A stretch of DNA of 58,808 bases, the filler included, from Rhizaria sp. SCN 62-66 (lineage: Eukaryota), in assembly GCA_001724265.1 (NCBI GenBank). It is 2 parts of 2 records of this genome, joined end to end, with 100 filler letters (N's around TTAATTAATTAA, not from the genome) between each part and the next. Parts side by side here need not be neighbours in the genome. Positions count along the whole stretch, not along the records: positions 1 to 29,346 come from MEDY01000379.1; 1 more part is not named here. One strand, written 5' to 3'. Under the pieces are notes generated by a model, which worked only from the letters and a program-made list of their open reading frames with translations, was not told where the DNA came from and ran no database searches. The first letter of the stretch is position 1, and each line of letters starts with the position of its first letter. The position numbers were made by a program, and so were the translations under genes. This document shows, piece by piece, positions 1-58,808 of this stretch.

Positions 1-215
1 GGCGCGCGCGCGGCGGCCCTGCCGGGGGCAGCGGGCAGCGCGGCGGCGCCGGAGCCGGTCGCAGCGCCAGCAGCAGGCTGCTGTGGCGTGAAGGGCGACG
101 CAGCGGCAACGGCAACCGAGGGCGGGGCCGGCGTGGACGTCGAGATGGGGGTGCCGAAGGGGCTGCCGGCTGTCCAAAGCGCCGGAGCACGGGTCAAAGC
201 AGGGCCTGCAGCAGT

Positions 216-246
<31 letters not shown>

Positions 247-1403
247 GCAGCGGCCACAGCGGTCGCGACAATGCCGGCCGGCAGAGGCCTCGTCACAGTT
301 GCACCGGCAGACGCGGGCGCCGGCGCGGGCGCAGTATCAGACTCGATAGCGGAATGACAAGCAGCAATTGCGACAAGATTGGCCGCGCTGACAGCGTTTG
401 CCGCGGCGACAGCGGCGGCGGCGGCCGCGCGCACTGCGGTGAGCGCTGGCCGCGCGGCGCTGCCGTCCCTGCGCGCAGCCCGGTCGCGCGCGCGCTGCGC
501 GGCCTCCGCGGCTGCGGCCGCGACAGTGTCGGCGGGCGCGCATGTGAGCAGGCACTCGGTCGCGTCGTGGAACTCGATGAAGCCCGGCGTCACGACGGCC
601 TCGCCCGCGCACACGCGGCGCAGCAGCGCGCCCGCGCCGGCAACAGCGCCAGCAGCAGCAGAAGAGTGATCTCTGTTCTCGCCTTCCGCCGTGCAGCTGT
701 CGCTGAGGTCCCAGTGTCCGCGCGCGACGTCCCTGAGGGCCACGACGTGCGCCTGCACCTCCGACCGCGTGTCGCGGTCGCCCTCGACGGTAACTGCGCC
801 GGGCGCGGCGGCGGAGGCGGACACGAGCACGGCGGCGTCGGCGGCGCGCGCAAAGGACACGGTGCGCACGGCGTGGCCGAGCCGGTGCGAGGGCGCGGCC
901 GCGGGCAGGAAGTCGGCGTTGAGATGGCCCAGGCGCCGCAGCGGCAGCGGCGGCGGCGCGTCGGGCGCCGGCGGCGGCGCGCGCGCGTCGCGCAGGCGCT
1001 GCGCGGGATGCGCGCGCGCGCGGAGCGCCGTGACGAGCCCGGCGGTGGAGTGGACGAGCACGACGCCGCGCGAGCAGTGCAGCAGCTCGAACACGGGTGA
1101 GGGCTGCCCGGAGAAGAGCCGCGGCGCCGACGCCGTGGGGTCCAGGCACGACACACGGCCCAGAAAGCACGGCGAGGACAACAGCGCCGCCAGCGCGGGC
1201 AACGCCGCGCTCGACAGCAGCGACGCCGGCGCTGCGCTGTCAGTCCTGTCAGCGGTTGCAGCTGAGGGCACGCCGGGGAGATGGCGGCGCGGCACGTGGC
1301 GGCTGTGGCGCGAGGACCAGGCGTCGGGCGGCCAAGACGGCGGTGGTGGCGGCAGTGGAGGGCCAAAAACCACCGCGGCAGGGTGTGGCGTCTGAGTCGA
1401 CAT
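1..1403 (-). CDS. Partial (runs off the window's left edge) WD40/beta-propeller-like protein resembling the uncharacterised plant family of Arabidopsis At3g54190
   Basis: Absent from the ORF track because it has no stop in the window. Manual translation from ATG 1403 (MSTQTPHPAAVVFG...) stays open to base 1. Blocks SPVFELLHCSRGVVLVHSTAGLVTAL, RLGHLN, VRTVSF, VLVS and VCAGEAVVTPGFIEFHDATECLLT match, in order, motifs I recall from that family (SKVIEIVAARDIVFALAHSGVCAAF / ICFLN / IRSLFY / ITVS / LFESESLKWPGFVEFDDVNGKVLT). Confidence 0.65.
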
Positions 1404-2074
1404 GGAGCACGAAGCCACTGTGCTTTGATCGAACTTGTACAAAAATAAAGTGTGCTGGAGGGTGGAGAGAAGTGGGTCTGGAGAGGTAGGATGTGCAAGT
1501 TTAGATGCGACCGTTGGGGTTGAGTTACGATAAAAAGCGTTCAGTCGGTATCACAAGGAAATAATAACTTTTACTTTGATACCAGATACATTTTTGAAAA
1601 CTCATAGCTGGTCGTGCTTCGGCTGTGGGCATCAAGTGGGTGGAGATGGGACGCTGCTTAGAGATCAAATCGCAAGATTGAGTTGCATAATTGAAAAGGT
1701 GCCCTAATTATTAACGTAAATAAGTGCATGTATCAATTATAATGCGCACATCGGAGTCTAGAGGTAGATCCAGAGAGACACATTCGGAACGACATTGTCT
1801 GTTGACTGAAGTGCAAGGGACCGGTTCCGAAAAATCTCGATCGTCTCCTCCGTCGATCGACTCTTTGATGACTAGGTTGTATCAGGGACTCTGTTGCTGG
1901 CTTATTTCTCGATTCGGCCGGATTATTCGCATTGCAACTGTATGTTTTGAAGGCCCATTTATATGTATAGTTTTCTACATTCCCTAAACACGCGCACAAA
2001 CTTACTTTCCGACCTCACTTTTGCCTGCCCACCTCAAACAACCACTGACCGTTGCAATTCACTTGAAGGCAAGG
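1404..2074. promoter_or_regulatory. Short AT-rich divergent (bidirectional) promoter region
   Basis: Head-to-head starts at 1403 (-) and 2075 (+). Similar divergent intervals occur at 8910-10114 and 24243-24728. No specific motif is claimed. Confidence 0.5.
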
Positions 2075-3291
2075 ATGTCGGTCGCGTCGACTCACTTTAA
2101 GATGTCTGATTATGTCCCCGGGTGGTCCATCATGAAGCCCTTCCTTGTGGGCGGTGGCGCCGGCTGTGCTGCCACCGTGGTGATCCAGCCTGTCGACCAG
2201 ATCAAGGTACGCCCCCGCATCATCTCCCTGACCTCGACGGGCGAGCCTCGCGAATTTCTGCTGCAGATGGGCCAGCGACGTCGCGTATACTTGTTCTTCG
2301 CGTGTATATCTACTGCCCCATTGCTATACTAGTCTGCTACCACGATAATATCCAGTTTTCCGCGCCTCCCATCGTGTCCAGTCGATCTTAGTTTTCGTCA
2401 TCTTGCTCCTTTGTCCGATATCATTGTCTCACCCTTCGCGCGTCTCTTTTGACATCAATCCGTCCTCTCTTGCTCCTCGTCAATGCGCGCACGCATGTTT
2501 AGACCCAGATCCAGCTTATCGAGGGCAAGGGTTCCCGCAACCCCTTCACCGTTGCCAAGAACTTCGTGGCGGCCAACGGCACGATGGCGCTGTACAACGG
2601 CCTGTCCGCCGGCATCCTGCGCCAGCTCACGTATGGTATGTCGCGCCTCGGCCTTTTCCGCTCCATGACCAACTCGATCAGCGACAACGGCGCGCGCAAG
2701 CTGACGATGCTCGAGTCTGCCGGCTGCTCGCTCGTCGCGGGCGGCATCGGCGCGCTCATCGGCACCCCCGCCGACGCCGCACTCATCCGCATGCAGGCCG
2801 ACACGTCGCTGCCGATGCATGAGCGTCGTAACTACAAGAACGGCATCGACGCCATGGTTCGCATGGCGCGCGAGGAGGGCCTCAAGGGCTTCTTCGCGGG
2901 CGCCACGCCGACCATCGTGCGCGGCCTCGCGCTCAACGTCGGCATGCTGGCCTCGTACGACAAGCTCAAGGAGTTCGGCGGCAAGTACTTTGGTGGCGAG
3001 AACACCAAGACCAACCTCGTTTTCTCTTCGATCGGCTCCGGCGTGCTGGGCGCGACCTTCGCGCTGCCGCTGGACCTCATCAAGACCAAGCTGCAGAAGA
3101 TGAAGCCGCTGCCCGATGGCACGATGCCTTACTCGGGCATGGCCGACTGCGCGCGCAAGACGCTCGCCGCCGAGGGCTTTGTCGGCGGCTTCTATAAGGG
3201 CTACCCCACCTTCCTGGCCCGTATTGCGCCCCACATCGTCATGGTCTGGCTCTTCATGGAGGCCCTCAACAAGTCCCCCTACCTCAAGTAA
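2075..3291 (+). CDS. DTC: Mitochondrial carrier (SLC25), dicarboxylate/tricarboxylate or 2-oxoglutarate/malate type. Exons 2075-2206 and 2503-3291, about 306 aa (alternative ATG 2102)
   Basis: Splicing GTACGC(2207)..TTTAG(2502) restores the first carrier signature PVDQIKTQIQL. The other two are PADAALIRMQAD and PLDLIKTKLQK. DTC/OGC-typical segments: YNGLSAGILRQLTYGMSRLG, GATPTIVRGLALNVGMLASYD, RIAPHIVMVWLF. Stop is TAA. Confidence 0.92.
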
Positions 3292-3698
3292 GTCGGCAGC
3301 CCGGCCAGCGCAAGCGAGACAAGACAAGGCAAGACAAGAAATGAAGAGGGGAAGAGAATCGATGATTTTGTTGTGCAAACAACGTGACTACCTGTATTTT
3401 TGATATCGACATATCGCAGCATATACATCGCTTCACCTCAGTAATGAGTGTGAGTGTGGTACATCCTTCTAACGCATACCGTCCGTTCGTCGAGACGTTC
3501 TGAATAACAATGCTTATTTTTTCTTTAAGACGCAAAAATAACAATAAATTATCCAACATCGTTGCAAATACTTCATCTACGACGGCAGTATGTCAATTAT
3601 AATAGCCTGTATTATTTATTATTTCTTTCAATACTAGTAAATCAATACTAATAAATCTAAATTCACATCTCGCACAGTCACTCAGCAGCGCCTCTCAG

Positions 3699-6600
3699 TT
3701 AAGGCGAGTCGAGGGTCATGCCGTCGACGTCAAACGTGGTGTCCTCGCCCACCGCGTTCATGCCCCCCGCCGAGGTCGCCGCGGCGGATAGCACGGGCAC
3801 GGCCACGGCCACGAGGCCCGCGCGCGCGCCCAGCATCGACGGCCGCGCGCCCCCGCTGCCGCCGCTGCCGCTGCCGCTGCCGCCGCTGGTAGTCGCAGGG
3901 ACCGAGGCGGCCACGGCAGCGCCGGCGCCGCTGTCGGCGTCCTTGCGGCCGCGGCGGTCCGTGGGCAGCGCGTCGTCGATTGACATGTTGAAGGCCGAGA
4001 AGTCCGTCATCGCCTCGTACTCGTCCTCCTCGTCAGTTTGGCCGCCGCTCGGGCCGCCGTGGCCAGGCACCGAGGCCGGGGCAAGGCTCTGGCCGGAGGC
4101 CGGGGCCGGCGCCTGCTGTTGGCCGGCGCCTGCGGCCGCGGCTGCTGCCATGCGCGCAGCAAGCGAGGACGCGCCCGAGGAGCCCTGCGAGAGCTGGGAC
4201 ATCTGCGACAGCTGGGCCACCTGCGAGTGCTGCGCCTGGTGCGCCTGCGCATGCTGTGTCTGCGCCTGAGTCTGACCCTGAGTGCGGCCGCCACCGACGG
4301 CACCTTGACTGCGGCCTGGGCTCAAGTTCTGGCTGCTAGCGGCGCCGCTGTAGGCATAGGCGGACAGGTCCTGCGGCGACACGCTATGCAGCGACACGTC
4401 GCCCGACAGCGCCGCCGGCCCACCCTGTCCAATCTGGCCAGTGTAGCCAGTGGGGCCGGTTTGCCCGTGCACAGCGCTCGCTGCGCCCACGTGCGCTGCG
4501 CTCGCGGCGGTGGTAAGGTTGGTCGGCAGCGGCGCGAGCGCAGGCAGGGCGGGGCCGCGGGGCGTGTCTCCGAAGCCCAGCGAGAGCACCGACTCGTCGT
4601 GCAAGCTGCCACTGTACGCGTCCGCGTTGTTGTTGTTGTTGCTGTTGTTGTTGGCGGTCGCGCCGCGGCGCGAAAAGCCGAACTCGTCCGAGCTCGTGTG
4701 GTCACCCGCCGCCGTCGCGGCAGTCGCGACGGCTGCGGAGGCCACGGCAGCGGCAGCGGCAGGGCCAGAGGCGGCGGCGGCCAGCTGGGGCCGCGGAAAC
4801 GAGCCCGTGAGCTGGCCCCCCGGCTGCTCCTGCGTTGCGGGCGTCGCCGCGCCCGCATTAGGCGTCATTGCAGCGGCAGCCGGCGCAGCGGCAGCCGCGG
4901 CGTCGGCGGCGCTGCCCGCCGTCGCGCGGCGCTGCTTGCGCACGTATGCCTGCGCGACGGCGTCGAGTCCGCTGAGCGCGGGGACGAAGCCCGGGACGGC
5001 CGTGGCGGGCGCGCGCGAGCGGTCCGAGAAGAGCTCCACGTCGCTGAGCACGTCCTCGTCGCCGCCCAGCATCAACAGCTGCGACGCGTCGCCGCCGCTC
5101 TCCGCGCCGACCACGCCCCCGCTTAGGCCGCCGCTCTGGCGCCCGCTGTGGCCCTGCTGGCTCTGGCCAGGCCCGCCGGAGCCGGAGCCGGAGAAGGCGA
5201 GGCGCGCGGACACGAGCGCCGCCGACGCCGAGCCCAACGCGGGGGCAGGCGCCGGAGCAAGCGCCAGGGCGGGCGCGGCGGCGGCGGCGGCGGCAAGCGC
5301 AACGCGGCGCGAGCGCGGCGTCTGCTGCTCATAGCCAGCGCCGCCGCTGTTGTTGCCCGGCGTGAGCTGCGCGGCGGCCGCAGCGGTGTGCGCGGTGTGC
5401 GCAGCGCCGGCGTGCGTGGCGTGCGCGGCTGGGGGATCGCGCGGCACCGGCGTGGCGGAACGGGAGCGCGCGGGCGTCGTCGGCGCGGACCCGGACCCGG
5501 CGCCCACGCTGGCGGCGCTGCGGGTGCGGTCGCCGCGGGGGCTGGGACTAGCCACGCGCGGGTGCACCGTGTCGGCCCCGCGCCGCCGCGCGCTCAGCGG
5601 CGCCTCCAGCGCTCCGGCCTGCTGCTGCTGCATCTGTTGCTGCTGTTGCTGAGTGGCGGAGACGACGGAGAGCGAGGATGACAGCGAGTCAACGCGCGCG
5701 CACAGGGCCGCGAGCCCGGCCTCGGCGCGCGCGGCCGCGGTCGCAGCGACCGCGGCGGCGTCGCGCGCGCCGTCCGCGGTCGCGAGCGCGTTGTCAGCGG
5801 CTACGAGCGCGGCCGCGGCGTCCTCGGCGGCCGCGGAGGCCTCGTCCGTAGCGCCCGTCGCCACCGAAAGCGCCTCGTCTACCCGCGCGTCCAGGGCGCT
5901 CACGGCCTCCGCGCTCACTGTTTGTGCGCTCGCCGCGGCAGCGCTCGCCGCTGCGGGCGCGGGCGCAGGCGCGCTCGCAGTGTGAGCGCCGTTGGCGCTG
6001 TTAGCGGCAGAGACAAGCTCGTCGACCCGGCGGCTCTCCGCGGCGAGCGCGGCGGCGGCCTCCTCCTGGCGAGCGATTAGCATCGCCAGCGCGGCCTCCA
6101 GCGCCTCGCGGCGGCGGCGTTCCGCAGCCACCTCGGCGCCCGCGGCCGCGGCGGCCTCGGACGCGGCGCCCGCGGCGGCCTGCGCTGCCGCAGCGGCGCG
6201 CGCAGCGACCGCAGCGTCGTCGTTGGTATTGTCGGCGGAGCTCGCAGCCGCAGCAGTCGGTGCAGCAGTGGAGCTGGCTGCAACGCGCGCAAGGGCGTCC
6301 TGCGCAGCGGCCGCGGCGGCCGTTGCTGCGGCCGAGGCGACGGCCGCGTCGCGTGCTGCCGCGGCCGCAGCGGCCTCGCATGCGGAGGCAGCGCGCTGCG
6401 ACACTGCAGCGGCGTCCTGCGATGCGGCGGCCGCGCCGTGGGCCGCGGCGGCATCGTCTGCGGCCGCAGTCCCGCTCGCGGCGGCGGCGGCGGCGGCGGC
6501 GGAGGCGGCGGTCGAGGCGGCGTTCTCTCCGCGCGCGGTCGCGGGCGCCGACGCTAGGGTCGCGGCCGCGGCGCCCGCGCCGAGACCCTGGTCCGCGCGC

Positions 6601-8909
6601 GCGGCGGCGACGGCGGCGCCTACCGCGGCAGCAATTGTGGCGTCTATGTCGCTCAGCAGGCGCCGCTCCGTCTCGGCCACGGCCGCGGCAACCGCGGGTG
6701 CGACGGCCGCAGCCACGGCGGCGGCCACGGCGGCGTGCACGTCGGCCAGCGCGGCGCCCTTGAGCGCGTTGGGGTCGACGGCCGCCGCGGCCACGCGCTG
6801 CTCCAGCGCCGCCACCTGCGTCTGCAGCGCGGCGCGCGCGTCCTGCGCCGCGCCCATCTCGGCTGCCAGCGCGGCCGTTGCGGCGCGCGCGGCGGCGGCC
6901 TCGCGCTCGCGTAGCTCCGCCGCGGCCTCGGCGGCGCGCGCGGCGGCAGCGGCGGCGGCGGCGGCCTCGCGCAGCTGAGCCACTTCCGTGCGGTCCGCAG
7001 CCAGCACTGCCAGCAGCTCCGCGCGCACCGACGCGGCGGCCGCGGCGGCAACCTCGCCCGCGGCTGCAGCGCCCTGTTGCGCGCGCGCCTCGCCCGCGCC
7101 CGCGGCGGCAGCCGCCACGGCCGACACGCGCTCGTGCAGCCGCGCCAGCTGCGTGGTCGCGGCGGCCACCGCGGCGCGCTCGCCCTCAGCGCGCTGCTGC
7201 AGCGCCTCCACCGCCGGCGCCAGCGCCTCGATGCGGCCCCAGCGCGCGGCCCACTTGAGCTCCAGCTCCGCGCGCTGCCGCGCCGCCGCGCTCGCCGCGC
7301 CGGCCATCCCCCCACTGGCGCCGTCAGCGCCCGCGCCCGCCGCGTCGGCGGCCGCGGTGGCGGCCTCGGCAGCCTCTACGGCCTCGCAGAGCAGGTCCAC
7401 GCGCCGACCGAGCGCTCGCACGGCCACGACCGCGGGCGCGGCAAACTCACGCACGCGCGCCTCGACGCGGGCCAGCTCCGGCGCAGTCACCAGGTCGGCC
7501 GCGGCGCCGCGCGCCTCCATGGCGGCCACCTGCCGCTGCAGCGCGGCGTGCGCGCGCGCGGCGGCCTCAGCGCGCGCGCGGCCCGCGGCGGCCTCAGCAC
7601 GCAACTCGCCGACGCGCGCCTCGAGCGCGGCCTCGTGCTCGGCGCGCGCCGCCGCCCAGGCCTTGCCAGCCCCCGCGGCGACCTCCTCCTGCGTTGCCGC
7701 CAGCGCTTCGAGCGCGCGCGCCAGCAGGCCCTCGAGCGCGTCCCCGCGCCGGGCCGCGGCTGCGGAGCCCGCCGCGAGCGTGGCCTTGAGCGCGGCGACC
7801 TCGGCGTCCACCGTGGCGCCCATGTCGGCCACCTGGTCGTGCAGCGCAGACAGCGCCGCCGTCATCAGCGCGCCCTTGACGCCGGAGCCGCCGCCCGCGC
7901 CGTCACTACCACCGCCAACGTCTGCGCCGCCGCCGCTGCTGCTGACGCCGCCGCGGCGCGCGAGAGCGGCGGAGAGCTCCTGCGCGACGGTCTCGAGCTC
8001 GGCGAGGCGCTGCGAATGCTCCTCGACGCGCGCGCGCAACGCCGCAGCCGCGGAGCGCGCCTCGCCGTGCGCGGCCGCGGCGGCGGCCTGCGCGGCCAGG
8101 CGCGCCTCCTGCTCCGCGAGCGTCCAGCGCTGCTCAGCGAGGTCCACGCGCTCGCCCAGGCGCGCCTCGGAGCGCTCGAGTGCGGCCGACAGGTGCGCGA
8201 GCGTGTCGGCGCGGACCTTGCGCGACATCTGGTGCATCGCGGACACGCTCTGCAGCAGCTCCGCGCGCATCTTGCCCTCAAAGGCCGCAAACAGCGGGTC
8301 GCCCACATGCGCCGCTGCCGCGGGCATAGCGGACGCCGGGGGCGCGCCGGGCCCCGCGAAGGAGCTGTTGTTGTTGTTGGGCGCGGATGACTGGCGCGCG
8401 GGCCGGGCTGTGGCGCGCTGCATGGCGCTGGCGGAGAGTGCGGCCAGCGCCGCGCCGGACGCGCCGGGCGCGGGCGAGAGCACGGCGTGCGGGGGGCCCG
8501 CGGAGGGCATGAAGGAGAGCGAAGGTGACGCGGCCGACGCTGACGCAGACGCGGAGACGGAAGCGGATGACGAGGACGCGTGCGCGGCATAAGATCCAGT
8601 GCCATGCACGTGAGGCGGCACGGCTGGACCTGCGGGGCCCGCGGAGCCGACGGGCAAGTGGCTGGCGTGGCCGTTGCTGCTGCTGGCGCTGTGGTTGCTG
8701 TACCCAGAGCGGCTGGCGGCGTGGGGCGCTGCGGCGCGCGGGTCGAAGCCGCCAGCGGCGCCGTTATAAGAGATGTTGACAGTAGGGCCGGGCAGATACG
8801 GCATGTTGGCACCTGTGTTCATTGGGTTGTAGCTCGAATCACCGTAGTAGCCACCACTGCCTCGCAGGGACGCGTTGCCGCTGCTGCGAGGGTCTTCAAG
8901 GCGCTCCAT
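3699..8909 (-). CDS. Large Ala-rich predicted coiled-coil protein (~1736 aa) with disordered ends, function unknown
   Basis: Single 5.2-kb ORF bounded by AT-rich DNA. First ATG is 8909 (MERLEDPRSS...). Heptad-like E/L/A/R-rich central region. A T-rich tract plus CAACAG acceptor at 8958-8980 suggests an upstream exon or leader. Stop is TAA. Confidence 0.8.
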   Translation of the reverse strand: MERLEDPRSSGNASLRGSGGYYGDSSYNPMNTGANMPYLPGPTVNISYNGAAGGFDPRAAAPHAASRSGYSNHSASSSNGHASHLPVGSAGPAGPAVPPHVHGTGSYAAHASSSSASVSASASASAASPSLSFMPSAGPPHAVLSPAPGASGAALAALSASAMQRATARPARQSSAPNNNNSSFAGPGAPPASAMPAAAAHVGDPLFAAFEGKMRAELLQSVSAMHQMSRKVRADTLAHLSAALERSEARLGERVDLAEQRWTLAEQEARLAAQAAAAAAHGEARSAAAALRARVEEHSQRLAELETVAQELSAALARRGGVSSSGGGADVGGGSDGAGGGSGVKGALMTAALSALHDQVADMGATVDAEVAALKATLAAGSAAAARRGDALEGLLARALEALAATQEEVAAGAGKAWAAARAEHEAALEARVGELRAEAAAGRARAEAAARAHAALQRQVAAMEARGAAADLVTAPELARVEARVREFAAPAVVAVRALGRRVDLLCEAVEAAEAATAAADAAGAGADGASGGMAGAASAAARQRAELELKWAARWGRIEALAPAVEALQQRAEGERAAVAAATTQLARLHERVSAVAAAAAGAGEARAQQGAAAAGEVAAAAAASVRAELLAVLAADRTEVAQLREAAAAAAAAARAAEAAAELREREAAAARAATAALAAEMGAAQDARAALQTQVAALEQRVAAAAVDPNALKGAALADVHAAVAAAVAAAVAPAVAAAVAETERRLLSDIDATIAAAVGAAVAAARADQGLGAGAAAATLASAPATARGENAASTAASAAAAAAAASGTAAADDAAAAHGAAAASQDAAAVSQRAASACEAAAAAAARDAAVASAAATAAAAAAQDALARVAASSTAAPTAAAASSADNTNDDAAVAARAAAAAQAAAGAASEAAAAAGAEVAAERRRREALEAALAMLIARQEEAAAALAAESRRVDELVSAANSANGAHTASAPAPAPAAASAAAASAQTVSAEAVSALDARVDEALSVATGATDEASAAAEDAAAALVAADNALATADGARDAAAVAATAAARAEAGLAALCARVDSLSSSLSVVSATQQQQQQMQQQQAGALEAPLSARRRGADTVHPRVASPSPRGDRTRSAASVGAGSGSAPTTPARSRSATPVPRDPPAAHATHAGAAHTAHTAAAAAQLTPGNNSGGAGYEQQTPRSRRVALAAAAAAAPALALAPAPAPALGSASAALVSARLAFSGSGSGGPGQSQQGHSGRQSGGLSGGVVGAESGGDASQLLMLGGDEDVLSDVELFSDRSRAPATAVPGFVPALSGLDAVAQAYVRKQRRATAGSAADAAAAAAPAAAAMTPNAGAATPATQEQPGGQLTGSFPRPQLAAAASGPAAAAAVASAAVATAATAAGDHTSSDEFGFSRRGATANNNSNNNNNADAYSGSLHDESVLSLGFGDTPRGPALPALAPLPTNLTTAASAAHVGAASAVHGQTGPTGYTGQIGQGGPAALSGDVSLHSVSPQDLSAYAYSGAASSQNLSPGRSQGAVGGGRTQGQTQAQTQHAQAHQAQHSQVAQLSQMSQLSQGSSGASSLAARMAAAAAAGAGQQQAPAPASGQSLAPASVPGHGGPSGGQTDEEDEYEAMTDFSAFNMSIDDALPTDRRGRKDADSGAGAAVAASVPATTSGGSGSGSGGSGGARPSMLGARAGLVAVAVPVLSAAATSAGGMNAVGEDTTFDVDGMTLDSP

Positions 8910-10114
8910 TGGAAGCTCACTAACTTTGGCAGTCTGACTCAGAGGATAAAGCAAGGTCTGTTGAAAATAAATAAAAAAATGTTATGTAAACTAAAGTATT
9001 ATTAAAGTATTAGCGGCCAACTCGCCTGTGGTCGGTCATATCACGTTAATAATTTGAATATTGAGCAACGCTTCTGGGTCCTCTCTTTGGAGACCAACGG
9101 CTAGAAAGCAAGCAAAGTCACCTAAAATGTATTATGTTCGAGTAAAAAACGGTATAAATGGCTTTAAAATACGGCGATTCTTAGATATGATATGTTTTGT
9201 TATGATTTCTGTATTATTTCAATATATTGGACGCATCAAAAAACGTATTTGCGTTAAAATCTTGGTCGTGTCACTGATTAGTCGTTGCAAACGACATCTA
9301 AACATGCGCCATTGAATCTACAACTCGAGCAATATCTCTGAAATTTAACTTAGGACTACCCCGCTATGCTTGATGCGTTCCGGCTGTGTTGATTCATGGG
9401 AATTTACGGCAGCATGGAACATAACCACAGTGATATTGCTCCAAATGTCGTTGTACAGTTGTTGATGGTAATCGTAACTGTCTTCGAAAAATGCTACATT
9501 AAGAGCAATTATGGGTGACAAAAAGAGGACTGTTGCTCAACCATCACGTTATCAGCTAGAGTGCATTGTGTTTGTTTGACCACGCAGTGGATTTAATATT
9601 GTCTTTCTGTCTAGCTCTGAACGTACGTACGTACGTATCGAGCTTACGGTTACGATAGATCCCTCATGCTACCATAAACAATGCGATTGACACTCGACGA
9701 GCACAGAGCTCTAAAGCAATAACCATAATAAAAATACAAAATTTTATATCTCACACAATGTGAGGCGTCATGTAAAGATTGTACTGTATATTCCTGCAAT
9801 TTCATTTCTTGAATCGGCAATCGACTGCAACGTGTCTCAGGGACTGTGCGCACTAGCTGAAGTCGCTGATCTTGAATGTGTTCATCTTTGTTTAAACGGT
9901 ATCTTTCATGATAATAACAAAAATCAGTTTATTATTCAAGTTGTTTGTGTATAATATCTTATATTCGCTTTCATGATTCGACATTCAGCCTTGTTCTGAC
10001 TCATTTCTGAAAAGTCAACTTAAAGTCCACACTGTTGCCGGAAGCACCTCCACGAACAGTCCTCGTTAGTCCTTGGAATGGTGCGATACACGCGCTAAAC
10101 CTTGTGGACTTTGT

Positions 10115-12529
10115 ATGTCTGACGCTAATTTACCAAGCGCTTTGCCGCTCCCATCCCCGCGCGCGCCGACGCGGCCAAGTCGACTCGATGTGTAGCTGCT
10201 CTCAACATCCCGCAGCGAGGGACCCTCGGATGCGGAGGATCCGCTCGTCAGCGCGCGCAGCAACGCGAGCTTTTACGGCAACAATGAGCTCGCGCTGGGC
10301 GTATTTGCACAGCAGCGCGGCCAGCACGGCGCTATGATACCGATGGCCGCGCTGAACCGCGAGCAGCTGGGCGGCTCTCCGCTCTCGCTCTCGCTCTCTC
10401 TGTCCCCGCCTGGGCCGCGCTCGCCAGCCAACGATGTGGAAAACCGCAACAGTGACAACAACGTTGCTGATGCGAGCAACGCTTTAGATGGTTCCTCTCT
10501 TGCAGCTGCACAGAGTGCGCGGGCAGAGCGGCTGTGCGGCTACGTCGCGGCGGTCCTCGCGGTGCTGGTGCTAACGCTCGTCACAGCTGTTGCGCTCGCC
10601 GTAAACGGTGAACTCGGCGGCAGTGAAAGCAGTGGCAGCGGCAGGCCACGTCCAACTTGGCCTATTGCTAATGCGCGCGCACACTCCGCGCTAAAGCCCG
10701 CACCTGGAGTGAATCGCAGCAACGAAACATAGACTGCATTAATCAACGCAACTGCAGTCGCGGCGTCGTCCGCGGGCACCGCACTATCTGTGCACAGCTC
10801 AAATGGTTTGACCTCCGCTCGCGCCCACAATAGCACCCCAAGCCATAGCAATAGCAGGTGCAGAAGCAATGCGACTGCTGCCTCCCGGTCTGCAACTGCG
10901 CCGTGTGCAGCTGCGCCGACGTGGGCAGGCGAGCTGCTCACGGTCACGCCGCACGACCGCCTGGTTGTCGACTGCAGGCCGCTCACAGGCACCGCGCCGG
11001 CCACCGGCAGAGCGGCTTTTGCATCCAGCACACGAGGCGGCAGAAACGCGCACGCTTTCGGGCGCGGTCGTAGCGCGACCATGGACGCGGCGGTGCCCGC
11101 CACTGGCACGAGCGCGGGCGCTGGCACTGGCGCAAGCGTGAGCGAGATGCTTTCCGAAAAAATCGCATGTGTGTTGCGCACCCGCGGTAACAGTACTGTA
11201 CCTACAGCCTTAGACGCTACCCTGGCTGGAACTGCGCCGACAGCTGCAGGGGCAGCAAGTGACTTTCCGTGGCTTGTGATGCTGCTGCCGCCGCGCGGCG
11301 CGCTCTGGCGCTGCGGCTGGGGCAAGGCCGGTGCTTCCTTCTTTGCCGGCGGCTCAGGCTTTTACGCCGCTAGTGCCGCCGCCTCAGACGAAGCTGCGAC
11401 CGCCGCGGCAGGATATTTCGGCGGCGTCGGCCGCGCGGCGCGCCTGGACGAGGCTCGCTGCCGCGGCGGGCTCGCGCTGCCCACGGCGTCACTTACCAGC
11501 GCCACCTCTTAGTCCGGTACTTGCGCTGGCATAACTGACGTTGTTGTTGAGGCGGGATACGTGCGCGGCTACAGTGGCGTGGTGGGCAACAAACATCACC
11601 GCTCGCGCGGCCGCCACACCAGGAGCGCGACTGGATCGGCAGCTGCGCCAGCGCCCGTTGCGCCCGCAGCACACAGTCTTGCAATGCCGTTTGCGGTGTC
11701 CACAGCCGCAGCAGCAGCGCGCAACGGTGGGACTGCGGGCGAGCGCGTTTGCCGCGCTGCCTACGGCGGCGCACTGGCATCGCTGGCGCTGGGCACAGAC
11801 GCCACCGGGCTGCGCCGCGCGCTTGCAGCCTTCCGGCACGAGAACGGCCATGACACAGCCGCATGCAGTAACTCCGGCAATACTACAAGAGTCGACCCTC
11901 GCTTTGTTGCAATTGCCAACGAGCCCCGCGCCGACAGCGACGTCAGCGACGGCCCTGACTGGAGCTGGCTCGACGGGCCCGGCGCAGCGCCCGGCGCAGC
12001 GCCCGGCGCGGCGCCCGGCGCGACGGCTGGCACGGCGCCCGGCGCGACGGCTGGCGCGGCGCCCGTCGCAACCACGGGCGCGTCAGCGAGCTCTGTTGTG
12101 CTGCGCGCGTCGCTGCGGGAGCCGCCGGAGCGAGTTTCGGACTGGAGCAGCTTCGTCAATGGTCTTACGCTCAACAGTGACCGCGCGCGCTTCGCTGACC
12201 TGAACGACGGCGTTGCCGCTGCCGGTGCGGCGGAGCGAACTAGTGTGAGCAAGGAGGACGAGCAACGCGTGCGCGCATTTGAGCTTTTTTTGCGCGACAA
12301 TACAGACACGCGTAACTCGCAAGGCAGCCGCGATAGCAGCAGTAGCAGTGACAATGTGGTGCTCATGGGGTACCCGCGGTGGGAATCGCTCGGCCCGGCA
12401 CCCGCCGAACACGAGGAGGGATGGATGGAGCAGCGGCCTAATGCAGTTTCCGACGACGAGGGACTCTGGACTTTTGTGGTGACCGGTTATGGAACGATCA
12501 AGGGTGCGCTGCGACTTGAAGCGACTTGA
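10115..12529 (+). CDS. 804-codon reading frame for a putative type II membrane protein with three in-frame TAG codons (10193, 10730, 11510). Recoded or edited gene, or a pseudogene
   Basis: ORF-track pieces 10334-10732, 10790-11512 and 11561-12529 are all in the same frame, each separated only by a single TAG. The frame extends upstream through another TAG to ATG 10115 (MSDANLPSALPLPSPRAPTRPSRLDV*LLSTS...). GC-rich coding-like composition spans this interval. Hydrophobic TM segment YVAAVLAVLVLTLVTAVALAV at about 10540-10603. Confidence 0.7.
11978..12064 (+). repeat. Degenerate 12-bp tandem repeat (CCCGGCGCRGCG-like, about 7 units) encoding PGAA/PGAT/AGTA
   Basis: Read directly: cccggcgcagcg cccggcgcagcg cccggcgcggcg cccggcgcgacg gctggcacggcg cccggcgcgacg gctggcgcggcg. 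The repeat preserves frame. Confidence 0.85.
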
Positions 12530-12940
12530 AGCGTTGGAAGTGAGGACTCTGGATGTGGTGCACGTATCAGACCATATAACAGGCCATTAAGTGGAAATAC
12601 GCAAAAATAATGATAATATTGCTATTAACTCAGTGTAAATACAATAGATGCAAGATATTTCTAGTTGAAAAGTCGATATAGCCTTACTACAACAAGAAAT
12701 ATAATATGAGTGACTGTGGTTGTGGTGGACGGTGTCCTGGCCAGGCTTCTCCAGGCAAGCAAAACTGACGATGCGCAGAACGTTTGAAACCCCTAACTTC
12801 GTCGTCATTCTGTTATGCCGTTGTAATCCTATATTAAAATCGTGTTATATTTTATTATATTATTTGTCGCACTCACTGAACACTCACTTTCCTCTTGTGT
12901 ATGGTCCTTTGAAAACTCGCACTTGCTCTGCAGCCAACCT

Positions 12941-14170
12941 ATGTCCAACCGGCGCGGCATTAAGGGCATTAAGGGCACTCACAACGAGTTCACGGCCCGT
13001 CGTGGTCTGCGCGAGGATGGGCAGCCAGATTTGATGGCGACGAGCGCGCTGGAGCTCTCCGAGAAGACTGTCCCGAAGGTCTCCCGCCGCAAGATGAAGG
13101 AGATTGTCGATGGTGCTGGCGCGATCCCGCTGGCCATGTGGGACTTCGACCAGTGCGACCCGCGCAAGTGCTCGGGTCGTCGTCTTGAGCGTTTCGGACT
13201 GCTACGCTCGCTGCGCGTGACGCAGAAGTTCCCCGGCCTGATCCTGACGCCCGTCGGCAAGTCCATCGTGTCGCCGCAGGACAAGCCCGTGGTGGAGCAG
13301 ATGGGCGTGGCCGTCGTCGACTGCTCCTGGGCCAAGCTCGACGACGTGCCCTTCGCCAAGATCCGTGGCAAGCACGAGCGTCTGCTGCCCTTCCTCTACG
13401 CGGCGAACCCGATCAACTTCGGCCGGCCGTACAAGCTCACGTGCGCGGAGGCGATCGCGGCCGCGCTGCAGATCTGCGGCTTCCCGCTTGAGGCGCGCCT
13501 CGTCATGAGCAAGTTCACCTGGGGCGAGGGCTTCTTCGCCATCAACCAGGAGCTCTTCGAGCGCTACGCGCGCTGCGCCGACTCCGCCGCCGTGCTGGCC
13601 GAGCAGCAGCGCATCGTGGCGAAGCTGGACAGCGTCAAGGCCGCTAAGGCCGCGGCCAAAGAGCGCCGCGAGGACGCCGGGCTCGGCGCGGGCCGCGTCT
13701 TCGAGCGCGACGAGCTCGGCGGCGACAGCGAGGGCCGCGGCGCGGCTGAGGACGACGAGGAGGCCCCCGAGGCCGATGGCGGCGACGACGAGGACTGGAG
13801 CGGCGTGCTGAACTTCTGCGCCGCCAAGTGGGTCAAGGGCAAGGACGACGACGACGACGACGACTGCGACGAGGATGACGACGAGGACGAAGACTGCTGT
13901 GACGAGGACGGCGACGAGGACGAAGATGAAGAGGATGAAGACGAAGATGAAGACGAGGACGAGGACGAGGATGAAGAGGAGGAAGAAGAGGAGGTGCGCA
14001 AGCCTGGCGGCAAGTACATCATCCCCAAGTCCGTGCTTAAGGGTCTGTCGCCGCAGGAGCGCGAAAAGCTCATCAAGAAGATCGAGGCCCGCAACGCGCG
14101 CAAGGACGCCGCTGACGCCAAGCTCGCCCGCGGGCTCGCGCGCAAGCTCGCCAAGACCAAGATCGAGTGA
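12941..14170 (+). CDS. TSR3: 18S rRNA aminocarboxypropyltransferase Tsr3 (~409 aa) with a long acidic tract
   Basis: Motifs LAMWDFDQCDPRKCSGRRL, VSPQDK, GVAVVDCSWAKL, RLLPFLYAANPINFGRPYKLTCAEAIAAAL and FTWGEGFFAINQELFERY are diagnostic. ATG 12941 follows AT-rich DNA. D/E run at about 13843-13992. Stop is TGA. Confidence 0.96.
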   Translation: MSNRRGIKGIKGTHNEFTARRGLREDGQPDLMATSALELSEKTVPKVSRRKMKEIVDGAGAIPLAMWDFDQCDPRKCSGRRLERFGLLRSLRVTQKFPGLILTPVGKSIVSPQDKPVVEQMGVAVVDCSWAKLDDVPFAKIRGKHERLLPFLYAANPINFGRPYKLTCAEAIAAALQICGFPLEARLVMSKFTWGEGFFAINQELFERYARCADSAAVLAEQQRIVAKLDSVKAAKAAAKERREDAGLGAGRVFERDELGGDSEGRGAAEDDEEAPEADGGDDEDWSGVLNFCAAKWVKGKDDDDDDDCDEDDDEDEDCCDEDGDEDEDEEDEDEDEDEDEDEDEEEEEEEVRKPGGKYIIPKSVLKGLSPQEREKLIKKIEARNARKDAADAKLARGLARKLAKTKIE

Positions 14171-14674
14171 GCACGAAGTTGAGACAAACCTGAATGCTGC
14201 GTGCGCTACGGCCTTGAAAATGTTGAACATGTGAACTATGTAACGAGTCTCTAGCTGCGCGTCGACCCTCAATGACAGCTGGTGATGTTGCTGTATTGTT
14301 TGCAGGCCATAAACATATGTTGGTCTGATACATTGACTTATCAACTCTCTCATGAATAAACACTCTTATGACTGAATACTAAGAAAAACCGTATCTCCTA
14401 TCTCATATTTGAATCGAGTTGTGTATTATTGATGTCAAGAATCGCGCATGAAAGCGCCCTCCCTAATCTTTCAAGTTAGTGCTGAAGGTTACTTCGATGT
14501 GTGTAATTGATGTTATCAAAGGTATAAGGAAAAACAAAATCCGCAATCACTTCGCAAATAACGTTGAAATTTCACGGATTGTGTTAAGACTTGACTCGGT
14601 GTAAACCAAAAAGTCAAGTAAGTGTGAAGGTTTTCTTTAAAGTTGCTTCTTACATGCAACTATGGGGTTTGTGC

Positions 14675-17600
14675 TTAGTAGCCCATGATGTCGCTGAGCC
14701 CAGAGAGGCCGGCGAGCACGGTTGTGCCGGGCACGAAGACGCCGTTGGTGGGTGTCGACATAACCGTCACCGTGTCAGCGAAGCGCGAGAGCAGCGTGGA
14801 CGCCGCGGCCGAAGTCGCCGCAGTGGTGGTGCCAGTGGCGCTGGCGCTGTCGACGAGGGACAGCAGGTCGGCGTTCTCCGTGCGGAAGCGCTCCATGGGG
14901 AGCACGGAGGCCATGGCGGCCTGGGAGGTGTCGACCAGGCCCTGCACAAAGGTGCCCGCCACGTTGGCCTGTGCAGCGTCCATCCCTGAGAAGACGGACG
15001 AGAAGGACGCGAAAGGCGTGAAGGTGCTGGTGCTGCTCGGCGTGACGGTGATGGGCAGCCCGCCGGAGCTGGTCGACGACGAGGTTGCCGCGGAGCTCCC
15101 GGAGCTGGAGCTGGAGCTCGGGGTGGTGGTGCCACTGGTGGTGCCCGTATTGGTGTTGGTCATCTGCGTCGGCAGCGCGAAGAGGCTCGCCAGCGGGTCC
15201 GTGACAGTGGACGTGGAGCCCGTGGTGCTGCCGATGCCGCTAAAGAGGCTGCTGAACGGGTTCGTGACGGTGTCCGTGCTCGTGCCAAACAGCCCCGCAA
15301 AGGGCGAGGTCACGGTGCTGGCCGCGGTGCTGCCAGTCGAGGACGTGGTCGAGCCCGCGGCGTTGGTGAGCGAGCTGAACAGGTCCGTGAACGGCGTCGT
15401 CGTCGTCGTCGCCGCCGTGCCCGTGGTCGAGCCCGCGGTTGAGGTCGCCGAGTTGGCCGCAGTGGCGATGGGGTCAAACAGGCCAGCGAAGGGCGAGGTG
15501 GTCGACGTGGCAGTCGTGCCGGAGGTCGAAGCCGCGCTGGTGAAGGGGTCAAAGAGACTCGACAGCGGCGATGTCGCGCTACTCGTCGTTGTCCCAGTGG
15601 TCGGCGTACCGGTGGTGGTGCCGGTAAGCGCGTTGAAGAGTCCGGAGAACTGCTGCGTGCGGTAGTGGCGGTGGCGCTCGCGCAGGCCCATGGGCAAGAT
15701 GGACGTGATGTTGCTGTTGGCAATGTTGCTGGGCAGCAGCGCGCCGAGGTTGTTCTCCAGGTTCGTGGCCGAGGTGCCCAGTCCGGTCGAGGTCTCGGAC
15801 ACGGTTCCCATCGCGTCACTGAGTGAGCCCGCGAGACATGTGAGCTTGTCGCCGGTGGCGCAGGCCTGCGTGCCGTCCATGACCTGGCCCGCGGAGCAGG
15901 CGACACGGCACGTGTTGAGGCACGACGCGCCGCTGGAGACGGACTGCGCGGCATTGATGCCGACGTTAGCACCCTCGGACGCGCCCGCCTGCAGCAGCGG
16001 CATCATGGCCTGCGCCGTGGAGGGCGTGAGCTGCATCAGCGGCAGCGGCGTGGGCAGCGAGCCGATGTTGGGCATGAACGAACTCATCAATCCGGGGTCC
16101 GAGATGAGGCCCGTGGGCGTGTTGGGTACCTGCACCGCGGTGCCCAGCGACGGCAGCGTGGGCCCGGGCAGGTTCTCCAGCCCCAAATTCGTGCCTGCGT
16201 CGCTGAAGGATGACACCATGCCCTCGATGTTGTTGAGGCACGACGCGTAGCACGCAGAGTTCATGCACAGCAGGTCGTTGAGCTGGCTGGGGAAGGAGCC
16301 AAAGCTAGACAGCCCCTGCGACGGCGAAAAAGCCGTGCCCGCAATCGACTCGAGCGGCTTGAGCAGCGCGCTGCCCGTGGAAGATGTGGTGCCCGACGAG
16401 CTGGTGCCGGAGAGCAAACTCGATATCCCCGACGTGGGCTCGAGCAACACGTCCACCAGCGAGGCCAGCGTGCGGAAGCCGCTCGTGGTTGTCGCGGGCG
16501 TCGCGGCCGCGCTGGTACTTGTGCTCGAGGTCGTCGTGGTGCCAGAGCTCAGCATCGTGAGCGGCAGGATCAGGTTGAACGGCGTGGCAAACGCGTCCGT
16601 CGCCGTCGTCGCCGCAGTGCCCGTGCTGGTGCCTGTGGCCGCCGACGTGACGCCGGGAAGGCTCGTGCCCAGCATCGCGTTCGAGGCCTGGCGCACGGCG
16701 TCCAAGAACGCGTTGCTCGTGGTCGTTGCAGTGGTTGCCGCGGCAGCTGTGGGCAAGGCTGCGGCGTTGGCGGCCACGGAGGAGGCGGCGGCGGTCGGCG
16801 CAGCGGCGGTGGCGCTCGCTAGGCCCGTGAGCGAGGACGTAGGCAGCAGCGTGTTCAGGTCCGCCGCAGTCACGCCAGAGGTGAGCGCGGGGAGAGTAGT
16901 GCCGGTGAGCGACGGAATAAGGCTGCCGATCGAAGGGACGGAGGTGAGGCCGGTGAGCGAGGGCAGCACGCCGCTGCTAAGCCCCGTGGTGGTGCCCGTC
17001 AGCAACGAGCCGACGCCGTTGGCGCCCGTGGTCGCCTGCGCGAGGTTGTTGGCGGCGACAGTACCAGCGTCGTTCAGCGTTGCAGTAGCTTGCTGCGCGC
17101 CCGTGGCCAGACCGCCCAGATTGGCGAGATTAGCGTTAGCCGCGTTCGCGGTGACGCCAAGGTTGCCGGCCAGTCCGTTGATGCCGGTGGCTGCGTTGGA
17201 AAGCGAACCCAGGTTGCCGGCCGCAGCGACCAGGTTCGAGTTGGCGCCCTCAACAAGGCCGCCCGTGCTGAGCAGGCCTGTCGAGGCCTGCGCCAGTCCG
17301 TTAGCGTTGGCGCCGGAGAGAGAGAGCGAGTTGGCGGCGGCGTTGCCTAGGTTGGTCAGCGCGCCCGACTGCGCAGTCAAGCCGGTGCCCAGGTTGCTGA
17401 ACCCGGCGGTCGCGCCCGTCGCACCGCTGGTCAGTGTGGAGCCGAGTCCCGACGCGCTGGCGGTCTGCGCCGAGATGGTGTCGGCCGCGCGGTTGCCTAG
17501 GTTGGCCGCGCCCAGCGCGTTGTTGCCCAGGCCGCTGGTCAACTGCATCATCTGCTCCGCCAGCGTCGAGCCTGTCGTCGTCGCTGCGGTCGTCGCCGTG

Positions 17601-20600
17601 GTGCCCGTCGCGGCCATCGTCGTGGCGCGGCGCACGAGCGTGTCGAAGACGCCCGCCACGGCGGCGCGGTGACCGCCGCGCGCGGTGAGCGCGAAGGGCA
17701 GCACCACCGCCGAGGGCACGAGCCCGCCGAGACCCGCGAGACCGGCGAGCCCCGTGCTAGCGGTGGTGCTGCCCACCGAGACGGGGTTCGCGCCCTGGCC
17801 GCCGATGGGCGCAAGCGTGGTGCCCGTTGTCGTGCTTGTGGTGCGGCCGCCCAGCGCGTTGCTAATCGCGTTGCTAATGCTGTTGGAGACCTCCTCGATC
17901 GCAGTCGCGTTCGACAGCGCGCGCAGCGCCGACTCGACGCCCGTGGCGTTGGCGCCCGTCAGCGAGCCGCCCGCGGCCTCGAGGAACGAGCCCGCCGTGC
18001 CAGGCGCCACCGTCGTGGCAGTTGCCGTGTTGGCCGCGGAGTTGGCCGCGGTGGTTGCCGCGGTGCTGGCGGCAGTCGTCGCGCCCGCGCCCGAGGTGAG
18101 GTTGGTGAGCGCGCCGAAGAGCGGCAGCGAGCCCAGCGAGCCCGTCGAGTCGCGGCTCGCGCCCAGCGCAGCGGCAAAGTCGGAAACGGAAAAGAAGCCG
18201 CCGTCGGTGAAGCCCGGCAGACGCAGCCCGCTCGTCGCGGTGCTCGTGCCGGTACCCGTGGCGGTGCCGGCAACCGTGTTGGCGGCGTTCGCGGCCGCGG
18301 TGCCCGCCGCCGACACGGCAGTCACGGGCGAGGCGGCCGTGCTCGTGGTTCCGGCGGTGCTCGCGGTCCCGAGGCGGCCGCCGAAGAGCGCGTTGGTGGC
18401 CGAGGCAATGCCGTTGACGAAGTCCTCGATGTTGAGCGAGGAGCCTGCGGCCGTGGCCTCGAGGATGTGCGCGCGCCGGTTGCGGCCGAAGACGCCCAGC
18501 GGCGTCACGACCGTGGGCAGCGCCGGCAGCGCGGCGGCCGCGAACTCCGGCGTGGGCTGCGCGGCCGCGGCCGTGCTGGGGTTGAGCTGCACGAGCGTGT
18601 TGATGAAGCCGACCATGCGCGTCTCGTCGGCGCCCGAGCAGCAACCGCGCCAGCACGTCTCCGTGGGCGTCGCCTCGCCCGCCGCGGGTGCCGTCGTCAC
18701 CGCGGTGGGGCAGTTAACGAAGCACTGCATGCACGCGTCCGACGGCATCTCCATGCCAGCCGTGCTGGTGGTGGCGCCCGTCGCCGTTGTTGTCGTGCTC
18801 GTGGCGGCGTTGGTGGCGGCAACGGGCTGCAGGATTGGCAGCGACTGCAGCGACGCGAGCGCGGGCACAGTGTAGCTGAAGCGCTCGCTGCTCACCGTCA
18901 CGCCGGGCTGCTCCGCCAGCTCGTACGAGAAGGAGAAGGTCACCGCGTCGCCCGCGCTCGCGCGCAGCCCGCGCGCTTCGTAGGTCGCGCCCGCGCGCGT
19001 CATCTGGACGTGGAAGCGTGCCTCGTCGTTGACCGCGTAGTGCAGCACGGCCCAGGACAGCGTCGCGGCCGTCTGCGTGCGCACCGTCGGGTCGGTCGCC
19101 GAGACCGAGCCCGGCTGCGTGGCCCACAGCAGCACGTCGATCCCGCTCTCGGCCGTCGCCACGGAGCTGGGCGACGCCAGCGACGGCCCCGTCGACGCCG
19201 TGGGCACGGTCGGCACGACGGGCACCGCAGGCACAGTTGGCGCCGTCGCCACGCCGGGCAGAGTCGACGTGCCCGCGGCGGCAGCGGCGGCGGCCGCGGC
19301 GGCCGCGGTCGCCGCAGTGTTGGCCGCGGTGTTGGCGGCGCTGGTGGCGCTGCTAACGGCGGCGGGCGCGGCGGGCGTGACGCGCGCAACGATGTTGGTC
19401 GCGACGGCGAAGACGTCGGTGCCGATGGGCGAGATCGTCGTACCCGCGGCCGTGGTGGTGGCCGTCGCCAGGGGGGTCGCGGGCGACCACTTCTGCACCG
19501 CGCCCGCCGTGGACGCCGTGCCCGCCGCGTCGCGCGCGCACACGGCTTGGAAGAAGAGCGCGCGGCCCGACGCCGAGGCCGGCAGCGGCACTGAGGGCGC
19601 GTGGAAGACCGACGCCGACACGCGCTCAGTCAGGTGGCGCGACAGCGGCGCGTAGCCGGCCGCGGTCGTGGCGCCCAGCGCGGCGATGGCCTCGTCGCTC
19701 AGCGAGGCGGGAGCCGACGCGTTTGCGGGGCCCGCGCGCGCGTGCACGTCGCAGCGCGCAACGGAGCTGTCGGCCGTGTCGATGAGCACGCGCGCGGCCG
19801 CCGCGGACCGCGCCTGCACCTGGTACGCCCACAGCGTCGAGGTCAGCGGGGTCGCCGTCGCAGTCGTCCCAGTCGTCCCAGTCGTCCCTGCAGTCGTCCC
19901 TGCAGTCGTCCCTGCCCCAGCAGCGGTGGTGGTGCCGGTGGCCGAGGGGAAGAGCGTGGCCAGCGCAGGGATCGGCGTGTCGAAGATCGACTCGAGCGCG
20001 GGCGCGCCGCTCGCTGCAGCCGCGGCAGTCGCGGGCGTGGTCGTGGCGCTGCTTGCCGAGGACGCGGTCGCGGCGGTCGCGCCCGCGGCGGCCTCCGGCG
20101 CAAGCCACTCGACGGGGTCCGTCTGGAGCACGCTGCCGTCGCGGCGCTGCACGCTGAAGAGAAAGCGTAGCCCGCGCGCGACGCGGCCCGCGCCGGCGTC
20201 GAGCGTGGTGGTGAAGTAGGCTCCGCCCGCGGCCGCCAGCGCGACTGAGCGCGCGTCGCGCAGCACGCCCGCGCCGTCGAGCAGCGAGTACGTGAGGTCC
20301 ACCGCGGCGCAGCACGTCGCCGCGTCCTGCGGACCTGGCAGCGCCAGCGCCGTCGCGGGCAGCGCGGGCGCGTCCGCCGCGGCAGCAGGGACTGCGACGA
20401 ACTCGACGCGCGCGAAGCGAGCCGCGGCGGAGGTGGCGGCGTTCGGGAAGGCCTCAGCGAGCGGCTGCACGCGGTGGTAGACGGCGGTGCTCGAGCCCGG
20501 CAGCGAGAGCAGACGGTACGAGGTCGTCGACGCCGCGGCCGCCGCAGCCTCGACAGTCGCGACCGCGGGCGTCGCCACGGTCGTCGTCGGGACGGTCGGT

Positions 20601-21184
20601 GTGATGGCCGTGGTGGGAGGCGTAGCGTTCGGAGTCGCGGCCGTGGGCGTGGTCTCAGTCGGCGCCGCCACCGCGGGCGTCGCGGCCGGAGTCGTGACAG
20701 TGGGTGTGGTGACGGTCGGCATTGTCACAGTCGGCAGGGTCGGCGTGGTGACGGTGGGTACAGTCGGCGTGGTGACGGTGGGCACAGTCGGCGTGGTGAC
20801 GGTGGGCACAGTCGGCGTGGTGACGGTGGGTACAGTCGGCGTGGTGACGGTGTTGGTGTTAGTGGCCGTGCCGGTCGTCGCGCTGAGCCCGGTGCCCGCG
20901 CTGCTGAGGAGCGAGTTGAGCAGCGAGCTCGGGTCTGGCGCGGCCGCGGACGTCGAGCCCGTGGTCGTGGTGGGCACAGTCGGCACAGTCGGGGCAGTCG
21001 GGACGGAGGGGACGGTCGGCGTCGTTGTCGTAGTTGTGGTGGGGAAACCAGGGAGTGTGGGCAGCGAAGGGAAAGTCGCAGTGGTGGCTGCAGCAGGGAC
21101 GCAGAAGAGCGCGGCCAAACTAGAGACGGCCAGTAGCAGCAGTATGCTGCGCAGCCGTGGAGCCCGGGGGCGGTGTCGTTGCAT
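14675..21184 (-). CDS. Secreted 2169-aa Thr/Ala/Ser-rich (mucin-like) protein with signal peptide, CBM56-like module(s) and two Cys-rich segments
   Basis: N-terminus MQRHRPRAPRLRSILLLLAVSSLAALFCVPAAA is a basic plus hydrophobic signal peptide. Intronless ORF with PTVTT repeats and Cys clusters CMQCFVNC..CWRGCC and CMNSACYASC..CLNTCRVAC..C..C. Stop is TAA. Confidence 0.85.
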   Translation of the reverse strand: MQRHRPRAPRLRSILLLLAVSSLAALFCVPAAATTATFPSLPTLPGFPTTTTTTTPTVPSVPTAPTVPTVPTTTTGSTSAAAPDPSSLLNSLLSSAGTGLSATTGTATNTNTVTTPTVPTVTTPTVPTVTTPTVPTVTTPTVPTVTTPTLPTVTMPTVTTPTVTTPAATPAVAAPTETTPTAATPNATPPTTAITPTVPTTTVATPAVATVEAAAAAASTTSYRLLSLPGSSTAVYHRVQPLAEAFPNAATSAAARFARVEFVAVPAAAADAPALPATALALPGPQDAATCCAAVDLTYSLLDGAGVLRDARSVALAAAGGAYFTTTLDAGAGRVARGLRFLFSVQRRDGSVLQTDPVEWLAPEAAAGATAATASSASSATTTPATAAAAASGAPALESIFDTPIPALATLFPSATGTTTAAGAGTTAGTTAGTTGTTGTTATATPLTSTLWAYQVQARSAAAARVLIDTADSSVARCDVHARAGPANASAPASLSDEAIAALGATTAAGYAPLSRHLTERVSASVFHAPSVPLPASASGRALFFQAVCARDAAGTASTAGAVQKWSPATPLATATTTAAGTTISPIGTDVFAVATNIVARVTPAAPAAVSSATSAANTAANTAATAAAAAAAAAAAGTSTLPGVATAPTVPAVPVVPTVPTASTGPSLASPSSVATAESGIDVLLWATQPGSVSATDPTVRTQTAATLSWAVLHYAVNDEARFHVQMTRAGATYEARGLRASAGDAVTFSFSYELAEQPGVTVSSERFSYTVPALASLQSLPILQPVAATNAATSTTTTATGATTSTAGMEMPSDACMQCFVNCPTAVTTAPAAGEATPTETCWRGCCSGADETRMVGFINTLVQLNPSTAAAAQPTPEFAAAALPALPTVVTPLGVFGRNRRAHILEATAAGSSLNIEDFVNGIASATNALFGGRLGTASTAGTTSTAASPVTAVSAAGTAAANAANTVAGTATGTGTSTATSGLRLPGFTDGGFFSVSDFAAALGASRDSTGSLGSLPLFGALTNLTSGAGATTAASTAATTAANSAANTATATTVAPGTAGSFLEAAGGSLTGANATGVESALRALSNATAIEEVSNSISNAISNALGGRTTSTTTGTTLAPIGGQGANPVSVGSTTASTGLAGLAGLGGLVPSAVVLPFALTARGGHRAAVAGVFDTLVRRATTMAATGTTATTAATTTGSTLAEQMMQLTSGLGNNALGAANLGNRAADTISAQTASASGLGSTLTSGATGATAGFSNLGTGLTAQSGALTNLGNAAANSLSLSGANANGLAQASTGLLSTGGLVEGANSNLVAAAGNLGSLSNAATGINGLAGNLGVTANAANANLANLGGLATGAQQATATLNDAGTVAANNLAQATTGANGVGSLLTGTTTGLSSGVLPSLTGLTSVPSIGSLIPSLTGTTLPALTSGVTAADLNTLLPTSSLTGLASATAAAPTAAASSVAANAAALPTAAAATTATTTSNAFLDAVRQASNAMLGTSLPGVTSAATGTSTGTAATTATDAFATPFNLILPLTMLSSGTTTTSSTSTSAAATPATTTSGFRTLASLVDVLLEPTSGISSLLSGTSSSGTTSSTGSALLKPLESIAGTAFSPSQGLSSFGSFPSQLNDLLCMNSACYASCLNNIEGMVSSFSDAGTNLGLENLPGPTLPSLGTAVQVPNTPTGLISDPGLMSSFMPNIGSLPTPLPLMQLTPSTAQAMMPLLQAGASEGANVGINAAQSVSSGASCLNTCRVACSAGQVMDGTQACATGDKLTCLAGSLSDAMGTVSETSTGLGTSATNLENNLGALLPSNIANSNITSILPMGLRERHRHYRTQQFSGLFNALTGTTTGTPTTGTTTSSATSPLSSLFDPFTSAASTSGTTATSTTSPFAGLFDPIATAANSATSTAGSTTGTAATTTTTPFTDLFSSLTNAAGSTTSSTGSTAASTVTSPFAGLFGTSTDTVTNPFSSLFSGIGSTTGSTSTVTDPLASLFALPTQMTNTNTGTTSGTTTPSSSSSSGSSAATSSSTSSGGLPITVTPSSTSTFTPFASFSSVFSGMDAAQANVAGTFVQGLVDTSQAAMASVLPMERFRTENADLLSLVDSASATGTTTAATSAAASTLLSRFADTVTVMSTPTNGVFVPGTTVLAGLSGLSDIMGY
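20694..20850 (-). repeat. 24-bp coding tandem repeat (TVTTPTVP units) in the secreted protein
   Basis: The plus-strand unit gtcggcgtggtgacggtgggcaca is repeated about 5 times with silent variants. Confidence 0.9.
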
Positions 21185-21736
21185 CGCGCGGGCTGCGCAG
21201 GTTGTTGCGGTGTGTTATGTTGTTGCGAAGATCAGAGAGAATAATAAAAGATATAGACGTATGAGAGACTCAAAACCAGAAAGTATGTTATTATACAGAA
21301 GTGATTTAATTGCTTCTTTAAGTTATTAATTGAGGGGGCTCGCTAGAAAGACTATGATTCAAGTCAGAATGTGCAACACAGAGTCGTGGTTGGATCTTTA
21401 AGTCAACTTGAAGAAGATTGTTTTAGCTCAAGAACGCAAACAAATGCAGTGAGATTTCAACACAAGAGTAAATACTCGCGGATATTTGATCAGAACTATA
21501 CAAACGTGACAATGTACGATGCGGAGCCTGACAAAACCCTCTGCATCTTGATCCTCGTCATTCGCTATCCTGAGAGCGGCAACAACAACGGGCGTGACAA
21601 CGGGGGGCAACAAATAATGACCGAAAGGGCCCAGAGACAAAAGAAGACGTACTCATGATAAAATAGGACTGGAATTGTGCTTCTTTATAGACGAAAATCG
21701 AGAAATAAAACAAAAGTCGTGATTATTATTCGTTCA

Positions 21737-22336
21737 TTACTGCTGGCGGGAGCCGGCGGTAGCAGTTGTCAGATTTGCAGCGGCGTTGGCGGCGGCCGCG
21801 GCTGCGGCGACCACGGCGGCGTGGCCTGCAATAGCCTTGGCGTTTGCAGCTTTAGCTGCAGCGTTGGCTGCGGCGTTGGCGGCCGCAGCGGCGGCGGCGG
21901 TGGCGGCAGCGGCCTTGCTGTCGGGCTTCGTGGAGCCCTGGTCGCGGGGCAAAATCTCCAGGAAAGAGACAAGGATGTTGTCGCGCTCCCGCTTGCGCTC
22001 CTCGACCTCTGCCAGCACGGCCAAGTTGCCGTTGACAACGCGCAGCAGCGCCTGGCACACGCCCTCCGCGGCGGGGCGTGTTGACGCGGCGGCGGCGGCG
22101 GGCGTGGCGCGAAGCTCGAACAAGGCCAGCTCGGCCTCGCTGCGGAGGTGCTCCAGCACGGCCCGCGCGCTGCAGAGATCGTTGCTCAGTGCGTACGCGT
22201 TCGCGAGCGCAAAGTAGTCCTCCGTCGTCGAGGGCGTAAAGCTCTGCAGCAGAAACGGCAGGTCGAGCGGGTCGCGCACGGGGAACGAGTGCGACTTGAC
22301 AAAGACGGGAGGAATGCGGCGGCCGGGAGACTCCAT
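21737..22336 (-). CDS. Small helical protein (~199 aa), possibly TPR-like, with an Ala-rich tail
   Basis: ORF from ATG 22336 (MESPGRRIPP...) is GC-rich with AT-rich flanks. DYFALANAYALSNDLCSARAVLE resembles a TPR helix pair. Stop is TAA. Confidence 0.65.
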   Translation of the reverse strand: MESPGRRIPPVFVKSHSFPVRDPLDLPFLLQSFTPSTTEDYFALANAYALSNDLCSARAVLEHLRSEAELALFELRATPAAAAASTRPAAEGVCQALLRVVNGNLAVLAEVEERKRERDNILVSFLEILPRDQGSTKPDSKAAAATAAAAAAANAAANAAAKAANAKAIAGHAAVVAAAAAAANAAANLTTATAGSRQQ

Positions 22337-22736
22337 TGTAGCGGCGAGGGGGAGAAAAGGAGAGTCCCTAGCGATGAAAGCACACGACAACACAAGGCGA
22401 AAGAAAAGGAAAGAGTGAGAAGACTAAAAGAGAAAGATGTTTATCTTCACAGGTTCACGGTAGGCATCTCACAATGAACTGTGCGACTGCGTCAAACGAA
22501 ACGTCGGTTTGAGAAGCTACCTACCTCGTCGGTCACCGCCTCGGTGCTCCGGTGTGCAACTTGAAAAAAAAATGACACGGCCAGCGGCGGGCAAGAAACC
22601 ATGAATACCCTGACGCAAAAGCGCTTTAAGAGCTGGCCTCAATAAAAACTATTGTAAATTCGATTATATAATGGACTGCATGAGCGAGTTGTCCGTGCGC
22701 GCAACTTGAACAGTTGGTATTTGGTACTTGACGCGT

Positions 22737-24242
22737 TCAAATCTCCTCGTCGTCGAAGTCATCGATGACCTCGCCGTCAGATTCGATACCTGCCGCCGAA
22801 ACGCTCGTGTTCCTGGCCACGTGCGCTGCCAGTGCGTCGCCAAGCGCAGAGCCAGCGAGCAGCACGCCGCTGCCGCTGCTAGCACTGCCGCCTGCGCCGG
22901 AGCCCGTCAGCAGCCCCGACTGCGCGAGAGCGAGACCGGCAGCGGGGGATGAACCAGCGGCGGACTCGTCGGGCTGGCCCGTGTGATAAGGCAGCTGCAC
23001 GCCCGCGCGCGCAAGCTTCTGCCGCGCCGTGAGGCTCAGCTTAAACGAGAGGCCCTGCGTGAGACGGTCCAGCTCGCCGTTCTGCGCCTCGTCCTCCGCG
23101 GCGCGCGCGGCGGCGGCGAGTCCCAGCGCCTGGAGCTCGGCCACGGGCTGTCCCAGCAGCGCCAACCCGCCCGCGCGCGCGCCCGCAGCGCCGCCGACGC
23201 GGTACAGCGCCTCGAGCCCCGCGCGGACGGGACCGCCGGTGGACTTGCGGTGCAGCACGCGCGCGCACAGCAGCGCGGGCCCGCGCGCGGCGGCGGGCGC
23301 GGCCAGCGCGCCGGGCGCGGGCGGCGCGAGCGCGGCGACGACCGTGGAGGCCGCCGAGAGCACCGACTCGAGCAGCGGCGACGCGGCCGCGAAGCCCGCC
23401 GCGCCGGGCGCCGCGGCCGCGGGCGGCACAGCCGAGCTGACCGCCGCGTCGGCCGGCAGCGCGTCGGCGTGCAGCAGCACCACCAGCGACGCCAACTGCA
23501 CCGACGCCGGCGCAGATGCAGACGCAGACGCAGACGCAGACGCCGGTACCGACGCTGGCGCCGCGGATGTCGCGGACGCAGACGAGCTGAGCAGGGGCTG
23601 CGGCGGGAAGAGGGCGCGCACGAAGGCCGGGAAGGCCGCCATCGGCGCCGTAGGGCCCGCGCACGGCGCAGCAGCGGACGCGTTTGCAAGCGAGTCGGAG
23701 TGCGAGTGCGCGCAGAGGCGGAAGGGCGGTTGCGCCAGCAGGGCCTCCGCGCCCGCGACGAAGAGCGCCACGGGCCGCCCGCACCCGCCCAGGCGCGCGG
23801 CCGCGGCGGCGCGGGCGGCGCCCGCCAGCGCGGCCGGCGCGTAGCACCGCGGCGCGAACGACGCCACGGCGGCAGCAGCAGCACTGTCCGAAATTGCACT
23901 CGTCACAGCGTCCTCAGCACTGGCAGCGTCAGCGTCAGCGATGGCAGGCGCGGGGATGCAGACGAGGCGCGCGGCCGCGGCGGGGTCGGCGGCGAGCAGT
24001 GGCGCGCACCAGCCGGCGACCGCGGCGGGCGCGGCGGCGCCGCCGAGGCAGAGGACGACGGCGCCGGCGTAGTGGGCGTCCTGCAGCGCGCGTACGAGCA
24101 GGTGCAGCCACACAGCGCGCGCGCCCGCGGCCGCGCCCAGCGAGCCCGCGACCGCGACGACGGGCGCCGACAGCGCGTGCGGCGCGGCCGCAAAGGCCAG
24201 CCCGTTGGCCAGCGTCGAACCTGTGATCTGCTCCAGCAGCAT
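22737..24242 (-). CDS. ELP5: Elongator complex subunit 5 (Elp5/Iki1), Ala-expanded, ~501 aa
   Basis: C-terminal LTQGLSFKLSLTARQKLARAGVQLPY followed by the acidic end IESDGEVIDDFDDEEI matches the Elp5 signature (FxLxLsxxxxxxRxxVxLPF...D-rich-DI). RecA-like fold remnants: SLVVLLHAD, LLESVLSAASTVV, VLHRKSTGG. Stop is TGA. Confidence 0.8.
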   Translation of the reverse strand: MLLEQITGSTLANGLAFAAAPHALSAPVVAVAGSLGAAAGARAVWLHLLVRALQDAHYAGAVVLCLGGAAAPAAVAGWCAPLLAADPAAAARLVCIPAPAIADADAASAEDAVTSAISDSAAAAAVASFAPRCYAPAALAGAARAAAAARLGGCGRPVALFVAGAEALLAQPPFRLCAHSHSDSLANASAAAPCAGPTAPMAAFPAFVRALFPPQPLLSSSASATSAAPASVPASASASASASAPASVQLASLVVLLHADALPADAAVSSAVPPAAAAPGAAGFAAASPLLESVLSAASTVVAALAPPAPGALAAPAAARGPALLCARVLHRKSTGGPVRAGLEALYRVGGAAGARAGGLALLGQPVAELQALGLAAAARAAEDEAQNGELDRLTQGLSFKLSLTARQKLARAGVQLPYHTGQPDESAAGSSPAAGLALAQSGLLTGSGAGGSASSGSGVLLAGSALGDALAAHVARNTSVSAAGIESDGEVIDDFDDEEI

Positions 24243-24728
24243 GCGATATGGTGTCTGGTGGACGAAAGCGCGGAGACTGTGAGAGCGTCGGTGCCGCAGT
24301 GTGTGCGACACGTCAGGAGAAGGAGTGGGGAAAGTGTTGTACGAACTGTGTGAGAAAAAATATTATGTGTGCATATAAACGATAAGATTTTGTATCCTGC
24401 TACCATTGTTACATTGATAACGACTGAGTGTGCGTAAATATATGGCCTGCCACAGATGTGACCTTTCGGGGTTCAGTGAAGTTGTGGCGGCCACGAGCGA
24501 TCGAAGAGTGAATAACTAGCAGCGCAAAAACGCGAGGATATCTCGACAACTGCTCGACAAGGCCGGCAATGAGGCACGGATCATAATTTTCTATTTAGTT
24601 TTATTTAATTTATGACAATGATACTTTGAGTTTGCGACAATATCTTCCGCAAGCATCCGTTTTAAAGGACCCTGACCAAAGCGATTTTGCTGACAATGCC
24701 CTGCCCCTCCTTGTTTCCCCAGACCCGC

Positions 24729-25210
24729 ATGGCCGATAACAACAACTTTTGCCAGAGTCTGTTTGCAATGGTGTCTGACAATCTTGAATCCATCCAGCAG
24801 ATTCTTTACAACGCCAACCTCAACGGTCAGAGTACGTCCCACCCCTTTTTCTCTCCCTCGCTTCCCCCTGCCTTTGTCTGCCCTCCGACATGTCCCCCTT
24901 TGCATTCGCCGCTTCAGTCGTCTCACATCGCCCCCATTGCTCTTCCCTTGCGGATCCCCCGCTTTCGCGCGTAGCGACGGAGCCCGGCGCGGCGAGCGAC
25001 GCCTCCGGAGGCGGGCTCTCGGCCACGGCGTCGTCGGCCATGCTGCTGCTGCTCGCGCTCGCCACCGTCGTGCTCATGGCGCGCAAGACCAAGAAGCGCC
25101 AGCCGCTGCCCAAGGGCGCACGCGCGCCAGGCGCCGGTGGCCCCGGCGGCAACGACGGCAACGACTTCGGCGGGCCCGGCCGCCAGGACCCCCCTGGCCC
25201 CGTCCTCTAA
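24729..25210 (+). CDS. Small single-pass membrane protein (~112 aa), exons 24729-24831 and 24975-25210. Architecture loosely resembles SMIM14/DUF2615
   Basis: Donor GTACGT (24832) and acceptor CGTAG (24974) join MADNNNFCQSLFAMVSDNLESIQQILYNANLNGQ in frame to TTEPG...MLLLLALATVVLMARKTKKR...QDPPGPVL*. TM segment followed by a basic cluster and a Pro/Gly tail. Family call is weak. Confidence 0.65.
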
Positions 25211-26554
25211 GCCGCCCGGCCGACCGAGCCCGCGCCGCCCCGCCGGACGCGTCACCGTGCGCGCGCGCGGGAACCTGGCGCTGCGGCCCCCCGGCGCGCG
25301 CGGTCGCGCCCGGACGTGGCCGCCGCCGCCCACTGACTATAACTAGTACCTTTGCCATCCATAGACCCCTTATTTTGATCTTTTTTACTTTTCTGCCTTG
25401 TTTTCCCGCTTTGAGCGGCTGTTGGGCGCCCTGCACGGCCCGGCTCCTCCCCGCTGCGCGTGCCCCTGTGGCCGCGCGCGGACCTATTATCACCCAATAA
25501 AGCCCTGATTTTTCTTTACAAGTCTATATCTGTGTCAGTGTACGTCGTTGGCGCGAGAGAGACGCGCCAGCACTGCAGGACTGCTGTGAGCATAAGATTG
25601 TCTGCGAGCCGTTGACAGGGGAGAGGTTGATGGATCCGAAAGTAGGATACATCAACCGCTTAACGCGTGTAAAGATAGCTTTATCTTGTGCATCAAGCAA
25701 AAGCGCTCTTTTTCTGTCAGAAAAGAGAATAATATTTTGATCCAAGCAAGTATTTGAACACGAAAATTGAAAGTCCGTACTGGATGAAACGACTCCCAGT
25801 CAACGGCGACCCACGGTCGGGCAAGGCCTCTCACTGTTCCTAAACAGCCCTTCTCACGTGTTGAAGTCATCTCAAATGCTCCTCGGACGCGTGTGCTCTA
25901 AGACAGCCTGCTTGAAAGTTCGCTGTCTATGAACTCTTTTATTGAAATATGAAAACTAAATGCGCTCCTAATGTGTTGGTGGACGACAGAAGTTGCCTCA
26001 ACTCAGGGGTCGTCGTCTCGTGCCAAACTCGTCTGGACATGCCACACGTTACAAACGCCATGGAGACAGCAACCATAGCATTTGCAAAATTGACTTGTTA
26101 GGCACTAATTCCGACCGTGGGACATCATTCTTCTATGTGGGGAACGCGCATGTACAAAACTCGGACGCAGAGAAGACATAATCCGTGGGCACCTGCTTCT
26201 AGGATTTCTTTCCCTCCAAGCACACGATCTGGACACCCCCCTAGTATGCAAGCATGGTGCCTTGTAAACACGAGAACTCGCCACAGGCGTGTTAGTTGCA
26301 ACATTATGTGACCGTCTTATTGTTGCCACATGAAGTCAAGGGCAACTTCACTGCCCAGCACACTTCCTGAAACTAACCTTCCTCGTCCCATCTACCCCTT
26401 TGATATGTCGCTTTCGATAGCCCTGAACCCACTTCCCTCGCTCGTGCTCGACCAGACAGCGCCTCTGTAGTAACAGAGTGACCGGCCGGTTCTTTCTCCC
26501 CCGCGTGCCCCCTCGCTTTGCGGTGGTTTCCCCCCGCTCGTGGCCCGGCCTCCC

Positions 26555-28458
26555 ATGAGCTCGCAACCCACACCCACGACTAACGCCCCGGCCGCGCCGG
26601 CACCAGCGTCGGCGCCCGCGCCCGCTCCCGCGCCGGCCGCCACCGACCCCGCCAGCGTCAGCGCCGCCGACCCCGCCGCGGCGGCCGCGCAGGCCCAAGC
26701 CCAGGCTCAGGCTCAGGCCCAGGCCCAGCAGGCGCAAGCACAAGCACAGGCGCAAGCAGCGCAGGCGCATGCGCAGCAGGTGTACGCGCAGCAGTACGCG
26801 GCCTACGTGGCGGCGCACGCGCACGCGCAGGCGCAGGTGCAGGCCCAGGCCCAGGCCCAGGCGCCCGGCGCGCCCCCGCAGTCGGCGGCCGCGGCCGCGG
26901 CGCAGGCGGCGCAGACGGCCCAGGCCCAGGCCGCCGCCGCGCAGGCGCAGGCGCAGGCGCAGCAGGCCTACATGTACGCCTACAACTACCCCGCCATGCA
27001 GCAGCAGCAGCAGCAGCAGGCACAGGCGCAGCAGGCCGCGGCCGGCGGCGCGGCGCCCGCCACCGCCACCGCGACCGCGACGACGGCGGCGGCGACGGCG
27101 GCGCAGCAGGCGCAGTACCAGCAGCAATACGCGCAGTACGCGCAGATGTACGCGCAGCAGCAGTACTACGCCATGCTGCAGCAGCAGCAGCTCCAGCAGC
27201 AGCAGGCGCAACAGGCGCAGGGCCAACCCGGCGCCGCCGCCGCCGCCCCCGCCGCCGCTCCCGGCGACGCCGCCGCAGCTGCTGGCACTGGCACTGCGGC
27301 TGCAGCGGCGGCGCCCGGCGCTGACGCGACTCAAGCCCAGGCCCAGGCCATGTACGCCTACAGCAACCCCTACGGCTACAACTACAACGCTTACTACGCC
27401 GCCGCCGCGCAGCAGCAGCAGCAGCAGCAGCAGCAGGCCGCCGCCGCTGCGGCCGCCTTTGCCGCGACCGCGCCCGCCGCTGCGGCCCCCGCTGCTGCTG
27501 CCACGACGGCATACGCCCACGCACCCGCGACTGCGGCTCCGGTTGTGGCTGCAGCTGCGCCCGCATCCGCCGCTGTGGCGCCCGGGTACAGCGCCGCCGC
27601 CGCCGCCGCGCCCGCTGCGCCAACTGCGCCCGCAGCCGCGGCGCCCGCTGCCAGCTCCGCCTCTGCGACCGCGGCGCCCGCTGCTGCTGCTGCCACCGCC
27701 GCGACGCCCGCGGCCGCGTCTGCGGCAACCGCGTCCGGCCTCCCCGCGGGCGCGGCCGCCACCAGCTCGAGCGCCAGCGCCGGTCACGGCCACGGCCACG
27801 GCCACGGTCACGGCCACGCGCCGCACGGCCACGGCCACGGCGCTAACGGGCACAGCATGCTGCACCACAGCCTAGCCCCCGCCAACTTCGGTGGTGGCGG
27901 CGGCGCCGCTGGCGGCGGCGGCGGCAGTGCGGTCGCGGCTACGGGGGGGCTAGGCGACGACGACGACGACGGCGGGGACGGCGACGGCGACGACGACGAT
28001 GACGATGATGACGACGACGGTGACGGCGGCCGCAAGGGCAAGGGCAAGGGCAAGGGCGGCTCGTCGTGCCACCAGTGCAAGTCGCGGCGCAACTTCACCG
28101 CGCTCACCTACTGCACCTCGCTGCTCGACAAGAAGAACAAGCGCTGCCGCAAGAAGTTCTGCGGACACTGCCTGAAGAAGTTCTACAAAGAGCTCCCCGC
28201 GGCGCCCGCTGAGAAGCACCTGTGGACGTGTCCGTCGTGCCGACGCATCTGCTGCTGCGCGGCGTGCCGGCGGCGCAAGGACAAGGAGGACGCCGCGGCG
28301 GGCGTGCTGGGCGCCGACGGGCTCCCCGTGGGCAAGAAGAAGAAGGCCAAGAAGGCCGGCGCGGGCGGCGGCGCGGGCGGCGCCCTGGGGCCCGGTGGGC
28401 TGCCGCTGGGCGCGGGCGGCGCGGGCGAGGACGGCGACGAGGACGACGACGACGACGA

Positions 28459-28496
<38 letters not shown>

Positions 28497-29346
28497 CCGA
28501 GGACGACGACGACGCGGCCGGCGCCGCCGCGGGCGCACACCTCGCCTTCGGCGGGCTGGGAGGGCTCGACGGCCCCGGCGGCCCAGCGGGCGGGCCCCAG
28601 TCTGACTTCTCCCTCCTCAGTGGCGGCGCCGGCGCTGGCGTGGGCGGCCCCGGCGCGGGCGGCTATGTCGGCACCGACGGGCTCGTGTACCCCGCGTCCT
28701 ACGCCGCGGGCGCCTTCGGGCGCGCGCGCGAGGCCGCCGCGGCCGCTGACGGCGCCGCCACGACTTACCACGGCGGCGTCGCGCTGACGAGCGTGGCGGC
28801 CGCGCGCCACGCGCAGCAGATGGCCGGGCTGCGCGCCGCCGCGGCCGCTGCGCCCGCGGCCTCGGGCGGCGCGCTCAACATGGCCACCTTCTTCACCGAT
28901 TTCGACAGCTTCGGCTCCCATCACGGCCACGGCCACCACGGCGCCGCCGCTGCGGGGGCGCACGCGGGCGCTGGTGCCGCCACCGGGGCGGGCGCGGGCG
29001 CGGGGGCCGGCGGCGCGCACCACGCGGGCTCCGGCCCCGGCTCTACCGCGACGGCGACGGCGGCTGCTGCGGGCGCCGGGGCGGGCGCGGGCGTGGGCGC
29101 GGACGACGTGGACTTCGAGGCGCTGGCGGCGCGGTACCCCACGCTGCTGATCGATAACGTGCGCCGGCGCGCGCAGCTGCACGCAGCCGTGGACCGCGGG
29201 AACCCCTTCGCGCAGCTCTACGAGCTGGCGCAGACGCCCGCCGTCAAGCGGCGCGTGCTGGCGCTGCTCGCGCGCGGGGACCTGGACCGCGTCGCCAAGG
29301 CCGAGGCCGTCGCTGAGGTCCTGCGCTCCGGCGCCGCAGACTCGGC
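26555..29346 (+). CDS. zf-4CXXC_R1 zinc-finger nuclear protein with a Q/A/Y-rich N-terminus, His-Gly and poly-Asp tracts, truncated by an assembly gap
   Basis: CHQCKSRR...C...CRKKFCGHCLKKFY...WTCPSCRRICCCAACRRR (about 28067-28277) has the Cys spacing of zf-4CXXC_R1. Basic NLS-like KKKKAKK. The frame is open up to the N-run. Confidence 0.85.
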
Positions 29347-29446
29347 NNNNNNNNNNNNNNNNNNNNNNNNNNNNNNNNNNNNNNNNNNNNTTAATTAATT
29401 AANNNNNNNNNNNNNNNNNNNNNNNNNNNNNNNNNNNNNNNNNNNN
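29347..29446. other. Artificial contig-joining linker: 44 N + TTAATTAATTAA + 44 N (100 nt)
   Basis: Symmetric N-runs flank a palindromic 12-mer that puts stops in all six frames, a standard pseudo-scaffold spacer. Confidence 0.97.
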
Positions 29447-30375
29447 CTCTCGCGGCGGCCACGGCGCTCGTGCAGGCGCACACCGTGCCCGCGCCCAGCC
29501 ACATCAGCGGCAGCGGCAGCGGCGGCAAGGACGGGAAGGCCGGCGCGAGCAGTGTGATTGGCGAGGCGAGGGAGCGCGTCATCCGCGCCGCCTCGAGCGG
29601 AGCCGGCGCGGGCGCTGCGGGCGCGGGTGCGGGCGTCTACGGCAGCGGTGCACGGCCCCTGTCACGCCCGTCGCCCCCCGTGAACGCGAACGCCGGTCTC
29701 GCCCCGACCAGCAGTAGCAGCAGCAGGGCCGGGCCCCGCGCTGCTGCAGTGTCGGCCGCTGCGGGCGCGGGCACCAGGGCGTTGAGCCCGGCGTTCAACA
29801 GCAACAACAACGCTGGCGCGGGCGTGGCCGTGTCGGTGACGCTGTCGTCGATCGGTGACAACGACATCAACGACAACCACCACCACCGTAACAACATCCA
29901 CGAAGAGGAAGACGAGGATGTCGACCACAATGACTCCCACGCCAACAGCAATAATAATCTCAACAACAGCAACGCGAACGGCAATAGCCTGAGCAACGGC
30001 GACGGCGGCGACGACCGGTACGCGATGGGCACCAGCCAGAGCCAGCAGGGCCGCCGCTCCGGCAAGCGCCACGGCGGCGGCGGCGCTCATGGTGCAGTGT
30101 CGCCGGCGCACTCCGCTGCCCACGGTCACTCCCCGGCCCACGGTCACTCGTCGCAGCCGCACCACCACCACCACAACTCAGACGACGCTAAAGCCGCGCT
30201 GGCGGGCGCGGTGGCCGAAGCCGCCGCGATCGTCGCAGCTGAGGCGGCCGAGGCCGCGGCGGCGGAGGCTGCGGCGAACGCGAACGACGGTGAGCTGCCC
30301 GTGGGCGACTACTATAGCCCCGAAGAACAGAACGCTATGGTGGAGGACGAGGTGCACGACGATGCCGATGAATGA
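29447..30375 (+). CDS. C-terminal low-complexity coding fragment, probably the end of the zf-4CXXC gene
   Basis: The frame is open from the gap (LAAATALVQAH...) to TGA 30375 on the same strand, with similar A/G/H/D/N composition, followed by AT-rich DNA. Linkage across the linker is not proven. Confidence 0.65.
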
Positions 30376-30942
30376 GCGACTCTTGTTTCATGCATTGTTG
30401 AACAACATACTGTGATTTTATCTGAGTGCAATTGAGCTTACATGCAATGTTGGTGTTCTTTTATTATCAGGGCCATGTCTTGAAGGATATGTTCTACCAA
30501 AATAAAACTAGTATATTTGTAAAATAAAATGACAATTCTATGTTATATCTTCAAAATGACAAACGAAACTGAAGATGAGGCTCTCTAAACTGTGCTTTAG
30601 TGGGTTTTCGACTGGAGCACTTGCCAGCTGGCCGCGGCGTGGACTGGTGGCTTGGTGAGGTTCAAGCAGAGTAACGATGAGGATCAAACTTTGATTGGGA
30701 TACACTCAATAGAGACCGTCAGTTTTGGACTAGCGTTCAAATAACATACTTGCTGCACTATAAATTACTAGTATTCGTTATTACACTTTTAAAAATAATT
30801 GCTATCCCGATTTGTGACGCCCTGAACGAGACCTCACTGCACACTCTTCGATCCCTTCGTCTCGCTCTCTCTCGCCTCCAGCTTTGTTCTACCAACTCGC
30901 TTTTCTTTCGAACGACACACACTCCGGACCTTGCTTACCGCG

Positions 30943-33900
30943 ATGGCCGACCGCTTCAGCGGCCCTGCCCCGTGGGGCGCCCCTTCCGCCGCCTGGGACA
31001 CGAGTGCCATCAGCGATTCTGGCGCTGGTGCCTACCCCAGCAGCGGCGGCCAGCATCCCCCGCAGCCGCAGCACCAACAGTACCAGAGCAGCAGCTACGG
31101 CGGCATGAACGGCGAAGACGAATACGCTGGCGACGACGACTATAACGACGACGACTACGAGCAAGGCGACCTGCCACAGCCTGGACACCAGCAACAGCAG
31201 CCAAGCAGCGGTGCTCCTGCTCCCGCCGCTGCTCATATCGCTGCTGCTGCTCTTGCTCGCAACAACGGCGATGATGACGACGACGACGACTACGAGGACG
31301 ACGGCTACGACGCGAACGCTGCTCCGGCTTACGCTGCTGCATCGAGCGCGAACGCGCGCGGCAGCAGCAGCAGCGGTGCCAACCGTGTCGCTGAAGGCCA
31401 TGACGGTGACGATGACGACGACTATGGGGGCGAAAGCGAGTTCGCTCCCGCCTCCGCAGCGCCTGCCATCACGACCACCGCTACTTCTAGTGACAGCGCA
31501 CGTGGTAGCGCCAGTGCAAACGAGAACGCCGTGTTCAGAGCGACGCAGTCCCCCGCCCTCGAGTCCGTCCCCATCCCCAGCTCGACCCAGAGCAGCAACA
31601 GCACCAACAGCAGCAACAGCAGCAACAACGGGCGCAACGCTGAGAAGCAGCCGCTGCAGCGGCCGCCGTCGAGTGCCACGACCGCGGGTCTGCGCCCGAG
31701 CGCGCGCGTTGACCTTCTGGCCCCGCTGCTGCCGCCCATGCCGCCGGTGCACTTCGGCTCCGCCAATAGCAATAGCAACATCAGCAGCAGCAGCAGCAGC
31801 AGTAGTAGTAACGGCGCGAACAACACGCAGTCGTTCTCCCAGTCACAGTCACAGGCGCACTACGGCAGCGGCTCGCAGTCATTTCGCGCCAGCACGGCCG
31901 CGCGGTCTTCCCGCAACGGCACCGCGCGTGCCCAGAATCCCCAGAACCCCCAGAGCGCGGGCTCTGCGAGTTCAAGCTACGGCGGCAGTGGCGGGGACAG
32001 CGGCATCTCGACGGCGCGCTGGGCCGAGCCGGTGCCGGAGGCCACGCAGCTGCGCAGGCTCAAGACGGCTGAGGGCCAGTCGCGCGCCGCGGCGAAGGGG
32101 TTCTTACACAACCTTCCGGCGCCCTTACCCGCGCCCTCGTCTAAGGGAGGCAACCTTAGCAACAATACTTCTTCTAAGGGATCAGTCGCGTCTGTGAACC
32201 CGTATCAGCAGCCGCTGACGTCCGTCACTGCGAGCTCGCACAACGGCCACAACAACAACAGCAGCAGCAGCAGCACGCAGTCGTCGAAGCACCCCCACAG
32301 CTCTACAGCGAACGGCAGTAACGGCGGCAGTAGCGGCAATACCAACAATGCGCACCATTTGCCGACTCTCGCACAAGCCAACAGCGCCCCTAACACTACG
32401 AACGGCCACAACGGCGGCAATAGCAGCGCCTCGTCGACTGCCGCCGTTACGTCCGCTCACAGCGGGCCCTACTCGGCACTGAACCCCTTCGACGGGCTGC
32501 TGCCGCCGGCGACGCTGACGGCGGCCACGGCGCTGCAGCTGCGCGCGCGCTCGGACCAGACGACGGCGGCACTGCGGGCCTCGCAGCAGGCACACGCGCG
32601 TGACCGCGACGAGGCGCGCGCCACGGTCGCCGCGCTGTCGGCCGCGCTCGACCGGGAGACCGCGGCGCGCGCGCGCGCTGAGGCCGCGCTGGCCAGGGCC
32701 GCGGAGGACCAGGCGGAGGCCGTCGCGCGAGAGACCGCGGCCGTGGCGGCGGCGGCGGCGGCGCGGCTGGCTGCAATGACAGCCGAGAGGGACCACAACG
32801 CCCACGAGGCGCACCTCAAGCTGCTCGCGTACCAGGTAGGTCTTTCGCTGAAATGCGTTTCAAATTACAAAGATATCCTTGTAATTCTTCTCCAACGCTC
32901 ATGGGAATTTTTGTTCATTCAATAATTTCGAAGCTTCAACTATATTGCTCTTCACTCACACCTATGCCTTCCATGACTTGCCTTCCATAACTTTGTTTTA
33001 TGACTCCAGGGCGAGCGCGAGCGGTGCGGGCAGCTCTCTGCCGCGGTGGCCAACGCCGAGGCGCAGCTCGCTCTCGCGCAGCAGACGCACCGCGCGCACA
33101 CGGCCGAAGTGGCCGCCGCGGAGGAAAAGGTCCAGGGCTTGCTCGCGCGGCTCGACGCAGTCAAGGAGGAGAAACGCGCCATGGGTCGCGACTACGATCA
33201 GCGTCTCCTGCTCGCAGAGAGGCAACGCGAGGTACGTGTTTGTGTTAGACGCTTTAGCAACACTTGAGTAACACATCTTTTAATTGATACTGATATTGTT
33301 TCTTAACTGTTTCTCACGTAGACGTTACATTTATTCTCGTTTCTTAATTACATTCACTCAGGACGTTGTCGCCGACTACAGCAAGATCGAGAAGCACGTG
33401 GTCGAGCTGGTCGCCAAGGCCGAGGCGCGCCAGGCTGAGGTTACCGCGGTAATGAAGGAGAAAGAGGACCTCCGCGCGCTGATGCGCGAGCAGATCGATG
33501 GCCTGACGGAGCGTCTGCGCGTGCAGCGCGAGTCGCTGCTGGCGGAGCACGAGGCCGCGGAGCAGATGACCGAGGCCAAGGCCAAGGCGCGCGTGGCCAA
33601 GGCCGAGGGCGAGCTGGCCGCGCTGCAGACCACGCTTGCGGCGCTGTCGGAGCGCGTTGCCAACGCGCAGCAGGTCACCGCCGCCGCCGTCGCGGCAGAG
33701 GAGAAGCGCCAGAAGACGCTGTTCGAGGGCAAGATGCGCAAGTTCAAGCGCACCACGCGCGCCCGCGCCGCCCGCATCGCGCGCCTCACCGGCCACAGCG
33801 CTGCGAACGCCGGTGTGGGTGCCGCGGGCGACGGTGCCGGCGCCAACACGTCGCTGTCCGCCGCGCAGGAGTTGCTCCGGCTGACAGACCTCGCGACCAG

Positions 33901-36900
33901 CACTGCGACGGCCTGCTTCCCGGCGCCCGATGCGAGCAAGCCGACAGCGAGCGTTGCGAGCAGCAGCAGCAGCAGTAGCAGCAGCAGCAGCAGCCGGCTC
34001 ATGACCAAGACCGAGCGCGCCGTGCTGCGCAAAGTGACCGCTGCCGCCGCGGCCGTGGCGTCGGGCTCCGCCGCCGCGTCGCGCACCAGCAGCAGCAGCA
34101 CTGGCAGGACCGGCGCTTCGGGCAGTTCCGCAATTGACCTCAGCCACCCGTTCGCGCGCAGTAGCTACACCCCCTACAACAGCGGCGCGCAGTCCAGCTC
34201 CACCGCGGGCCCTCGCGGCAGCGGCGCTGCGACTGCGCGCGTTGGCGCCAGCGCGGTCGCGGGCGGCGTGGATGAATGGTCCTCGTCGGACGCTGACGAC
34301 TTCCTGCCCTCGCCGTCCGACTCGTCCTCGGACTCGGACCAGGCCGCCGCCAGCACCGCCAGCGGTGCGCTGTGCCACTCGCGCTCGCCGGTCGACCCCG
34401 CCGCCGCCGCGGCCGCTCTCGCGCGCCACCGCCGCCGCCGCCCGCCGGTGCCCGGCGCGGCCCTCGGCGACGACCCGCTGGCCGTGGCCGACGCCGAGCT
34501 CAAGCGCTTGTGGGGCGGGCCGCTGTACCGCGGCGCGCGCGTCTACGGGTCTGCGCTCGAGGGCGTCTTCGCCTCGTCCTCAGACGGCGACTCCACGCCC
34601 GCCCCCGCCCACGCAGGCGGCGGCAAGCACGGGCACGCTCGGCCTGGAGAGGGCGGCGTGTGCGCGAGCGACCTGGAGTGGAGCAGCGACAGTGAAGAGA
34701 CGGAGAGCAACGACGACAGCAATGGTGCCGCTGCGGCGCACGGCTTCGGCGGTGACGCCGCGGCCGACACGGCGCATAACCACTCGCCGCCGTCGGCTGT
34801 GACGACGCTCAGCGTCTCCGGCAGCGCGGCGGCCATCGGCGGCAGCATCAGCCGCTCTCAGTCGCGCCTCAGCAACAGCGTCGCTGCGAACACTGCCGCG
34901 GCCGCGCGCCCCTCATTCCCGAGTGCCAGCGCGAGAGCCAGCGCCGTCAAGCCCAGCGTGAGCGCCAGTGGCGGCAGCAGCAGCCGGAACAGAAAAAAGC
35001 GCCGCGGCGAGTGCGTGTGCTTCTGCGGCGTATGCCCGACGTCCATCATGCATGCCGCCGGCAACGGTGTAAACGCGAACACTGCTGCGGGCGCGAGTGC
35101 GAACGCGTCTAGAAACAACAGCTTCGCCGCGAGCGTCGGCGCTATCGACGGTAAGCGCCGCCACGTGTGCGCCTGTCCATGCGGCGTCGACGCCGTCGCC
35201 CGCAACAAGGCCCGCCGCGCGCGACGCCGTCTGTATGCGCGCTTTTTCCACGGCGTTGCGGCTAACGCGGGCGCTGCAACGACGATCAACATCAACATGG
35301 TCAAAAATGTCAACAATACCGTTAACGTCACCAACAACAAGTCTGGCGGAGGCAGTAAGATGAACAGCCCCAACATCAACAAATCTCAGTCTGCGACGAC
35401 CACGACGACGTCGACTGCGACAGCGAACATCGCTGCCAGCTCCACCGCCTTCTCGCTGCCGCCACTGATTTCGCTGCAGCGCGACCGCAACACGCTGCTG
35501 CGCCAGTTCCGCCGCATTTCGCTCGCCAACGCCGTGGCCGACGCCGTGCGCTCGCAGGCTAAGGCCGTCGCCGCCGTGGTGACTGCGCTCGCGCGCGAGA
35601 TCGACGACAGCGCGGCCGACAACAGCTTTGGCGACGACTACTACTCCAACAGCAGCAAGAGCAGCATGGCTGACAGCGCGAGCTACTACAGTGGCAACTA
35701 CGACCAGTACGCCTACCTCCGCGGCGACGCCGCTGCGGCTGGCGCTGCATCCGTGCCGGACGGCGCCGCTGCGAACGCCAACAGCGGTGGGGCAGGTGCG
35801 AAGCCACTCAGCGCGAACGCGCGCGTGCTGTACCGTGTGCTGGCCCGGTACGCGACGCAGTACTGCACTGAGCGCGACCTCTGCGGCGCGCTCGGCATCC
35901 CGGCGCACCACTGCAACAACTGCAACAACGGCTGCGGCAATAACACCGACGCTGCGAGTGCTGCTTCTGCTCAGACCACTCCCGAGTCTGATGTTGCGAC
36001 TGCCGCGAACACGGACGCGGCGACCGTCAACACGGAGGCCACCGAGGAGAAGACTAACAACAGCGGCAGCAACATCAGCGACGATGACGACACCAAGACG
36101 GATGTTAAGCCTCTGAGCAGTGCACATACTATTCCTGTCTCCCCTGTTCCTGCAAGAATGAGTCCCTCTGTCGGCTCTCGCGCTCTCGTTGCCGCTGCCC
36201 CGCCGAAGCGCCACGGCCCCGCGCAGTGCCCGCAGTGGCTGCTGCTGCGCGCGCGAGAGAGCGAGCTGCAGCTGCAGTCACACCTACACCGCCGCGTCAC
36301 TCTGCTGCTGCTCTCGCTCGACACGCACATCGCCACCGCGCACAACGCGCGCCGCGCCGCGCAGGCCGCCGCCACCGCCGCCACCGCGGCCGCGGCCGCC
36401 GCCGACGCCGCGACGGCGACTGCGCAGTCGGCCGCGCTGGTTGCTAAGGCCGACGCCGAGGCCAGCGCCGCCGAAGCTGCCGTCGCGAAGGCCGAGGCTG
36501 CGGTCGCCCGCGAGCAGGCTGCCGCTGCTGCCGCCGCAGCCACCGAGGCCGCCGGGAGGGCCGCCGTTGCGGAGGATGCGCTTGCTGACGCGAAGGCGAT
36601 GGCCAAGTACCAGAGCCTGGCCGCGAGTGTCGACAAGGAGAACGCCGTGGCGCTCGCCGTGGCCGAGGCCGTCACCAAGGCCAACGCTGAGGCTGTGGCG
36701 GCGGCTTCTGCCGCGATCGCAGCCTTTGCCACGTCCGCGACAAACAACACTGCGAACGCCGGCGCGAGCAAGAGCTCTGCTTTGAGCAGCAAGCGTGACT
36801 CCGTCACCGGCAGCAACGCGAACGTTGGCCTCGCGTCCGCCAGCGCCAGTGCGAGAGGCGCTGCCAGCCCAGTTGCGGGCTCCGGCGCCAACAGCGCGGT

Positions 36901-39900
36901 GTCGTCTCAGCGCGACTCGGCGCCCGACAACGCCGCCGTGAACGGCGCCATGGCGACCGCGGCGACTGTCGCGCTGCCGTTCGTGCTCACGCTGCCGCCC
37001 GTGGCCGCGCCAACGCCCGCGCCGCTGCCCGCCGCGCCCGCATCGCACTCGACCAAGGCGCAGCAGCAGCTGCAGCACAAGAGCAAGCGCTTCAGCGCCT
37101 CGGCCGACGCGACCGCCGTCCTCGCCGCCGCGGCCGCCGCCGCCAGCCAGGCCCGCGCGGCCGCGACCGCCACGGCGGCCTCTGCGGCTGCGGGCGTGCA
37201 CGCTCCCGGCGCAGTCGCCGCGGCTGCCGTGCGCGCCGCGCAGGACGCGCTGGTGGCCGAGGCGCACCAGAACTGCGGCGCAAAGGGCTGCTGCGCGGCG
37301 CTCAAGAGCACCGCTGCTGCTGCTGGTAATAGTAGCTCGAACACGTCTGACAGCCGCAACGTGAGCTTTGCTGACGCGAACAGGAGCTATAGCGACAGCA
37401 AGAGCAGACTCGCGGTCAGCGTGAGCGACTCCGATTCCGACTCTGACCCGTCGAGCCGCGGCGCGCGCGCGGCGAAGCGTGCGGCTAACCCGCCCAAGGT
37501 GTGGTGCGTGCAATCGCTATTCGCCAAGTACTTCGCTGACCTTGGCTACACTAGCGCTAACGCCGACACGAGCGCTGGCGCTGCCTCTGCCGAGAGTACC
37601 AGCAGCGTAATCGACATTGACACCTCTTCGAGCACCTTTGGCGATCTCGCAGCCGCACGCCTGCACCTGGGCGTGTCCCTGCTGTCGTCGCTGTTCCTGG
37701 CCTCGTCGATGCCCAGCGACGCCGCCACCGTCACCGCCACGGCCGCGGAGGCGGCCACGCAGGCCGCGCTGTCCGCCTCGTCCCGCAGCGCTGCACCGCT
37801 TACGGTCACTGCACCGCGCCCCAACAACCGCAGCATCAGTCTCACCACTGCGGGCCCCCGCCCTGTGCCTGCGTTCTTGCCGCCGCCCGCGCTGGCCCCT
37901 GTGGCGGCCACGCTGCGCTCGCTGGTCGCCACCGCGAGCGCCGCCGCGCTGTCTCAGGCCACGGCCGCCGCGCTAGCCGGCGGACACGAACAGTGGTCCA
38001 TCGCCGTTTGCGGCGCCGCGGAGACCGCCGCCACCGTCGCACGCAACGCCGCCGAGCACGACAATGCGCTCGACGGGGAAGTCAAGCCGCCGAGCGCGGA
38101 CGTGGTCGCGCCTCTGTGCGCCGCTGTCGGCGCGTCGCTGCGCGCACACCTGACGCGCTGCGCCGCCGAGGGCGCGCTCGAGGCCGTCGCCGTGGCCACC
38201 ATGAAGTGCGACGCAGTCGTCAGCGTGGCGGCCGAGTCCGCCGCCGTGGCCGCCAAGGCCGCGATTGACAAGTTCTCGGCTTCTAGCAGCAACACCAGTG
38301 GCGGTAACGCTGCTGCGAACGCTCGAGCTGAGGGCGCGAGTCGCTGCAGCATCAGGGACGCTGGCGATGTCAACGCCGACGAAGAGAGCAAGCTGGACAT
38401 TTCGGTCACAGCTCCAACGCACGATCTTGCCAACAACAGCAGCGAGAACACTGCTACAGGCGACAATTCTAATCGTAACCTTGAGAGTTCTGACTTTCTC
38501 GGCACTGCTGACATCCGCAACACTTTTCCCAATCCGGTCCACAGCAAGACCGCTGCCGGCTCCGCTACCGCGAGCCGCAGCGTGAGCCCGACCCTGTGTG
38601 CCAGCGTCACCGGCAGCGACGACGTCAACGCGCTGCTGTGGCCGCGCGTCAAGGTGGCCATCGCCACGCTGCTCGCGCTAGGCGCCGGCGCCGGCTCCGC
38701 GCCCTCCGCGCCCGCGCTCGCGGCCCCGCCCGCCTGGGTCCCCGCCAACGCCGTCGCCGCGACCGGCAACGCCGCCGGCGCTAGCAGTACCGCGGCGAGC
38801 ACCAGCGGCAGCTCGTCGACCGTGGCCGCTGCGCTGGGCAGCAGCGCGAGCTCCGCCTCGCTGGCGGTGCTGCGCTCTCGGTCGACTACCCCCGGCGGCG
38901 TTAGCACGGGCCACAGCGCCGGCGATTCCACCGCCGACTCCGATCAAAACAGCAGCAGCAGCAGCAGCAGCGGCGGCGGCGCGAACTCCGGCAGTCTTAG
39001 CCAGGACAACTCCAGCGCGTCCAGCTTCAGCACTGGGTACGACCCCTATGCGCCGCTGTCCCTCGTCGGCTCTTCGCCGCTGTTCACCGACCTCACGGCT
39101 TACAATAGCGCCAACGCCGCCGCCACGGCCGCCGCCGCGACTGCCGCCACAGCCATCGCGTCAGCGGCCCCGGCCCGCGCGCGCGCCCGCACCGGCGCCG
39201 TGATGGCGCCGCTGACGGGCGCTGCGGCCGCCGCGGCTGCCGCCGCCGCGACGGCCAAGGTCGCCGCGTTCCCGCTCACGCCCGCGGCCGTGCTGGCCGA
39301 GCTCAGCGCGCACTCGCAGCGCGTCTTCGCCTCCACCAGCACCGGCGCCAGCGCCAGTGCCAGTGCAAACGCGGGCGCTAGCGGCTCTGCGAGCACCAGT
39401 GGCAGCGCCGCCGGAAGCACTAGCGGCGGTGCGCCTGCTGCTAACGCCACGACGAGCGTTTCCGCCGCTGCCAACGGTGTGTCTGGTCTCGTCACTGGCA
39501 GCGGCGCTAGCGGCAGCGCTGGCGGCGACAGCGCCGTCTCCCGCAGCGGCGCTGCCAAGGAGGTCATCGCGCAGGCCGCCGCCGCCGCGACCGCGGCCGC
39601 CGCGGATGGCGCCGCGCTGGCGCTGGCGCAGGGCCAGGGCGCAATGCAGGCCTTCGCCGCGGCCGTGGCCGCCGCGAGCGCCACGCCCGCCGTTACGGCC
39701 ACGACCGTCGCCGGCAACAGCGGCGTGCCGCTTACCGTCTTCAGCAACACCAGCAGCAGCGGCAGCAACGCGAATCTGGCCTCTAGTGTGGCCGGCAACA
39801 ACATGACCCACGCGTTCCCCATGCTGCCTGTCTCGAGCGCTTCCGCCGCCACTGGCTCTGCCTCTGGCGCCAACTCTGCTGCGAGCACGGCGCCTGTGCC

Positions 39901-42900
39901 GACGACCGCCGCCGCGGCCACGGCCGCCGCCGCCGCCGCTGCCGCCTCTGCCGCGGGCGCCTCTGCCTCGCTGACCGCGCTCACCGTCACCTCGGCGGCG
40001 GCCGTGCTCGCGCAGGCGACCGCGGCCGCGGACACGCAGTACCGGTTGCAGCAGGCGCTGGCGGCCGCGAGCGCGCCCGAGCAGTTTGTGCGTGCCGCGG
40101 CGGCGATCCTCGCCAACACGCCCGCCGCGAGCGCGCTCGGCGCCAACGGCAACGGCAGCGGCTGCGGCGTCACCGGCACAGGTGCTGGCGCGGCAATGGC
40201 CGACGTCGTCGAGACGCTGCTCGCTGTCGCTCACGCCAATACTGCTCATGCCAATACTCAGAGCGCGAGCAGTATCGCTGCCACAGCAAACAGTGCCAAC
40301 CAAACGAGCCTTGTGTCGTACTTTGGCGACAGTCAAAACATTGGCGGCCTCGTCATGCCGCCCGCGCTGCTCCAGGCCTCCAACGCCGCCACCGCGGCGG
40401 CCGCGCTCGCTGCGCGCACCTCTGTCCCGCTCGCGCTTGCCACATTCATCACCGGTTCCAGCACCGGCGCTGAACACGTTAGCGCCCCGACTGTGAACCC
40501 TGTGCCTGCCATGAGCGCGCACATCGGCGCCGACGTCTTCATCCCAGGCAAGCCCAGCGCCCCCAGCGTCCCCGGCGGCTTTGCGCCTGCCTCTTCGCTC
40601 TGGGCCGCGCTCACCGGCCAGCAGCAGCAGCAGACCGCGGACGCGGCTCAGGGCGGCTTGACTTCCGCCGCGACGCGCTCCTGGTACGCCCTGCTCTCGG
40701 CCCTCGCCTCCCCGCCCCCCGTCTCCTCCTCGAGCGCCGGCAGCGCCAGCGCCGCGGGGCCCAAGATCACCGTGGTCAGCGGCTACGGCAACGACGATGA
40801 GGACGACGACGACGACGCAGCCGCGGTGAGCCCGTGGGCCGTGCTGCTCACGGACCCCTTTCCAGTCGCCAGCGCCGCCACGCCGTTCCCCGCCGCGCCC
40901 GCGCTCGCGCTCGCCGCCGCGGCCCCGCGCCCCGCCGCCGCCGCCGCCGCCGCGCTCGACACGGCGCTAGCGCTCGCCCGCACTGAGGAGCGGCTGTTCG
41001 CTCTCGCCGCTGCCGGTTACGTCTCTGCACAGGCGCAGCAGATGACCGAAGCCACCGCACTTTCGTCCCAGCAAAGCGCTGGCTCCGACGCCACTAGCGC
41101 GGCGTTGACGGCCACTGCGGCCGCAAACGCCGTCGCCGTTGTTAACGCCAATGTCGCCTCTGCCACCGCAGCCGCGGGTGGCTCGACCGGCGGCGCATCG
41201 CGGCAGGCCTCGCGCGGCGCACGGCAGCAGCAGCAGCAAGCGCCCGCGATCGCCGCCGCCGCGTCCTCCGCCGCCGTCGCAGCGGGCGCCGCGGCCATCG
41301 CCGCCCGCGACGCTGCGGCGCAGACGGGCTCCGCGGCCGAGCTGCGCCACCGGCTCCTGTCCACCAACGCGCCCATCGCGCTCGCTCTCGCCCTCAACGC
41401 CACTGTCTCGCACGGCAGTCACCCGCACCACCAGTCCGCGGGCGCGTCTGGCCGCCACGCCGCCCACGGCCACGGCCACGGCGGCCACGGCGGCCAGTCG
41501 GCTTGGAGCGCCCGGGGCACAGGATTCGACTCGCCCGCCGCGGCCGCGCTCACGGTCACGCGCCTGCGCGCGGCTGCAGCGCTGGGCGCGGGCGCGCTGC
41601 CGCCGCTGCGCAGCGCGTGGCGCGCGCTGGGCCAGGCCTCGGCCGCGCCCGCGCCCGTCGCGGCCCCCGCGTCAGCGCTGCTCGCGCGCCAGGCCATCGC
41701 CGCCGCCGTCTCCACCGCGGTGACCAACACCTACGGCGCCGGCGCAACTGCAGCCTCTGGCCTTAACGCGAGCCTCAACTGTGGCGTCGGCAATGGTGCT
41801 GGCGCTAACGCGGGCCTGTACACTAGCAGTAACCATTCGAGCGCAGTCGCCACTCCGGCGACGGGCGTTAGAACTCTCGCCAGAGCCGCGAGCCCCGGCT
41901 CCGGCGTCATTCGGAGCTCGTCCTCTCGTGTCCACAGCGCCAGCGCGCGCGGTGACACCGCCGTGAGCTCTGGCGTGGCGAGCCCCAAACCCGCGTTGGC
42001 GACTCCGCTGTGCCCTGGCGGTTTCGCCGCTCCCGGCGCTAGCGCGCCGGCCGACGCCAACGCCACGACGAACGCGCTGCTGTACGGCAGCGGCAACACT
42101 GGCAAGCTGCCCGCCGCCGTGGCCCACAGTCTCGCCGCGACGCTGGTGGCGGCGTACGGCCCCGGCTCGCTCGCGGGCGAGCTGCTTGCCGCGCACAGTC
42201 ACTTCACGCCCATCTCCAGCGCCAGCGGCGGCGGCGGTGGTGGCCACGCTGGCGGCGCAGGCTCTACCAACACCACTCGGCCTGGGACTGCTTTGGGAAC
42301 CCACAGCAGCAGCAACAGTGCCAACAACAGCTTTAACTTCGCTCTCACGACCAGTCACAGCGGCAGCGGCGACGCCATCACTGGTGGCGCCAACGCAGCC
42401 AACGCTAGCGGCGTCAGTCCGCCGTTCACCGCGACTATGACCGCCACGGCGACCGCCAGCTCAACCGCCGCAGCCGGCGCGAGCATCAATCGCGTCGGCT
42501 CCCGCGCGCGCACGCTGTCGCAGCACCGCCCGTCCAACAGCAGCATCGCAGGCCTCGGCGCTCACGCTGCTGCCGGCGCGGCCGCGGGCTACAACAGCCC
42601 TCCGTCCGCGGCTGCGGTTAACCCCGGCGCCAAGAGTCACGCCGCCACGGGCTCTAGCGGTTACAACAGCGCCGCGGCCGCGACCGCAGCCGCGACGACG
42701 GCCGCGCTCGCCAGCGCCAGTAGTTTGATCACGGCGGCCTCATCCGCGTCCGCCTCGGCAGCGACGGCTTCGCTGCTGCTGCCTGCGGACGCGGTGACCG
42801 CGTTCCAGCTGCACTGCCGCACGCAGGCCGCGGTGCTGGCGCACGTGGCGGCGGCCGTGCAGCGCAGCAGCGCTGAGGCGCGCGCCGCGGTGGGCCGGCT

Positions 42901-45900
42901 GGCTAGCGCCGAGGCCGCGTACACGGCCGCCGCGGCCTGGGTCGGCACGCGCGCGGTGATCCAGGTGCTCGAGCACAACGACGCCCACGCGAACAGCATT
43001 AAGATCTGCAACGCTAACTCCGCTGTTGCTGAGAGCGCTGCTGCTGCTGTTGGTGGCAGCAATGCGACGACTCCGATTGGTACCGCTGTCATCGGCGGCA
43101 ACCACGGTTTGCGGGGCAGCGCTGTGCTCAGCACGGGCGATATCCCCGAAGAGCCCTCGACACCCGCGAAGTCTAGCCGCATGAACTCGAGCAGCAACAA
43201 CACGCCGACGAACAACAACACCACCCCGGCCGTGGCTGCCGCTGGCGGCAACACTGCGGAGGTTGGCGAAGGCGTCCTGCTGTCGACATTCATGTCTCAG
43301 CTTCCCGCAACCAGCAGCAGCAGCTTTACCACCACGAGCGCGGGCATCACCGCCCCCGCGGCCACCGGCAGCGCGGGCGGCTTCACCCAGCGCGGCCGCG
43401 CGGCGTCGCTCATGAGCGCTGCGGTCACGCCCAATGGCAACGCCGGCGGCTTCGTCGTCCCGTCGCGCCCGTCGTCGCGGCAGGCTTCAGTCAGCGGCGC
43501 GCTCAGCGGCCCCGCTGCCGCCGCAGCCGCCGCGGCCTCCGTCGCCGCCGCGGCCGCCACAGCCGCGTTTGCGCCGCACCGCCCGTCGTCGCCGTCCTCG
43601 GCCAACGCGGCCGTGACCGCACCGGCCGTGGCCGCCGCCGCCGCGGTCGCCGCGACCTCAGCCTCGGCGGCCGCGCTGTCGACGCTGGCGGCTGACGCCG
43701 CGGCGCGGTCCGCGCTCTCGGTGCTGCACCAGCGCGAGCGCCTCTGCGCCGCCGTGACCGTTGGCGCGCTCTCCGCGACCGACGACTCGCAGTTTCTGTC
43801 GCTGGCGCAGGCCCGGGACAGCGCGGCGATGAAGTGCGGCGGCGTCGGCGGCGTCGCCGGCGCGCGGGCCGTGACGCGTGCGCTCGTGCGGCGCTGGAAG
43901 CGCGCCGTGCGCGGCGCAGTCCGCGACGCAATGCGCGCCGGTACCCGCAATAGTAACAACAGCACCAGCGCTGCTAACACCCAAGCAAGTGCTGCTAAGG
44001 ACGCTCGTCCGAGCAATTCCGCGTCTTATCTCCGCAACCACGGCAACACGGCCAGCAGCAGCAGCAGCTCTACTACTGCTGCCGAGGCTGCTGCTGCCAC
44101 AGCCGCTGCTGCTGCAGCCGCTGCCCCCAGCGCTGCTGCGGAGCACGAGAGCGCCGTGGCCGCGTGGGCGCAGCAGTGGCAGCTGCAGCGCCGCGACTGG
44201 CTCTCCGTCGGTGCTGTGCTGTCCGCCGCGCTTGATAACGCCGTGCCGACTGCCGCCGCTGCGACCGCGGCCGCTGCTAGCGCCGCCGCTCAGGCTGCGG
44301 TCGGCGTGATGGCTTCCACCGCTGCTGCTGCTGCCGCGACCGCGATCAGCGCTGCGTTCGGTCAGAGCAGCAACGTCAGCAGTTTCGCCGGCGGCAGCGC
44401 TAACAGCAACGCGGCCGTCGCGACTGCCGCGGCTGCAGCTGTGGTCGGCAGCCCCGCCGCCGGCGTCGCTGCGCCGATGTCGGTGCCGCGGTCGCGGTCC
44501 GCGAGCCTCGCGCTCGGCAACGCAGCCGCGGGCTCGCTGTTCCCGCTGCCGCCCAACAGCAGCGCTGCCAACGCGAACGCCAGCGTGATGAACCACAGCT
44601 CCGGGATCGTGCCGCCGCCACTGCCGGCGACACCTGGCCCCCACAGCGTCAGTGCGAGCGCGAACGCCAATATGGGCGGCGTAGGCACTGGAGCGGGTGC
44701 CAATGGAGGACTGCTGCCCATCACGCCCAGTCAGGCCGGGCTTGAGTCGGCCACTCTGCTTACTCAGCAGCAGCAACAGCAACAGACGCAGTCGCTCAAC
44801 AGCGCTGGCTTCGCGAGCACCGTGCTGCCCCAGACCGCGTTTACGGCCCTGCTCAGCGACGCTTTCCTGCTGCCATTGCCCCCGTCGACTAGCAGCAGCG
44901 GCCAGTCGCAGGAGCTCGACAGCGCCATGAGCGCGCTCACGCAGTCGTTGCTCCCTCCGTTCGCGAGCGCCGCCGGCGGTAACTCTGTTCAGACTGCGGG
45001 GGCCAAGGGCTCGAGCCTGAGTGCAAGCACCGCGAGCGCTGTCATGGGCGCTCTGTCGCTCGCGACCACCGCGGTCGGCCCGCACTTTGCCTTCGCCCGC
45101 GGCGCTCTCGCGTTTGCGACTGAGGCAACGCCGTACACCAGTCTAAGTACCCCCTTAGACGCTGGCGAGGAGGACCTGTTCGGGAAGGCCAGCGCCGACT
45201 CGGATTGTGACTCGTGCAGCTCTGACAGCGACGACGACGACGTCACCGGGTTCCGCATCAGCACTAGCGACAGCGCGTTCAAGTCGAAGGGCTCTGCGCA
45301 CGGCAGGTTCAAGGGCGCCAGTGCGGTTACCTCCCGCTCCGCTCTCGCAGCCGCGATCACAGGGCTTGCGTCGGCTCTGGCCTCGGCCGCCGGCGCCGTC
45401 GCCGCCGCGAGCAGCATCGCACCGCTGCTGCCTGCGCCCCTGCTGGCGACTAGCAGCGCCACGACCGCCCAGGGCCAGTCTCTGTCCGCTCAGTCGCAGG
45501 GGCAGTCGCAGAATCAGGGCCAACAGCAGGCCCAGTCGCAGCAGCCGCAGCAGCAACAAGGCCGCATGTCTTTTTCGCTCGCCAACAGCGGCAGCAACGC
45601 CGCGACGCCGCTCATCCCCAGCACGCCCATCGCCGCCGGCAGCGCCAACGCGAGCGCCGCCTCCGCAAACAACAGCACGAACAGAGGAAGCCTGAGCGCG
45701 AGTGCGAGCGCGGGCAACTCCGCCGGCGCGGGCTCCAGCAGCGGCGGCGAGCCGCCCGTGGCGACTGCTGCGAGTACGCCGCTCGCGTCCCCAACTGGCA
45801 ACAACCCCGCCAGCGCGCCGCAGGGCGCGAGCGCGGGCGGCAACGTGACGGGCGTGCTGCGGCCGCGCCCGTCGGTATACGGCCACATCAACACCAACAA

Positions 45901-48900
45901 CACCAACGCGGCCAACGCGGGCAACGCGAGCAGCAATGCGAGCCACCCCACGGTCGCCGTCGCAGCTGCCTCGGCTTCTGCTGCCGCTGCGGGCGCGAGT
46001 CCTGCCGACTCGTTCCACCTGCACAACAACCTCAGCGGCCAATCCACCTCCAACGCTAGCGGCGCGAGCAGCGGCTCTACGCCCGCGACGCCCAACTCGG
46101 CGCTGCCGCTTCCGACGCACATCTGGGGCGCGAACCACCCCCACAGCGGTGCTCTCGCTGCTGGCTCTGGCGTCGTCGTCAGCGACGCCGCGGTGCTGCG
46201 GCCCGTGCAGCAGTCCACGCTGGCGCTGCTGGCGTCGCTCGCGCCAGTCCCGTGCGCGCAGTCGCCCGGCGGCGGCTCGCACTCGCTGGACACGGCCGCG
46301 GTTGCGCTGCTGCCAAGCGTCGTGAGCGCACTCATCACCGCGTTTACGACCGCGCCTGCGAGTACCAACGCCCACGCTAGCGCTGGCGGGAACGGCGGCC
46401 AGGGCAACCGCCGTCTGCGTCCGACGCCATCCACGTCTTCTGCGTCACACACAGGCATCAACAACAACGTCATCGTGCCCCCGCTTGTGGCCGCCCTGAT
46501 TACCGCTTTGACTCACGCTAAGAATAGTGCCAACGCTGGCAATAATAAGTCTACCAAGTACAACAGGAACACAAATCACTACCACAAGAGCCGCTCGAGC
46601 AAGACTTCTCATCCACGTGGCGGCCTGACTTCGGCGCAGCAGTGCGACCTGACTTCCTACGCGCTGATCTCGCAGTTCGCCGCTGAGGCCTGTCGCGAGT
46701 CGTTCGCTGTCGCCAGCGTGGCCTCCGCGGCCGCGGTCGCACGCGCACACGCGGCCAGCGCAGCTATGGGCGCCGCGGCGCCGCCCGTGGTCGTGTGCGT
46801 GCCTGTTCCGGTGCCCAACCACGGCAACGCGAGCACAAACACCGACGCCGCCGACGCGGCGAGCAGCAGCAGCGCCAACGCCAGCGCGAGTGCGCCTGCG
46901 AACCCCACTGCGCCCTTCGCCGCTGCGGCGAGCACGGCCGCGAACACCGCAGCCGGCGGCGCCATCAGCGGGCTGCAGCTCCAGGCCAGCGTCGGCGTCG
47001 GCGCGTGGGTGCCGCTGGGCGGCTTCGGCTACCCGTACCACCACAGCAACACCAACACCAGCGGCGACGCGTTCAGCTCGACCGCGCACACCTCGGCGTC
47101 GCCCTCGGCCTGGGGCACCCCGTACGTTGCCCCCGCCGGCGCGTACCTCGGCGGCGGCGGCGGCGGGCGCGGGGTGTTCCCCTACGCGCTGCCGCCCGGG
47201 CCGGCGCTCGCGACGTACAACCCCAACCAGCAGCTGCAGCAGCAGCAGCACGGCGCAGCGGCGAACACCGTAGTCACAACGACTGCCGGAAGCAACTACA
47301 ACCAGCAGCAGCAGCAGTTCAACAACAACGTGCAGTGCTACTCGCTCCACTCCGCGGGCTCCGACTACCCGCCGTACCTGATGCTGGGCACGCCCGCGGT
47401 CGGCACGCCCGCGCTGGGCCTGCCCGCCTTCGCGCCCCACGGCCATCTCAGCTTCGGCGTCGGCGCGCAGTCGCACTTTGCTAGCGCGGCGGCCGCGGCG
47501 GCGGCGGCGGCCAGCGGTCAGGCGACGCCGGCGCCCAGCGTCAACGGCTTTATCGCCGGCCAGAACGGCTTCTACGCGCCCGTGTTCCCGATCAACATCG
47601 CGACTCCCGCCGCGTACGCCACTCCGCTCTTCACCGGCGTCACTGTGGCTCACAATAACGCCGTTCATGCGAGTGGCTCGAGCGCGAACAGCCGCATGTG
47701 GATGCCGATGCCGTTCCACAGCGCCGTGTTGGCGAGCGGCAGCTCCACGGCGAGCTCCACGGCGTCGTTCGCGGCGACGCACGGCCCCGGGCTGCCCGGC
47801 CAGCCATACCACCCCAGAGTGGGACCGCTGGCCGAATCGGACGCCGAGGCCGCGCTGCACTTCACGGCGCTGCCGGGGCTCAGCGCGCTGCCGCAGCCGC
47901 AGGTGCCGGCCATCAACGTCAGCGGCGCACTCGCGGGCGGGCACAACCCGTTCTATTACTACTACTACCACCATCAGCAGTTCTTGCAACAGCAGCAACA
48001 GCAGCAGCTGCTTCACTACCAGCAGGCCCTGCAGCAGCAGCACCAGCCGCCGCTGGGCGCGGGCGGCGTTGCCGGCGACGGCACGAGTACGCCGCGCATC
48101 CCCACCGCGCTGAGCGCCGGCGCCGTGTCGGGCGTACTGGCTCCCGCGGCGCGCGGCGCGCCTGGCCACCACCTCGGCGGGGCCTACACACGCGCGCGCG
48201 GGCTGTCTGAGATCTCCACTGCGAGCAGCACCAGCGGCTACGGTGGCGTCGGCGGCGGCAACCCAGTCACCTCCCACAGCACGGGTGCCGTCGGGGGCGC
48301 GGGCGGCGCGGCGCCGCAGACGCCCGGCGGCGTGAATCTACACCCGAACGTGCAGGCGAGCTCCAGCACGGGCGCGATCCGGCGCAGCATCCTCACGGCC
48401 TCGGCCTCCAAGGGCGGGCTCGTGGGCGGGCTGCACGCCAGCTCGGCCACCAACAGCAGCGCCAGCGGCAGCGGCGCCAGCGGCGCCAGCGGCAGCGGCG
48501 GCAGTGGCGGCAACAGCGGGAGCAGCGGGGCGCTGAGCGTGATGCACACGCCGCAGTCGCAGCGCACGCGCTCGCTGTCGACCTTCACGCCCCACACCAG
48601 CCAACACGCGGGGGCCGCGCTCGCGGGCGCCGCGCCCGCCGGCACCGGCAGCGCCGTCTTCGACTCGGCCCACGGCGCTGGCGTCGCTGGAAACAGCGCG
48701 AGCGGCCACGGCGCGGGCGCTGGGGGACACACGGGCCGCAAGAGTCTGTTCGTGTCTTCGTCTTCGTTCCGCAACGGCAGTAATAGCGCGAACGCGGCGA
48801 ACAACGCTGCCGACTCCGCCACCGCCACTGCTATCGCGAGCGGAGTCAGCCCTCTTCTGACCGGCGCTCCCACCCTCACTGTGGCGGCCGGCCCCGGCAC

Positions 48901-49909
48901 TGGCGCCAGTGGCTCGACAGCAACAGCGGCGGCGACGCCGCGGTCTCCCGGGTTGGCGGGCCGCAAGTCGATCATGGTCCTGTCGCCTGCGCGCCCGCTT
49001 GGCCGGCCCTCGCTGTCCGGCGCCGCGAACAACGCCAGCGGTGGCGGCGGCGCGGCGGGCAAGGAGACGCCGACCAGAGGCAGCGTGAACGCGGGCGGCG
49101 TCAGAAGCCCGCGCACCTCCGGCGTCGGTATCAACAGCACGGCGAACGCGCACCCTAACGCCAACGCCAACGCTGCAGCCAGCCCTGGCGCTGGCGGCGG
49201 CCCTGGCACTGTGGTGCCCGTCCCCATCTCACCCCTTAACATGGCCAGCGCTGCGAACGGCGCCCCCGCGGCGAGCAACGCTAACGTGGGCGACTCTCCG
49301 TTTAGTGCGATGCCGGTGGCGTCCGCCCCGCCAGTCGCGCTGATGCTGGCCTCGGGCAGCGGCACCTCACCCGCGCTCGCCGCGCTCCCGCCGCCGGTGC
49401 ACTCGCGCCCGCCCTCGCTGCCGCCCTCCGCCGGCAGCACATCCGGCGCTGTCGCCGCCGGCAGCGCTGCGGGCCCGTCTGCTCCTGCGGACGGCGGCGC
49501 GAGCGGCGGCCCCCGGGGCAGCGGCGGGTTCATCACCGCGAACCTGAAGGACGATGACTCCAGCAGCGAGGACAACGACGAGTACGACGACGACGAAGAG
49601 CGGCACCATGGCAACGGCAGCAACGCCAACGGCAACAACAACGCTGACAGCGGCAACGCCGACGGCTCTGACGGGGTCGAGCGTGTGCCGGCTGTGCTGT
49701 TCCCGAACCGCCATGGCGAGGACCACGGCGACAGCGACGACGACGCCGTGGCAGTCGCGCACAGTGCCGGCCTCGGCCAGGGTCAGCAGCAACAGCAGCA
49801 GCCGGTGTTCAGTTTCGGCAACGGCGCTGCCGGTGGCGCGGGCCCCGGATCGAGCTGGGGCTCGCCGAGGGCGCAGCATGGAACGCAACTGCCGACCTTG
49901 CCGGAGTAA
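30943..49909 (+). CDS. Giant (~6220 aa) Ala/Ser/Asn-rich low-complexity protein with an N-proximal coiled coil. Exons 30943-32835, 33010-33231, 33362-49909
   Basis: Phase-0 introns GTAGGT(32836)..CCAG(33009) and GTACGT(33232)..TCAG(33361) join three ORFs in frame across a continuous coiled coil (LAYQ|GERER...RQRE|DVVADY). The last exon is a 16.5-kb uninterrupted ORF ending in TAA. Confidence 0.85.
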
Positions 49910-50585
49910 GCACTTAGTTGTGTTCTATCACGCGAATCAGGCTAACCAACGACCGTGACACTTTGTGGAGCTAATTGTCGAACACAAAATGTACTTCTTA
50001 AGAAAAATATGCCGCAATTATGACATGATTGATTCTGAATAAGTAGTTAATTTTATGTATTTTTCCTTCATAATGTTTGATTTTCGCTCAAACCTGTTAT
50101 AATACATCACCTTTGTTCATATTGTTTACTGTTGCAAACACATGTATTTTCGCGGTGCCGTCAAAATAACAGATGATGCAGAAGATATATCTCAAGTCTT
50201 CTTTATTTAAGCACACCAGACACATCATGTTGCTATATCACATATACTCACAGCGATTAACCATGTGTAATATTATCTTTTTAGTGATTCGCATCGGATC
50301 TGGCTCAACGGCTGCAAGAGCCGAACGGGGCGCAGACATTGGCATCTATAAAATGTCATTCATCATACGCCGCAGTTTCCGTCTAATAGGATTTGGGTCA
50401 TTGCCTCAATGACAAATACTTAATAACCACATCCACTGATAATTGTATTTTAAACGATGCTTTCCTTGGTGCACTGTATGCCCCCGCACTTCCACTCTCT
50501 TCACTCACAACAATTTACTTTGCACATCTCGACCACCTCATTCTTAATTGGTCCCTCTCTGTATTGTGTCCCAAGACAGGCCCCG

Positions 50586-52425
50586 ATGGATCCCATTGAG
50601 GTTTTGATTGCCGACATTGGCGCTAACGCCAACTGTGTCAAGTAAGTCTCGCCTCGCTCATCGCACTATTCTCTACCGAATAGCTCAGCGCACACTCTCG
50701 TCACACGTCTCCCTCTACAATGCTAAACCTCGGCATTGCAAGCATATTTCACTAACGTAGCTCTTATCTATTATCTTTCTACTCTTCAATCTATCCAGGT
50801 GGGCGCGTATCGACCGCTCCAAGACCTTCGACAGCTTCGAGCGCCTGGTCGCCATCGGTACCGCCGGCGAAGGCACCCGCAACCGCGTCGAGTTCCGCTC
50901 GATCCAGACCGACTACAGCTCTGCCACCGCCGCGGGCGCCGGCGCCGTCTCCGAGCCCGTGAGCGGCGTTCTTGCCTCCGTCGCGCTGCCCTCGTTCGCC
51001 AAGGCGGGCGCGGACGTCACCGCGCTGCACTGGCTCTCCCCGACCGCGCTGCTGGCCGCCACGGGCGCCGGCGACGTGCACCTGCTCACCGTCGCCGTCA
51101 CCAGCAGCTCTTCCGACAGCTCCAACAATAGCAGCAGCAACGGTTACGACGGCGACGACGGCGCCGGTGACGAGTTCGGCAGCTCCACCCCGTCCCTCGC
51201 CGTCGAAGTAACTGTGAGCCGGACCTACGCCCGCGTGCACGGTGGCGCGGGGATCACGGCCCTGCACGCCAACGCGGCCGGCGACGTCGTCGTCACTGCC
51301 GCCGAGGACGGTACGCTCGCGCTCATCCTGCTTTCCGCCACTGCCGCCAACAACAACAACAACAGCAGCAGCAGTAGTGCGAGTGCGAGCTCCAGCGTGA
51401 GCATGGGCTTGGCGGGTTACGACGGTGTGCTCGCCATTTTTGGCCACACCACGGTCGCCCCCGTCCCCACTATTAACAACAATTACGCGCACGCGAACGC
51501 GACCGTCACCGACGACCGCACCGGCCGCGTCATCGTGACCACGCAGGCCCCAGCGCTCGCATCGGTGCTGGGCACCGGGCTCCCTGCCGCGTTTGTTCAC
51601 TTCGTCACCGCCACTACGGTCGCCACGGGCGGCGCGGCGGGCGACACGCTGCTCTGGAATCTCGCCCCGCTGCTTAAGGCCCACTTCAGCGGGTTCGCGG
51701 GACCCGCAGTCGTGCTTAGCGCGCCCACCGACGGGAGCGTGGCCGCCGAGTCTAACTTCGCGGCGGCGACCGGACATGTGGCCACGGGAGTCACGCACAC
51801 GGTGCCGCACCCGACGCGGCCTAACTTCTACCTCAGCTGCGGCGCGCCGGGGCTTTGGATCCACAACTCGCAGTCACCGTCGCGCGCACCGCTCTGCCTC
51901 CTCCCCGCCTCGGGCTCCAACGGTTCCGCCGCCACTGGCATGGGGGCCTCCGCCGCTGCGGCGGTTGCGCCGGCGGCGGTGGACGCGGCGTGGGTGCCCT
52001 GGGCACCGCACGTGGTGCTGTATACCACCGCGGACGGCAGTCTCGGCGCATACCTGCTTAAGCTCTCCACCAACAGCAACAGCAACAACAGCGGTTCGAA
52101 CCCAGTCAACGCCAGCGACGACGGCGGCAACGGCGGCGCGGCGATTACGGGCGCCGAGTTCATGGGCTTCCTCGTCACGGGCACCCAGGCCGCCGCGCTC
52201 CAGAGCCAGGCCGCCGCCGCCAGCGGTATGCTGTCGAATAATCAGAATACGGGCGCTGTGAACAATGAGTATTTGGCCGAGGCGCTGTCGACTGTGAGCG
52301 TCGGCGGGCTGCCGCTGGGCCGGCTTGACTTTGATTCTGCGACGCGGCACGTCGTGGTGGGCGGGGAGACTGGACGCGTGGTGCACTTCAAGTTCTCCGC
52401 GCTGTCCATCCCGGCTCCGTATTGA
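50586..52425 (+). CDS. NUP43: WD40 nucleoporin Nup43-like protein (~560 aa), exons 50586-50641 and 50799-52425
   Basis: The intron GTAAGT(50642)..CCAG(50798) gives ...NANCVKWAR. Successive blades LVAIGT, DVTALHWLSPTALLAATGAGDVHL, DVVVTAAEDGTLALI, VHFVTATTVATGG..LLWNL, HPTRPNFYLSCG, WVPWAPHVVLYTTADGSL and LDFD..VVVGGETGRV follow the order of Nup43 motifs as I recall them (e.g. EIVTVGEDG, HPNQQH, HPSNPEHLFTCSEDGSL). Confidence 0.7.
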
Positions 52426-52953
52426 GTTAGTTAAAAGCGTCCCGTTGCAGCGATAGTATGAGGTGTTTGTAGACATATACAGTCTTCAAGCGATCTCAAA
52501 GGATGGCATCATGTGGCCAGAGTATATTTAGATGGTATAGTTTAAATGCAAAAATAAAAATCTTCATTAAGGCAATTTGTGCGCTAATCTTGATGGGAAC
52601 GCGAGAGTTTGTGTTGGTGACTGTGGTTGTCAAATTTTTAGGAACCGCCAAATTGTCGATTACCAGCTGCGCCCCTGATGAAGCGATCAAAACACGTCCT
52701 GTTCAGTACCGTGTTCTTGATGATTTTGTCTTTAATTCAAACATGTTTCACATCGCCCCTTTGAGATATATTTGACATTCTTAGATTTTCTATTCAACGA
52801 ACGTGCATTCTTTATCTCACGCTCTCCGTTCGCTGGCCAATCTGACCCCACAGTTCTTCCTCTCGCGCCCCGCGCTCTCCGCGTTTCCGCGCCGGCCCGC
52901 CTTTTCCTCTCGCACCACTCACTTTTGCGCGCACGCACCTCTTGGGCTTGCAC

Positions 52954-55900
52954 ATGCGCCCCTTCGCCTTTGGCGCCCCCGCCGCCCCCGCCTACGGCGC
53001 TCCGGCCTTTGGCGCCCCCGCTGCGCCGCCCGCCACCAACTACGGCTTCGGCGCCGCCAAGCCCCCCGCCGCGGGCGCCACGTCCTTTGCCTTCGGTGCT
53101 ACCGCCAAGCCCGCCGGGTTCGGCGCGGCTCCAGGCTTTGGCGCGGCCGCCGCGCCTGCCGCGGCGCCCACCTACGGCTTCGGTGCCGCGGGCCAGTCCT
53201 TTAACAAGCCCGCCGCCGCGCCCTCCGGCTACGGCTTCGGCGTCGGGGCGCAGCCCCAGGCACCCGCGCCCGGGGGCTTCGGCTTCGGCGCGCAGCAGCC
53301 CGCGGCGGCGGCCGGCCCCGCGCCCGGTGCGGTGCCCAACATCGGCGCCGCCTACCCGCAGCTCGCCAACGCGGGCGCCACGCTTTCCCGCGCGCCGGAT
53401 CCCGTGCGACAGAATAAGACAGCGCAGAACGGCACCGTGCAGCAGAACCACCTCTACGCGCTCACGGCTGATCCGGCGCTCGCCGGGTACTGCAACGATG
53501 AGCTCCACTTTGCAGACTGGATGGCGCTCACGCAGGCCGGGCTTCCCACCGGCACGCCCGCTGCCGCCGTCGCCGCCGTCGCGCCAGCCCCACCTGCCGC
53601 TGCGCCCAGCTTCGGCTTCGGCGCCGCGGGGGCCGCCCCTGCTGCCGCAGCCCCCACCGGTTTCGGCTTCGGCGCCGCCGGTGCCCCGCCCGCCGCGGCG
53701 CCTAGCTTCGGCTTCGGCGCTCCCGCCGCGGCCCCAGGCACAGGCTTCTCTCTCGCCGGCAAGCCCCCCGCCCCGGGCGGCTTCTCCTTCGGCACCGCGG
53801 GGACCGCGCCCGGGGCCGCCGCGGGTGGATTCCGCCTTGGTGCGGGCGCGGGCGTGCAAGTCGCGCCCGTCGCCGGCGCGCCCGCCGCGGGCGGCTTCTC
53901 CTTCGGCACCAAGCCCGCTGCCGCGCCCGCCGCGCCTTTCGGCTTTGCGCCCGCCGCCGCGCCCGCCGCCGCACCCGGTGGGTTTTCCTTCGGCGTGAAG
54001 CCCGCGGCCCCCGCCGCGGGCGGCTTCTCTTTCGGCGGCGCCGCGGCCGCGCCCGCCGCCGCCGCCGGAGGTTTTAGCTTCGGCACAAAACCCGCCGCTC
54101 CCGCCGCCGGCGGCTTCTCGTTCGGCGGTGCCCCTGCCGCAGCCCCCGCGGCCGGCGGGTTTTCCTTCGGCGGCGCGGCCGCCGCGCCTGCCGCCGCCCC
54201 CGCTGCTGCGGCGGCGCCCGTGTATGTCCAGCCTGCGCCTGCACAGCCGACCATCACACTGCCCATGGGGCCCTACACCGACGCGCGCGGTCAGGTACGC
54301 TGCCTTTGCGCTATATATAACAATGATAACGACATTATGCCATATTGTAACTGGTATTTATTGCAATCAAATTTGTGAATCATTCTGGATTTTCCTTTTT
54401 ACTTTGATCCGAGTTAATCTTAACCCAATCAATCATATTCGCACTTCTCACTCCCTTGTTTCTGTCATCCATCCTGTTCCAGGTCCTCGCGACTGACGGC
54501 AACGGCACTTTGCTGCTGCAGTCTGCCGACGCATTCGGCATCGACCTGCTCAAGTCCGCTCTCGGCATGCCTACCGGCGCGCCCGCCTTGGCCGCCGCGG
54601 CCCCCGCTGCCGCCGCGCCCGCCGCGGGCGGCTTCTCCTTCTCTGCCGCGCCCGCCGCGCCCGCCGCGGCACCCGCCGCCCCGGCCGCGGCACCGGTCGT
54701 CGCGCCCGCACTTCACGCCATCGCACTGCACGAGAGCCAGGTCATCTTCCCCGGCGCCGCAGACGCGCGCGCGGCCGTGCTGAGCGCGATCCCGACCCTT
54801 CCGGCCACTGGCATGGGCGTCGACAGGACTCCCGCCATCGTGCGCGCCAGCGCTCGGTATGTCGTCTTTCTCGACTAAAAGATTCATGTGAGAATATCAA
54901 CGTATAACAATGTCAAGTATCATGTTCTCTTTTTGTTTGATTTCTATTTAATGTCGCTCACATATCATTCGTGTTATTGATTCTAACTGTTTCGCTCTCT
55001 TTCTCACCCAGTGCGTTTGCACTCGGCCGCCCAACCCACAACGCCCACGTCGGCGGCGCCTTCAGCGACATCTCCGGTATGTCCTCAGCTGCCGGCCGCG
55101 GCCCCGGCAGCGCCACCCGCGGCGGCGCCGGCGGCACTGCCGGCTTCGCCAGCTTCGGCTCTCCTTCTCATGCCACGGGTACCCCCGGCCGCAGTCAGTC
55201 CGCCGCCTCTGCGTCGTCCTCGTCCTCGTCGTCGGCCGCAGCGGCGCTGGATGTGCTGACGATGGCGTCGCGCCGCGACAGCAGCCGGCTCGCGCACACG
55301 CCGTTCCCGGTCCAGGTCGCGCTCGATGCGCCCGCCGCGCGCTGGGGCGACGACCTTCGCACCGGCTACAGTGACCTCTACAGCAACAACAACAACAGCG
55401 CCAGCGGGAGCGCGGGCAACGCTAACAGCGAGCCCGTCGCACAGCTGCACCACCAGCCCGCCGGGCTGTCCGCCGCGGCTCTGACCCGGGCCGGCACGGC
55501 GGCCGGCGCCGGCAGCGACCTCAGTGCACGCGCCAACGACCTCCTCGCCTCGCCCTTCGGCTCCAGCGCGTTCAGCAGCAACGCTAGTGGGAGCGCCGTC
55601 ACCTCGCCCAGCGCGACAGGCGCCAGCGCCAGCGCCAGCGCCAGCGCGGCGGCCGCGGCGGCAGCGGCGCGCATGCGGCTCATGGCGGCCGCCGGCGGCG
55701 CCGGGAGCAACAGCAACAGCAACAACACCGTGGCGGACTTCGGTGAGGAGGAGGAAGAGGAGGAGGACGACGGCAGCTACGGCCGCGGGTCTGGCGCCTC
55801 CGCCGCCGCTTCTGGCACTAGTGCCAGCACGGGCGCGTTTAATAGCAAGGAGGCCTTCTTAGGCGCGATTGGCCTTACCACTGCGACCGACGCCGTGATG

Positions 55901-56626
55901 CCCCAAAGCAGCAACAGCAGCAGTAGCTACAGCGCGGCTGCGGGCTCCGCGATGGACAACAACGGCGACCACGACGATGAGCTGTTCAACAGCAACTACA
56001 ACGGCAACTACGACAATAACGACGGCAACGGCGATCCGTACGAGAACCAGTTCGGCGGCAGCGACGAAGACGCTGCTGCTGACGCCACGTCCGCGTCTGC
56101 TGCTGCTGATGACGGCAACGTGGGCGCGCCGTACGTCGCTGCGGAGGACTGCCCTCTGGTCATCTCGCCTAGTCTGGACCAGCTCGGCACGCTCTCCGCG
56201 GCGGCGCTGCGGTCCGTGCCGGGCTTCAGCATCGCGCACCCCACGTACGGCCGCATCGACTGGCTGGCTCCAGTGGACCTCAGTCTGAGCACGCCGCTGG
56301 ACCGCGTCGTGCGCATCGAGAAGCACGCGGTCGAGGTGCTCACCACGCATGAGTCCGCACTCGCGGCCGCCAACGACGACGACAACGCTAACGATCCCGA
56401 CAACAACGCGAGCGACCGCGAGCTGTTCTGGGCTGAGGGGCTTGCTCGGCCCGCCGTGGTGACGCTGTACGGGTGCTGGCCCAAGGTCAAGCCGGGGCAG
56501 GATGAGGCGGATGCGTTCCAGCGCTATGTTGCCAAGCTCAAGCTCACAAACGAGCGCGCGGGCGCCGAGTTCGAGAGCTACGACCAACAGACCGGCGCCT
56601 GGGCCTTCCGCGTTGAGTCGTTTTGA
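52954..56626 (+). CDS. NUP98: FG-nucleoporin Nup98 (stand-alone, no Nup96 fusion), ~1109 aa. Exons 52954-54294, 54483-54856, 55012-56626
   Basis: Many FG/FSFG repeats. GLEBS-like HLYALTADPALAGYCNDELHFADW at about 53450-53520. C-terminal peptidase S59 (Nucleoporin2) domain: ISPSLDQL..VPGFSI..YGRIDW..PVDL..LDRVVRI..GLARPAVVTLYGCWP..GAEFESYD..TGAWAFRVESF. Introns 54295-54482 and 54857-55011 (branch-like TTCTAAC) keep frame. The start codon is uncertain. Confidence 0.92.
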
Positions 56627-57341
56627 AATGTCTTGTAGCGATGAACAGTGATAAATGAAGTCGCCCATTGTGGTATCGTTTATATTAAGATATGCAATTG
56701 AGGAGTGTGAAAGCTACTTGGTTCGAAAGGCACTCTTCATTGCGTTCGGGAGAGAGGCAGCAGGATGTGAATGGTTATGTATTCATATTATTAAGGTTTT
56801 ATGGTCGGTCAAATTTTGTGCCGATGTGATATTATTCATACATTACGTGTTTCTATCGCACTGTTGCTTGTATATTGCTTTGGACAGGTCGTAACATTGA
56901 CATCAAGCAACAGTCCGTTTCTCGTCAAGAGGATAGCCCGATCTTTACAGACTTAGCGTTCGCGTTTTTGATCGACGAACGAAATCGTTGTGTTCATTTC
57001 AAACGAAAAAGTGTGTCAATAATTGTAATCTTTTATAATATATCTTGATGAAACCATAGTGAGGCATGCCCAAACCTTTCGTGCATCGTATCATCACCTC
57101 GTCACGTGATGCCTAACCATGACATATTGTACTTGTACACGCCTTTAATTCGTAACAAAGATTTGGAAGGCGAATGCATAACAGTTTTAACATGAGATAC
57201 TATGACATATTTGTGCTTATACTTTGTAAACTCTCCATAATCCCCTTATTTAACACTCTTTTCAAACACTTTCTCAGAACCACACAAGCAACAGAGACCA
57301 ACTAACACGAGACGCTGGTGACGGTCACCTTCCTTCGCAAG

Positions 57342-58159
57342 ATGAGCTGGCACTACTACGCGCAACCCAAGGCACCTGCGGAGCCCCCCGCAAACATCGA
57401 GTACCTGACGCGCCTTGCCAAGCCGCGCACGGTGCACAAGACGTACGCGCAGTGGGAGAAGACGCAGACCGAGTCGCTCTCCGCTACATCATCGCAGACG
57501 CAGTCCCTGCGCGATAAACCCGTGTCTAAGGACGAAGAGGCGCTGACCGCGCGGCTTGTAGCGCAGCCAAAGCACCGCGCCGGCCAGCGGCAGAAGTACA
57601 CGCCCCCGGGGCCGGACGAGTTCCACGCGCATGACCTGCCGCCGCCGGCCAACGAAGCCGTGCTGGCCAAGCTCGCGCAGCCGCTGCGCACGCGGCAGAA
57701 GTACCACATCCCGACCTACGCGCCGCCGCTGCGGCAGCCCGTCGACTTTGATATGTTCCCTCGGTCCATGCCGGAGAGGAAGCTGTCGCCGGCACGCATC
57801 CGGACGAACCAAATGTACGTCTTGCTGTCTTGCTATGCACCGAAGTTACACTACCATGGATTCATATTAACGTCGAACCTACAAATTCGTTTCAATTCTC
57901 TCTGTAGTGATATGTTTTGTTGTAGCATGTTTTGTATCATCACATCTCTCTCACTCTTGTCTTGTCTTCACCACTGTCTCGATGTCTTCAAATACGTGTT
58001 TTTCTGTCTATACGAATGCGTTCTTTTAGGAAGCAAGATGAACAAGAGCGGGTGAGGAAGTTGCGCGAGACACACGAGATGACCGTGGGCCAGGGCGATG
58101 GCACTGGTGGCGGCAGCAGGGGCCGGAGCCCCCACAAGAAGCAGTGGGGCCAAGCGTGA
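57342..58159 (+). CDS. Small basic protein (~200 aa) with repeated LAxP(K/R) motifs, THEG-like putative microtubule/ciliary protein. Exons 57342-57814 and 58030-58159
   Basis: Donor GTACGT (57815) and acceptor TTTTAG (58029) join RTNQM|KQDEQERVRKL in frame. Motifs YYAQPK, RLAKPR, RLVAQPK and KLAQPLR. Stop is TGA. Confidence 0.65.
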
Positions 58160-58808
58160 AGGCATTGACTCGAAATGAAGAGAAGATTCCGTGTTATCCT
58201 TCTCGCGATGGGTCAACTCCTACTCAAGTCCATTAGCATATCTAACGTGTAAAACTCCATGAATGGCCATACCATTCAACATTGTATCTACTGTTGATAT
58301 GGTTAAAATGTTGCACCGCTGTCAAAATCCACTCATGCGATGTCGATTGGCTGGAACGCGACCTCATGTGCACTTAGCTTTCGAGAGAATACATAACACC
58401 AAATGTGTGTGTTCATGCACAGCTTCTGCGAGCTCATCTAGAAGTATTCTACGTGCGTGACAGGCAAACTACGCAACACTGCTGGTCGCGCCTCGTTCAA
58501 CTGGTCTCGAGATGATTCTGGTGGATCTGTTTGGGTTCTGAGAACGGGTGACTTGCGAACATGACGAACATCGCAATTGGCTGTGGCAATAAATAGATGT
58601 GTCAGTTGTAAGTCCCGGCTCCTTGATGCCTTGATTCGAACTTATTTTCCGTCGCCTTGCGACCTGTTTCCATTCTTCAGCACCTCACTCTCATACGATT
58701 GATTTAACAATATACCCCCGATGTAGAGGTTTATGAAAAAACGTGTTTTCCGCGATTTTCGCGCCTTGGTGCGCACTTTTCTATTTCACTACGAGCGAAA
58801 TAGTCCAT

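Follow-up and report, generated by a model that had tools for sequence, protein, structure and literature searches.

Is a reading frame of 804 codons that is broken three times by TAG, and by no other stop codon, the remnant of a disabled gene, or is UAG tolerated in it? The frame lies in a window (the whole stretch of DNA that we analysed, 58,808 nucleotides) from an uncultured, GC-rich wastewater eukaryote; a literature search for an earlier description of this organism found nothing. The sequence-only reading had proposed a single frame that ends in TGA and contains three TAG codons, and both the translation and the six-frame stop counts agree with it: the only internal stops in 10115-12529 on the plus strand are the TAGs at 10193, 10730 and 11510, and the frame does not change. 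The features of the locus are as follows.

10027..12495, plus strand: cover by the X5 cDNA contigs, with a footprint that resembles a transcript and ends within the AT-rich flanks
10078..10101, plus strand: upstream ORF of seven codons in the covered leader, starting with ATG and ending with TAA, as read from the sequence
10115..12529, plus strand: long frame of 804 codons plus TGA for an orphan single-pass membrane protein, with three TAGs inside (translation, six-frame stop count)
10193..10195, plus strand: TAG1 (codon 27), context RLDV*LLST
10535..10609, plus strand: single hydrophobic membrane span, residues ~141-165 (Kyte-Doolittle, 19-residue windows, up to 2.82)
10730..10732, plus strand: TAG2 (codon 206), 40 residues past the membrane span, context SNET*TALI
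11510..11512, plus strand: TAG3 (codon 466), within the 9-nt loop of a predicted local hairpin, context SATS*SGTC
11684..12529, plus strand: longest ATG-started ORF under the standard code, 281 aa from M524 (ORF scan)
11977..12069, plus strand: frame-preserving 12-bp tandem repeat, low complexity of the GAAPGA type (Tandem Repeats Finder)
12095..12499, plus strand: conserved C-terminal domain, residues 661-795, past all three TAGs, matching protein P0123

The frame 10115-12529 is coding now or was coding in the past. The remaining five frames over the same interval contain 16, 30, 13, 8 and 23 stops, the last three on the minus strand. Three or fewer stops in frame 0 occurred in 0.2% of 1500 position-preserving shuffles; among 600 first-order Markov sequences, 0.17% had any frame with at most three. 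The frame ranks best of six in 15 of 15 scored 300-nt windows, its coding periodicity persists on either side of each TAG, and its codon-position composition (G1 0.40-0.48, C2 0.33-0.45) is like that of the neighbouring genes. It is more weakly biased than they are, with a GC3 of 0.68 as against 0.74-0.92 and a coding log-odds of 0.06 as against 0.37-0.66 for nine neighbours. The 26 codons ahead of TAG1 have an atypical codon-position composition, and with a translation start at M74 or M77, TAG1 may belong to the leader; an examination of the ATG positions yielded no start-codon consensus. One could assume that the upstream two thirds (10115-11509) were never coding, that the C-terminal ORF is the sole gene, and that the open frame is a by-product of GC-rich, low-complexity DNA. 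GC-rich stretches of the window often do yield long frames interrupted mainly by TAG, such as the antisense frame 17673-21329 with 1219 codons and 6 TAGs; 158 stops in the window have 60 stop-free codons on both sides, and the protein searches found no homologue of the upstream part. However, such frames run antisense to real genes, and the stop counts on the opposite strand of our frame rule out that it is itself the antisense of a minus-strand gene. Together with the shuffle probability of ~0.002, the best rank of frame 0 in every scored window, the gene-like composition of segments 2 and 3, and an RNA footprint that already starts at ~10027, this makes a chance frame most improbable.

The product, read through the TAGs, would be a lineage-specific, single-pass, type II-like membrane protein rich in Ala, Ser and Gly, with a conserved C-terminal domain of ~140 residues. 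Two of its features had been pointed out from the sequence and were recovered by our analysis: there is one membrane span, and the 12-bp repeat keeps the frame over 7.8 copies with 0% indels. The sequons, cysteines and tryptophans that had also been highlighted are present (eight N-x-S/T sequons, 10 Cys, 11 Trp), but the seven sequons in the luminal part are not a significant enrichment (P = 0.10). Among 1.84 billion proteins, the sole homologue found was P0123, which matches the last ~140 residues with 41% identity to the C-terminal domain in BLASTP (E 4e-20) and 48% in phmmer (E 6.6e-15). Its coverage, residues 619-795, lies downstream of every TAG site, and in a tblastn search against the window it matches only the frame described here. 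The protein searches found no homologue that spans any of the three TAG sites. No relatives were found among proteins of 442-1407 aa, using search words from the first 500 residues only, nor among proteins of 362-2000 aa compared through a C-terminal alignment, nor in the genome_contigs and viral_contigs collections; the metagenome_contigs search returned just the same DNA (L001). The window holds no paralogue, a Pfam search gave 0 families at E up to 1, a Protein Atlas structure search gave no usable match (TM <=0.28), and AlphaFold2 on the two-sequence alignment reached a pLDDT of 39.4. The 281-aa ORF from M524, which has an ESM Atlas entry with a mean pLDDT of 0.33, includes the conserved domain; it lacks the membrane span and has no signal.

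The three TAGs are genomic, are common to at least two populations and are kept in RNA-derived contigs. We compared four runs from three studies: X3, a DNA run that is possibly the source of the window; X4, a DNA run from a separate study; X5, contigs from a cDNA library; and X7, contigs from polyA RNA. The runs were picked for carrying this stretch, and differences in depth between the frame and its neighbours were left aside. All of them were compared as consensus contigs of low depth (~3-19), in which minor variants are lost. TAG1 is bridged unaltered by X3 record 2, X4 record 9 and X5 record 17; TAG2 by X3 record 3, X4 record 9 and X5 record 19; and TAG3 by X3 record 4, X4 record 12 and, in polyA RNA, X7 record 27. 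X4 differs from the window at 9247, 11463, 11476 and 12301; the strain SNPs inside the frame, one non-synonymous (R450H) and two synonymous, are too few to weigh. In further ENA assemblies, the called proteins P0121 and P0125 terminate exactly at TAG2, and P0122 and P0126 exactly at TAG3. A base-call error had been considered for the TAGs, but the contigs of all four runs carry TAG and never CAG or TGG; the DNA contigs and the ENA protein fragments that end at the TAGs rule out sequencing or assembly error.

The sequence-only reading had also suggested looking for transcripts, for splicing and for A>G mismatches. RNA-derived contigs from X5 and X7 do cover the locus. X5 was flagged automatically as 'probably DNA'; we tentatively read it as RNA because its cover drops to depth 0 in the flanks (8894-9878, 12637-13424), which the DNA runs X3 and X4 still span. 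X7 contigs are absent over TAG1 and TAG2, and X5 contigs over 11258-11454 and TAG3; these gaps count neither for nor against any reading. Introns do occur in this organism, one of 294 nt at 2209-2502 and one of 157 nt at about 50643-50799; an intron across a TAG would need a length that is a multiple of three. At each TAG the RNA-derived contigs run collinear with the DNA, and there is no TAG-spanning joint with a side of at least 30 letters, which rules out introns that excise the TAGs. A joint in X3 (11250>11982, side 20) was taken as a repeat or foreign match, and an X7 record that links 10328 to 11703 was rejected as a spliced isoform because 35 extra letters, found nowhere in the window, lie between its two sides. 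At the TAG adenines, the A>G change expected from editing is absent from the consensus contigs, which come from sludge, both in X5 (TAG1 and TAG2) and in X7 (TAG3); editing of this kind would be limited to particular life stages. An intact allele or haplotype might coexist with the interrupted one, as in a heterozygous or polymorphic null, and consensus contigs of such depths would drop a rare variant. Yet wherever they cover the sites, the four runs and the further ENA assemblies carry the TAG form only, and this explanation needs all three TAGs on one haplotype; we consider it very doubtful.

TAG is not in common use as a sense codon here. The caveat that the other genes lack in-frame TAG held up: ten neighbouring frames delimited by TAA or TGA contain 0 TAGs in 13,548 codons, and TAG is frequent in the other frames of the same genes. 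In ordinary genes it behaves as though forbidden. The other in-frame TAGs that we examined beside coding sequence (2389, 2500 and 50758) fall in the two spliceosomal introns. Normal use of TAG as a terminator had been named as an argument against recoding, and on this the window speaks only in part. TAG ends 0 of 13 ORFs (TAA 6, TGA 7; three of the ends are possibly exon ends, and an AT-rich spacer follows directly after 10 of the 13), but the sample is small, and the probability of this outcome is ~0.05-0.12 if TAG makes up an assumed 15-20% of stops. The rarest codons are concentrated in the interrupted frame, which holds 2 of 6 ATA, 4 of 9 TTA and 5 of 14 CGA among 14,777 codons; if TAG were a sense codon of very low use, this enrichment would make the split of 0 against 3 TAGs only mildly unlikely (~0.04-0.09). 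Following the proposal made from the sequence, we looked for a CUA-anticodon tRNA and found none in the window, which holds 0 tRNA genes of any kind and has 0 Rfam matches.

We consider the locus to be a transcribed, recently disabled gene, that is a young unitary pseudogene, or a gene cut to short products, with a probability of about one half. Of the single readings, decay in a pseudogene comes out ahead on prior grounds, since recoding is far rarer than pseudogenes. The frame would have been closed by three nonsense substitutions, each creating a TAG that keeps its standard meaning; we infer that TAG terminates translation at these sites. As nothing else in the frame is damaged, the interruptions would be recent. 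The leftover products could be a membrane fragment of 129-132 aa, from M74 or M77 to TAG2, or the 281-aa ORF from M524. Like a transcribed unitary pseudogene, the locus combines premature stops with C-terminal homology elsewhere, weak codon bias and RNA, and with P0123 as the C-terminal homologue the three stops lie, under the standard code, as disabling changes in a homologous frame. The weak bias fits a weakly selected, dispensable gene.

Neutral decay nevertheless fits the data awkwardly. A typical unitary pseudogene would carry frameshifts and more than one kind of stop, whereas here frameshifts are absent and a single stop type is present, so that relaxed constraint is not apparent. Given the codon content of the frame, 46-48% of nonsense substitutions yield TAG, which gives a probability of ~0.10 that three of three are TAG. 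Nonsense changes make up 1.8-2.8% of substitutions, so that three stops correspond to ~100 substitutions as an order of magnitude; under about that many, frameshifts, TAA and TGA are all absent over 2.4 kb. The probability of no frameshift is ~0.13 to 0.01 for assumed frameshift-to-nonsense ratios of 1 to 4. The low GC3 is not a product of decay, because it is uniform and includes the conserved domain, and because drift from ~0.85 would give ~20 stops. RIP-like hypermutation is ruled out by TpA/ApT (0.86) and (CpA+TpG)/(ApC+GpT) (1.34), neither of which falls outside the neighbours' range, and CpG decay by an observed/expected ratio of 1.21. RNA, including polyA RNA, persists despite a stop at codon 27, and this too speaks against a plain pseudogene.

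The competing possibility is that UAG is tolerated, as a very rare sense codon or through editing or readthrough, and that the full 804-residue protein is made; we regard this as tentative, and each of its forms as unlikely to a different degree. If UAG were an extremely rare or barely assigned sense codon that shows only in weakly biased genes, the gene would be intact. The exclusive use of TAG, the lack of frameshifts, the periodicity around each TAG, the missing TAG terminators, the share of ATA and TTA codons in this frame, and the retention of the TAGs in two populations and in RNA-derived contigs are all consistent with this. UAG-only reassignments with UAA and UGA as terminators are described in eukaryotes, namely for the rhizarian exLh (UAG=Leu) and Iotanema spirale (UAG=Gln) in PMC5304391 and for phyllopharyngean ciliates in PMC11687900, and the present locus resembles them in having in-frame UAG, also in RNA, and in the terminators seen. 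In contrast to the UAG-reassigned nuclear codes for which PMC5304391 gives 384 in-frame UAGs in 71 genes and 204 in 126 genes (1.6-5.4 per gene), the neighbouring genes here contain none, and in-frame UAG is thus not widespread in ordinary genes. The 13 terminators are few, no CUA tRNA was seen in a window that is devoid of tRNA genes, and no homologue shows which residue would stand at the TAG sites. This form is unlikely, though it is the best of the three.

Alternatively, the gene may be locked off by genomic UAG and restored by A-to-I editing (UAG to UGG) in an unsampled life stage, which we judge to be quite unlikely. The pattern is that of the premature-stop-corrected pseudogenes of Sordariomycetes (71 genes with 77 TAG sites in PMC10776026): all three premature stops are TAG, there are no frameshifts, and the gene is transcribed while 'broken'. 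Weak codon bias would suit a stage-specific gene. TAG3 lies in the loop of a predicted, significantly stable hairpin (z = -2.62; 4 of 200 shuffles fold equally well), the preferred editing context according to PMC11156358, but the local folds at TAG1 and TAG2 are not significant, and the loop thus holds only one of the three sites. Unlike the Sordariomycete genes, with usually about one site each, this gene has three, and the RNA-derived contigs carry all of them unedited. Outside Pezizomycotina the system is not known, and the Tsr3 protein of the host, as a single marker, is 37-46% identical to Pezizomycotina entries; it comes nearer to those of yeasts, insects or chytrids (52-59%) and nearest to environmental proteins (57-65%), which does not point to a Sordariomycete or Pezizomycete. 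Neither these Tsr3 matches nor the Atlas assigned the organism to a group. Leaky termination by near-cognate readthrough under the standard code, with little full-length protein, is very unlikely. The frame is open across 2.4 kb, coding continues past in-frame stops as in programmed viral or cellular readthrough, and TAG1 is followed by C; UAG followed by C is a weak terminator in several eukaryotes. However, programmed readthrough concerns one stop, whereas three in succession would leave a negligible yield. The 3' contexts (CUG at TAG1, ACU at TAG2, UCC at TAG3) are unlike one another and offer no leaky context, and the 100-nt folds downstream are not significant (z -0.85, -1.45 and +0.54).

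If the locus is a pseudogene, it represents an ordinary event in a protist orphan gene family, and it calls for caution with metagenomic gene callers, which fragment the locus into P0121, P0122 and the 281-aa ORF. If restoration by editing were true, stop-codon correction would extend beyond the filamentous ascomycetes (Pezizomycotina). If UAG were a true sense codon, the locus would show a UAG-only code change that is just beginning, with usage still very low; codon-capture theory predicts such a stage, but it is rarely seen.

The reading frame at 10115-12529 (+; 804 codons and a terminal TGA) holds exactly three internal stops, all of them TAG (10193, 10730, and 11510, here TAG1 to TAG3), as the sequence-only reading had described, and its membrane span, 12-bp repeat and sequons are present as well; the enrichment of sequons is not significant (P = 0.10). 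The remaining five frames carry 8 to 30 stops each, and three or fewer stops occurred in 0.2% of 1500 codon-position-preserving shuffles. A hidden frameshift is absent, since this frame scores highest of six in 15 of 15 scored 300-nt windows, and the G1/C2 periodicity of neighboring genes recurs in its segments 2-4. It is the outlier of the window for weak codon bias, with 2 of 6 ATA, 4 of 9 TTA, and 5 of 14 CGA codons (among 14,777). Its GC3 is low, and by our own arithmetic decay does not account for this, as the low value is uniform and includes the conserved domain. An origin as the antisense by-product of a real gene was rejected: every frame on the opposite strand is interrupted, and the plus frame is the one that the homolog matches.

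Among 1.84 billion representatives, HMMER matched three proteins, two of which are pieces of the locus itself. The third, P0123 (206 aa), is a true homolog covering residues 619-795 at 41-48% identity and sharing the motifs VVLRxSLxEPP, WSxFV, RVxAFExFL, VLxGYxRWESL, WMxQRP, and GLWxFVVxGYG. No family, fold or paralog of the protein was found. The locus is probably syntenic in a relative, as we infer from the longest-contig value of 7,267 that P0123 shares with the Tsr3 relative P0003. All three TAGs lie 5' of the conserved domain. Among standard-code ORFs, the longest one to include this domain (281 aa, from M524) is without the membrane span.

The window is eukaryotic DNA, recovered in wastewater and bioreactor metagenomes, whose very GC-rich coding islands (GC3 0.74-0.92) alternate with spacers of ~42% GC; its two contigs meet at an artificial joint (29347-29446: 44 N, TTAATTAATTAA, 44 N). 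This linker truncates the ORF at 26555-29398 and supplies its "TAA" end, which is no terminator. The neighbors include a mitochondrial carrier, Tsr3, an Iki1-like protein, Nup98-type pieces, a 2169-aa protein with CBM56, and a 5485-aa orphan. The latter (33452-49909, +) is intronless with a strong coding signal, and a Pfam search of its first 4849 residues gave no match with E ≤ 0.001. The Nup98-type pieces at 52954-58055 (+; FG repeats 52954-54378, autopeptidase domain 55079-56626, possibly 57342-58055) are set apart by gaps that are AT-rich and include a coding-like patch (54601-54900); the pieces probably form a single multi-exon gene. In the GC-rich island 24650-25510 (0.69-0.74) all six frames fail to score as coding (best -0.09), and the TAG-free ORF inside it (24694-25500) has the wrong composition. 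The best Tsr3 matches are environmental proteins (57-65% identity), followed by yeasts, insects and chytrids; neither this comparison nor the Atlas placed the lineage. In the Tsr3 acidic tail (13366-13461), low-depth contigs of DNA run X4 depart from the window at seven closely spaced positions, chiefly by C/G exchanges; either strain variation or a foreign match to low-complexity sequence could explain this.

Introns and an antisense frame of the window
2209-2502: spliceosomal intron, 294 nt, GTACGC...TTTAG, mitochondrial-carrier gene
~50643-50799: spliceosomal intron, 157 nt, GTAAGT...CACTAAC...CAG, gene starting 50587
17673-21329 (+): antisense frame, 1219 codons, 6 TAG

The caveat that other genes lack in-frame TAG was borne out: ten neighboring frames contain none in 13,548 codons. 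All three in-frame TAGs examined beside coding sequence (2389, 2500, and 50758) are intronic; read as coding, they would have passed for extra "sense TAGs". Known UAG-only codes have 1.6-5.4 in-frame UAG per gene, according to PMC5304391. Together these observations are evidence against a commonly used sense TAG. None of 13 ORFs ends in TAG (TAA 6, TGA 7) despite a GC3 of ~0.85, a small sample that points away from ordinary use of TAG as a terminator. Stops at 3291, 14170, 49909, and 58055 lie within GTRAG-like strings, and some may be exon ends. Antisense to the gene at 14675-21184 (-), frames within 14628-21329 (+) stay open for >1000 codons with breaks that are almost only TAG (4 and 6), because CTA, TTA, and TCA are rare codons; frames with such TAG-only breaks are common opposite real genes here and a general trap in this genome.

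All runs were compared as assembled contigs. In both X3 (possibly the source) and X4 (a separate study), contigs span the three TAGs and leave them unaltered; positions 9247, 11463, 11476, and 12301 distinguish X4 from the window. X5, a cDNA library by label that is flagged as suspected DNA, covers only 10027-12495, which we read as a transcript footprint because it leaves the AT-rich flanks uncovered, whereas X3 and X4 extend into them; its contigs span TAG1 and TAG2 with no other letters. In X7, a polyA metatranscriptome from the study of X4, a contig (11400-11680) spans TAG3 unchanged and carries two SNPs identical to those of X4; RNA therefore equals DNA at TAG3 in that population. No joint removes any TAG; the one X7 record linking 10328 to 11703 carries 35 foreign letters missing from the window. 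Proteins called in other public assemblies stop exactly at TAG2 and at TAG3.

We consider a transcribed, recently disabled gene the leading explanation, at a probability of about one half; our estimates balance the small prior probability of recoding against the fact that neutral decay fits the pattern awkwardly. On this codon content nonsense makes up 1.8-2.8% of substitutions, so three stops imply roughly a hundred, and TAG is 46-48% of nonsense, so three of three stops would be TAG with a probability of ~0.10 under neutral decay. No frameshifts accompany the stops, and neither a RIP nor a CpG-decay signature is present. The locus fits the basic definition of a pseudogene without the usual signs of relaxed constraint.

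A UAG tolerated in some form is a less probable alternative to the disabled gene, and no observation speaks positively for decoding of the TAGs. That UAG is a very rare sense codon seems unlikely: no TAG occurs in the neighboring codons, and no tRNA was found in the window. The lack of TAG terminators and the richness in rare codons favor it, and because the frame holds an outsized share of the rarest codons, zero against three TAGs is only mildly improbable. In terminator use the pattern is similar to UAG-only code variants, but the prevalence of in-frame UAG sets it apart from them. Correction by editing is still more doubtful; TAG3, the only one of the three, lies within a significant hairpin loop, but A>G was not seen in the contigs at any TAG. 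The closest working match, judged by PMC10776026, is the premature-stop-corrected pseudogenes of Sordariomycetes; the locus departs from them in its host, and editing was not seen. Readthrough is improbable, as neither leaky context nor downstream structure was found at the three TAGs. An intact allele hidden beside the interrupted one is equally improbable, and a chance upstream frame slightly more so; a small remainder of probability lies beyond these readings. Full-text searches of the literature yielded no description of the organism or locus. Of the five outcomes that the sequence-only reading named as contrary to a tolerated UAG, three (missing transcript, CAG or TGG at the sites, and introns excising the TAGs) were tested and are clearly absent; the case therefore merits follow-up.
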